Of a stretch of 64,000 nucleotides of DNA, positions 1 to 64,000 are shown piece after piece. A program made the position numbers and the translations under genes. Position 1 is the first letter of the stretch. The number at the start of each line of letters is the position of its first letter. This DNA is from Azolla caroliniana (Eukaryota; Plantae; Polypodiophyta). The DNA lies in the NCBI GenBank assembly GCA_043228905.1, contig JBHGNT010000022.1:3100001-3164000 (forward strand). Reading direction: 5' to 3'. The notes beneath the pieces were generated by a model. That model was given only the letters and a program-made list of their open reading frames with translations, was not told the origin of the DNA and searched no databases.

Positions 1-1592
1 TATATCACAATGGGCTATTTTGACTCATTTTGTCAAAACCTAATGTAAATATGAAGGGATTTATAACCATCATTCCCCTATAATCTATTTGCCAAAATCA
101 TTTCCAAAGGTGGCTTTTAATTCATGGGTGGTCTTTTGCTCGATGAAAGAAACAAGGGGGGGAGGGAAAGACAAATTTCCACCAGGTTGAACCATTCAGC
201 TTGATGAGGTATTTTGGCATGGCTCACTAGGAGGGAGAACATTTGTTTCCTTGTGGAACTTGTGATATGCACTTTTGTGTGTATGCCAAGTGGGCCACTC
301 ATTGTCCACTACAGTTCACACATTGGTGATGCCATCCCCTATTGAGTTGCATGGATCAACCAAATGGTGCATCTAAATCCATGAAAAATATCGATCTGGA
401 ACATATGACATACTCATCAAACTGCGGCTCTGTATGGCAAAACATGCATTTTCTTTGCTCAAGATGTACCTTCCCATACCTACTATCTCCTCTCATTGAG
501 GTGTATATCAACTAAATAGTGCCTCTTTAATCCATGAGATAGATGGAAATCCATTTATCTAGAGTGCAGTATAAACCTCATCCTCAATGTTATGGAAATG
601 AAGGTTTTGATAGAAGGCTCTTCATACATGACTTTTCGATTAGGTTCTAGTCTCCAACTAAGTAGACATGGTTGTGTCCTTCTGGAACCTGTAGAGAAAA
701 CTCTTTCCATGTAATCATGAGGGAATCATTCCTCACCCATCATTGGTTTCCTTTTTCTCCACTGTCCAAACTATGGGTTTTATCTATTTCTTTGTTATCC
801 ACTACTCAGATTTCCACATTTATTTTCGGGTACAAGTATGTTTGATTTTGGTTTAATTTGGAAAGAAAGAGATTTGGCAAATAGGCCAAATAATAATGAC
901 AAGGGGGGAAAATAATAATAATAATATCCACTCCATCACACAATCAACATCCCTGAGGCATCACCCTTCTCTTTTCAAAGCCTTTTAAGATTTCTTTTAA
1001 CTAAAATTTTTGCACATACAGACGTAGTATACATAAACCTAATGGTTTGTACAAACTATTGAACCCTCAAGATCAAGAGCCTCTCGTTGGGACACCATAT
1101 AATCTACAACAAGCTTCTAAATCATTCTATGGGCAATATAACAAAAAACTTACACACTGGAAATAAATTGAAGCAATAACATAGTCAAAAATATATTTAC
1201 ATTACACCCATGCTGAAAAACAACCCTTTCTTTTCGCTATATATTTTTTCTTAATCCCTTAACAGTTCTACGTGTGGAGGACAGATAGCATTTGGTCTGG
1301 AGAAAGAAAACAATGATTAACTTGTTCCTTAACATTTTAACTAAGAAACTGTCGTCATTATACATTCCAGCCTTTTTCAATGGCTCAAATTGCTGATTAA
1401 AAATGTTACCTTCCATTCCACAAAGTTGTGAAAAAAACTTCGAAAAATCATCTCTAGATAGGGATTGTTTCTCTCTCTTATCATTTTGTTTTCTCCAAGG
1501 AATGAAAGCTTTTACTTCAAAATCCACTCCATACTACATCTCATTTGATATACAAAGTGTATATAATAATCCACCCGAATATATTATTACAT

Positions 1593-4500
1593 TTACCCGA
1601 ATCCTCTGCCTCCACCACCTACCAGAACAACGTATATATACATTCAAGTTAGCAAATTCATACATTTATATTTAGGGCAATTTTGACAAAAAAGTGCATA
1701 TAAAAATACAAAAGAAAGAGAGAGAAACCTCTTCCTCCACCCCTTGCAGCACCTCGGCCACCTCTGCCACCACCACCCCTTCCAGTTTCATTGCGAAAAC
1801 CACCACCTCTCCCACCTTCTTCTTCACCTCTGCCTCTCCCACGCCCACGACCTCCCACAGGTGGTTTCCTATCTGACAGTCATTTACATGCCATATCACA
1901 AACTCTTTTCATCATCCATCCAAACACATAAATAACAATACTTGCATTTCTTTCATTATAACTCGTACTTACCAGCTCTCCTCACAGGCTCTTCTTGAAC
2001 CTTGTCGATGACCTAAAATGGAAGTGGAAATGGCTCAAAAATATGTTTCACATATAATATCATGACCTTGCACACATAATACAAATAGAATAGTCATCAA
2101 ACATAGAATTAATGTCATCCACGCATGGTAGATGTAGTTTAAAGAATAAAATCAAGAGTCACATATGACTGGATTGGACACACTGCAAGCTTGGTCAAAA
2201 ATTCCCATAGCATACAAACCCAATGTTTGCAAGGATGAAGAACTTTATCTAACTCCAGCATAACCACATGAAAATTCATCCAAAGAAGGGTTAAAAGTGC
2301 TTTTGCATGCAACCAAGGCACAATATCTTCCTTAACGAATGAATTAGTATCAAACGAGCAAACACATTTTCCTTCGGTAATTCATATAGTTTCCAATCGT
2401 CATCCCAGTAGAGAAGGGGTGATGAGATGGACAAATTCAATCCCATGGTTTTAAATGGTGGAGAGATGGCCTCACATTATTACTATGCCTTGCAGGATAT
2501 TGAAAGAGAATGTCATAGCATCTCATGTTATCCTGTATCCCCCTAGCAAATTGGCTGTCATTTGTATCTTCTCCAATGTTATAAAATTGTATCAATCTCT
2601 TCTCTTCTGCTGTTTATTTAGGTAAATTTCTGTGATGTGGAAGGCCATCATTCAGGACTTTATCCACTAAGGTAGTAGCCTCTTTCGTCTACCTATTTAC
2701 ATTTACTCATTCCTAGCCCAAACAAACCTCTATTGTTTGGAAGAACAGAGTACTATGTCCAATAAGCTTCTTTATTATTGTGATTGGACATTCTAGGATA
2801 TGCATACAACTCTTTTTTGAACTATAGAAGTATGAACAACGCAATTTGAAAGAGAAAATGCATGCACAAACACAAATGCATAAATATAAGATGAAGAATA
2901 ATTTATCAAGTTGTCATTAAAATACAAAATATAAGTTAATTCAAAAGCAAAGAAGCAACAAATCCTTACAAAATCCTATGGGGGAAAATAAGAAAGAACA
3001 TATTCCATCAAAAAGTTATAAAAATAAAACTTGCGTTGACTTGAATCTCGAGTATCACAAAATACAAGAAAGATAACAATTTATTTTTAGTGAAAAACAA
3101 GCACAAATCTAAGTAATTTGGAAACACATGATGCAAAATCTGAAGTGAATGAAGTGGTCTAACTGAAAAACATCAACATTCTTGAATATATTTTATGACA
3201 CAAAATTACAAAGAAACCTATTTATTTATTAGGTTAAATATGATGCTTTCAAACAATTCCAAAACTACATAAGAAACTTCAAAAAGATCACATGAACTGA
3301 ATCGGTGTAACTTAAGTACGATGTGGAAAGAACAAACCTCATCAGGCACTCTCAAATACTTTATAGTATTACCGCGAATATAGCATTCAGGCATCCTCCA
3401 GAAACGATCTCCATCCTGCAGAAGAAACCTTCATTTCAGGCCAATACTACATCAGATAAGAGCATGAATCAAAGAGAAAAACAAGTTCTAGTAACAGGCA
3501 TCCAATGATCACCTTGGATGTGCATATGACCTCTCGTAAATGTATGTTCATCCAAGTGTCACAATTGACAAGATGGCCATTGTATGTCTCACCGTTCTTT
3601 AGTTCCACCAGCTGCAAATAGGAATAACCGGTCACAAATCGTCTTACGACGTAAAATATTTGCACTTTGATTTCACATCACTTACCATAGGATGACCTTG
3701 TGCAGTCTTAAGTAGTGTTAGTGGAAGCTGCATCAAAAAAAATACAGATACATTAGTATGACATATTCTATCATGTCAAGCCATGAACTCTTTTTCAGTA
3801 TCTAACTGAGTTGAACAAAACAAAAAGAAAATTTGCCTCTCTGACATGCTTCGTAGGCACAAATAAATAAGTACTGAACTGATTATACATAAGATGCATT
3901 GCCCATGTCACATGGATTATTTTAACTATGTGTATATCCCTATCTGTATTTTAACTATGTGCACATCCCAACATAAATTTAAAAGAAAAGGAGATTATTG
4001 CATTCAATGATATGGAGCTGAATGTAAAAATACATACGAAGCAAATAGAACTTAAGTAATTCTAAGACATAATTCCAGAGGAGCAATTAGCATAGGGTGA
4101 ATTTTTTTTGCATCTGGATGTAGAAGATGAAGAAGGTTTACAAAGTTTAAATAACGTAATAAAACTTCAAAAAGGCATATGATGCCCTTCTACATTAAAT
4201 ATGCAAGCGCATGATACTTCTTCATCATTACATATAGCAGAAATTAACATTTACATCTCTGTTCAGGTATATTGGTTAGCTATAACTTCATCTAATGCTT
4301 CGTCATCCAATATATATATATATATATATATACATTGGGAAAAATTCAAATTCACTTTGGTCAAAAAGAGATTTACCCATCACATAATATGGCCAAATCT
4401 ATTTATGATTAACGTATGTTTCCTTCTGCACTAAATTTACAAGAATGTCATGGTTCATCATCCTATTATGTATGTATGTATGTATGTACGTATGTATGTA

Positions 4501-5046
4501 CGTATGTATGTATATACATAGATGGATAGATAGATAAATACTCGCACAAATTCACGTGCCGAATCTCTATTCAAGCAACATTCTTGTTACCCAGCATATG
4601 ATTTGTGCCGAATCTATCTAAAGATTAACCTCAGTTTCCTTCTGCTCTTTATCTGCAAACATACTATCCTTAACATACATGCCTTCACATTCACATCTCT
4701 ATTCAGGAATATCTCATCACATGCACTAAACCTATCTATCACTACAGCTATGGTTTTCAACAGATTTAGACTTCGTCGGTCCCAAAAAGAAAAAGGAAAA
4801 AAATAAATTATTGCAAGAAAACCACGCAGAAATGGTTCTTTCAATTTTCGACAGGCTCCGTTCGGAATCGGGATTAGGTTCTCCACCAAAAGCTAAACCC
4901 TTCGTACAACGACTGGAATTAAAACGAAGGGGAGAAGAAAAAAAAACACAAGAAAACGGTAGTAATCTAGACAAAGCATGAAGAATAGAGGTAGAGAAGG
5001 GTTTGGGGGTGGGGGTGGGGGGGGGGGGGAGAGGAAGGCTCACCAT
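1593..5046 (-). CDS. LSM4: Sm-like protein LSM4 (U6 snRNP/decapping), 143 aa; exons 5046-5044, 3727-3686, 3611-3513, 3415-3338, 2012-1973, 1872-1729, 1618-1593
   Basis: Spliced translation [82 protein letters not shown]...RG-rich tail ...GGRGFG*. All introns are GT-AG, phases are consistent, total 432 nt. Confidence 0.95.
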
Positions 5047-5164
5047 TGCGATGTAGCGACAACACGAGAGCTGTCTCTGTGCCTCTGTCTCTGTCTCTGT
5101 CTGCGTCTGCCTCTCCCCTGCGTGTGCAGAGCGCTTGTTGGCGGGAACCCTAGACGCTACTGCT

Positions 5165-5301
5165 GCAGAGAAGAAGAAGAAGAAGAAGAAGAAGAACAGG
5201 GGAAGAAAGTGTGTGTGTGTGTGTGTATGAGAGAGAGAGAGAGAGAGAGAATGTGTGTGTGTGTACGTGTGTGTGTGTGTGTGAAAGAGAGAGAGAGAGA
5301 G

Positions 5302-5350
<49 letters not shown>

Positions 5351-5572
5351 ATGTGTGTGTGTGAGAGAGAGAAACGTCTTCTAAGGCCAAAATTGGCATA
5401 TAGTAGAGAGAGAATGTGTGTGTGTGTGAGAGAGAGAGAGAGAAAGATATATTAACGTCTTCTAAGGCCAAATTTGGCATATGGTAGAGTCCCTACTCAT
5501 GAGGATATGGTAGAGTTCCCAATATTGAGATGTTTCCCAAGCTCGTCTTTTACGACGTGTGTGTATGAGAGA

Positions 5573-5632
<60 letters not shown>

Positions 5633-5830
5633 ATGTGTGTGTGTGAGAGAGAAACGTCTTCTAAGGCCAAAATTGGCATATGGTAGAGAGAGAATGTGTG
5701 TGTGTGAGAGAGAGAGAGAGAGAAAGAAATATATATTAACGTCTTCTAAGGCCAAATTTGGCATATGGTAGAGTTCCCAATATTGAGATGTTTCCCAAGC
5801 TCGTCTTTTACGACGTGTGTGTGAGAGAAA

Positions 5831-5873
<43 letters not shown>

Positions 5874-5990
5874 AGAAAGATATATTAACATCTTCTAAGG
5901 CCAAATTTGGCATATGGTAGAGTTCCTACTCATGAGCATATGGTAGAGTTCCCAATATTGAGATGCTTCCCAAGCTCGTTTTTTACGACG
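5165..5990. repeat. (GAA)n/(GT)n/(GA)n microsatellite tract with five interspersed copies of a conserved motif
   Basis: Motif aacgtcttctaaggccaaa(a/t)ttggcatatggtagag at about 5373, 5454, 5653, 5738 and 5887; about 280-bp higher-order period. Confidence 0.9.
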
Positions 5991-7979
5991 TGTCATCTTG
6001 CGCATCTCTTTGCGAGCCTGTACTGAGTATAAATAGTACCACTAAGTCGTGACACTTTAAGTTGTCTATACAACTCTCTACAATCCTCATCATACCACTT
6101 CTTCTGTGGCATAGACCCTATTCTACTATGATTGGAGTGTTTCGCGTATGGGAAGCTACAAATTGCTGCTCAGTGAAGGATGTGTGCGAGTTCTGTAGTG
6201 AGGTTCTCTAAAGGCAATGAAGAATCAAAAGATGAGAGATGGGCTTGAACATGTTGGGAGTAGATGTCAGCAAGCTCATGCATGAAATGTATTATGGTGT
6301 GATGGTTTGTTTGACTAGAGTTGGTGACTATGATTGGAGGTGTTGCATTTTAGCTCAAAGTATAGGAAGCTATGGTCTGCACCAATGGGGCATGGGGCCA
6401 CCCGGAAGGAGTTAACCATGTGGGTAGCTTCAGGACGTCCTATTAGGTAATCAACTATGCTTTCCCCTCCTCCATGTGGGAAACATGTGAGCTCTTCCGA
6501 GCCCGGCCACTTGGCTAAGCCATTATATATGATCATCTGGTGTCGGCTTCCAAGTTCAAGCAGCTGATGGCCAAAGCTTGTGGCATCCGCACCTTGATCC
6601 TTTGATGTACATGTTATGTCTAAGTCTAAAGGGTCAACATTCACCATTTCTAGGTTTCTATCCATCTGAAATATTGTGCATTGTCGGGATTGGGTTCTCG
6701 TATTGAAATCTCCTACAAGGAAGACTTCACCTTGAGAAGAATATCGGATTATGTCATCCGATACAGGTTTGTATGGAGAAGGCCCATGTGGCGTTCCTTC
6801 ATCAACTATACTCGCCTCTCCAGCCATATTATACCGGGATCCTTTCAGGGGGAAGTAACAAACAACGATAAATATCGCATGATCCTTGCTAGTGAGGACT
6901 TTCACCCACATAAAACGGGCTTCTGGGTCTGTCTTTAGTATTTCTATCCTATTATGTATCTCTCTCCGAAATTGTATCACAACCCCTCCAGACCCTCTAG
7001 TAGTGTGTTGACAAGAGGTTTGTCTAAAGACAGATTCCCAACGAAAACCGTCAACTTGTGGCAGGCCTTGATTTGGACTCTGATGTGTTTCTACTAAAAA
7101 AGTATGTCAAATACCTTCAAAATCTCCTCTAGACGGTCAGGGTGTGTCCAAAGTGCACTGTTACAGTTCCATAAAGTCATCCTAAGTTTATTGTCTATCA
7201 CATGGGCCACACGTTGTCAATTGGCAACACGATCATTTATTATCACACGCCTGTCTCGGTAAAAAGCATGATGCCCCTCTTTACGAGCTTGTATGACTAC
7301 AAGTTTTACGATGCTCAATTTGCATCTTGGTCAGGTCTTCATCGAGGTAGATAGGGTTCCCACCCAATCCTCGAATAATTGGTCTCTTTTTAAAAAATGT
7401 GATTCTAGATTCTTAGTCCTTAAACTAAAGGATCAAAGCTCTTTTCCTAGTTGTGTCATGTCCTACCCTCCAAGTTTTAGTGATTGGTAGGGCTTCGTAC
7501 CCCAACATTTTCCCTAATGTTTGTGCATCTTCGTCGGGAGATGCCCCTTCCTTGAACCCAGTAACTCGTACATTTAGGCATCGAGCTCGACGCATTTTTT
7601 CCTCCTCAAGGGTAGTGTTTACAATATTTTCATCCTTTAGTTCCTTTTTAATATTATGTTTTACTACATAAACCCACCCAGTTTTTGCTAATTCCATGTC
7701 GCTTTTAACCTCTTCCTTAACCTTTTTGATCTCGTCATTAATATCCTCTAGGGAAGATATTTCACCATCTTCCCTAGATGTCTCAAGGTCCTTAACTTGT
7801 TTTTGAAGGTTCGTGTTGTCTACTTTAACTTTCGTTATTTCAGCAATAATCACTTCTTTTTCTTCCTTATCTTTTTGTTTTTTAGCTTCAATCTCTTTTG
7901 CCCATTTTTCTATTTTAACTAAACGGTTAAGGACATCTAAAAATTCTTCCTTATAATTTATTTGTGTGTTTCCTTCGTT

Positions 7980-7980
<1 letters not shown>
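5887..7980 (-). mobile_element. APE-type LINE remnant: coiled-coil ORF1 plus endonuclease, no RT seen
   Basis: ORF 7425-7853 is coiled-coil with an NVRVTG ORF1-like motif. ORF 6315-6980 has EEP motifs LVGDFN, SIVDY, ADH. (GA)n on both flanks. Confidence 0.75.
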
Positions 7981-8018
<38 letters not shown>

Positions 8019-8063
8019 TGTGTGTGTGTGTGTGTGATAGAGAGAGAGAGAGAGAGAGAGGAA

Positions 8064-11000
8064 TCAAGCAGAAAGACATGTGTTGGAAAACCCTCGATTA
8101 GAGCTTCGTAATGAGATATAGCAAGTTAAATTTGGTGGTCTGTGCGAGAAGTAACGATTAAAATAAGGAATCTTGTGTTGTTGGCATCCACATACTCAAC
8201 ACACATTGCGAGTCTTCGATTGTATTCATCATCTTCGACCTCTTCAATCGGGTGAGTTCTGGTTGTCTTTCTTGTTCATGGAAAATGGTTTTTATCCCGA
8301 ATCACTATCACATCGAGAATAATGTATATAAACACGAATTCCTCTCAAATTGTGGGGGACATCGATATGGAAACAATTGATCCAAAAAAGAGTATTGTGA
8401 TGGTTGAATGTAATCGTGAAAGGGAAGACATTGGAAGCTCTAAGAGGTTTAAGGGCATTTAGGAAATTAATGAGAAAAAAGCGACATATGCCGAAGTAAT
8501 ACATGTAGATGAGGTTGACAAGTATACTTGTAATTGGGATACTTTATGAGGAATTGCCAATACCTTATTGTCTGATATTGTGGAAGAAAATGAAAATGCA
8601 GTGAAAGAATGCAATGATGAGGATGTGCATGATGTGGATGTTGATGCTAAGGTAGTGTTGCAATCTTTTGATGTATTTTATGATCGTGCAATTATATTGT
8701 TTTTCACTGGGAAACTCCCATACATTAATTGGATTAAACAATGGTTGAACACAATCCTGTCACCAAATTGTGTTGAAAATATATATGCAGGACCACGAGG
8801 GTTTTATGATGTAGTGTTTCGTTCACCGGAACATCGAAGTGCACTGTTGGCTAAAGTTCCAGTGTTTTTTGATAAACGATTGGTGCATGTAATGCAATGG
8901 TCCCTTGTTGTGGACTATCATGCTTTGTTGAAACAAGAATGTCTTGTTTGGGTAATAGTGGATTGTAAGCATGCTTTTTTATGGCCACTTTTACTAGAAT
9001 TGATGAGTCAAATGGGTGAAGTGTTGGTATCGACACATGCAAATGCTACAAATAAGTGCAGATTTTGTGTGTTATGGGATACAAGTCGTAAGATGCCAGG
9101 ATGGGTGCGTATGAACACACCTGGAATGAAAAGACGTTGTTTTAAATTGAAGTGGGAGACATTTATAGGTCACTGTTTTGGATGTGGTGAATGGGGTCAC
9201 TTTATGGAGGAATGTCATTGTCATCGTCCTTCAACTATAGAGGTTCCTAATGAAGGGAATGGTAAGGAAGGAGTTGGGAGAGATGTTGGTGTGTCAGATA
9301 TGGTGGTTGTTATGGATGAAGGAACATCATCTAGAGCAGGTTATAAAGAGGTTTCACTTCAAGGTTTGGGCCCTAAGAATAAGGGAACTCAATCTATGGA
9401 TATGGAAAAACAAATTTTGGTGGTTATAGATAAGGGGAAAAAACCGTTGGATAGAACTAGTAATGATGTTGTTGTTGAAAAGGATTGGCATCAGGTTAAG
9501 GGCAAGTCGAAGAGAAAATCAATGAATATGCAACGTAATAGTTTGCCACTACTCGTGAGACTACTTGTAAAAGTAATTCAGGAACTAGGGAGGGTCCTCT
9601 AAAAGTTCCTTGGCAAAGACAATTTAGGGATAAGGGATTACCCCTTCACCTTCAATTTGATTCATTGGGACGGGTTGTAAATTCATTGAATTCTCGAGGT
9701 TTTCGTCAAGCGGGAGAACCTAAACAAAAGAGTTTGATAGACAACTCTAAGGATGTGGTGCATGAAAATCCATATGCAGCATTGGAACATGCTTTGACTA
9801 GTTTCATGACATCGGTTGCTCTAAAGGAGCAAGTGCACCCATAACATTGTTGACTGAATGAAAGTGGTAACATGGAATGTGAGAGGGGCATGTTCTCCTC
9901 ATAAGAAGTATATATTATGGCAAACTTTATTAAGTAAAGAATGGGATATATTATGTGTAGTTGAGCATAAGTGTCATGAGTTAGCAGGATCCATAGTTCG
10001 TTTGCGTGGATATTCATCATTCTATGCAGGACATCTTAATAATCACTATTCAGGTGTGGTATTAATTGTGTGAGATAATGTTGAGCGAGCAAGCTCAACC
10101 GGATCCGGATCGGCTAAATAAGCCTGAGCCAGATCGGAGAGCCGGATTCGAGCAGGAACCAGAAGCCTAGTAGTAGTCTAGACTACTAGGTAATCATTGT
10201 CTCGTAGTTAGTGTCAGTCGCACGTATGAGCATTGAAGTACCTGTCAGTCCTTTATGGACTTGTATAAATAGTGTTGTTTCACACGTTGTATGTACAGAG
10301 TTTTAGAGTTAATTTTTGAATATAGTTTATGTTCTGCTCTCTCTGTCTCTCTCGTATATACTCTTTGTGTTAAGCTTCTCCATTAAACCTTCATCTCATT
10401 TTCTGTTGCTATCCGGCTGAGCCAGTTCTGTCTGACGCTTCCACACATTAACATTCACAAATAAGTATTTTCCTCAGGTGGTGCATAATAATCCTTATGG
10501 TCGGTTTTTGGTTCTAGAAATCACTTTTTTTGGCGAGGTTGTGTGGGTGGTTGGGATTTATGCCCCTAACCAAGCCACTCAACATATTGCATTATGGGGC
10601 TCACTCCGTCAAACCCTATGTGTGGGCCGTCCAAGATTACTTATGGGTGATTTTAACATGTGTGTTGATGCATCTCAATCTACGTCTGAACATTCAATCA
10701 TGGATGATCTTGAGCAACTTGCTTGGGATTCATTGGCTATGGAGGTTTTGAAGTTGGATGTTTGGACATGGTTGCATGGGAATGATCCGGGTTTTACTTT
10801 CCAATCCGCTCAACATAGATAAACATGGAGTTGGTTAGATAGAATGTATGTGATGCACAATGATTCTTTTTTACCGACATCACTTCGTATGGCAGTTTTA
10901 CAAGATGTAGGAACTTTAGATCACTTTCCTATTTGTTTGGAGATTTGTGGTCATGCAATTGACATGTATAAATCCTTACTTGGAAAGCCTCTATTACGCT

Positions 11001-14000
11001 TTAACTCTTCTCTTTTGCTTCAACCTCAACTTTGATTCTCTCATGGAGCAAATTTTGGTAAATTTTTCACAAGAAGTGAATCTTAAAGGAGTTAAAGCAT
11101 GAGATATCATATTACAAAATATTAAGACCGTTCATCGTATGTATGGAGTAACTAATGCTCAATGAAGAAGAGGTCTTCTTCTAAAATTCTCATAACTTCT
11201 CTCTAGGTGTAATGCATTATTGATACATGCACCTTTAGATGAGGAGCTTTTGGATATCCAAAGTCAATTGCATGTTATTATTTCTCAGTTGCAATGCCAA
11301 AGTTATCGTTATGCGAAGATGCAACAATTGAGGGATGGGCTCATAGATAATCAATGTCAATCCCATTTGTTTTTCCAAGCGTTACATCCTACTTATACTC
11401 GATCTAATGTGGTACATGTGAAGGAAGGTGATGAATGAATAGTGGATCCTACTAAAATAATTGACATATGTGTTCATTACTTTAAGGAGTTGATTGGCCC
11501 ACGATTGTTAATGACAAATGAGGTGAGTAGAACACGTCATGAGTTTTATGATGTGGTTGGATGTATTGTGCATGACCTCATTAGTCATGAATTGGATGCA
11601 GATTTCACTGAGGATGATGTGGACATATTTAAGGCATCTTCCTAGTGGTAAGAGCCCTGGTTGGGATGACTTGACAAATGAAGTTTTTAAGCGATATTCA
11701 CACATTTTAAAGGGGCCCTTAACTTTGATGTTTCAACATTCTTAGGATTCTGGTCGTATGCCTCAAGCTTGGAAGGTTGGTCTAATTAAATTAGTTCCAA
11801 AGGTGGCATCTCCAGAGTCATTTCATCAATGGAGACTTATTTCTTTGATGAGGGGAGGTTGTATAAGATATTTACAAAGGTCTTGGCAAATAGATTACAA
11901 AAGTATTTGCCAAAGTTGATACATCCCGCCTAATATGGTTTTATTGCAGGTAGGAATATATTGCATAATGTGTTGAATGTTCAAAGGGCCATGGATTATG
12001 CTCGAAACACTCATCAAGAATTAATTATGGTGCAATTAGATTTGGAGAAAGCTTATGATCATGTTAATTGGTCCTTTGTTTCTGGGGTAATGCATACAAT
12101 GGGCTTTGGACCTCGCATGTCTCGCCTCTTATTTTTATTAGGACAAGATGTGGTGTCTCGAGTCATGCTTAATGGAGGAGTTACATCAGATATTGCCCTT
12201 ACAAGATCCGTTCATCAAGGATGCCCTATTAGCCCGTTGTTGTTTGATAATGTTACTCATCCCTTGTTAGTGATGCTATCAAGGCTTGCAACAAATGGTG
12301 ATATTGTGGGTCTACACCTTCCATCTAGAGGGCAACTAGTTGCACAAGCTTTGGCTGATGATTCTTTCATGTTTCTACAAGCCTCACGAGAGAATCTTGA
12401 GAAGGGGATGCTTGTATGGAACCAATTTGCATTGGCTTCCGGATTACATATTAATTGGAGGAAGTCTAGTCTCATATCATGTACTGAAAGGGATTTGGAA
12501 TGTTTAGGATGACAAGGATCCGTGGTGAAGAAAGGCTCTATTTTTCGACACTTGGGCTATCCATTAGGAATGAATGTTACAAATGGTCAATTGATTGAAT
12601 AGATATCTAGTAAGTTGAGGGATAAGTTCATGTAGTGGAAATCACAATCTTGGCCATTTCATGTACATTTGAAGGTTGTACAATGTATTATGGAACCTAT
12701 GATATTATTGCCATTGCTGTCGTGGACAAAGAAAGCTTTGCATTCTATTTTGCAACCTCTTTGATATTTGTTGTGGAAGAAAAGGGATAAGATGGGAATC
12801 ACTTGGGTGGCATGGAATCATCTAGCAACTCCTAAGCGCTTGGGGGGAGCTGGAGTATTGAACTTATCTAAGCATATGATGGCTCGTAGACATGTGTTCA
12901 AACTCACAACCATGGATATCTATTGTTCAATATTTCATTGAGAACAAGGGTTTAACACATGGGAGGACAACAATTAAGGCATCATGGTGGCAATTACTAA
13001 ATGGATGTATTTCACTTAGGATTCCGGGCTCTACATGTGTTCAACACTTGGTTACCTCATGGCAAGAAGCACTCTTGTTATGTGTATGGAAACCATCATC
13101 TAGTAGAGAGCATTGTAATTCTTTGCAAAAAGAGTTACTTGTGTCTTTTCGGTTATTATGTTGGCCAAGAAAGGAGAGATTACGCTCTCAATTTAATCGT
13201 TTGTTTCATTTGGGGGTCAAAGAGGTGGGAGATATAGTTGAGGCTCCATCTTAAAGAATTTTGGAGTTTGTTGAAGCACGACAATTATTACGCATTCTGC
13301 CTAATTATGGGTTTATTTGGCAACAACTACGAAATATTCCATTGATGCAAGGTCCCTTACCTCTACAAACAGGAGAACAACCGTGGATTGGTTGGTGTTT
13401 AAAGGGTCAAACATCGTTGTTACAAGTGACTACTAATCTTTTGTATCATTGCTCTGTCGAGTCTCTTGGATGGTTATCATCTAAGACTGAAGAAGAATGG
13501 ATATTACACAAATATGATCATGGGTGGTGGCAAATCTTACAAGGTAGTTGGCATTCTAAATTGCCACTTGTAGCAAAGGTCTTCATTTGGAGAGTTTTGA
13601 TTGGAGGATTGCCTTTGGGATTAGCTCTAAAGCGTCGTGGACTAGCAACGGGTAATTTTTTTTTTTGCACTGTTCAAATGGAAGATAATACTCATGGATT
13701 TATACAATGTCTGATCGCTTCTCAGATTTGGAGTTACATTTCTCAAATTTGGCAAGTTTTATCACGTTGTTATTTGACACCTAGACAGTGGGTGTTTGCA
13801 CAATTTACACAGGTGGACCCAAACTCAGAGATGGAGATTGTTTTTCTATTTTTGAGATATTGGGGATTGCGTCATAATTGGAATATGCACAATGCTTTTG
13901 TATTTGATGGTAGACATGGAGTGAAAGCATATCTACGAAAGTTGAAGGGAGTACTAATGTGGCAATTTTCTTTATTGGAGCAAGTGGAAATCCTTTCCTC

Positions 14001-14163
14001 GGTGGAATGTTCGTCTTGCCTATTGGCAATTCAACATGTTCCATTACCCGTGTAGTGTAGTGTAGTTAATGGGAGACCATACTTCATGGTCACACCCATT
14101 GTAAGTTGTGTTTTTTACACACATTTATTAATATAATTGTGTGTTTTCAGCAAAAAAAGAAGA
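8064..14163 (+). mobile_element. L1-clade LINE, near full length, degenerate
   Basis: ORF1 8568-9602 has a CFGCGEWGHFMEEC knuckle. ORF2 fragments: TWNVRG, GIYAP, MGDFN, LDLEKAYDHVNW, QGCPISP, LADD, zf-RVT-like 13261-14055. A-rich tail about 14152; possible TSD agagaggaa. Confidence 0.88.
10079..10459 (+). mobile_element. Copia solo LTR inside the L1 endonuclease
   Basis: TG...CA ends; TSD gataa/aataa; removing it restores the L1 frame (V*DKYFPQVVHNN); resembles the LTR at 33146 (tgttgag..caagctcaac, atgagcattgaagtac). Confidence 0.85.
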
Positions 14164-14186
14164 AGAGAGGAAGTGCACGTGTTACG

Positions 14187-14662
14187 TCGGCAACGATTCG
14201 GCTTAACGGTTTAAACGGTTTGGTTTGGTTTGGGTTTAGGTTTTTTTTAACGGTCCGGTTTGGTTTGGTTTGGGTTCAGGTTTTTTTTAACGGTCCAGTT
14301 TGGTTTCAACTATTATAAACCGTAGTTTAAACGGTTTAATGATTTTTTATTATTTTAAAACAAATTTTTTTAAAATAAAATTGTTTTCAAACAATCTTTT
14401 CATTTTCATGCCTTATTCTCACATTTTAGGAAAATCTTTACAATTTTGAAAATTTAAATAATGAAATTTAAAAATTTAAAAAATTTAAAATTTTTGACCT
14501 AAGCTGAAAACCAAAACCGCGGTTTTACCGGTTTAATGGCTTAACGGTTTGATTTTTTTTAATGGTTTGGTTTAACGTTTTTGTGGTTTAGTTCAGTTCA
14601 GGTTTCAAAAAATTTAAACGGTTCGGTTTTGACCCTCTCGGACCGAACCGAACCGTTGCTGA
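14187..14662. mobile_element. MITE, hAT-like
   Basis: Imperfect TIR tcggcaacgattcgg / ccgaaccgttgctga; many AACGGTT subterminal repeats; AT-rich core; 8-bp TSD gtgttacg/ttgttatg (6/8 match). Confidence 0.65.
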
Positions 14663-14769
14663 TTGTTATGTGTGTGTGTGTGTGTGAGAGAGAGCGAGCG
14701 AGAGAGATAATTAGTATAATTGTGTGCTTTTATCGAGAGAGAGAGAGAGAGAGAGAAGAAAGAAAGATA

Positions 14770-16453
14770 TAACGTCTTCTAATGCTAAAATTTGGCCCAT
14801 GAGACAGAATACCCAATCATCAAAAATAAATAAAAAATAGATCTTAAGCTAAAAGAAGTCTCGTATTGTACAAAACGTGTTATGGTGTAACATATTCTAT
14901 AAAGGAAATGGCTTAATTTCATTTACATCCAAGTATCTTGAAGAGAAGCAGGAGGTCAAACAGTTTCGATGTGGGTGTGACCTGTTGTCCCGATGTAGAA
15001 GGTACCCCAACCATGACTTCCAGGCGGCATTTGGTTCTTCTTTGGTTTTCTACTTCAATAAGGAAGAGGCCGAGTGGTGCAAGTGTGTCCACATTCGTCG
15101 TCTCCCCCTGTCCTTGAAAAACTTCATTTGATACATGTTGGTGAATTATTAGAAACGTTATTGTCAAAATTTTGTAGTTTATTCTCTCTATGTTGTTTTA
15201 GCTCTAAGATATATATGCCTAATTTCTTTATATCTAGAGTATCTAATAGTTTGGGGAGGGCGGGAAGGGTCTGAGTATGTCTCGGTATTTTGCAATTCTC
15301 TTGGCGTAAGTTGGACACTTGCATGTAAAGTGGTACTCATCCTTTATCTCTATGTGACATAATCTACATATCCTTTCCTCTCTAGACTACAAGTTGAAAA
15401 AGTGCTTCTACTAACATCGGGGGTAAAGTGAACTCAGCTCTAATAATGACATGTGGTATTGTCGATTTGCTTCGGAGTTGACGTGATAATATTGTCACCA
15501 ATTGTCTCTTCAATTGCGTCCACATGAAAGATGGTAGCCCGGGAGCCCAAACCACTTATGCATACATGAGGGAAGGGGTCAAAATGAGTTAAAGAGCCAA
15601 CCCTTAGTCAATGGCTCTTGAAAGTATGCATGGTGGCATTGTCTCTCTAAGAGTGAGAGGGATGCATATCCTCTTGTAAGTCTATCCTTCGCTGCTTGTG
15701 TCATCGAAAATTTACCTGAGCGGGCACTGAAAGTGACTCCAACATATAAATATGATCCAATTACCTCAATTGGTCTATGGGAGAAGGTTAGGTGGCACTT
15801 AGGTCTAACTTGAGCTGATGTGGGGAAGATAAGGACTTTAGTTTTCCCTAGATTCACTATCAATCCTCGTTGTGTGAAAAAGTCAACTGAGGCATTAAGG
15901 TGCCTTTTGTAGGTTGTGTTCGGACTTAGAGAGCAAAACTATGTCGTCTGCATAAAGCAAGATACGAACCTGTGTACCCCCCATTACTACTTTGTTGCCT
16001 CCCTTACGAGCAATAAAATTTGTGATCTTATCAATGTAGATCCCAAAAAGAGTCGGTGATAGAGGGCAACCTTGTTTTACACCAATAATGCTAGTGAAGC
16101 AATTGGATAGGCCACTTGGGCATTGTATGCACTCGGAGACTTGCTCATATAGTGCGTAGATGGCCTAAATCATGTCATCTGGTATCTTCAAGGTCTTAAA
16201 CCTATCAAACAACTGCGCTCAAGGGATTGTGTCAAAGGCTTTGCGGAAGTCTGCAAAACAAGAATATAATTTCTTCTGGAGAGCCTTTGTCTGGTCAATT
16301 AAGCATCTAAGCGTGTGAAGATATGGTCAATAGTAGAGAAGGCTCATCTAAAGCCAACATGTTCAGGTGCTCGAAGACTTAAGGTCTTCATATAATCGCT
16401 AAGCTCTGCTTCCATTACTGCACCATATAGGTTAGTGAGGGTATGACCTATCC
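14770..16453 (-). mobile_element. 5'-truncated non-L1 LINE (RT and 3' end)
   Basis: Minus-strand motifs GVKQGCPLSPTLFGIYID, LLYADDIV, IVNLGKTKVLIF. It ends at the same motif-plus-(GA)n junction as the element at 5887. Confidence 0.8.
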
Positions 16454-16458
16454 ATGGT

Positions 16459-17306
16459 TGTTTACGTACCCGTATTTAACGTTTAAATACATATAGTACC
16501 TCATCATTTGTATAGTACGTACTATACCTCAATGTTGTTCAGTCAAATATCATGTACATTTGTCCAATACGGTGTTGTAGTGTGAATTACACACTACGTG
16601 AAATATGTAAAACACTATATTCGATTTAGAGTACGTATAATAAATAAATAAAAATAAAATATTAAAAATATTTATTACGTGCATAAGGCAAGATTCAAAT
16701 CCTATACCTCCATGTAAACAAACCCCAACCTTACCATTATACTAACTTATCCTAAGTGTTCTAAATATAGATTTAATACGTATAAGAACTTTATTTACGC
16801 TTACCTTTATTAAAAGGTAAGTCATGCATTTTTTAGAATACGTGAATACTTTATTTATAAGAAAAATGTACACCAATAAAAAATGACGCGTGCACATTTC
16901 GTGAGCATGAGCAGTATATTTAGGAAATAAAAGCATAGTGTAAAAAGGCAACTCATGCACATTTAGTGTGCATGAACACTTTAGAAAAAGCATGAAGCTA
17001 TGCTTAGCCTCTTCCATCCTTATATAAGGAGGAGAGAAAGATGTATGGGGGGTTGTTGCTTATTTTACAAGGGTGGATTAATATAATATAATTGTGGGAT
17101 TCACGAATTTGCTAACTATTTTTTCTCTCTTAATATGAGTACTCACTAATACACTATACTTGTGGGATTCACGAGTTTTTCATATCTTTCTTTCTTACAA
17201 CATATTTCATATTCTTCATTGCCTTAGAATTTCCTTTTCTCCTAGTCCAAAACCTCAGTGGTCCCCGCCCGACTCACGTAACGATCCGGAGCCGAAAGGC
17301 ACAACA
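16459..17306 (+). mobile_element. Gypsy solo LTR related to the LTRs at 46565 and 51504
   Basis: TG...CA ends; TSD ATGGT at 16454-16458 and 17307-17311; shares the 3' end cgactcacg.aacgatccggagccgaaaggcac.aca. Confidence 0.85.
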
Positions 17307-17649
17307 ATGGTATTTAACGTATTTTATAAATATTAACGTATTTAACAGGTATAATACATATTTATAAAGAAAATGTAAGTAAAACCCTAACAAAAAGCAA
17401 AAGAAAAAAAAGATTTTAGTGAAAAAGAAGCCAAAGGAAGGAAGAAAGAAGAATAGAAGAGACGACGATGAAGAAGAAGAAGAGAGAAAAGAAGACATAA
17501 ACCTGTCCCGAGTGTGATAATCACAGTAGATAGAAGAAGAAGAAGAAAACGAAGAAAAGAGAAACCTATCATGAGTGTGATAATCGTAGAGATTCCTCAA
17601 TCTATGAAGGCATAATTGTAAATAATTACAATTTGAAGTAGAACATCGT

Positions 17650-18737
17650 TGTCGCGAAAATATGACGAGGATACGTGAACGTTGAGGCAAGACCCCGGGG
17701 CCTTTGACTAGAGGATATCAAATTCGTGTATTTATGTACTAAGAATTAACCGAAATGAGAAAGATTAACAAATTTCATTAACAAGTAGAAAGAAAGATTA
17801 CATTTAATCCCAAGACTGAGATTACAAAAGTTTGCTAATGGAGATAGCTAGAGTAATAGATTAGAAGAAATTAAGATATGGATTCCATAGAGATTTAGGG
17901 TTCTTGGCTTTGATAAGAGATTATGGTTATATGAGTATTATGGTTTCCGTAGGGAAGATTAGGGGTTTTGAGTGTTATGGCTTCCGTAGGGAAGATTAGG
18001 ATTAGGTTATATGAGTATTTTGGCTTCCGTAGGGAAGATTAGGGTTTATGAGATATATGGCTTCGATAAGATAAGAGAACCCTAGAAGGAAAAGAAAAAC
18101 CATGGAGAGAGGATCTGAGTATAGGAAAAAAAATGGAATATATATATGGAGTTCTCCCTTGATCATCTACATGTCCACTTTTTGTTGCATGGCCTCTACT
18201 TTTAGTTTCTTAGCTTTCTCTTTTAGTTGCATGCGACCGTCCACATGATCTTTACTTTTTGCATGCACTCCAACTTTAGTTGCTTGCGTCCACATGGCCT
18301 TTACTTTAATTCTCTTCACTTTACTTTAGTTTGTTGCATGATCCAATCTTCCGTTCATCCGCGTCCAACCTCGTCCGATAGCCGGTTCCGCCCGATCGCC
18401 GAATCCCTCGCCGTCCGGTTCCCATTTTGCTTGCCAGCCGGTTCCGGTTCCGGTTTTGCTTGCCGGCCAACCGGAACCGGCAAGCAAACCGGAACCGGAA
18501 CCAGCCGGCAAGCAAAACCAGAATCCGGAAACCGGCCGGTAAGCAAAACCAGAATTCGGAAACCGGCCGGTAAGCAAAACTGCAACCGACAAGCAAACTG
18601 GAACCGGAACCGGTCGGATCGGTCTTTTGCCAGAGTGATTCGGCGGATCGTGGAGGAGTCACTTCGGATACCCGGACGAAGGAAGCAGTTTGAGCAGTTT
18701 GTGGGACGCAGAATCCATCCTATAGACCCTTGCGACG
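17650..18737 (-). mobile_element. Probable LTR in reverse orientation with internal short tandem repeats
   Basis: tgtcgcgaa...ttgcgacg termini; reverse-strand TATA about 18140; repeats ttccgtagggaagattagg (x3) and aaccggaaccggcaagc; no TSD found. Confidence 0.5.
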
Positions 18738-18749
18738 GGGGAGAGAGAT

Positions 18750-21700
18750 TTGGGAGCATTCTCGGCTATTGAATCAGTTTCGGATGGGGAGCACAGTGAT
18801 CAGTCCAATTATCGGAGCAGTCACGACACCCCGGAAAGCCCGGAAGATGACGGTTCGGAAAACATACCGACGCCAGAATTGGAAACGACAAAACCGGCAT
18901 CCCCGATTAACGAAACAGGGTCAGACGAGCAAGTACCGATACCACCACACAACCAAGTGGAGACTCAGGAGGAACGAGCTCCGATACTAGCTCCCGAGTC
19001 ACCAAAGAAATAGGAGGAGCGGGTACCGACACCACCTCCGGCAGACCTGATAGACGACAACACCATGTCGTACCAGTATTCGAAATATCGGGATGACCCG
19101 GACGTGGAAGCCCACATATACGCCTTCCTCCAAACATGGGAGGTGAACCAGGTGTCCCAATGACTGAATGAAGCAGAGGCCGAGCGGTCAAAGATAGTGG
19201 AATTCGGCATGACCTTCGAGGAACCGGCGGCACGATGGCACTCTAAGCACCTCCCCGACAGTATTGACACATTTGAAGAGTTAAAGAGAAGGTTTCTACG
19301 ATTCTTCCATAGGCAGGTGGATCAAAAGGAAATTGTTGGACAATTCTATACGACACAATAGGACCCAACAGAAACCATTCAACAGTTCATCATACGGTTC
19401 CGGGAAATGCATAATCAACTCACTAGAGCACCGCCAGAAGAAGAAGCAAAAGCGGTCTTTTTGGTGGCGCTCTGGGAACTCCGAACAGTGTGTGCAGTCA
19501 TAGATTTTCGGACCAACACAATAGACCAGGTCATTGATCGGGTCATGGACATGGACAAGAATAGTTCTTGGCTGACAATGGGGGCACTCCCTACCGAAGA
19601 GGACCTACGGTTTCTCCAGGCGGTCCAATGCACGAGGTGCCTTAATTTCGGGCACTCAACGGTAGAATGCACAATGAGATCACAATGCATGCTATGCCAT
19701 TCCCGGTCATACACAATGGACCGCTGTGAATAAAATCTGCTAAACCGGCAGGTGACACTAGTCCGACTTATTGAACCCCAGACCGATCGACAAGACGAAG
19801 AAGAACGGTTCCGGCGAGACAATTGTTACAGACCGATCCAAGACGTCTAATACGAAGATAGACGGGACGAGTATGATCGGAACTTTAATGATAGAGGCTG
19901 GGACTATAATTGGGATCGATATGATCGTGATTACTCCCTTGGCCATAATCGGAGGAGGGATGACCAACGAGGAGACTATGTAGATTCGGATAAGCGCCGA
20001 CAGGGATATTGGAACAACCGACGCTACAATAAAAAATGGAATGCTCAAAGAGAGGAGCATCGGGAATCGGCAAAGGATTATCAACGGGAGCTAGACAGAA
20101 AAATCACGGGTATTCAATCGGAGCAATGAAGATTAGAGGAGCCCAACTGGGCAATATTCGGTTTTCAGCCGGGTAACACGGCAAAAGCAAAGACTAGTAA
20201 TACATGGAAAATGTATTGCTATTATTGTAGGCAAGACGGACACTACAACAACTAGTGTCCGGTCAAGACCAACGAGAAACAACCGGCAATTAATATGGTG
20301 ATTGCAGAGGTGGCCGACATTCAACAGGTCACCACTCGGTCAAAAGGAAAGATGGCCGAATGGGTGACTCAGGAAGCAATTTGAAAGCAAGCCACGGAAT
20401 GGATAGAAAAGGCAAACGAATGGAACGTCACCGAAGTATGTGAACAAATGAAGCTTCTAGAGGAAACAATAGGGACCACGAACGAAAACCCCATGTGGTA
20501 GGCATTACAGGACTGCTAGATTATGCTGCCACTGGGCCGTCTTATACAATTAGTGCCCCGATTCACTGACAACCTAAAATCGACATTGGCACCACAAAAC
20601 TCCGAGTCCGCTCAAGTCTTCTTTTCTAATCCGAAAGAAGGACCAGCAGTGGGGGACACCAGCAGCTCGACAATCACAGCCATCGTCAAGGGACGTGGGG
20701 TACCCGGAACAATCATCGATGGTGGATCGGGGGTGAATGTCATTAGCCAGCGAACATGCGATACATTGGGAATACAAGAATGGGAGCCATGCCCGTTCTG
20801 GCTCCGGATGGCAGATACTAGTTCGGTCCGATCAGCCAGATTAATTCGGGATTTGGAAGTCACAATAGGAGGAGATACATTCCGAATTTCCGCGGTGGGT
20901 CTACGGTTGAACACACAAGGAGCATATCCTTTGTTGCTGGGACGACCATGGCTATGAACAACGCATATAAAACAGAACTGGTAGAAAAACATTATTACAT
21001 TTCGGAGAGGGAAAGCCAAGGTGCGAGTGCCGACACAACCCCGCGTAGGCGCAAGCAAGGACGTAACGCCATTGTATGCTGAAAGCATTAACATGTTGGA
21101 TGGGCTAGCTGACGAAGAGGTAGATCGATACCTCAACGATCACCCAAAGATAGTCCCGTTGTTCGAAGTGGATGTTGCCAAAGCAGTCACTCCGTATATC
21201 GTGCAACCGGAAGAAGTCGGTAAGGAGCCGGATTGGGACACCATCCGGGAATTATGTCAGGCCCAAGAAGCCCTGGACCGGGAAATGGTAGTATCACAAC
21301 AAGTAAAAGCGTCGTAGTTGGAGGAAGTAAACCTAGGAACCGGGGAAGAGTCCAAACTGGTAAATGTGGCAAAAGAAATGCCATCGGCAGAAAAATCGGC
21401 AATCGTGGCGCTACTAAAAGAATTCCGGGACGTATTCACATGGTCGTACGAAGACATGAGAGGATTCGACCCCCAACTATATCAACACTAGATCCACTTG
21501 AGCAAGGACGCAAAACCGGTAGCACAGAGACGATACCGTATGAATCTGAATTATGCGGCCAAAGTAAAGGAAGAAATCGACAAATCTTCGAGTCGGCTTT
21601 ATCCGGTTGGTGAAGTAGGCAACATGGCTAAGCCTGATTGTGGTAGTTCCCAAGAAGAATGACAAAATTCACGTATGTGTGGATTACCGGAAATTAAATG

Positions 21701-22449
21701 CCACAACAGTCACAGACGCGTTTCCACTCCCATTTATGGATGGAGTCCTGGACGTAGTAGCCGGGCATGAGGTATATAGCTTTGTCGACGGATTTAGTAG
21801 ATACAACCAAATTCAGATGCGATTGGAAGACCAGGAGAAGACAACATTCATTACGGAATGGAGAGTCTTCTTCGTGGTAGTAATGATGTTTTAGCGGATC
21901 ATTATGGAGATATTTGGAGAGTTCATCCCGGTGTTCATGCAGGTGTTCCTAGATGATTTTGTGGTATACAGCCGAAAAGGGGAACACCTAGAACATCTTT
22001 GATTATGTTTAGAGAAGTGCCGGGGGTACCGGTTGAGCCTGAACCCGGGGAAATGTGTGTTCGGCGTGATGAGTGGAACATTATTAGGACATATTGTGAG
22101 CAAAGATGGCATTGCGGTCGATCAGGATAAAGTAAAAGCAATTTTGGGAGCACCACCGCCGGCAAATGCCAAAGCACTAAGCCGGTTTTTAGGCCAGATC
22201 CGGTGGCACAATTCTGACACCCCTACATACGGCCCGTACACCGAATCCCATTCCAATGGACAGAGCCGGAGGACAGGGCATACCACGCGCTGAAAGTGAG
22301 CTGTCACAGGCACCGATGGTACAACCTCCAGATTGGACTAAGGAATTTCATGTGTTTGTGGATGCATCCGACATCGCCATTGGCAATGTTCTCATGCAGC
22401 TCACCCAACCACGGTGGTACCGGCCAATTTATTATACCAGTAGGAAGCT
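18750..22449 (+). mobile_element. Degenerate Gypsy gag-PR-RT-RNaseH, truncated in RNase H
   Basis: CTRCLNFGHSTVEC knuckle, IIDGGSGVNVI protease, VVPKKND..CVDYRKLN, FLDD, FVDASDIAIG; many stops. Confidence 0.9.
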
Positions 22450-22772
22450 CCTTCGACATAACTCCAGTAGCCATGGCCAAGCAGGTACTGGTGCATCTTG
22501 TGCGACCAAGACGCGTAGTTGCTCTTGTTGAGCTTCTCAATCGGTAGCGAGCTACCCATACCTTTGTCCATATTGCCGTCTTTTTCTTTTCCGAACAAAA
22601 ACGAAGAACAACTTCAACTCTGTTTTGTCACAACCTTTTCTTGTCGGCTATAGAGGACTTCAACCCTCGCGCTCTGATACCATGTAAAAGAATAGCGTGT
22701 GCGGAAGCATATGCGGAACACAGAGTACACAGTTTGGAGGAATAAGACAGTTCGGTAAAACACAAAAAACGC

Positions 22773-25700
22773 TCTCGTCAAGATTTCTGGCTATAGTGTG
22801 AAACCGGGGTGGAATAGGGCTAGTCGGTGGTGTGCAACATGTGCACATGTGTAGTAGGGAAATGGTGTCGTGAAGATCCGTCACTATGTGCGGATCGTGA
22901 GCCGAAACCGCTGGGGTTTTGGACCCGAAGGACTCGAAGTACGCACTAGCTTTAGCGAGAAAGGATTTAAGATAGATTGAGAGAGAGAGATTGAGATAAG
23001 ATATAACGCTTGACTTTAGATTGAGAGAGATTTAGATTGAACTCTTGACTTTAGATTAGAAGAACAAGATTGAAACATCAATTGGATATCGAATTTCTTA
23101 CTTTTAATTTCTTGATTAATACATCAATTGGATAACGAATTTTCTTCTTAATATTAATTTTGATATAAAGTACAAAGCTTCTTTGATAAAAAAAATCCCC
23201 CTTTTGCTTGATTCCTTCACTCTTTTATAGATGCCCCCATGCATATGGTGCATGTGAGGGTGCAAGACATGCACGGAATGCATGCAATGCACGCAATGCA
23301 TGCTTGCCATGTCATCATCTAAGCTCTCACACATGAGAATTTACATGTAAAGCTATAATGATAAAAATATAATCTTTAAAGAAATGGTTTGGCTTAATGG
23401 TAAGCCTATTGCTTCCTATCTTGGAGGTTTTAAGTTTGAGTCTTGCTTACATCTTTTTATTTTATGCACAAAATACTATTAGGCTTTTGGACCAAATATC
23501 TTTAAGACACCATGCACCGCGATCAAACGACCTGACCGATCCGTTTGATTTGCATCTGTTTGGTCCAGCCCAGTCCGCATCCCGAGTCGCTTGCCCGTCG
23601 CCGGCTCACCGGTTGCCGCCGACTCACCGGCTGCCGCCGACTCACCGGCTCCGTCGCCAGTTGCCACCGGTTTTGCATCCGTTTGGTCCGGCCCAATCCG
23701 CATCCCGAGTCGCTTGCTTGTCGCCGGCTCACCAGCTCAGTCCTCGACCCCGTCACCGGTTGCCGCCAGTTTTGGTTGGCCAAAAACTTTTACAAGTAGC
23801 TAGGCCACACCCACTCATTAGCTTAGTTCAAGTCATCTTGAACTCTCTATGCTCCACACATAGACACAAAGATAATAGCTTTTGCTCGTTGAGGTTGGAG
23901 TTCTTCTGTCGGGTTGTCTCCGTCCCCATTCACGCGGAAGTGAAGGAGCTCCGAGAAGCTCATAGTTCGTGGGAGGCCTTCGAAGAGGTGCTCTTGCAGG
24001 CACATGGAGGACGGCGGAAGAGCCGGGGATGACATGGCTTCAACCAGTGGGTGGCATCGGCGAAGACCCACCGGGGCGCAACAAAGGCGTTTCGAGAGTT
24101 CAAGCGACGACTTGCTTGGCTCCCGGAGCGGGACCAAGGTTTGGTGGGGGCAGACAAAGTCCTGTTGTTTGTTAGGTCAATCGACCGAGCGGAACGAGAG
24201 GCCATCAAGATTGAGCTCGAAGATGATGACGGAGCGAATGGCCTTACGGAGGACTGGTCGAAGGTCGGAAGTGTACGCCAACGACTAGATGACGAACGGG
24301 CCAAGAAGGCTAGTAGGAAGGCGCGCGACGGCGCGCCATCACAGTGGGAAGAGGTCGAATGGCAAAGAGAGTCGGCAAGGCTCGGCTTCAGGGCCAGGAT
24401 TGCGAAGGCGTACGTAGCTCTCGAGGCAATGCTCGAGGAAGAGGAAAGAACGAGGTCGCAAGCCGACGCCGAGGAGACGGATTTGCCCCACGAGATGGCA
24501 GAAGATCGATACGACGGTACCACGGGAGAGGGTGTGGAACAAAACGCCCTCTCAGCTTGCAGAGACGGAACGACCGAGGACAAGGCCGAGGTACCAATCG
24601 CAGAATTGGAATGTTGGGACCGGCGGTTTCGGGCACGTTAGCCCGAAACTTCGGACATTGGAGAAGCAAGCCCAGGCAGGGCTTGCGCGATCGGTAAGAA
24701 GACGACCACCGACCACGAGGAGCCGGTGGCTACGGACAAGGGCGTAAATAGGACGGGAGATTCTACACATCTTCCCACACTTGCTCCCGGGCCCGAGTGC
24801 CCACGTGAGTCCCAAGAGGAGGAAGGTGGTGGCGTGAGACCGAGAATCACCGATGAGACCATATGGGGAAGGAACGGACAAGAGCCCTCGGGACCGATTC
24901 CGGAGAACTCGGCATTCGGGCCCTTACGCCCATGTGAGACCGAGGAGATGGATGATGGTATCGAGGAGTCCTGGCACGATGCTAGCGAAGATGGATGGGA
25001 AATGGCCCGCGAAAAGGTTGACGAAGAGACCATGAAATGACCTGACCAGGGACCGAACTGCGCGGCACTCCGATTCGGGTGGGGTGCGATCTGGTCGTGG
25101 ATTGTTCGACCAGGGCCATAATCAGCATGAGGGTGCTGATACGGGAGAGGGTGTAGAACGAGCCGCCCTCTTTTACATGGGGAGAGAGACTGACCAAGAG
25201 AAGGTCGGGCATCGAAAGGAAGGTGATTAAGGGTTTAGAATGAATCTAGCGGGATCGACATCGGAGCCGAAACCCCGAACATTGGAGAATCAAGCCTAGG
25301 TGGGCTTGTTTGATCACAGAGTGGATGCTATCCACTGACACCACTAAAAGGGTCGGTGGCCTGGGACGAGTCACCGAAAGATGTTACGAAATCGGCTACT
25401 CCACATCTTGACCGAAGACTTCGGCAGTTCAAGCCAGTAAGGCAACCTAAGTCCGAAAGAGAAGGGAGATGGTAGGGAAGCGCAAGGAAGGGATCAACGG
25501 CGACGGGGAGAGATGGAAGCAGAGAGCGAAAGAATGGTCCTATGGGTCACCTCACACCGGGCTAGAGACTTCGGCGGTCGGCATCGGATTCGACGTAAGA
25601 CCAAGATACTGACGGTGGCGGCAGGAGAATGGGACCCGACAATGCGAAGTGACGGACGAACCCGGACGAGAACGGGGTGGAGCGGACTTCCGGATAACCG

Positions 25701-27856
25701 ATCTGAAAGGGAGGAAGAGGCAGGCCTACGGGGAGGCCAGGAACACGGTACAACGGTACCATGGGGGAGGGTGTGGAGCAAGCCACCCTCTCGGCATGCA
25801 GAGAAGGACGATCCGGGAAAGGGTCGGGAAGACGAGAGGCCCAAGGAGGATCCTTCACACTGGGCTAGAGAGTTTGGCGGTCGGCATCGGATCCGACGTA
25901 AGACCAAGATATTGACGGTGGTGGCGAGGGGACGAGGGCAAAGGAAGTGCGGAAGACCGGTCCTATGGGATCCTCACACCAATCCAGAGACACTGGCAGT
26001 TCAAGCCGACGTGGCAACGTGAGACCGAGTGTGAAGGATGGTGGCGGCAGGAAACGGGAACCGGCTATGGCGGAAGTTCAGAAGACCGGTCCTATGGGAT
26101 CCTCACACCAATCCAAAGACACCGGCAGTTCAAACCGACGTGGCAACGTGAGACCGAGTGTGAAGGACGGTGGCAGCAGGAAATGGGAAATGACTACGAC
26201 GGAAGTACAGAAGACCGGTCCTATGGGATCCTCACACCAATCCGGAGACACTGGCAGTTCAAGCCGACGTGGCAACGTGAGAAGGATGGTGGCGGCGGGA
26301 AACGGGAACCGACGATATAGGAAGAGCGGACCGGGAGCCGGCAAGGCCGGAGTTGACGGGGGCCGAACCCTTACCGGCCTGTTACGATTTCAGAAGGAAG
26401 CCGGTAAGGGGTATGCACGGAGCGGATTGAGAGACGTGCATGTGGTCATTAGAGGCCGGTTTGAAGCACGAGTATGGGATGGTGTTCAGCACGGGCGATG
26501 CCGAACAAGGACGGCGGAAGACGGCACACGAAGGTGCCAAAAGGGAGTATAAGCGCGAAGGATGGTTGCCGGTTCAGGTGATCTCGAACGGAAGGCCGGA
26601 GAGGGATCCTCCACACTGGTTCTGGAGACCTTGGCAGTTCGAGCCGACATGGAAACATAAGCCCAAGGAGACGGTAGGTGGCGGCGAGGGAACGAAGGCG
26701 ATAGGCAACAACACGGGACGGTAACCGGGACGACGCGAAGGGCACCGACATGGAGGTCTGGGTGACGGCTTGCTCTACCGTGAAAGAGCACGACAAGCAA
26801 GGGAAAAACATGGAGCGCGTAAACGGGTCACCTAAGGGCCAAAGAACGAGCATGTATTCAGAGAACAACGATGACACCCGGAAAGAGCCTACGAGAGGTG
26901 AGCGCAGAATGAAGGGATTTGGAGATGGAACAAATGCGGTATGCGAGGAGCGGCATCTGGCGAGCAATCGAAGTAACCGGGGGTCTAACCGGAGGACATG
27001 CACGACGAGCGAAGGAAGAGAGACCGGATCGGCAACGGTGTTCGGGAGGGCCGGTTGAAAAAGAAGGTGCGTGCGGCAGATGTGGTGGATCGGATGGAGC
27101 CGACAGGTCGGGGCCGGTAAGGAGCCGACAAGACGGATCGGCACCGGCAAGGAACCGGCAAGACGGTCAGGTGCTGGGAAGGTGAAGAACCCAGTTGATC
27201 ACTGTCGCCGAAATCTCTCACCCTTTTTCCCTTTCTTGGCACATATCGGTGGATGTGCGGTTTGGTGGGGGTGGATGTCGTGAAGATTTCCGGCTATAGT
27301 GTGAAACCGGGGTGGAATAGGGCAAGTCGGTGGTGTGCAACATGTGCACATGTATAGTAGGGAAACGGTGTATAGAATAAAGGGGAGTATTGATCCCACA
27401 TTGTAACGTCTCTCCCTCCTTGGGCTATAAAAGAAAGGGAGGGGTCTCTTGTAAGGGGTTGCCCCTTTTGAGTTAGGAGGGTATACCGTTAGATTTAGGG
27501 TTAGGTAGTTTCCCTTTTTCTTACTTTGTTCTAGGGTTTCATCTAGGTAGTTTTCTTCTTCTTCGTTGTCGTGCGGGGGGAGAGTTCATGTCTGTTCAGG
27601 GTTTGCTTCTGCTCGGTCTCCTGTGCAAGACCCCGCTCGGCGCAACGAGCCCGAGAGCTCCCCGATCGACGGCTTGGCAACAGACTGTTGTTGTAACCTA
27701 CCCTACCCTGGTCCGGCTCGAAGCTGGGGTTGTATCTTTCCCCTTGTAATATATATAATCATATTTGTTTGTGTATATTGGTGTATTTGGTGGTGTCGAG
27801 AGCATATCCCCTTGTTTCCTGTGCATAAGAGTCGGTGTCGCGCGCATGCTTTCCCC

Positions 27857-27943
<87 letters not shown>

Positions 27944-28056
27944 TTCGGTTGCCTCTGGGTCGTGTCCGAAGTCGGTTTTCTTGGTGTCTCGTTCTCCCTC
28001 GTCCGAAACCCCCATGGTCCCGCCCCTTTTCCACGCACGCACGTAAAAACGTGACA
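22773..28056 (+). mobile_element. Non-autonomous gag-only Gypsy-type element (3' LTR 27276-28056; 5' LTR disrupted)
   Basis: 22773-22865 matches the start of the LTR at 27276; 4-bp TSD ACGC; gag homology about 23885-24300 to the gag at 47349; no pol motifs; PPT before 27276. Confidence 0.75.
22866..23880 (-). mobile_element. Probable reverse-orientation LTR inserted in the gag-only element
   Basis: Starts tgtcgtgaagat; reverse TATAAAAG about 23225; ccggttgccgccgactca repeats; right boundary uncertain. Confidence 0.5.
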
Positions 28057-28397
28057 ACGCAGAGATGGAGATGGAGATGGAGAAACAGAGAAAGAGAGCA
28101 GACAACAGAAAAACTCAAAATCAAAATAGTGACTTTCTGTGTACATACACTGTGCTCAGTGAGCACCTTTTATACAAGCCCTGACAATCGGGCTGACACA
28201 AGTGCTGACAGTACTTGACGCTCATAAATGAGCGGCTACACTCACTCCCAAAATTATTACTTTCGAGGAATATCTTTCTAACGGCCTCGCGGTGTTGGCA
28301 CCGTTACGGCTTACATTATGCGTAATGTTTCACACCCAATCTACGCATTGGGTTACACACCGTGTTACACACCCAACGTTGAGCTTGTCACTCAACA

Positions 28398-31300
28398 TAC
28401 TCTCATCATCGATGTAACATGAACATGTTTCGTTTTGATGACGAGTTGATTAGGCAATAGGATAAGTGGTTGAGGTGGCCGAGGTGATCTAAGGCGCTAG
28501 ATTAAGGTTCTAGTCCAAAAGGGCGTGGGTTCATATCCCACTCTCATCATCTATGTAAAATGAACATGCTTTGTTTTGGGGACGACTTGATTACGCAATA
28601 CGATAATTGGATGAGGTGGTCGAGTTAGTCTAAGGCGGTGGATTAAGGTTCTAGTCCGAAAGGGCGTGAGTTCAAATCCCACTCTCATCATCGATGTAAA
28701 ATGAACATGCTTTGTTTTTGGGACGACTTGATTACGCAACACGATAAGTGGTTGAGTTGGTCTAAGGCGCTAGATTAAGGTTCTGGGTTGGGTTCAAATC
28801 CCACATTCATCATCGATGTAAAATGAACATGCTTCGTTTTAGCAACGAGTTGATTAGGCGACACGAGAAGTGGATGAGGTTGTCTAAGGAGCTAGATTAA
28901 GGTTCTAGTACGAAAGGGCATGGGTTCAAATGCCATTGTCATCATCAATGTAAAATGAACATGCTTCGTTTTGGGGACGACTTGATTACGCAACACGATA
29001 AGTGGATGAGGTGGCCGAGTTGGTCTAAGGCGCTAGATTAAGGTTCTAGCCCAAAAGGGCGTGGGTTCAAATCCCACTCTCATCATCGATTGAAAATGAA
29101 CATGCTTCATTTTGGGGATGACTTGATTACGCAACTCAATAAGTGGATGAGGTGGCCGAATTGTTCTAAGGTGCTAGATTAAGGTTCTAGTCCGAAAGGG
29201 CATGGTTTCAAATCCCACTCTCATCATCGATGTAAAATGAATATACTTGTTTTGCTGATGAGTTGATTAGGCAATAGGATTAGTGGTGGAGGTGGCAGAG
29301 GTGGTGTAAGGTGCTAGATTAAGGTTAAGGACTGGGTTTATTAGGTAACACGATACGCGGATGAGGTTCTACTGCAAGGCGCTATATTAAGGTTCTAGTC
29401 CAAAAGGGTGTGGGTTCAAATACCATTCTCATCATCCATGTAAAAAGAACATTTTCAATTTGGCAACGAGTTGATTATTATAGGCAACACAGTATGTGGA
29501 TTAGGTGCCCGAGTTGGTCTAAGGTGCTAGATTAAGGTTCTAGTTCGAAATTGCGTGGGTTCAAATCCTACTATTTTTATCGATGTAAAATTAACATGGT
29601 TCGTTTTGGCGAGGAGTTGGTCTAAAGCGCTAGATTCAGGTTCTAGTTCAAAAGGGTGTGGGCTCAAATCCCACCGTCATCATCGATGTAAAACGATCAT
29701 GTTTCGTTTTGGCGACTAGTTAATTAGGCAACACCATAACAGGATGAGGTGGCTGAGTTGGTCTAAAGCGCTAGATTCAGGTTCTAGTAAGAAAGGCCGT
29801 GGGTCCAAATCGCACTGTCATCATCGATGTAAAATGAGCATGTTTCGTTTTGACGACCAATTGACTAGGCAACCCGATAAGTAGATAAGGTGCCCGAGTT
29901 GGTGTAAACCGCTAGATTCAGGTTCTAGTTTGAAAGGGCGTAGGTTCAAAACCCACATTCATTATCGTTGTAAAATGAGCATGTTTCGTTTTAGCGACGA
30001 TTTGATTAGGGAACACGATAAGTGGATGAGGTGGCCGAATTGGTCGAAGGCGCTAGATTAATGTTCTAGTCCAAAAGGGCATGGCTTCAAATCCCACTCT
30101 CATAATCGATGTAAAATGAACAAGCTTTGTTTTGCCGTCGCGTTGATTAAGCACCAAGATAAGTGGATGAGGTGGCCCAGTTGGTATAATGTGCTAGATT
30201 AAGGTTCAGGGTTGGGTTCAAATCTTACTCTGATCATCGATGTAAAATGAACATGCTTCGTTTTGGCGACGAGTTGATTAGACAACATGAGAAGTGGATG
30301 AGGTTGTCTAAGGCACTAGATTAAGGTTCTAGTCCGAAAGGGCGTGGATTCAAATACCACTCTTATTATCGATGTAAAATGAACAAGCTTTGTTTTGGTG
30401 ACGAGTTGATTACGCAACACGATAAGTGGATGAGGTGGCCGAGTTGGGCTAATGTGCTAGATTAAGGTTCTAGTCCGAAAGGGCATGGGTTCAAATCGCA
30501 CTGTCATTATCAATGTAAAATGAGCAAGATTTGTTTTGGCGATAGGTTGATTAGGCAACACGATAAGTGGATGAGGTGACCGAGTTGGTCTAAGGAGCTA
30601 GATTAAGGTTCAGGGCTGGGTTCAAATCCCACTCTGATCATCGATGTAAAATGAACATGCTTCGTTTTCGCGACGAGTTGATTAGGCAAGACATGAAGTG
30701 GATGAGGTTGTCTAAGGCGCTAGATTAAGGTTCTAGTACGAAAGGGCGTGGCTTCAAATCCCACTGTCATCATCGATGTAAAATGAACATGCTTCATTTT
30801 GGGGATGACTTGATTACGCAACATGATAAGTGGATGAGGTGGCCGAGTTGGTCTAAGGCACTAGATTAAGGTTCTTGTCCGAAAGGGCGTGGGTTAAAAT
30901 CCCACTCTCATCATCGATGTAAAATGAATATGCTTGGTTTGGTGGCGATATGATTAGAGAACATGATAAGCGGATGAGGTGGCCGAGTTGGTCTAAGGCG
31001 CTAGATTAAGGTTCTAGTCTGAAAGGGCGTGGGTTCAAATCGCACTCTCATCATTGATGTAACATGAACATGTTTCATTTTGGTGATGAGTTGATTAGGC
31101 AATAGGCTAAGTGGTTGAGGTGGCTGAGGTGGTCTAATGCGCAAGATTAAGGTTCTAGTCGGAAAGGGCGTGGGTTCAAATTCGACTGTCATTATTGATG
31201 TAAAATGAGCATGTTTCGTTTTGGTGACAAGTTGATTAGGCAACATCATTGATGAGTTGATTAGGCCACATGATAAGTAAATGATGTGGCGGAGTTGGTC

Positions 31301-33145
31301 TAAGGTGCTAGATTAAGGTTCTAGTCCGAAAGGGTGTGGGTTCAAATCCCACTCTCATCATCGATATAAAAATAAACATGTTTCGTTTTGGCGAGGAGTT
31401 GATTAGACAACGGGATAGGTGAACGAGTTGTAAAATGAAGAAGCTTCGTTTTGGCGACGAGTTGTTTAGGTAGCCTTATAAGTGGAGGAGGTGGCGGAGT
31501 TAGTCTAAGGCGCTAGATTAAGGTACTAGTCCAAAAGGGTTGGGTTCAAATCCCACTCTCATCATTGATGTAAGATGAACATGCTTTGTTTTGGCGACGA
31601 GTGTATTAGGCAACACGAGAAGTGGATGAGGTTGTCTAAGGTGCTAGATAAAGGTTCTTCTCCAAGAGGGCATGGGTTCAAATCCCACTGTCATCATCGA
31701 TGTAAAACGAAGATGTTTGGTTTTGGTGATGAGTTGATGAGGCAACACAATAAGTCGATGAGGTGGCCGAGTTGTTCTAAGGTGCTAGATTAACATTCTA
31801 GTACCAAATGGCGTGGGTTCAAATCCCATTGTCATCATCGATGTAAAACGAGCATGTTTCATTTTGGCGACAAGTTGATTAGGCAACACCATAAGTGGAT
31901 GAGGTGGCCGAGTTGTTCTAAGGCGCTAGATTTAGGTTCTAGTCCAAAAGGGCATTTTGAATCCACAATCATCATCGATGTAAAACGAGCATGTTTTGTT
32001 TTGGCGACGAGATGATTAGGCAACACAATATGTGGATGAGGTGGTCGAGTTGGTCGAAGGCGCTACATTAACATTCTAGTCCGAAAAGCCGTGGGTTCAA
32101 ATCCTACTCTCATTATCGATGTAAAATGAACTTAAGGCGCTAGAATCATGTTCTAGTCCGAAAGGGCGATTTGAACCCACAGTCATCATTGATGGAAAAC
32201 GAGCATGGTTTGCTTTGGTGATGAGTTCATTAGGCAACACGATAAGTGGATGAGGTGGCCAAGTTGGTCGAAGGCACTAGATTAAGGTTCTAGTCCGAAT
32301 GGGCGGGGGTTCAAATCCAACTCTCATTATCGATGAAAAATGAGCAAGCTTTGTTTTGGTGACGAGTTGATTAGACAATAGGATAGGTGGATGAGGTCGC
32401 GGGGTTGGTCTAAGGCAATAGATTAAGGTTCTAGTTCGAAAGGGAGTGGGTTCAAATCCACTCTCATTATCAATGTAAAATGAACATGTTTCGTTTTAGT
32501 AAGGAGTTGATTAGACAACAGGATAAGTGGTCGAGGTGGTCTAATGTGGTAGATTAAAGTTCTAGTCTGAAAGGGCCTGGGTTCAAATCCCACTCTTATC
32601 ATCGATGTAAAATGAACATGTGTCACTTTTGTGACGCGTTGGTTAGTCAACACGATAAGTGGATGAGGTAGCCGAGTTGGTCAAAGATGGTAGATTTAGA
32701 TTATAGTCAAAGATGGTAGATTTAGATTATAGTCAGAAGGGCGTGGGTTCAAATCCCACTCTCATCATGAATGTAAAAAGAGCATGTTTCGTTTTGGTGA
32801 TGAGTTGATTAGGCAAGACATGAAGTGGATGAGGTTGCCGAGGTGGCCTAGGACACTAGATTAAGTTTCTACTACGAAAGGGCGTGGGTTCATATCCCAT
32901 TCTCATCATCGATGTAAAATGAACATGCTTCGTTTTGGCGACAGGTTGATTAGGGAACACGATAAGTGGATGAGGTGGCCGAGTTGGTCTAAGATTAGAA
33001 CCTCGATTAAGGTTCTACTCCGAAAAAGCGTGGGTTCAAATCCCACTCTTATCATTGGTGTAAAATGAACATGCTTCGTTTGGGTTGATTAGACAATACG
33101 ATAGGTGGATGAGGTGGCCGAGGTTGTCAAAGGCGATAGATTAAG
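28398..33145 (+). repeat. Tandem tRNA-Leu(AAG) array, left part (about 36 mostly degenerate units)
   Basis: About 140-bp unit: 81-nt tRNA plus spacer tcgatgtaaaatgaacatgcttcgttttggcgacgagttgattaggcaacacgataagtg. Confidence 0.95.
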
Positions 33146-36100
33146 TGTTGAGAGACAAGCTCAACATCGGCCGGATCGGTTGAAGAAGCCAAGGACCGGA
33201 TCGGTTGGGACCGATCGGTTAGGCCGAATGCGTAAACCGGTACGCAGACCGGTGCGTAGGTAGGGCCGGATCGGTGCGTAAACCGGGAGGCCGTTAGGAA
33301 AGATATTCCATGAGGAATATATTTGGGAGTTAGTGTAGAAGCTCTTAATGAGCATTGAAGTACTGTCAGTACTTCTGTCAGTCCTTCTAGAACTTGTATA
33401 AAAGTGTTCATTGAACACACATATGTATAGAGTGGTGAATAGAGATTGAGTTTGTTTTTCTTGAATATAGTTCGTGTGTTTTCTCTCTCTCTCTCTCACT
33501 CTCTCTGTCTCTCCCGCGTATACTGCGTAAGCTCAAGCTCTCCATTAAACTTGAGTTTTCTTCCTTCTGTTCGGTCTTCATACTTGCTTCCGCACGCTAC
33601 TTTTTACATGGTATCAGAGCGCGAGGGTTGAGAACCTCTCTGCAACCGACACAGCTTGACGAAGAAGAACAAGAAGAACGATGGATAGAGGCATGGCGAG
33701 CTCGCTTCCAACAGAGAAGCTCGACAGAACCAACTACGCGTCTTGGTCCTACAAGATGCACCAGTACCTGCTCGGGCACGGCTACTGGAGTTATGTCGAA
33801 GGAGCTAATGACGTGGCACCCGAATCGACACACAGAGACTTTCCATCGTGGGAGCAATCGGCGAGCAGGGTATTATACTGCTTCGTGTCGTGTGTGGGCG
33901 AACAACTATTGAGCTATGTTCGGGATGCAAAGACGCCGAAGGGTGCGTGGGAAAATCTGAAGAAGATTTTCGCCGCGAGCACCACAACCAGGAAGCTTCA
34001 GCTCCGACAGAGTTGAGAAACCTACGACAACGCGACTTGTCGGTGGCAGACTATACCTCGAAGATCAAGGATATCTGCGACTCCCTCGCCTCCATAGAGG
34101 TGAACATCGAGGAGGGCGAGATGGTCCAGATCTGTCTCGGAGGTTTGGCGTCAAAGTTCGGAGCGTTCCGAATGGCTGTGTGTACCCGGGAGAATACGCC
34201 GTCCTTTTTCGACTTACAGTCAATGCTCCTGGTAGAGGAGAACCACACGGGTGCGTCTACAAGCCCACACACCGACAACAGAATGTTTTACATGGAGGGA
34301 GATAGGCCCCGTGGACGTGGAGGACGAGGCGAGTCGGCGCGCAATGGAGGCGGCCGACGAGATTAAGGAAGAAGGCACCGAAGTGATGCCGATAGCAACT
34401 CCGGACCCTTCGGAAACAGGGGGAGTCGAAGCGATGAGAACCGGCAAGGGAAGGTCATCGCGGAGTGCTGGTACTGTGGCAAGAAAGGCCACAGGGTAAG
34501 TGAGTGCTCGAAGAAGCGCGCCGATTTGGAGAGAACTGGTTCCGGAAACGGCTCCGGACATACCGACAAGGGAAATCGGCAGCGATCACACTACGCCGAA
34601 GACTCCGGGAGAGCCAGAGAAGGGTCTGCCTTCATGAAGAGACACGAAGCAAACTCAATGAAACAGACCACCCCGAGATCGGACGAGGTGTAGTACGTAG
34701 ACTCCGGAGCGTCAAACCACATGACGAGCCATAAGGAGTAGTTCTCGTACCTTGAAAAACCGATACAACCTGGAGTAGTCGCAACTGGAGACGACACTCC
34801 GCATCCGATCGCGAATGTCGGAGAAGTTCCCCTTAGCCATGTTGGGCAGAAAGGGAAACTCATGAACGTGCTGCACGTTCCGACAATCACGAAGAACTTG
34901 GTCTCGGTCGGACAAATCGTCGACCAAGGGATGGAGGTTCGGTTTACACACCTCGGGTGCTTCATTGAGGAAGAAGGCCGTGTGATTGCGCAAGGGCGCA
35001 GAGACGGGAGGATGTTCATCCTTGACTCCACTGACGGCGGCACCGCAATGTTCGCGAAGGGACAAAAATCTGAGTCGGACATCGACTTGTGGCACAAGCG
35101 GATAGGCCACGTCAACTACCAGCGGCTTCAAGATCCGCAATCGAAACATGTAGTTTTCGGATTGCCCAAATTTAGTGGTCGAAAGGCACAAATTTGTGAA
35201 GCATGCCAGTGCGGGAAGCAACACCGACTTCCTTTCCCAAACGAGTGAAACCAGAGCCGGAACAAGCTCGACCTTATACACTCCGATGTATGGGGGCCGA
35301 CACAAAACGTTAGTCTTGGCGGGAGCCGATATTTCGTCTCCTTCATCGATGACCACACGCGGCACACGTGGATCTACCTCATTGAGAGGAAGAGCGAAGT
35401 CTTCGACTGTTTCCGGGACCTCAAAGGGTTCGTGGAAACGGAAACGGGACGAAAGATCAAGTGCCTGCGGTCGGATGGCGGGAAAGAGTACTTTTCCGGT
35501 CAATTCAACAGTTATCTACAACAAATGGGAATTCGGCGCGAATTCAATTGTAGATACACGCCGGAGCAGAACGGCGTGGCCGAGAGGAAGAATCGGTCAG
35601 TTGTGGAAGCGGCACGGGCAATGCTGGAGGAGAAGAGCTTGCCCAAGTTCTACTGGGTCGAGGCGGTAAGGACTGCGGTATACATCCAGAACCGGATCGG
35701 AGACAAAGTGTCGGCGCACGAGCTATATTTCGGAACAAAACCGAACTTGCGACACTTGAGGGTGTTCGGTAGCATTGCATATGTGCATGTACTGAAGGAG
35801 AAGAGGAGGAAGCTGGACGCAAAGGCCGAGAAATGCATTTTGGTCGGCTACTCGGACGAGCAGAAGGGTTATAAGTGCTATAACCCTCGCACCAAACAAG
35901 CGCGTGTTAGCCGCGACGTTGTGTTTGACGAGTCCGCGTACTGGTACCAGCCCCCAACTCCGAACCCCGACTCCAATCCGAGCTCTGACGATGAGGTCAG
36001 CGAGGCCGAGATACCTCTGGATGAGTCCGAAATCGTGACCCGTGAAGAGAGTCCGATTTCACTCCGTTTAAGTGGATCGATTGGACGACTGAGTTGGTAC

Positions 36101-38868
36101 GACCAGTCCGAGGAAGAGCTAGGGAGTAGTGGAGACTCGGCCGTGCATTCCCCGCGCAATAAGCCGAGGAGACGGCTTACGCGCAAAGAGAAAGGGAAGA
36201 AGAAGGTGTCGGTTCCCGGCACGGATAGGAACGAGTCAGACCGACGCGAGTCCGACTCCGAGGGAACCGGTGACGAGTCTTTAAAGGTGAAGTCCGCGTT
36301 GACCGAGAAGGCCTCGACATCGGCTGATGTGAGATTACGCCGATCTACCCGCCAGAAGAATCCTGTTTTACGGTTCGGATACAACGAGTACATGGCGCAT
36401 CATTATGCGTACATGACTCGTGTAGAGGAAGTGCGTGAGCCGGAGAGCTACGCAGAAGCGGCTAAAGACGCGAATTGGCGTGCCGCGATGGAGGAAGAGA
36501 TGCACGCATTGGCGGAGAACGAGACCTGGGACCTGGTTGACGCACCAACAGGGGTAAATCCGATCAGGTGTAGGTGGGTGTACAAGGTCAAGTACAACAT
36601 CAATGGCTCGGTCAACCGGTACAAGGCTCGGCTAGTGGCAAAGGGCTACGCGTAGAAACACGGCATCGACTACGATGAGATGTTTGCGCCGGTCGCGAAA
36701 ATGACGACCGTCCGTGTTTTGCTCACAGTAGCTGCGGTGAAGGGGTGGCACTTACATCAGATGGATGTAAAGAATGCGTTCCTACAAGGTGACCTTGAGG
36801 AACAGGTGTACATGGTACAGCCCCCCGGATTTCACTCTGGAACGAACTCCCCCGGATTTCACTCTGGAACGAACTCCTCGGCAGTATGCCGACTGAAGAA
36901 GTCCCTTTACGGACTGAAGCAAGCCCCGCGTGCCTGGAACGCGAAGATCACGCAACAACTGCGTCAGATGGGCTTCGTCACGTCAAAATCAGACTCTTCC
37001 CTGTTCATCTGGAAAGGTGGACTCGGACCGGTTAGTATTTTACTATATGTTGATGACTTGGTCATCACCGGCGCCGACCTAGGTGAAATCGATCGCGTGA
37101 AGCTCCAACTTGCGGCATCGTTCGACATGAAGGATCTGGGGAACCTTCATTACTTCCTCGGGATCGAAGTGATCCGTACCCCTGAAGGCATATTGATCAG
37201 CCAACGTCATTACGTGCTGAGTATGCTCTTCAAATTCGGGATGGCCGACTGTAAGTCCGTCTCGACTCCTCTAGACAGAACCGTCAAGCTTCGTCCTGAT
37301 ACGTGAAAGGTATGCGACCCGACGAGGTTCCGACAAATTGTCGGAAGCCTCATATACTTGACCATCACCTGACCCGACCTCAGTTATCCGGTTGGAGTGA
37401 TCAGTCAGTTCATGGCACGACCTTCCGACGAGCACCTTCAGTGTGCGCAATGCATACTTTGGTATGTCAACGACACTAAGGACCGGGGACTGCTATATCG
37501 GACTGGTGCAGCCATGCAGTTAGTCGGCTACACCGATGCTGATTGGGCTGGGAACGCCACTGATTGCCGATCCACGTCCGGATACGCCTTCTCCCTCGTG
37601 AGTGCCGCGATTGCGTGGAGCAGTAAGAAGCAGCCGATAGTTACACTGTCGAGCATCAAAGCTGAGTACCGAGGAGCGGCTGTCACGACATGTGAAGCCA
37701 TATGGTTGAAGCGGCTACTTAAGGACCTGCAAGGGGAGGTGTCAGATCCGACGACGATCTACTGCGACAACCTCAGCAGCATCCAGCTCGCAAAAAACCT
37801 CATTTTTCACGCACGGACCAAGCACATTGAGGTGCACTACCATTTCGTCCGTGAGCGTCTCCTTTCCGGTGAAGTCGAACTTCAGTACGTTTCGATAGAT
37901 TGGCAGACTGCCGACATCTTCACCAAGCCTCTTGGTCTGGACAAGTTGTGGCAATTCTCAGGTGCGCTTGGATTGCGTCACCTAGACGTGCCAAACTTGA
38001 GGGGGAGAACAGTCCCGAACGACCAAGCAAGGCAGCAAGAAAGGAGTGGAGACCGCGACACCGAGTTGGTTGACTCGGTTGTCAAGTTTGACTTCGGATC
38101 GGCTGAAGAAGCCGAGGGCGGACCCGTGGAAAAGTCCGGAAGCGGACAGAAGGGAAACAGCCGAAGGAGAGAGCCAAAGCCAACCACGCATGGGGAAGAT
38201 GACGCCATCGAGGGCGAGAAGACCGAAGACAAGTTGGAGACAGCCAACTCGGACGAGGGCGAAAACCAATCGGAGGTAGCCGAGTCGGTTCAGATGTTTG
38301 ATTCAGATACGCTGAATCAACCAAGGCCCAATCGGAAGAAAAGGCAGCAGGAGAAGCGTCAACACCGCAACAACAGAAGAGTTGATAAGGGCCACATGAG
38401 CAGACAAGCCGACTGAAAGGGTCGAAGCGCGCGGAGTCGAACAGGTCGAGGAGCGCGAGCGAGGCGTGAAGCCAAGAGGAACCAGAGCTGTGAGCCCGAA
38501 GATCCCGAAGAGCCTCAAGTTGAGCTTGAGGGGGAGTGTTGAGAGACAAGCTCAACATCGGCCGGATCGGCTGAAGAAGCCGAGGACCGGATCGGTTGGG
38601 ACCGATCGGTTAGGCCGAATGCGTAAACCGGCACGCAAACCAGTGCGTAGGTAGGGTCGGATCAATGCGTAAACCGGGAGGCCGTTAGGAAAGATATTCC
38701 GTGAGGAATATATTTGGGAGTTAGTGTAGAAGCTCTTAATGAGCATTGAAGTACTGTCAGTACTTCTGTCAGTCCTTCTAGGACTTGTATAAAAGTGTTC
38801 ATTGAACACACATATGTATAGAGTGGTGAATAGAGATTGAGTTTGTTTTTGTTGAATATAGTTCTCGT

Positions 38869-38910
<42 letters not shown>

Positions 38911-39003
38911 GCGTATACTGCGTAAGCTCAAGCTCTCCATTAAACCTGAGTTTTCTTCCTTCTATTCGGTCTTCATACTTGCTTCCGCACGCTACTTTTT
39001 ACA
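33146..39003 (+). mobile_element. Full-length Ty1/Copia retrotransposon with stops and frameshifts
   Basis: LTRs 33146-33608 and 38537-39003; TSD TTAAG; PBS-Met at 33609; PPT 38528-38536; gag, DSGAS protease, integrase (RSDGGKEY, QNGVAER), RT (HQMDVKNAFL, YVDD), RNase H (YTDADWAG). Confidence 0.97.
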
Positions 39004-39676
39004 TTAAGCTTCTAGTCTGAAAGGGCATGGGTTGAAATCCCACTCTCATAATTGATGTAAAATGAACAATTGTCGTTCTGGGGACGGTTGATTAGGCAAC
39101 ACGATAAGTGGATGAGGTGGCCGAGTTGGTCTAAGGCGCTAGATTAAGGTTCTAGTCCGAAAGAGCATGGGTTTAAATCCCACTCTCATCATCGATGATA
39201 ATAAGCATGAATCGTTTTAGAGACGAGTTATTAGGCAATACACTATATGCATGAGGTGGCCGAGTTGGTCTAAGGATCTAGATTAAGCTTTTAGTCCGAA
39301 AGGGCATGTGGTCAAATCCAACTCTCATCATCGATGTAAAGTTAACATGCTTTGTTTTGGCGACGAGTTGCTTAGGGAACACGATAAGTGGACGAGGTGG
39401 CCGAGTTGGTCTAAGGTTAGAACCTAGATTAAGGTTCTAGTCCGAAAACGCGTGGGTTCAAATCCCACTCTCATCATCGGTGTAAAATAAACATGATTCG
39501 ATTTGGCGATGGGTTGATTAGCCAACACGACAAGTGGATGAGGCGGTCGAGTTGTTCTAAGCCGCTAGATTAAGGTTCTACTCCAAAAGGGCGTGGGTCC
39601 AAATCGCACTCTCATCATCGATATAAAATGAACAAGCGTTGTTTTGGTAACAGTTGAGTAGGCAACACAATAAGTG

Positions 39677-39757
39677 GATGAGGTGGCCGAGTTGGTCTAA
39701 GGCGCTAGATTAAGGTTCTAGTCCGAAAGGGCGTGGGTTCAAATCCCACTCTCATCA
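39677..39757 (+). tRNA. tRNA-Leu(AAG), consensus-intact copy
   Basis: GATGAGG/TCTCATC acceptor stem, GCC/GGC D stem, CTAGA-TTAAGGT-TCTAG anticodon arm, CCGAAAGG long variable arm, GTGGG-TTCAAAT-CCCAC, discriminator A, T-run downstream. Confidence 0.85.
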
Positions 39758-40242
39758 TCGATGATAATAAGCATGCATCGTTTTGGAGACGAGTTATTAG
39801 GCAATACACTATATGCATGAGGTGGCCGAGTTGGTCTAAGGATCTAGATTAAGCTTTTAGTCTGAAAGGGCATGTGGTCAAATCCAACTCTCATCATCGA
39901 TGTAAAATTAACATGCTTTGTTTTGGAGACGAGTTGCTTAGGGAACACGATAAGTGGACGAGGTGGCCGAGTTGGTCTAAGGTTAGAACCTAGATTAAGG
40001 TTCTAGTCCGAAAACGCATGGGTTCAAATCCCACTCTCATCATCGGTGTAAAATAAACATGATTCGATTTGGCGATGGGTTGATTAGCCAACACGACCAG
40101 TGGATGAGGCGGTCGAGTTGTTCTAAGCCGCTAGATTAAGGTTCTACTCCGAAAGGGCGTGGGTCCAAATCGCACTCTCATCATCGATATAAAATGAACA
40201 AGCGTTGTTTTGGTAACAGTTGAGTAGGCAACACAATAAGTG

Positions 40243-40323
40243 GATGAGGTGGCCGAGTTGGTCTAAGGCGCTAGATTAAGGTTCTAGTCTGAAAGGGCGT
40301 GGGTTCAAATCCCACTCTCATCA
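40243..40323 (+). tRNA. tRNA-Leu(AAG), near-intact copy
   Basis: One C>T in the variable arm (G-U wobble still possible). Confidence 0.7.
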
Positions 40324-41334
40324 GCGATGTAAAATGATCATGCTTTGTTTTTGCGACGGGTTCATTTGGGAACACGATAAGTGGATGAGGAGGCCGAGTT
40401 GGTCTAAGCCGTTAGTTTAGGGTTGAAATGCCACTCTCATCATAGATGTAAAGTGAACATGCTTCGTTTTGGCAACGAGTTGATTAGGCAACACGATAAG
40501 TGGATGAGGTGGCCTACTTGGTTTAAGGTTAAAACCTAGATTAAGGTTCTAGTCCGAAAATGCGTGGGTTCAAATCCCACTCTCATCATCGGTGTAAAAT
40601 GAACATTCTTCGATTTGGCGACGGGTTGATTAGCCAACACGATAAGTGGATGAGGTGGCCAAGTTGTTCTAAGCCACTAGATTAAGGTCCTACTCCGAAA
40701 GGGTGTGGGTCTAAATCGCACTCTCATCATTGATGTAAAATGAGCAAGCATCGTTTTGGTAATGGTTGATTAGGCAACACAATAAGTGGATGAGGTGGCC
40801 GAGTTGGTCTAAGACGCTAGATTAAGGTTCTAGTCCGAAAGGGCGTGGGTTCAAATCCCACTCTCATCAGCGATGTAAAATGATCATGCTTTGTTTTTGC
40901 GACGGGTTCATTTGGGAACACGATAAGTGGATGAGGAGGCCGAGTTGGTCTAAGACGTTAGTTTAGGGTTGAAATGCCACTCTCATCATATATGTAAAGT
41001 GAACATGCTTCGTTTTGGCAACGAGTTGATTAGGCAATACGATAAGTGGATGAGGTGGCCTACTTGGTTTAAGGTTAAAACCTAGATTAAGGTTCTAGTC
41101 CGAAAATGCGTGGGTTCAAATCCCACTCTCATCATCGGTGTAAAATGAACATTCTTCGATTTGGCGACGGGTTGATTAGCCAACACGATAAGTGGATGAG
41201 GTGGCCAAGTTGTTCTAAGCCACTAGATTAAGGTCCTACTCCGAAAGGGCGTGGGTCCAAATCGCACTCTCATCATTGATGTAAAATGAGCAAGCGTCGT
41301 TTTGGTAATGATTGATTAGGCAACACGATAAGTG

Positions 41335-41415
41335 GATGAGGTGGTCGAGTTGGTCTAAGGCGCTAGATTAAGGTTCTAGTCCGAAAGGGCGTGGGTTCAA
41401 ATCCCACTCTCATCA
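41335..41415 (+). tRNA. tRNA-Leu(AAG), near-intact copy
   Basis: One C>T in the D stem (U-G wobble). Confidence 0.7.
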
Positions 41416-41576
41416 TCGATGTAAAATGAACATGCTTTGTTTTTTGTGATGGGGGTATTAGGCGCTAGATTAAGGTTCTAGTCAGAAAGGATGTGGGTTG
41501 AAATCCCACTGGCATAATTCATGTAAAATGAACAACCGTCGTTCTGGGGACGGTTGATTAGGAAACACGATAAGTG

Positions 41577-41657
41577 GATGAGGTGGCCGAGTTGGTCTAA
41601 GGCGCTAGATTAAGGTTCTAGTCCGAAAGGGCGTGGGTTCAAATCCCACTCTCATCA
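41577..41657 (+). tRNA. tRNA-Leu(AAG), consensus-intact copy
   Basis: Identical to 39677-39757; followed by a T6 run about 25 nt downstream. Confidence 0.85.
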
Positions 41658-44600
41658 TCGATGTAAAATGAACATGCTTTGTTTTTTGTGATGGGGGTAT
41701 TAGGCGCTAGATTAAGGTTCTAGTCAGAAAGGATGTGGGTTGAAATCCCACTGGCATAATTCATTTAAAATGAACAACCGTCGTTCTGGGGACGGTTGAT
41801 TAGGAAACACGATAAGTGGATGAGGTGGCCGAGTTGGTCTAATGCGCTAGATTAAGGTTCTAGTCCGAAAGGGCGTGGGTTCAAATCCCACTCTCATCAT
41901 CGATGTAAAATGAACATGCTTTGTTTTTGTGATTGGGGTACTAGGCGCTAGATTAAGGTTCTAGTAAGAAAGGACGTGGGTTGAAATCCCACTGTCATAG
42001 TTAGCCTCCGGATTGTACGCTGTGGTGAGCAAGAGTTTAATCCCTAGCCAGTCAAACAGCTCTACCGCCTCTTGCGCGTCCAATTCTCCGTAGTCGGCCA
42101 CGATCTTACTTATGCACCCGTATCGGCATACCACTTCTTCAATCAGAAATCGGCACACGGCCGCAGTCGTTTTGTTCTGCAATGCTCGGTCTTCCACCTG
42201 GTTCATCAGGTTCTCTCGAACCAGCACAAGATACCGTATCTGCCCTACCCCAATCGACATCGTCACCAGATCCACCATCCACTTAAAGTGGACGGTCGGA
42301 GGGTAGGTCGGGTGCAGCTCGTCCCGAGGTCGGACTATGGAGTGCACCTGACAGCTTTCGCAAGTCGTCACGAACTGTTGCACGTCCCGGTATAGTCCCG
42401 GCCACCGGTACTTCCCCTTTAGCTTCTCGAATGTGGCGCGCGTCCCACGGTGTCTGGCCCAAGGATTCTCGTGGTATGCCGTCAGCAATTCTTCCTGTTC
42501 CTCTTTCTTCGCCACCACTCGGAGCGGGATGCCGTTTCTCTTCTTCGGGTGCTTCCATATGCTCTCGTCCTGTAGGAAGAATTGGTACACTTTCTTCCGA
42601 ATCCGGTTGGTCTCTTCCTTTGTCCACGCCGCGTCCGGTGTCATTGTTTTTAGGAACCTGCCGATGTGGAGCCACTCCCCGTCGTACTTGCTCTCATCGA
42701 ATTCGTTAAGCGCCGGAGTGCTCCCCTTTCTTGTTGTTACGTAAGCCGCCTCGAAGAAGTCCACGCCGACTTCCTCGTCCTCCGAAACCATGCCGTCCTC
42801 ATCATCGAACCTCGCTCTCGAAAGCATATCGGCCATGGCATTGTCCTTCCCGGAAATGTGTCGTATTTCCGGATTCAGGGACTTGATGTACGCTATCCAC
42901 CTGAGCATTGCCATGTCCGACGTCACGCATCCGGAAACCATGCCGAGAATTGGTAGGCAGTCCGTCTCGATTATCACCTCTGTCCCGATCAGGTAGTCTT
43001 TATTGGCCTTGACCGCCGAAATGATACCCCAGAGTTCTCGTTTAACCTGGGCGTATCCGAACTGGATGGGGAACCTCGCGCTATCGTCATGCTCTTGGTT
43101 GATCACCCATCCGATCCCAGTCGAAATCGTGTCTACGGTCACGTAAATCAGAGTGGCTTTGCCGTAGACAGCCTTTCGGTGTGCCGGTGCTGCGGCAAGT
43201 GCTCCTTTCATCTTCCGAACCGACTCCGTATGCTCGTCTCTCCACTCGAATTTACGCCCTTTCTTCAGCAACCCATAGAGCGGCTCCGCGACGTGGGCGT
43301 AATGCGGGATCCAGATATGGTAGAATGCACATGCTCCCAGGAATCTCCGAACCTCTGTAACCGAATTGCAGTCTTGCTTCATCGTGGAGATGGCCTCCAC
43401 CTTGGCCGGAGACGGTTTTCGACCGTATGGCCTGCATAGGTGTCTGACTACCAGGATCTCCGGCTGTCCAAAGGCTGATTTTTCTCTGGAGAAGGTGAGC
43501 CGCGTGCTCTCAAGTCTATGTAGCACCTTCTCGCAGTCGTGGATGTGATCCGTCATGAACCTCCGACAACCTTTGACCGGCGAAGGCCTCCGCGAACTCG
43601 TCTATGGTCGGTCCGATTCTTGCGTTCCGAATGGTCACCTTGTTGACCGGCTGCAGGTCTTGAATAAAGCGCAACGTGCCGTTCTTCTTTGGCACGGTAA
43701 ACCACCGATTCGAGTATGGGGTACTAGACGGTTCGAGGATGCCCATCTCCACCTTCTGTTTCAGCAGCTCCATCAACTTTGGGATGTGAGCTCTGGGTAC
43801 ATGCGGTACTATGAAGATCACCATTGGTTCCACAACTGTCGGGTCTACGCACCCGATCTCCTCCGGTGAGAATGTGAAAGCCTTCCCGTGCCTCCCGAGC
43901 ATTCTCCGAAACCGGTCCTCTTCCACCGGCAGTAGAAAGCCACCCCCACCGATCTTGAGCTTTCGTAGCGTTATGTCGGTGAATGTGTGTCCTATACTGG
44001 CCGAATCTCGTAAACTTGGGTCCGATGCGACCCCCTTTATCCGTAACTCGCTGCCCTCCGGCAACGGTGCCGCGACTGGCCTCACCTTTTGGCCCACTGT
44101 CTTGTACTTCGTATCCACTCAGGCCGTCCGATTCGACTCGAGTCCATTACCGAAGTCGGCGATGACTTCGTACATGTTTTCCGAACTTACCGGAATCGTC
44201 CGGTCCTCATTAAGGCCTTCTCTGAACACCTCCCGTAACTTCCCTAAGGTGTCGTCAAAAGAGACCACCTCCACGGCTCCGTTGATTTCCTCTTCAGGGC
44301 CGAGGACTCCACATGCCCGAAGTCGCTCCTCTGCCCACTTCTTTTCCCGGCCAACTACGTCAACTATTATGCAACCTCCGCTATCAGAGAACCAAAATTT
44401 CCTACCTATGGTACATGTCTTTTTGCCTATAGTACATCGGTGGGGTTTTTCCGGGGTGTCCGGACTATCGCAACCCCACGCCTTGATAGCCCTCTCTAAA
44501 AATCCGAGGGGTTTTTCGCCACCGAGGGTCTCGTGGTTATGCTCATGGTTCGGTCGCACCGTCAGGAACTGGACCGAGTGACGCCCTTCCTGGCTCTTGA

Positions 44601-46564
44601 CTCGTGCATATGCCGAACCGTTGTCCAACATCTTTGTCTCCATCTGTGCCGCCGTGATGTACGGTTCCCCGAGTATAACCAGATGCGAGGACGTCTCCTG
44701 CATGAAGAAGTGCTGATTGATCTCGACATCGCCAATTTTCACTCGTACATTTGGGCAGGCTCCATGCAGTTCTTCCGTGGCACGCGTTGTTGCCCGTATT
44801 TTCCACCCATGCTTGGTGTTGATCGGCCACTTCCCCTTCTTGTAGAAGTCCGTGGACATCAAGTTGATTTCTGAACCGTGGTCCACCAACGCCACCACCG
44901 ACTCCTGAACATCTCCGATCTTAACGGGGGTCTCCGTGGTTGCTCTGGCCCAATGTGGCCTTGAATAGTGGCTCTCCGCCAACTCGTCTTCTAGAGCCAT
45001 GTCTTCTAGGTGCGTCTTTCACACCTCCACCGGCTTCTCTGGTTCCGGCTCTGTCGAAAGCCTTTTCCGCTTCACCAAGTCCACTATGGAGTCGTGGAAC
45101 TCCTTCTTGGCAATTCCGAGCACTTCCCTCAGTGGTAGCTCCAGTTTGCTGTCGAGGATACGTTCCTCGAGGACCTTTCGCAAGTCCGTGGTCCTCTCGA
45201 TCTTCGTGCTCAATCGGTACTCGGCCCTCTTGGTTTTATCCGGTGCGCCGGTCGCACCTGCATCATTCTGCTTTTGCCCGAACCGGGTCTCATACCGTTA
45301 TGAGGGTCCGCCCCCTCCGATCTTACCCGCACGCTTGTCCTCCACTAGAATCTCGTAGTTTTGGCAAGCGGCTTCAACGAAGCCTGTGTTCTCCTCGACC
45401 GGGTCACTCCACCTAGTTGCCTCCCGGACTCGTCTTTCTGCGTGGTCTGCTTCCTCTTTCCTCAGTCGTACGCCGGCGAGGCCTTCTAGTATCAACGACC
45501 AGAATCAGGCTTCCTTCGTCTTCCGAACTTCATCACTTCCGACCTGGATTCCAGCCGATGCCGAGTAGTGGACGGTCTCCGCGTGACGAGCCGCCGCTTC
45601 TTCCATCAGCCGTTTCATACCCCCTCGTCCGACATTCAGATCCAGGGCCCTTTGGGTTTTGCTAGCGTGCACCCGACCGTTCCATAGGTACACCACGTTA
45701 GCTCTTATCGCTTCGGCGAAGTCCCCGCAGTCCTCTCGGGCGTGGCCGACCGTGTCGCACCACAAGCACCGGTTCCCAGTCGGAGGCCTTCGGTCACGAA
45801 CTTGTTCACCGCCATCCCTCCGTGCTTGTGCAATCTGGAGGTCCCTCACCATCTGAGTCAGCTCCTCCAAAGCCACTCCTCTGGACGAGCCTTTGACCAT
45901 GCTGGTCGAAGTCGAGCCGGTCTCGAGCCAGTCTCAGGTCTCTTCCCTTCGCGCCGATGGGGGTACCTCGACCTTCCTTGTTGCAACAGAACCTGCCCCC
46001 GTCAAGCCTTTATTGACCCACTCACACCGTTTGTCGAAACGGCCGCAGAATCTCTTTACCACGGTCTAGTCGGTTGTTAGGCCGTCATCGGTCTCCAATA
46101 GGAAGCCCACTTGCTCCCGGTCCCTTACGTCCACCAATCTAAGGAACAATAGGACACGACTTGTGTCCAGTACGGTCCGGTCTGGCGCCGAAAGACGTGT
46201 GAAGCGTTCTTCAAACTCCCGAAGGAGCACCGACGCGTTTCTCCCCTTTTCGGGGGTCCTCACCCATTCCATGAAGTCCCGCTTCGATAGCCAAAGCGCG
46301 TCATCAAGCCCGTATTTTTCAAGGATCCGACCTTCAAAATCTTCCCAGGTCTGACTCTCAGCCCGTACGTCAAGTACTACTGTGTGGATGCCCGACATCG
46401 CCACCCGAGGGAATCCGGCCAGTCGCCTGTCCTCCGGGATGTCCCTCATCACCATTTCGGCTCGGTAATCCTCCAGATAGTTTGTGGCGTCCTTCCCACC
46501 GAACTGAACAATCGTGCCGACGACTGCTTCAATAGCCCTATCGAGGGCGCCTGTGCCTTCGCGC

Positions 46565-49500
46565 TGTCGTAGTGTAGGTTGCACACTATGTGGAAATTAT
46601 ATTTTTGTCCCTCCGGATAGAGAATGGAGTGCTCGGTGAGAACCGGAAGAAAACGGCATACCGGCAAGGAGGAAAACGGCATACCGGAGGAAAAACGGCA
46701 TACCGGCAAGGAAGAAAACGGCATACCGGCAAGGAAGAGCCGGATAAAGAGACATAAATGTAAAAAAAAGGAATTACTCACTACTGCGCAGGGCGTGATT
46801 CGAACTCTGCACCTCCACGTTGACACACCCCAACCTTACCATTACATTAAATTATCTTAAGTGTTTTAAATATAGATTTAATATGTATAAGACCTTTATT
46901 TATGCATACCTTTATTAAAAGGTAAATCGTGTATTTTTTTAATATATGAAAAAGAAAAAAAACACGAGACACTAAAAAATAACTCATGCACATCTAGCGT
47001 GCATGAGCCCTATACTTAGGAAATAAATAAAAAAGCATCACATGCACATTTAGTGGACATGAACACTTTTTGTAAAAAAAAAAGCATGAAGCCATGCTTA
47101 GCTCTTCTTTCCTTATATAAGGAGGAGAGAAATATGTAAAGGGTTGTTGATTATTTGGATTAAGAATTAATCAATACAAAAATTACTCGTGGGATTCACG
47201 ATTTATACATCTACTTCTCTCTTAACACCTTAAGTACCAATTAATATAGTATACTCGTGTGATTCACGAGTTTCTTATCTTTCTCTTTGCTATTTACTCA
47301 TAATTAATCTCTATCTCACGAACTTCTTTCTCCTAGTCCAAGACCTCTGTGGTTCCCACCCGACTCACGCAACGATCCGGAGCCGAAAGGCACGACACAG
47401 TTGGTGAACCCGACGTGAAGACGGGTGGCAAGGAGATGGAGGCTCAACAAGCTAACAATATGATGGCGATGTTCGAACGGATGCTTCAAGAACAACGCAC
47501 GATGTCGGAGATTTCGGCATCAGTAGAGCGGCTCGTGCAACGCAACGGGCAATTTAATGGTAAGGATGTGTCGCGATATTTGCAGGACTACAAGGCGGAG
47601 ATGCTCCGGTGCCGGGCTTCGGAAGGACTGCAAGTGACATCCTTTAACCGGGTGGCGACCGACGGGCTTCAAGGGAGTATCCACGGGTTGCAACAACAAA
47701 ATCCGACGTGGGAAGCATTCGAAGAGGCGTTAAAGACCACGTTTGCCATCGAGGACTCCTCCAAGGCAACGCGGAGGGGATTCGAGGATTGGGTGGAAAC
47801 GTCAGGTAAGGGGCTGAAGGTCCTCGAAGTGTTTTCGACATTCGAAAGTCGGTTCGGGAGGTTGTCCGCGAGAGATCAAACTATTCTTGCACCGGACAAA
47901 GTCATCATGTTTTTGCGAGCTGTGGACGTCCGGGACCGGAAAGATCTCGGAGTGCTTCTTGAGGACACGACCACCGAAAGCGGCCTCACCGAAACAAGTA
48001 CGAATCGGCCCGGATGGGGCATCTACGTACACGGCCGTAACCGGAGGAATGAAGAAACAATACCGACAAGTGGAGGATAAGTTACGGTCGGCATCAATAA
48101 TAAAAGAAGACGAAGAAATCGTGGGAGTGATCGAGGAAGTGTTCTATGGGAATACACTACAACGGCTTGAAGAGCTTGCGGAAGATAAAAGCCAAGGGAA
48201 CCGGGTAGTCCCGGTGGAATCGGTCGAGATGTACGAGATCGTTGCGAAAATGGGGCCGGATGCGCTCCGCAAAGAAGAAGCAATGGTAAGTACGAAATAC
48301 AAGACCGTGGAGAAGAAGGTGAAACCGGCCGCGGGACCACTACCCGCCGATAGCGAACAAAAGAAGAAAGAAGTCTCGGGAGATCCGACACTTCGGAAGT
48401 CTGTGGATATCGGACATGCCTTCACAGATGAGACCCGGAAGAAACTTCGGATCGGTGGAGGTGGGTTCCTCTTACAAGAAGAAGAAAAACGGTTTCGAGA
48501 GATGTTGGAGCAACACGGCAAAGCATTCGCGTTCACATTGAGGGAGATCGGATGCATTGATCCAAAGATAGTGGAGCCGATGGTGATTTTCACGATTGAT
48601 CATGTACCGTGGAACCTGAAGCCGATTCCGGTGCCACGGGCGCATATTCCGAAAGTCATCGACTTACTCAAGGAGAAGGTGGCGATGGGGATTCTAGAGC
48701 CATCGAGTGCTCCGTACTCAAATCGATGGTTTACGGTTCCGAAGAAGAATGGGTCACTCCGATTCATCCAAGACTTGCAACCGGTGAACAAGGTCACGAT
48801 CCGGAACTCGGGAGTCGGTCCGATAGTGGACGAATTCGCGGAAGCTTTTGCCGGACGTGCGATATACTCCATCGGGGACCTATACTCGGGGTATGACCAA
48901 TTCCAACTAGCCGTGGAGAGCCGAGACATCACTACCATGCGGACACCGATAGGACTAGTTCGAATGTGCACACTACCACAAGGAGCGACAAACTCGGTTG
49001 CACATATGATGAACGCGATGAACAAGGTGCTTCGAGATTGCATCCCGGAGATAACGATGCCGTTTCTAGATGACATTCCGATGAAAGGATGCGCGGTGGA
49101 AGAAAAAGATGAGACTATGGATGATCGGGGATGCCGAAAGTTCGTGGTCGACCATATTCATGATTGCGAGAAAGTGTTGCGAAAGCTAGAAGATGTGCAC
49201 CTAACACTTTCCGGGGAGAAATCGGCATTCGGGCAAGAAGAAATATTGGTGGTCGGACATCTATGTGGACCCTACGGCCGAAGACCGTCACCAACAAAGA
49301 TCGATGCGATTCAAGCTATGAAGGAAGTATGTGAGTCAACATCGGAAGTCCGAAGGTTTCTGGGTGCGTGTGCATTCTATCACATATGGATTCCGCACTA
49401 TGCACATATAGCGGACCCGCTCTATCACTTGTTGCGGAAAGGTAAGAAATTCGAGTGGAAACCGGAACACACTAAAGCCATGAGGAAGCTCAAGAAGACA

Positions 49501-52364
49501 CTATGGAGGGCGGAATCACTTAAGAAGCCAAGCTACGAGCGGCCAATCATAGTAACGGTTGATACAAGTCCAACCGGTATCGGGTGGGTCATCAATCAAG
49601 CCGACTCGGATGGTTCGCGGTATCCGATCCGATTTGGAGCAAAGGTCCTCAACGAAAGGCAACGCGGATATGCACAAGTCAAAAGAGAATTGTGGGGAGT
49701 CGTGTCGGCGATAAAATCGGATCGGAATTATTTGATCGGAGCTGAAGTGGTGATCGAGACGGATTGTCTTCCGATACTCGGGATGATGCGGTGTTGTACG
49801 ATACCGGATGTGGCTATGCTAAGGTGGATTGCATATGTCAAGTCACTTAATCCGGAGGTTCGACACATCTCGGGGAAGGACAACGCGGTAGCGGACATGT
49901 TATCGAGGGCGCGGTTTGAAGACGACATAACCGAATCAGATAATGAAGAAGTTTCCGAAGACTACTTCACGTCAGAACACATATGCCGAGTGAACGTGAT
50001 CCGAGAATTCCGGGAAGAAGAATACGAGGGGGAAACCTTGATGATCGGGAAGATGCTACAAGAGGTCGAGGATTCAACCAATGATAAAGAAAGGAGAGCC
50101 GAGATCCGAAGGAAGAAGAGGCAAGTCCAAAAGTTCTTCTTGGAAAACGGTTTAATATGGAGGACGCCGAAAAGACCGGATGGGATACCACTTCGAGTAG
50201 TCGGGACGAAAGAGCAACGAAACCGGATAATGTCTGAGTTCCACGAATCCGATTGGGCTGGACATCGAGGAACATGGGCAACTTTTGTGAAAATCAAGCA
50301 AAGATATTGGTGGAAGAACATGTATAAAAATGTCGCGGAGTTCACAGAAAGCTGCGAGAAATGTCAAGTCTACTCCGGGGTCCGACACCGAGATGAGCTG
50401 CATCCGACATTCTCACCGACAATCAACTTCAAGTGGATGGTCGACATTGTAGCTATGCCGACCGGGATTGGACAAAAGAAATACTTGGTGTTAGCTCGAG
50501 AAGATCTCACAAACCAAGTTGAAGGTCGAGCGCTTCGGAGGAAAACGTGTGCCGCGGTGTGCCAATTTCTTTTGGAAGAAGTGTTTTGTAGGTACGGCTG
50601 CGTAGGACAAGTGATTGCGGACCGGGGAGAACTCGACTCGGACAAAGCTAGGGGATTCTTCGCCAAACATGGAGTTCGGTTAACGTTGACAACGGCCTAC
50701 AATCCGGAGGCCAACGGGAAGATCGAACGAGGACATAGTCCGATCGTGAAAGCACTTGCGAAGGCATGCGACGGAAGGGTGAAGGATTGGCCACAAATGC
50801 TTCCGTATGCACTATGGGCGGATCGGACGACGCATAGCTCCGTGACCGGTTACATGCCGGCAGAACTCATGACCGGACAAGCACCGGTAATGCCAACGGA
50901 AACCGCAATCGCGACATGGACAATACTACCGTGGAAGGAAGAGATGAGCCGGGAAGAACTACTAGCGGTCCGGATACGACAACTGGAGGGAAGACCGAAA
51001 GATGTAGCGGAAGCGTCACGCCGACAACAAGAAGCACGGTTCCGGAACAAAAGCCGGTTCGACACAAAGCACCGACTACGACCGAGGAGGATTGAAGAAG
51101 GAGATTGGGTGATCGTCTATGATAGTAGCTTGGACCATCAACATACAACGATGCGGAAATTCGCGAAAAGGTGGTTCGGGCCGTACGAGGTTCGGAAGGT
51201 CTTCGACAACGGGACGTACCGACTGTCCGAGTTGGATGGAACAATACTACGAGTGCCTATAGCCGGGAAGCGGGTGAAGATTTTCAAGAAGCGGACCGAC
51301 GACAAACCTTATGTGATCCAAGTCGAGGCCGACAACGAGGAGCAATCGGACGAAGACCACAATGATGCGGGAAGCGAAGAAAGTGGATTACAACTCATAG
51401 TCGACATAAGGGGAGAATCGGAGGAAGCTTCGGATGAAGACGGATACGAAGAATCAAGAACTTCGGCACATACCGGAGGATGTGCGGGTTTGGAGGGGGC
51501 GAGTGTCGTAGTGTAGGTTGCACACTATGTGGAAATTATATTTTTGTCCCTCCGGATAGAGAATGGAGTGCTCGGTGAGAACCGGAAGAAAACGGCATAC
51601 CGGCAAGGAGGAAAACGGCATACCGGCAAGGAGGAAAAACGGCATACCGGCAAGGAGGAAAACGGCATACCGGCAAGGAAGAAAACGGCATACCGGCAAG
51701 GAAGAGCCGGATAAAGAGACATAAATGTAAAAAAAAGGAATTACTCACTACTGCGCAGGGCGTGATTCGAACTCTGCACCTCCACGTTGACACACCCCAA
51801 CCTTACCATTACATTAAATTATCTTAAGTGTTTTAAATATAGATTTAATATGTATAAGACCTTTATTTATGCATACCTTTATTAAAAGGTAAATCGTGTA
51901 TTTTTTTAATATATGAAAAAGAAAAAAAACACGAGACACTAAAAAATAACTCATGCACATCTAGCGTGCATGAGCCCTATACTTAGGAAATAAATAAAAA
52001 AGCATCACATGCACATTTAGTGGACATGAACACTTTTTGTAAAAAAAAAAGCATGAAGCCATGCTTAGCTCTTCTTTCCTTATATAAGGAGGAGAGAAAT
52101 ATGTAAAGGGTTGTTGATTATTTGGATTAAGAATTAATCAATACAAAAATTACTCGTGGGATTCACGATTTATACATCTACTTCTCTCTTAACACCTTAA
52201 GTACCAATTAATATAGTATACTCGTGTGATTCACGAGTTTCTTATCTTTCTCTTTGCTATTTACTCATAATTAATCTCTATCTCACGAACTTCTTTCTCC
52301 TAGTCCAAGACCTCTGTGGTTCCCACCCGACTCACGCAACGATCCGGAGCCGAAAGGCACGACA
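46565..52364 (+). mobile_element. Young Gypsy retrotransposon with an internal gag/protease deletion
   Basis: LTRs 46565-47397 and 51504-52364; TSD GCGC; PBS TGGTGAACCCGACGTGA at 47402; PPT ggagggggcgag. Confidence 0.97.
47887..51516 (+). CDS. Gypsy pol ORF (RT-RNase H-integrase with GPY/F motif; no protease, no chromodomain seen)
   Basis: DLYSGY, LPQG, FLDD, VDTSPTGIG, H..H..CEKC, ADRG, NGKIER, WFGPY; uninterrupted; stop lies inside the 3' LTR; true start uncertain. Confidence 0.9.
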   Translation: MHRTKSSCFCELWTSGTGKISECFLRTRPPKAASPKQVRIGPDGASTYTAVTGGMKKQYRQVEDKLRSASIIKEDEEIVGVIEEVFYGNTLQRLEELAEDKSQGNRVVPVESVEMYEIVAKMGPDALRKEEAMVSTKYKTVEKKVKPAAGPLPADSEQKKKEVSGDPTLRKSVDIGHAFTDETRKKLRIGGGGFLLQEEEKRFREMLEQHGKAFAFTLREIGCIDPKIVEPMVIFTIDHVPWNLKPIPVPRAHIPKVIDLLKEKVAMGILEPSSAPYSNRWFTVPKKNGSLRFIQDLQPVNKVTIRNSGVGPIVDEFAEAFAGRAIYSIGDLYSGYDQFQLAVESRDITTMRTPIGLVRMCTLPQGATNSVAHMMNAMNKVLRDCIPEITMPFLDDIPMKGCAVEEKDETMDDRGCRKFVVDHIHDCEKVLRKLEDVHLTLSGEKSAFGQEEILVVGHLCGPYGRRPSPTKIDAIQAMKEVCESTSEVRRFLGACAFYHIWIPHYAHIADPLYHLLRKGKKFEWKPEHTKAMRKLKKTLWRAESLKKPSYERPIIVTVDTSPTGIGWVINQADSDGSRYPIRFGAKVLNERQRGYAQVKRELWGVVSAIKSDRNYLIGAEVVIETDCLPILGMMRCCTIPDVAMLRWIAYVKSLNPEVRHISGKDNAVADMLSRARFEDDITESDNEEVSEDYFTSEHICRVNVIREFREEEYEGETLMIGKMLQEVEDSTNDKERRAEIRRKKRQVQKFFLENGLIWRTPKRPDGIPLRVVGTKEQRNRIMSEFHESDWAGHRGTWATFVKIKQRYWWKNMYKNVAEFTESCEKCQVYSGVRHRDELHPTFSPTINFKWMVDIVAMPTGIGQKKYLVLAREDLTNQVEGRALRRKTCAAVCQFLLEEVFCRYGCVGQVIADRGELDSDKARGFFAKHGVRLTLTTAYNPEANGKIERGHSPIVKALAKACDGRVKDWPQMLPYALWADRTTHSSVTGYMPAELMTGQAPVMPTETAIATWTILPWKEEMSREELLAVRIRQLEGRPKDVAEASRRQQEARFRNKSRFDTKHRLRPRRIEEGDWVIVYDSSLDHQHTTMRKFAKRWFGPYEVRKVFDNGTYRLSELDGTILRVPIAGKRVKIFKKRTDDKPYVIQVEADNEEQSDEDHNDAGSEESGLQLIVDIRGESEEASDEDGYEESRTSAHTGGCAGLEGASVVV

Positions 52365-53504
52365 GCGCGCACTCACTATCTGATCCACAGCCGAAGCCAT
52401 GGCTTCTGCAAGATCCGACCCTCTCATCTTTCTATTCCTCTGCCGCCTGTTCACTTCGGGTTCACCAAATATGTCGCATTGTTACGCACGTGCGTGGGGA
52501 ACGAGGCGGGACCACGGGGGCCTTGGACCGAGAAATAACCGAATGAGAAGAGGGGAAGGAAATTACCAATGTACTTCACACGTGCACAGGCACACAGATT
52601 CACAGGAGTTGCAACTAACTCTGAACAATGGAGACAGAACGAATGTATATGTATATATAAATCAAGGGGGTTTACAACCGGCAAGCCAGCGAGTGATAAG
52701 CTCCAACACTTGCATACACACACACACACACAGAACGCGAGATGGAGACTCTGCCAGAAGCACTCGGGCGTTCCGCGGAGCAGAGTCAGCCTCCCGAAAA
52801 CCTGCACAGAACGACTATGGAGAAGACAGAGGAGAAGAGCTCAGTTCCAGTACGGTAGCACTTCGTTCTCAACAAAACGCGATCCCCCTTTTTACATTAC
52901 CTCGTTTTTCTCCCTAATGAATGCATGCTACCTAGGATTTCACCTCAACCGACTTGTACCTGGGTCGAAGCACGCTACGGGGTACCAAAAAAGTACTGTT
53001 TTTGGCCACAAAAATTGTCAGTACTTTCAATACTGTTAGTACTGAATAATTCAGAAAAAAAATTAGAGAAAAAGAAAATCGATTTTGGAGAGTGGGGTGA
53101 CTGTAGTACAAGTGTCATTTACTGTAGAAGGAGTGGGGGGAACACGTGAGGAGATGTTCTTCCATTTTGGGGGCTATTTTCCCCTCACGTCGATTTTGGC
53201 ACTTCCCCTCACGTCGTTTTGGCGATTCCCCTCATACTGTTCTTCCTCTATCTCTCTGAGCTTTTCATCACAGACATCCATGTCACGTTTCTGATTTTCC
53301 TTCAATCTAAATCTCAGACATCCATGTCTGGTTGGAGAGTTTGAGTTGAGGATTTCTGATTTTTTTAGGGTTTCTGTTTTTGTTAGGTTTCGGTTGAGGT
53401 ACAGAGACTGTTCTGAGGGTTTAGGTAGCAGCCAATAGTCACTTCTTTGACAACGACTTTCGTACTTCCACCGATTGCAGTTGATGTCATGGTGATTTGG
53501 GGCT

Positions 53505-54090
53505 TTTTCCACCAAATCGAGGCGGCATTGGAGGTTCCTTCCACCAAATCGAGGCGGCATATCCAACGCTCCCTCCACCATTGGAGGTTCCTTCCACCAA
53601 ATCGAGGCTGCATATCCACGCTCCCTCCACCATTGGAGGTTCCTTCCACCAAATCGAGGCGGCATATCCAACGCTCCCTCCACCATTGGAGGTTCCTTCC
53701 ATCCATTTTTTTATTTTCAGTACTAAAATGTTTCATTTCTTCATATTTCAGTACTAAATTTTTAGAATTGACATTTGCCATATTTGATATGTAATTCTAA
53801 TGTTTGAAACAAAATATTTCTCACGTTGCAGGCCACATTTAAAAACATTTGATTGTGTTTTCTTGGTTGAGTCTATATATCCACGCTCCCTCCACCATTG
53901 GAGGTTCCTTCCATCCATTTTTTTCATTTTCAGTACTAAAATGTTTCATTTCTTCATATTTCAGTACTAAATTTTTAGAATTGACATTTGCCATATTTGA
54001 TATGTAATTCTAATGTTTGAAACAAAATATTTCTCACTTTGCAAGCCACATTTAAAAACATTTAATTGTGTTTTCTTGGTTGAGTCTATA
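53505..54090. repeat. About 53-bp tandem repeat (about 3.5 copies) plus a 212-bp tandem duplication
   Basis: aaatcgaggc at 53514, 53546, 53599, 53651; block about 53667-53877 repeated at about 53878-54090. Confidence 0.9.
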
Positions 54091-54146
54091 TAACATTAAC
54101 TACTTTCGCAAGACACTTAATTTTTGTGGATAAATCTAGTGACCGA

Positions 54147-57100
54147 ATGGGGGTTCCTAACGAGAGTGAGTTGTCAAGTAACTCATGCATATCTGAAAGG
54201 ACTAAGAGACGAGTGGTTCTTCACATAGTTCGTTATTTGGTAGAAATAACGAAGAGATTTAGTGAAGAGGATCGTAGGGATATTATTTGTAGAGTGTTAC
54301 ACCATCAAAGTTTGAATGAAGACATGGAGAGAATAAAATTTAGGGACCAATGTGTTTCAGAAGAGATTGTGGAGTCTATGAAGTCATCCCTAGACTTAGT
54401 GAAAGGTGTAGAGAGCTTAGACAAACTTGCTGCAAAGAGGGCAGCCCTACACATGGTTGTGAATGGTGCAAGAGAAAAAAAATATAGTGATACTAAAGTT
54501 GCCTTAGCCCTGGGTATTCAAAGAAGGAACTTGAGGAAACATCGCCGAAATATACACTCAAGCAAATTCAAGTGGCTGGGGTCGGGACGTAGACGACGAT
54601 GTGATGCCTTATCTCAAGAGATTATTGAGAAAGTGGATTCATTTTGGGCCAAAAATACGCGTGTCTCACCAAATAAGAAGGACGTGTGTAGACAACGAAT
54701 AAGTCAGGGTAAGTACCAGATTCACCCTAGACACTTCTTGGAGATGACAGAGGTATTCCATTTTTTTATATCAATTCACATTCCATAACTTTGTGTTTTG
54801 ACCAAGTGTATATTAATGTTTGCTATATATATTGGTTGATGTAGGCTGAATTGTACATGAACTTTAAAGACCAACATCCAAGCTTGACTGTCGGATTCCG
54901 CAAGTTCCAAGGTTTGAAACCATTTTATGTTAGAAAATTAAATGAGAGGAATACATGTTGTTGTGTGTACCATGTGAAGATGGACATGTTAAGGGTTTCT
55001 GTGAATGCAATGCGTACTGATTCTAAGGGTATACATGGGGAATTATGTGTCTGCACTTGTGAGATTTGTAGACCAAATGGGGAGGATAATAGGTGTAATG
55101 CACGAAACATGACTTATGCATCCGTTTCTGAGCTATGGAGGTCTTGTGTTTGTGAAAAAGAACCATCATGTGAGTGGCATCGTCGTACATGTCTATTAAG
55201 AACATGTAAGGTTTGTCCACTACCATTATTTTGTAGGCAGGAGCTTGATATGGGAAATAGTCATATCGTGAAATGGAAATATTTGGAGTATGTGACTGAA
55301 AATATTGGCAAGGGAGTTGTAACTAAGCGTATCAAGGAAGTATATAAGGAGACATGTGCTGCTACCCTTGTCTCAGAATTTAAGAAACAACTTGGGGAGT
55401 TTATTCCACATAACTTCCGGAGTTATTGGCAAAATTCACAGTTCAAGGAATGTATTAATAACTTACCAACGGGTGTCATTGTATCCGTTATTGATTTTGC
55501 AGAAAACTATACATTTAAAGTTCAAAATGAGGTTCAATCAATGCATTGGTACAATGATCAATGTACAATACTTGTACATATTTGCTATTGGAGGCAAGAC
55601 GGTGAGTTACATAAGAAATCAATATTTTACATTTCAGATGATAAAAAGCATGATACACTATTTGTTCAACATTGTTTTAAGCTTCACCATGCAGATTTAT
55701 TTTCTCTAGGGTTAACCTTTAACCGTCATTGGGTTTGGTCTGATGGTGCTGCCTCGCAGTTTAAGGCGGCACGATCGTTCTACTTTATCGCCAGGTAATT
55801 TTTAATCCATATGTTTAATACTTATCATGCAATGTGTAAGGAAGTAAATCTTGTGTTAGTGGATGCATACTAATTATGTTTGTAACTATTAACAAACAGT
55901 ACTAGTCACATCGATGCATACTAATTATGTTTCTAACTATTCGAATCTTGCACTTGTGAATGGATGCATGCATACTAATTTTGTTTGTATTATGTTGTAC
56001 TAAGTAACTTTTAATCCATGTGAAGTGTTCTCCATAGACACATTGTACTATGTTGTGTGTTGGTTCTGTACTATGTTGTGTTTACAAAAGGATGTAAAGT
56101 ACTCATCTTGTACTCATAGTATTGTCCGTCCTTAAGAGAATTGTACTAAGTATCGATTAATCCATGTGAAGGGTTCTCCATAGACACATTGTACTATGTT
56201 GTGTGTTGGTTTTGTACTATGTTGTGTTTACAAAAGGATGTAAAGTACTCATCTTGTACTTATAGTATTGTCCGTCCTTAAGAGAATTGTACTAAGTATC
56301 GATTAATCCATGTGAAGGGTTCTCCATAGACACATTGTACTATGTTGTGTGTTGGTTTTGTACTATGTTGTGTTTACAAAAGGATGTAAAGTACTCATCT
56401 TGTACTTATAGTATTGTCCGTCCTTAAGAGAATTGTACTAAGTATCGATTAATCCAGGTGAAGGGTTCTCCATAGACACATTGTACTATGTTGTGTTTAC
56501 AAAAGGATGTAAAGTACTCATCTTGTACTTATAGTATTGTCCGTCCTTAAGAGAATTGTACTAATTATGTTTTAATCCATGTGAAGGGTTCTCCATAGAC
56601 ACATTGTACTATGTTGTGTGTCCTATCTGTACTATGTTGTGTTTACAGGAGGATGTAAAGTACTCATCTTGTACTCATAGTATTGTCCGTCCTTAAGAGA
56701 ATTGTACTAAGTATCGATTAATCCATGTGAAGGGTTCTCCATAGACACATTGTACTATGTTGTGTGTTGGTTTTGTACTATGTTGTGTTTACAAAAGGAT
56801 GTAAAGTACTCATCTTGTACTTATAGTATTGTCCGTCCTTAAGAGAATTGTACTAATTATGTTTTAATCCATGTGAAGGGTTCTCCATAGACACATTGTA
56901 CTATGTTGTGTGTTGTATTTGTACTATGTTGTGTTTACAGGAGGATATAAAGTACTCATCTTGTACTCATAGTATTGTCCGTCCTTAAGAGAATTGTACT
57001 AAATCAGTATTTACTCATGTTGTACTCATAGTATTGTACTCATCTTGTACTCACCAAAGCAGGTATTTCTCCTTATTCAATATTCGTATGCAATGGAATT

Positions 57101-57948
57101 ACTTCGGGTCTGGACATGGAAAAGGAGAGCATGATGGCACGGGGGCTGTGATCAAACGTGCCCTTACAAGTGAGCAGTTGGATAATAATGGCGCTAAGTT
57201 ACAAAATGCACATGATGTTGTGTAGTGGCTAACATGGAAGATGTCAAATGATGGTAAGAACAGATTGTTTGTTGAAGTTCGCGCTGATGAGGTCGATAGA
57301 ACTAAATCATATGGTTGTAAAACCGTGAAAGGCACACGCAGCACCCATTGTGTGTTAGGGTTTAGCCGCAAGGACACAACCCAATTGTTACTCCGTAGTT
57401 TATCATGCTTTTGTTCCATGTGTCTAGATGAAGCTTGGGATAAATGCATCAACCTATCAATCGTGGAGCCCTGGAAGCTGCAGAAGCTTGAGCCTGAACT
57501 ACAAGATGATATTGAAGAGGATGTGCATTCAAACGATATTGTATACTACAACCAAAATCAAGACTTGGCAGTTTTATTGGAAGTTGGAGATCATTTTGTA
57601 GTGCTCAAATATTCTCAGAATGAAGATTTAGAAGACTACTACATTGTGGTGTGCAAGCAAGGAAAGACATTATTGAAAGAAGTGGTGAGGGATGGTTGGG
57701 GCAACAATTTCAACGTTGGTGAGTCTATCGTGTATGGAAACTATTATGCAAAGTTGCCGCAGTGCAAGAACACATATGCATTACTAAAAGAAGCACCCAT
57801 CGCAATAATCTACGCTGATGCCATTCTTGCGATCAAATTCAATATGACTCAAGCAAAGCACAAGGTTAAGGGATACAACACTGTCTACAAGGTCCCCCAA
57901 GAGGTTCATGAGCATATATTAGGGGAGGTCTCTCTATTTAATGCTTGA
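54147..57948 (+). pseudogene. Sola(2)-like DDD transposase; exons about 54147-54752, 54845-55794, 57063-57948; one in-frame TAG at 57223
   Basis: Cys-rich N-terminal region, VIDFAENY, QSMHW, WSDGAASQFK, FGSGHGKGEHDG, SCFCSMC; GT-AG introns in phases 0 and 2. Family assignment is from recalled motifs. Confidence 0.8.
56013..57000. repeat. 146-bp intronic tandem repeat, about 7 units (one of 123 bp)
   Basis: aatcca unit starts at 56013, 56159, 56305, 56451, 56574, 56720, 56866. Confidence 0.95.
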
Positions 57949-58093
57949 AAGTCACCCTATCAATACATTGTACTAGAAAACTGAAAAACATCCACTTGGA
58001 GTTCACTATTAATTTTGATGATTGACAAATGAATTGATATATTTCGTCTTTCTTCCAAAGGGTTTATGCCTCTCAACCACTTGTACTTATCTT

Positions 58094-58980
58094 TCATAAT
58101 ATATTAGTTGTTATCAACAGGACTTGGATTTCTTCATTGCCGATATTGCTCATGTTTCCTGATGTTATTTGAGCATAGGAGTTTTGCAGAGTTGGTGTGT
58201 CCTCTGTTGGCACATAAATCTGCTCTTCTTTTGCTACCAAGAGAAGATTGTTAGTTGAATTCATTAAAGACTTTAATATTGTAAGATTTTCTACTGTAAG
58301 TTCATTTTTCAAAGGGGGCGATGAATTCTGTGAAGACAACAATGAAAATTATTCTCTCAGAATCCTTTTTTGTTTCATGATATGTCCTGTGAAGCCATCT
58401 GAGTTTTTACTTCTTGTATATAAGTCCTGAATATCCAGGCTATGGATTTTAAAGTACAAACCTTCCTTTCCTTAACAAAATAATCCAACTTCTGAAACAA
58501 TAATTTGTGATAGCTCAAAAAGGTAAGTGTTTCCTTACTACTGTTAGTGGATGATTCATCCTTTGGGATGATATCATCAAAATATGGCCCACATTGCTTC
58601 AACAATTTGCACACATTCTGGTTACCGTCCAAATGGGATTGATGAAACAGTCTATACTTCAGGATATCTTCAATAACACCCGATACCCGATATTTTCTGT
58701 TTCTCATCATCAACACCTAAAAACCTAAATTTTCCTAGCAAGCTAAGAAGACTTTCAAGCATTTTATCTACAATAGACTGAAAGACTTTGCGAGGATTAG
58801 GAGATGATCTCAAAAAAGAAACAAAACGTTGTAAAATAAGAATACTTAGATCAAAAAGTATATTCCCATTGTTTTTGATATATGTTGATGAGCAAAATAT
58901 AGAAGCAATCCTTAAACATGAACTTGATTTCACACTGGTATAACTATTTCAGATTCATGAACTGGATTTTTTACATTGGC
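58094..58980 (-). pseudogene. Possible frameshifted ORF remnant of unknown function
   Basis: Three adjacent or overlapping minus-strand ORFs in different frames; no recognisable motif. Confidence 0.25.
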
Positions 58981-59062
58981 AATTGAAACAGTATTTTGGT
59001 ATCCAAATAGTTCAATTTCAGACATCACTAACAACTAAAGTTCAAGTACAATCGAAAGACAA

Positions 59063-62000
59063 TCAGGCACTAGAGGGTAACTTGGCCGATCTTGTAATGC
59101 GCTTGTTGTTGGTGCCAGATTTTTCTGATTTTACATTCTTCTTTATCTTAAAGCCTTTAGGTATGAGCTGACTAAGTGGCACTTCATCATCAGAGGCATC
59201 AGAGACAGGCGTGGATGCGCGGGCACCTTGTACTGGTGGCAAGCTTGAGAGAGCAACTATGTTTTCTGCAACTGCAATGCTTGTACACAAATCCACAAAG
59301 GTGCTGTCGATAGACAAATTATCACTCATCTCCTGAATGCTTGTACTCCTAGCGATCTTTATTGCCCTATCATCATCACCGATGCCTATACACTCGTTCT
59401 TATTAGACTCCTGTATGTGGACCGTGGCAGTAGTCATGGTCAACTCCTCTTGTACGATGGATGTCACCTCATTCTTAAGACAACGTTGTTCGCTCTGAGT
59501 ACAATCAGGCCCACCTTCATTAGTAACGTTGTTCACTCTACACTCCTCATGGGATTCTGTACAATCAGGCTTATCTTCAGGGAAAGCGATGTTCTTTCCA
59601 CGATCCTCATGGGCTTCACAAGACACTACTAGCACATTCTCAGTACAATCAAGCTCCTCTTCATTACTAGCAATGTTCTTTCCATGATCCTCATGGGAAT
59701 CTTTAGATAGTACTAGCACATTATCAGTACAATCAGTCTTCTCTTCAGCACTTGCCACATTATCAGTACAATCAGTCTTCTCTTCAGTACTTGCCATATT
59801 CTTTCCACACTCTTCATGGGCTTCAATCTTCTCTTCAGTACTTGCCATATTCTTTCCACACTCATAGGCTTCTTTAGACATAGTGTTGTTTGTACATGCC
59901 AGCTGCTCTTCACATATGAATGCTTCGTTTTTCTCACAATCCTCATGTGTGGAAGATGTGCTTCTAGAGTCTGGCTCCTTGCAAAGGTTAATTTGATTCT
60001 GACTCTGATGGGAATCTGATTCTGCACTTGTGCTCCATGAAGTTCCCGATTCATTTGATTGCAGTTGGGAATCAGACTGCTCTTGTAAACCTAATTAATG
60101 GGATTCCAAAGAATATTGGTATGAACTCACATACTCAAAAGTTTGCAAACAATGAACATAGGGTTTAGGGTCACATTTTTACCTAATGTTACATCGTCAT
60201 ACTGTACAGCCGTAGATACCCCATTGCAAGTGGTGGGCTCGGTCATCTTCTCCACAACATCTAGGTGCTCAACAGTGTTGTTATGATCTATAATAACAAC
60301 AAGAATAGGGTTGTTATGAGCTAAATCATTGTTTTCAAAGTCTGGCTTTTGACGTGTACCTGGGAGTGTGATAAATTCGTCTTCATGATCAGGTTTTGGA
60401 CTCGTATCTCCGTCACCAAATATCATTTCATCATCAGCTAGTAACACAAGTACATGGTATTAGACAATGGATTAGGTTGACAATGCTCCAGACAGGTGAG
60501 AACTTATATGACTCACCATTGCATTCAACTTTGCCTTTCTTGCCGTTTCCATACAACATTCTTGCAGCATTTCTCTTCTTACTGGGCTCTATTTGTAAAG
60601 AAACTGCATTTCTCTTCTTAGTGGGCTCTATTTCTTGATGTTGACCGGAGCTTGGGGAATTTGTTTGTAGAAGCATATGTTCCACTGCTCCAATGGCCCT
60701 TCTCATACATTCATCCTCATCATAAAAATCATAGGTTATTGGTAATGATGGTCCCTGAACCTTGGAATGTGCAGCAGATATTGAGGGTTTAGGCACAGGG
60801 GCTGGTTGTTCCATTACCTTCCCTGGCGTGGAGTTGCTTGACACTACAACATTCATTGCAAGAAACAAAAAAACCTTGAATGTTAGTACCATCATCTAAA
60901 ATATATAATGTAGGTCACAAGAGCTGCTTCCCATTTTACACAATGTACCAGTCATGAACAATGTACTACTCACATAGTTCCTAAATTATTGAACTAGTAC
61001 TAATAAGGAACACTGTACTGCTCACTTAGTTCCCAATTTACACGATTAGTACTAATCATGCACAATATACACAAGTAGTACTAATCATGCACAATATACT
61101 ACTCACTTAGTTACCAAATTACACAAGTACTAATCCCGAAAAATGTACCATTGACTAAGTCAAATTAATAAGTAGTACTAATCTTGAACAATGTACTACT
61201 CACTTATTTCCTAAATCACTGAACTAGTACTAATCCCGAACAATGTAGTAGCTCACTTAGTTCCCAATTTACACAAGTAGTACTAATCATGCACAATATA
61301 CTACTCACTTAGTTAGCAAATTACACAAGGAGTACTAATCCCGAACAACGTAATGCTCACTTACTTCCCAATTTACACAAGTAGTACTAATCATGCACAA
61401 TATACTACTCACTTAGTTAGCAAATTACACAAGGAGTACTAATCCCGAACAATGTACTGCTCACTTAGTTCCCAATTTACACAAGTAGTACTAATCATGC
61501 ACAATATACTACTCACTTAGTTAGCAAATTACACAAGGAGTACTAATCCCGAACAATGTACTGCTCACTTAGTTCCCAATTTACACAAGTAATACTAATC
61601 ATGCACAATATACTACTCACTTAGTTACCAAATTACACAAGGAGTACTAATCCCGAACAATGTACTGCTCACTTAGTTCCCAATTTACACAAGTAGTACT
61701 AATCATGCACAATATACTACTCACTTAGTTAGCAAATTACACAAGGAGTACTAATCCCGAACAATGTACCACTGACTTAGTCAAATTACACAATTAGTAC
61801 TAATCCTGAACAATGTACTACTCAACAATGTACCACTGACTTAGTCAAATTACACAATTAGTACTAATCCTACAAAATGTACTACTCACTTATTTTCTAG
61901 ATTACTGATCTAGTACTAATAAGGTACAAAACTAGTACTAATAAGGAACAAAGTACTACTCAGTTCCCAAATTACAAAACTAGTATTAATCATGAGCAAT

Positions 62001-63968
62001 GTACTAGTAACTTAGTTCACAAAGTACAGAACTAGTACTAATCATGAACCATGTAGTACTTACTAAGTACTAATCCAACAAATGTAGATTGGTATTTTGC
62101 ACACAAGTAATACTAAACATGATATGTCTTCTACACACCTAGTTACATAACTTGTACTAATTACACCAACAGTATTAATCTTGAACAATATTAGTACTAA
62201 ACGTGATATGTGTTTGACACACCTCATTTCCAAATTACAATAATTGTACTATTATTCAACAATTTACTATACACCTTGTTCCCAAATTACATTACTAGTA
62301 CTAATTCCCAAGTTACACAAACAATCTTAACAGTCAACAGTGTACTATAAGTATAGTGTTTACTAAACTAATACTAGGCAAGTTGCAATATAGATTGGAC
62401 GATGTTGTACCTGGTTCGTTTTAGTACTACTAATTGTGGAAAATATCCCTTCAACTACACATACCAATTATATATTAAGAGTACTGCCAATACTAACCCA
62501 CATAATTAGGGTTCCACATAATAGTTGTTAAAGATTACACTAAATTTGAAGTATGAATTGTGGCATACACTAGTTCTAGTCCAAATGTTAATTGACATCA
62601 TATAATACAAACAATAGAATAGTAGAGCCACATACCGTACGGGTGTACTTTTAAACCCCAAGCATAGTACCACTCAGCCGCAATTGTAGTTTTACAGTCC
62701 ATACATGTATTCTCTTTCTCAAAATGATACTTAGCACATAGCACATGATATGTGTGCAAGCATGGTGTAATCACAACATCCATAGCCTCCAGCTTGAATC
62801 CGAGGCCACAAAATATACACCTGGAAGATTGCAAACACAAGTTATAATATATTAGTTGCTCACTTATTTATACCAAAGAAGTAGAAATAAATAACTTTTA
62901 AAGCCAATACCGTGATATAGCTATACTAATAATGGTACTTTCTATACCACTTGGGTGCTCAATTACAGATGGACACAAAGTATCAAAACCATTTTGTTTT
63001 AAATCCTGCATCAAGCATGCAAGGTTCTCAGAATGCAACTTTAAGGCTGACAACTTATTATCTATTTCTTCATGTGCATTCCTGCAAGTATCAAGGTCTC
63101 TCATCTGTGAACCTAATTGAGTGCCCATATTGTTTAGCTCTTTCTTCAACTCCTCTTTCAACACCTCACTTTCTGAATTTTGGATTGTCGATGCAATCCA
63201 TTCATATGTAGTTTTTATTGAAGAAAATTTCTTTTCTGCCTGTATCTCAGCTGATTTAACTGCTTCCAAATCAGCAAGTAGTGTTTGTATTCTTGAGCTC
63301 ATAGAAGCTATGCAACCGGCCATCATCTGTTCATGCTTTTCAGTCATTGTGGCCCGTACCTTTGCCTCTAGAACTTGGTGGATAGGTGTTATAGCTAGAA
63401 TATCCACATGAGAGGTTCCAGATGACTTCAAGCCAGTGTTGGTACTGGAGGACCCTTTGTAATGTTCTGACCGGTGCCGATTAAAATCTTCCCAATTTAC
63501 GTCAATGCCACCTTGAACTTCACATGCAAAAGCACGTGCAAAAACAGTACCCACCTCATTGTTAGTGATTTGATTTGTATCATAAACATGTTCGTATCTC
63601 GTCTTCAATAAATTCATGTATTCCCTCTTCAAACCACTTATGTGGAATCCTCGCCTTGTGTCGGGATGTGCTGACCCCCAGGTTTTTAACAACCACTCTC
63701 TCAGCTCTGGATACACGTCAGGTCGTGCTCGAAGGAAATAATTCCATCCAAGAGGTGTGTCTCGACTGATGGAGTGGTACATCTTCTTTCTATGTGTTGA
63801 TGAATTCATCACCCTTTCTCTTGTGGGTGTCTTCTTGCTTTCTTTCATGGGTGTCCTTCTTCCTTCCTTCACTGGTGTCTTCACTTTCTCTTTCATCAAT
63901 GTCTTCTTTATGGGTGTCCTTCTCGTCATTGTCCTAGTCAACACAATTCTCAGGGAATGAATATGCAT
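59063..63968 (-). CDS. RING-H2, coiled-coil and acidic-repeat protein of about 950 aa; exons 63968-62911, 62820-62636, 60843-60517, 60437-60183, 60090-59063 (5' end uncertain)
   Basis: Four GT-AG introns with matching phases (2,1,1,1); 2853 nt open; C-x2-C-x15-C-x-H-x2-H-x2-C-x10-C-x2-C in exon 2. Confidence 0.8.
60950..62060. repeat. 104-bp (2 x 52) intronic tandem repeat with degenerate flanks
   Basis: tcatgcacaatatac at 61287, 61391, 61495, 61599, 61703. Confidence 0.92.
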
Positions 63969-64000
63969 GTACTAGAAGAAAACTCAAGCAATTACCATCA

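What the first reader, a model, noticed from the sequence alone, without database searches (positions are those of the whole stretch)
28398..41998. tRNA satellite: about 58 head-to-tail tRNA-Leu(AAG) units
Seen: about 7.7 kb of 140-bp units, each a Leu-AAG tRNA plus a conserved spacer with a TTTT terminator about 25 nt downstream and CAA upstream. At least two perfect cloverleaves and several near-perfect ones remain among many point-mutated or deleted copies. Known: tandem tRNA clusters exist in plants (e.g. Arabidopsis Pro and Ser-Tyr). Inference: a tRNA transcription unit turned into a nucleosome-sized satellite in TE-dense chromatin; it may act as a TFIIIC barrier or centromere-like repeat, or as a source of tRNA fragments or siRNA. 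I do not know of a described Leu-AAG array of this kind.
Basis: partly seen in the sequence, partly recalled or inferred. Interest (0 to 1): 0.85.

Follow-up and report, generated by a model that had tools for sequence, protein, structure and literature searches.

The report
Decaying tandem leucine-tRNA gene array
A plant genome, likely from a non-seed plant, carries 58 head-to-tail 141-base repeats of one leucine tRNA gene, most of them decayed as fast as the DNA between them and only five looking intact, so it is likely a silenced, ageing tRNA gene cluster of a kind known in plants rather than a centromere.

Summary
The array is real: 58 units (57 with tRNA), consensus 141 bp (81-bp tRNA-Leu(AAG) + 60-bp spacer), 7.74 kb in two blocks split by a copia element that landed in an anticodon loop. 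Both outer ends abut broken retrotransposons. It is present in runs of three studies. Five tRNAs are intact, two perfect. Without CpG transitions, tRNA and spacer decayed alike (7.5% vs 8.6%, p=0.15); A-box, TTTT and anticodon are not spared; CAA sits at -14, outside the usual window. So most copies are pseudogenes with a methylation signature. The exception is one or two lineages in young higher-order repeats that keep a near-perfect tRNA (modest, post-hoc support). Read depth gives no sign of a high-copy centromeric satellite. New context: the same tRNA body forms a second array family with a 249-bp unit in a related organism and probably in this one; the 141-bp unit may derive from it. Single-isotype tRNA clusters are known in plants, including a moss; I found no plant Leu-AAG one, but one key supplement was unreadable. 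No RNA evidence either way. The scan had not noted this array on other DNA.

The parts
28399..33145 (+). Left array block: stub plus units 2-36 and the 5' part of unit 37; old, units mostly 6-18% from their nearest neighbour
29005..29085 (+). Intact tRNA-Leu(AAG), unit 6 (2 substitutions, no broken pair); only fully intact copy of the left block
33146..39003 (+). Ty1/copia LTR retrotransposon inserted in the anticodon loop of unit 37; LTRs 33146-33608 and 38537-39003, TSD TTAAG, primer site after the 5' LTR, broken gag-pol
39004..41998 (+). Right array block: rest of unit 37 to unit 59, built of higher-order repeats
39192..40323 (+). Two copies of a 566-bp four-unit higher-order repeat, 1.6% apart; fourth unit holds the good tRNA
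40324..41415 (+). Two copies of a 546-bp four-unit higher-order repeat, 1.7% apart; fourth unit holds the good tRNA
41416..41998 (+). 242-bp two-unit higher-order repeat (2.4 copies, 0.8% apart): one deleted unit plus one near-perfect unit followed by a T5-T6 run
39677..39757 (+). tRNA-Leu(AAG) identical to array consensus (unit 42)
40243..40323 (+). Intact tRNA-Leu(AAG), unit 46 (1 substitution)
41335..41415 (+). Intact tRNA-Leu(AAG), unit 54 (1 substitution)
41577..41657 (+). tRNA-Leu(AAG) identical to array consensus (unit 56)
28151..28397 (-). Start of the LTR of a second, related copia element that cuts the array's left end; the LTR's primer-site end lies at 22642-22709, beyond a nested insertion
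42000..44349 (-). Gypsy pol fragment abutting the array's right end with no LTR between (inferred deletion junction)

Best explanation
This is a single-isotype tandem cluster of a tRNA-Leu(AAG) gene that likely grew by unequal crossing-over, was likely methylated and silenced among retrotransposons, and has since lost most copies to neutral decay, while a few intact copies in recently duplicated blocks likely still serve, or recently served, as tRNA genes. Shown: unit structure, pseudogenisation of most copies, equal non-CpG decay of tRNA and spacer, CpG-biased transitions, copia insertion, young higher-order repeats each with one good tRNA, and a sister array family of the same tRNA with a 249-bp unit. 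Inferred: unequal crossing-over, methylation and silencing, order of events (array, then copia, then higher-order duplications), selection on the intact copies, and descent of the 141-bp unit from the 249-bp unit.
For: Only 5 of 31 full-length indel-free copies are intact. With one unit per each of 45 lineages and CpG transitions removed, spacer 8.6% vs tRNA 7.5% (p=0.15); singletons 1.97% vs 1.96%. CpG transitions 17% and 15% vs 7.5% and 4.8% at other C/G. Stem changes do not preserve pairing (51 of 196 kept). Higher-order pairs differ 0.8-1.7%, the copia LTRs 3.0%, units 17% pairwise. Since the older four-unit split the good slot changed 1-2 of 81 tRNA bases but 7 of 58 spacer bases, other slots 23-25 of 220 (p 0.004-0.03); 0.04 perfect copies expected among 45 lineages. 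Five of the six T5+ runs follow near-perfect tRNAs. Arabidopsis clusters are methylated and silent (PMC7544208, abstract) and the Ser-Tyr-Tyr array is modelled by unequal crossing-over and drift (PMC2886086, abstract).
Against: Selection on the intact copies rests on one or two independent lineages picked after the fact; dropping the probably non-orthologous first slot gives p 0.04-0.23; per-unit tRNA divergence is only mildly overdispersed (p 0.03-0.10); the matching slot in L001 has 9 tRNA substitutions. Gene conversion or crossover chimeras would mimic selection. Raw tRNA divergence is still lower than spacer (8.9% vs 11.6%, p=6e-4) and the B-box is borderline spared, so weak array-wide constraint is not excluded. 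No methylation or expression data were seen.
Confidence: 0.6

Rival explanations
1. The array is a wholly dead, selectively neutral satellite; the intact copies are chance survivors or conversion products, multiplied by recent duplication.
For: Equal non-CpG decay; no sparing of A-box, TTTT or anticodon; one perfect lineage among 45 has P=0.04 by chance; same slot damaged in L001; CAA outside the usual window, upstream AT only 50%.
Against: Two independent perfect lineages would have P=7e-4; perfect tRNAs sit beside spacers with 8 of 59 changes; longer T runs follow them; in the 249-bp family tRNA diverged half as much as spacer (38 of 604 vs 149 of 1168).
Confidence: 0.27
2. The array would act as a TFIIIC-bound chromatin barrier or nuclear anchor, needing boxes rather than working tRNAs.
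For: 20 of 58 units keep both A- and B-box; B-box changes 34 vs 45 expected (P=0.052). A human tRNA tandem repeat is proposed as a boundary (PMC4041453, search listing only).
Against: No host gene was identified in the window to insulate (27 ORF stretches scanned, only transposon-type or no domains); transposons lie on both sides and inside; A-box not spared.
Confidence: 0.07
3. The array would be a centromeric, nucleosome-phased satellite.
For: 141-bp unit, higher-order repeats and retrotransposon-dense surroundings; further family members exist outside the window.
Against: Only 7.7 kb; units 17% apart; unit length varies 68-166 bp; listed array contigs have single-copy-like depth of 7-31, and summed depth is 24-1,050 against 93,000-320,000 inside the copia (not a copy number). 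Plant tDNAs are reported to be excluded from centromeres (PMC13437025, abstract).
Confidence: 0.03
4. The units would be tandemly amplified tRNA-derived SINEs rather than tRNA genes.
For: tRNA-related head with many decayed copies.
Against: The consensus is a complete cloverleaf with discriminator base; no A-rich tail or target-site duplications between units; related organisms C and D carry the tRNA body without this spacer.
Confidence: 0.02

Closest known systems
Plant tDNA homoclusters (Arabidopsis Pro, maize Ile and Ala, barley Gln; PMC13437025 sections 7 and 10, passages, Tables S1, S3 searched; PMC11700998 passages)
   Same: One isotype, same orientation, 5 or more genes within 5 kb, uniform flanks.
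   Different: Leu-AAG: all 30 AAG entries of Table S3 are animal, though a Leu-TAG homocluster is listed in Brassica oleracea. Far tighter (141 bp), mostly pseudogenes, with higher-order repeats.
Ceratodon purpureus tandem tRNA arrays (PMC12652284, passages and section 3.1)
   Same: Large tandem arrays in a non-seed plant (26, 18, 14 identical genes; repeats up to 37 times), including Ala-TGC/Leu-CAG.
   Different: Those named are Ile-AAT, Cys-GCA and mixed units of identical high-confidence genes; this one is Leu-AAG and largely decayed. Supplement tables S7-S9 could not be read and might list a Leu-AAG cluster.
Arabidopsis Ser-Tyr-Tyr array (PMC2886086 abstract; PMC7544208 abstract and section 13)
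   Same: Regularly spaced tandem tDNA near heterochromatin; unequal crossing-over, drift, methylation silencing.
   Different: Three-gene unit over about 40 kb with few pseudogenes and reported cell-type reactivation (PMC13437025 passage); here one gene per 141 bp and at most about a tenth intact.
Entamoeba tRNA arrays (PMC2652664, search listing and start of abstract)
   Same: Head-to-tail tRNA gene arrays.
   Different: There they are the main tRNA source, over 10% of the genome, with STR spacers; here a small, decaying locus without STRs.
5S rDNA arrays with long and short spacer classes (recalled, no call)
   Same: Pol III gene in tandem with two spacer length classes and birth-and-death turnover.
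   Different: The gene is a tRNA; whether either class is the main source of this tRNA is unknown.

Membership tests
Plant tDNA homocluster | At least 5 tRNA genes within 5 kb | tested here: met
   9 ARAGORN genes in 39111-41899, 4 of them fully intact plus 2 with one broken pair
Plant tDNA homocluster | Single isotype, same orientation | tested here: met
   All hits on + strand; CAG/AAC calls are point mutants of the same unit
Plant tDNA homocluster | Flanks more uniform than dispersed paralogs | tested here: met
   Shared 60-bp spacer; other flanks seen as loose ends
Plant tDNA homocluster | Methylated and transcriptionally silent (Arabidopsis) | tested here: inconclusive
   CpG-biased transitions are indirect; no bisulfite or usable RNA data
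Centromeric satellite | Very high copy number, long homogeneous arrays | tested here: not met
   7.7 kb, 17% pairwise divergence, low depth; whole genome not held, so other loci are judged from contig depth only
Centromeric satellite | CENH3 occupancy | not testable with these tools
   No ChIP data
TFIIIC/tDNA barrier | Conserved B-box | tested here: inconclusive
   34 changes vs 45.1 expected, P=0.052
TFIIIC/tDNA barrier | TFIIIC binding at a chromatin boundary | not testable with these tools
   No ChIP data
tRNA-derived SINE | Degenerate tRNA head, tail and TSDs, dispersed copies | tested here: not met
   Full cloverleaf consensus, head-to-tail units without tail or TSD; dispersed monomers not searched genome-wide
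Dicistronic tRNA-snoRNA | Trailer is a known structured RNA | tested here: not met
   Only tRNA reaches Rfam gathering score in window, L001, L002; 60-bp spacer folds no better than shuffles

The most novel reading that the evidence does not exclude
In this plant lineage tRNA-Leu(AAG) is kept like 5S rDNA, in tandem arrays with a long (249-bp) and a short (141-bp) class; the short class was born by deletion from the long one and is a satellite caught forming from a tRNA gene, in which selection keeps exactly one working tRNA, with a lengthened terminator, per higher-order repeat.
Probability: 0.2. Interest if true: 0.62.

Novelty: new variant of a known kind. Interest (0 to 1): 0.36.

Why it matters
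Plant tRNA-cluster surveys use high-confidence genes and drop pseudogenes, so compact, mostly decayed arrays like this are easy to miss. This locus gives a dated series (old units, a copia insertion, young higher-order repeats) and copy-specific variants, which make it possible to test whether clustered tRNA genes are kept by selection or drift, an open question in the 2026 surveys (PMC13578239 passage). If the 249-to-141-bp descent holds, it is a traceable case of a satellite arising from a Pol III gene. If all copies are dead, it is an ordinary decayed cluster.

Tried and rejected
No whole genome is held, so no genome-wide count or chromosomal position. Viral contigs: 0 matches. Host identity unresolved: best named relatives were a fern for the copia (40%) and a liverwort for the gypsy (64%), with closer unnamed metagenome proteins. 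Supplement of PMC12652284 unreadable. Spacer as decayed tRNA 5' half: visible by eye but not significant (133 and 336 of 2000 shuffles; reverse-complement control 94 of 500). Whole 60-bp vs 168-bp spacer homology: not significant (430 of 1000; 36 of 500); only the first 28 bases with cheap gaps score (1-21 of 1000; control 68 of 500), a window chosen by eye on 7 related spacers. Raw tRNA-vs-spacer difference (p=8e-6) rejected as proof of selection: non-independent units and CpG content. The deficit of pair-keeping stem changes not read as a signal: shared alleles. tRNA-targeted copia insertion: not claimed; two insertions in a transposon-dense window. A tRNA-like motif seen in the gypsy LTR got no tRNA match. 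Paper searches listed no plant Leu-AAG array; the library lacks most subscription papers. Earlier-findings look-ups showed no such array.
Full report
Observation. The array is there. A profile of one tRNA copy gave 61 hits; two are weak chance hits and two units are hit twice, leaving 57 tRNA-bearing units, all on the + strand. A wrap-around alignment of the two blocks gives a 10-bp stub and 58 units with a 141-bp consensus: 60-bp spacer plus 81-bp tRNA. Array DNA is 7,742 bp. ARAGORN genes and Rfam 23. Of 31 full-length, indel-free copies, 5 keep every stem pair, the AAG anticodon and the invariant bases; 2 equal the consensus. TTTT is at +25 and CAA at -14; the usual plant CAA window is -10 to -3 (PMC13437025 section 7), met by 8 of 58 units.

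Surroundings. A copia element (33146-39003) splits unit 37 in its anticodon loop, with a 5-bp target duplication; its LTRs differ by K=0.040, or 13 of 429 sites outside the microsatellite. The left end is cut by the LTR of a related copia, and the right end abuts gypsy pol without an LTR, so the original length is unknown. Of 27 ORF stretches scanned, those with hits matched transposon-type domains (one weak DUF4283). The host is likely a non-seed land plant: best named relatives are from a fern and a liverwort; this is not resolved. No genome is held.

Not an artefact, not high-copy. Nine of 14 listed runs hold part of the left block. Three laid runs from three studies (organisms A, A, B; one may be the source) have array contigs of 142-348 bases, many with 0-4 differences; one contig of the second study bridges the copia-array junction. 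The listed array contigs have depth 7-31. Summed depth is 24-1,050 over array bins against 93,000-320,000 inside the copia (the tool warns this is no copy number).

History. Units average 17% apart, and the left block has few close pairs. The right block is built of young higher-order repeats: two four-unit pairs (1.6% and 1.7% apart) and a two-unit repeat (0.8%). If rates are similar, the order is array, copia insertion, higher-order duplications (inferred).

Selection. Raw divergence from consensus is 11.4% in spacer and 8.3% in tRNA, or 11.6% and 8.9% with one unit per each of 45 lineages. Removing CpG transitions leaves 8.6% vs 7.5% (p=0.15), and singletons are equal. CpG sites show two to three times more transitions than other C/G, as expected of methylated DNA (established knowledge). 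A-box, TTTT and anticodon are not spared; the B-box is borderline. So most copies decay neutrally. The exception: each higher-order repeat holds one near-perfect tRNA. Across the older four-unit split that slot changed 1-2 of 81 tRNA bases but 7 of 58 spacer bases, against 23-25 of 220 in other slots, and five of six T5+ runs follow such copies. This rests on one or two lineages chosen after the fact; without the doubtful first slot p is 0.04-0.23, and conversion would look the same.

Relatives. A metagenome scan with a 37-base tRNA pattern found 2 loci. L001 is the same 141-bp family: its last 266 bases equal units 53-54, the rest is 13-20% diverged and differently ordered, and its copy of the 'good' slot has 9 substitutions. 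L002 is a second array of the same tRNA body with a 249-bp unit and 168-bp spacer; there tRNA diverged 38 of 604 vs spacer 149 of 1168 (8 of 9 tRNA hits and 7 spacers used, not independent). Laid on one window unit at 80%, organism D gave 440 contigs, none on the 60-bp spacer, with loose ends that match the L002 consensus by eye at 26 of 30 upstream (58 contigs) and 29 of 30 downstream (34 contigs); one 413-base contig holds two copies. Organism A gave 656 contigs, covering the spacer, plus L002-like ends (22 of 30, 6 contigs) and a further spacer variant absent from the window. Organism C gave 23 contigs with unlike flanks. So tandem amplification of this tRNA is a lineage trait with at least two unit classes. 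The first 28 spacer bases resemble a deleted form of the long spacer (1-21 of 1000 shuffles), but whole-spacer tests are not significant: a lead, not a result.

Expression. No RNA holder is listed and the one guessed-RNA run laid nothing; this says nothing either way.

Literature seen. PMC13437025: abstract, passages, sections 7 and 10, Table S1 whole, Table S3 by search: plant clusters are compact homoclusters, mainly Pro, Ser/Tyr, Gln, Ala, Ile; all 30 AAG entries are animal; Leu-TAG (Brassica oleracea) and Leu/Val (Selaginella) clusters are listed; 25 of 179 'Leu' places were seen. PMC13578239: abstract, passages, section 6. PMC12652284: passages and section 3.1: the moss Ceratodon has large tandem arrays, clusters reach 110 genes; supplement unreadable. 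PMC11700998: passages. PMC7544208: abstract, section 13. PMC2886086 and PMC10701932: abstracts. PMC2888827: passages. Nine searches listed no plant Leu-AAG array.

Verdict. A real tDNA homocluster, meeting the published definition, unusual in isotype, compactness, decay and higher-order structure. Best read as birth-and-death of a silenced cluster with a few surviving genes (0.6); wholly neutral 0.27; barrier 0.07; centromere 0.03. New variant of a known kind, interest 0.36.

Noticed in passing
window about 52930-64000: DNA-transposon-like element: + strand ORFs 54084-55798 and about 57000-57948 split by a 146-bp array (55995-57002), and a minus-strand gene region with a 52-bp palindrome-rich array (60928-62068); no Pfam hit. 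Resembles the Sola-type elements noted elsewhere in this genome.
   Followed up: no
window 46565-52364: Young gypsy element with 861-bp LTRs 96.7% identical and an open 1,232-aa pol frame, nested at the end of an older minus-strand gypsy; related LTR at 16692-17306.
   Followed up: partly
L002:1809-1958: The 168-bp spacer of the 249-bp array folds better than shuffles (z=-2.2, 6 of 200) and its first T4 is at +76, so a transcript would carry a 75-nt trailer; no Rfam family matches.
   Followed up: partly
runs of organism A laid on window 28945-29145: A further unit of about 139 bp with a different spacer middle exists in organism A but not in the window, so other arrays lie elsewhere in the genome.
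   Followed up: no
window 29743-29823, 31757-31837, 32035-32115: Decayed copies with switched anticodons (CAG, AAC) on a leucine-type body; all have broken stems, so likely not working mistranslators.
   Followed up: partly
window about 46790-46850, minus strand: A-box/B-box-like motif seen by eye inside the gypsy LTR; no tRNA match in Rfam.
   Followed up: partly
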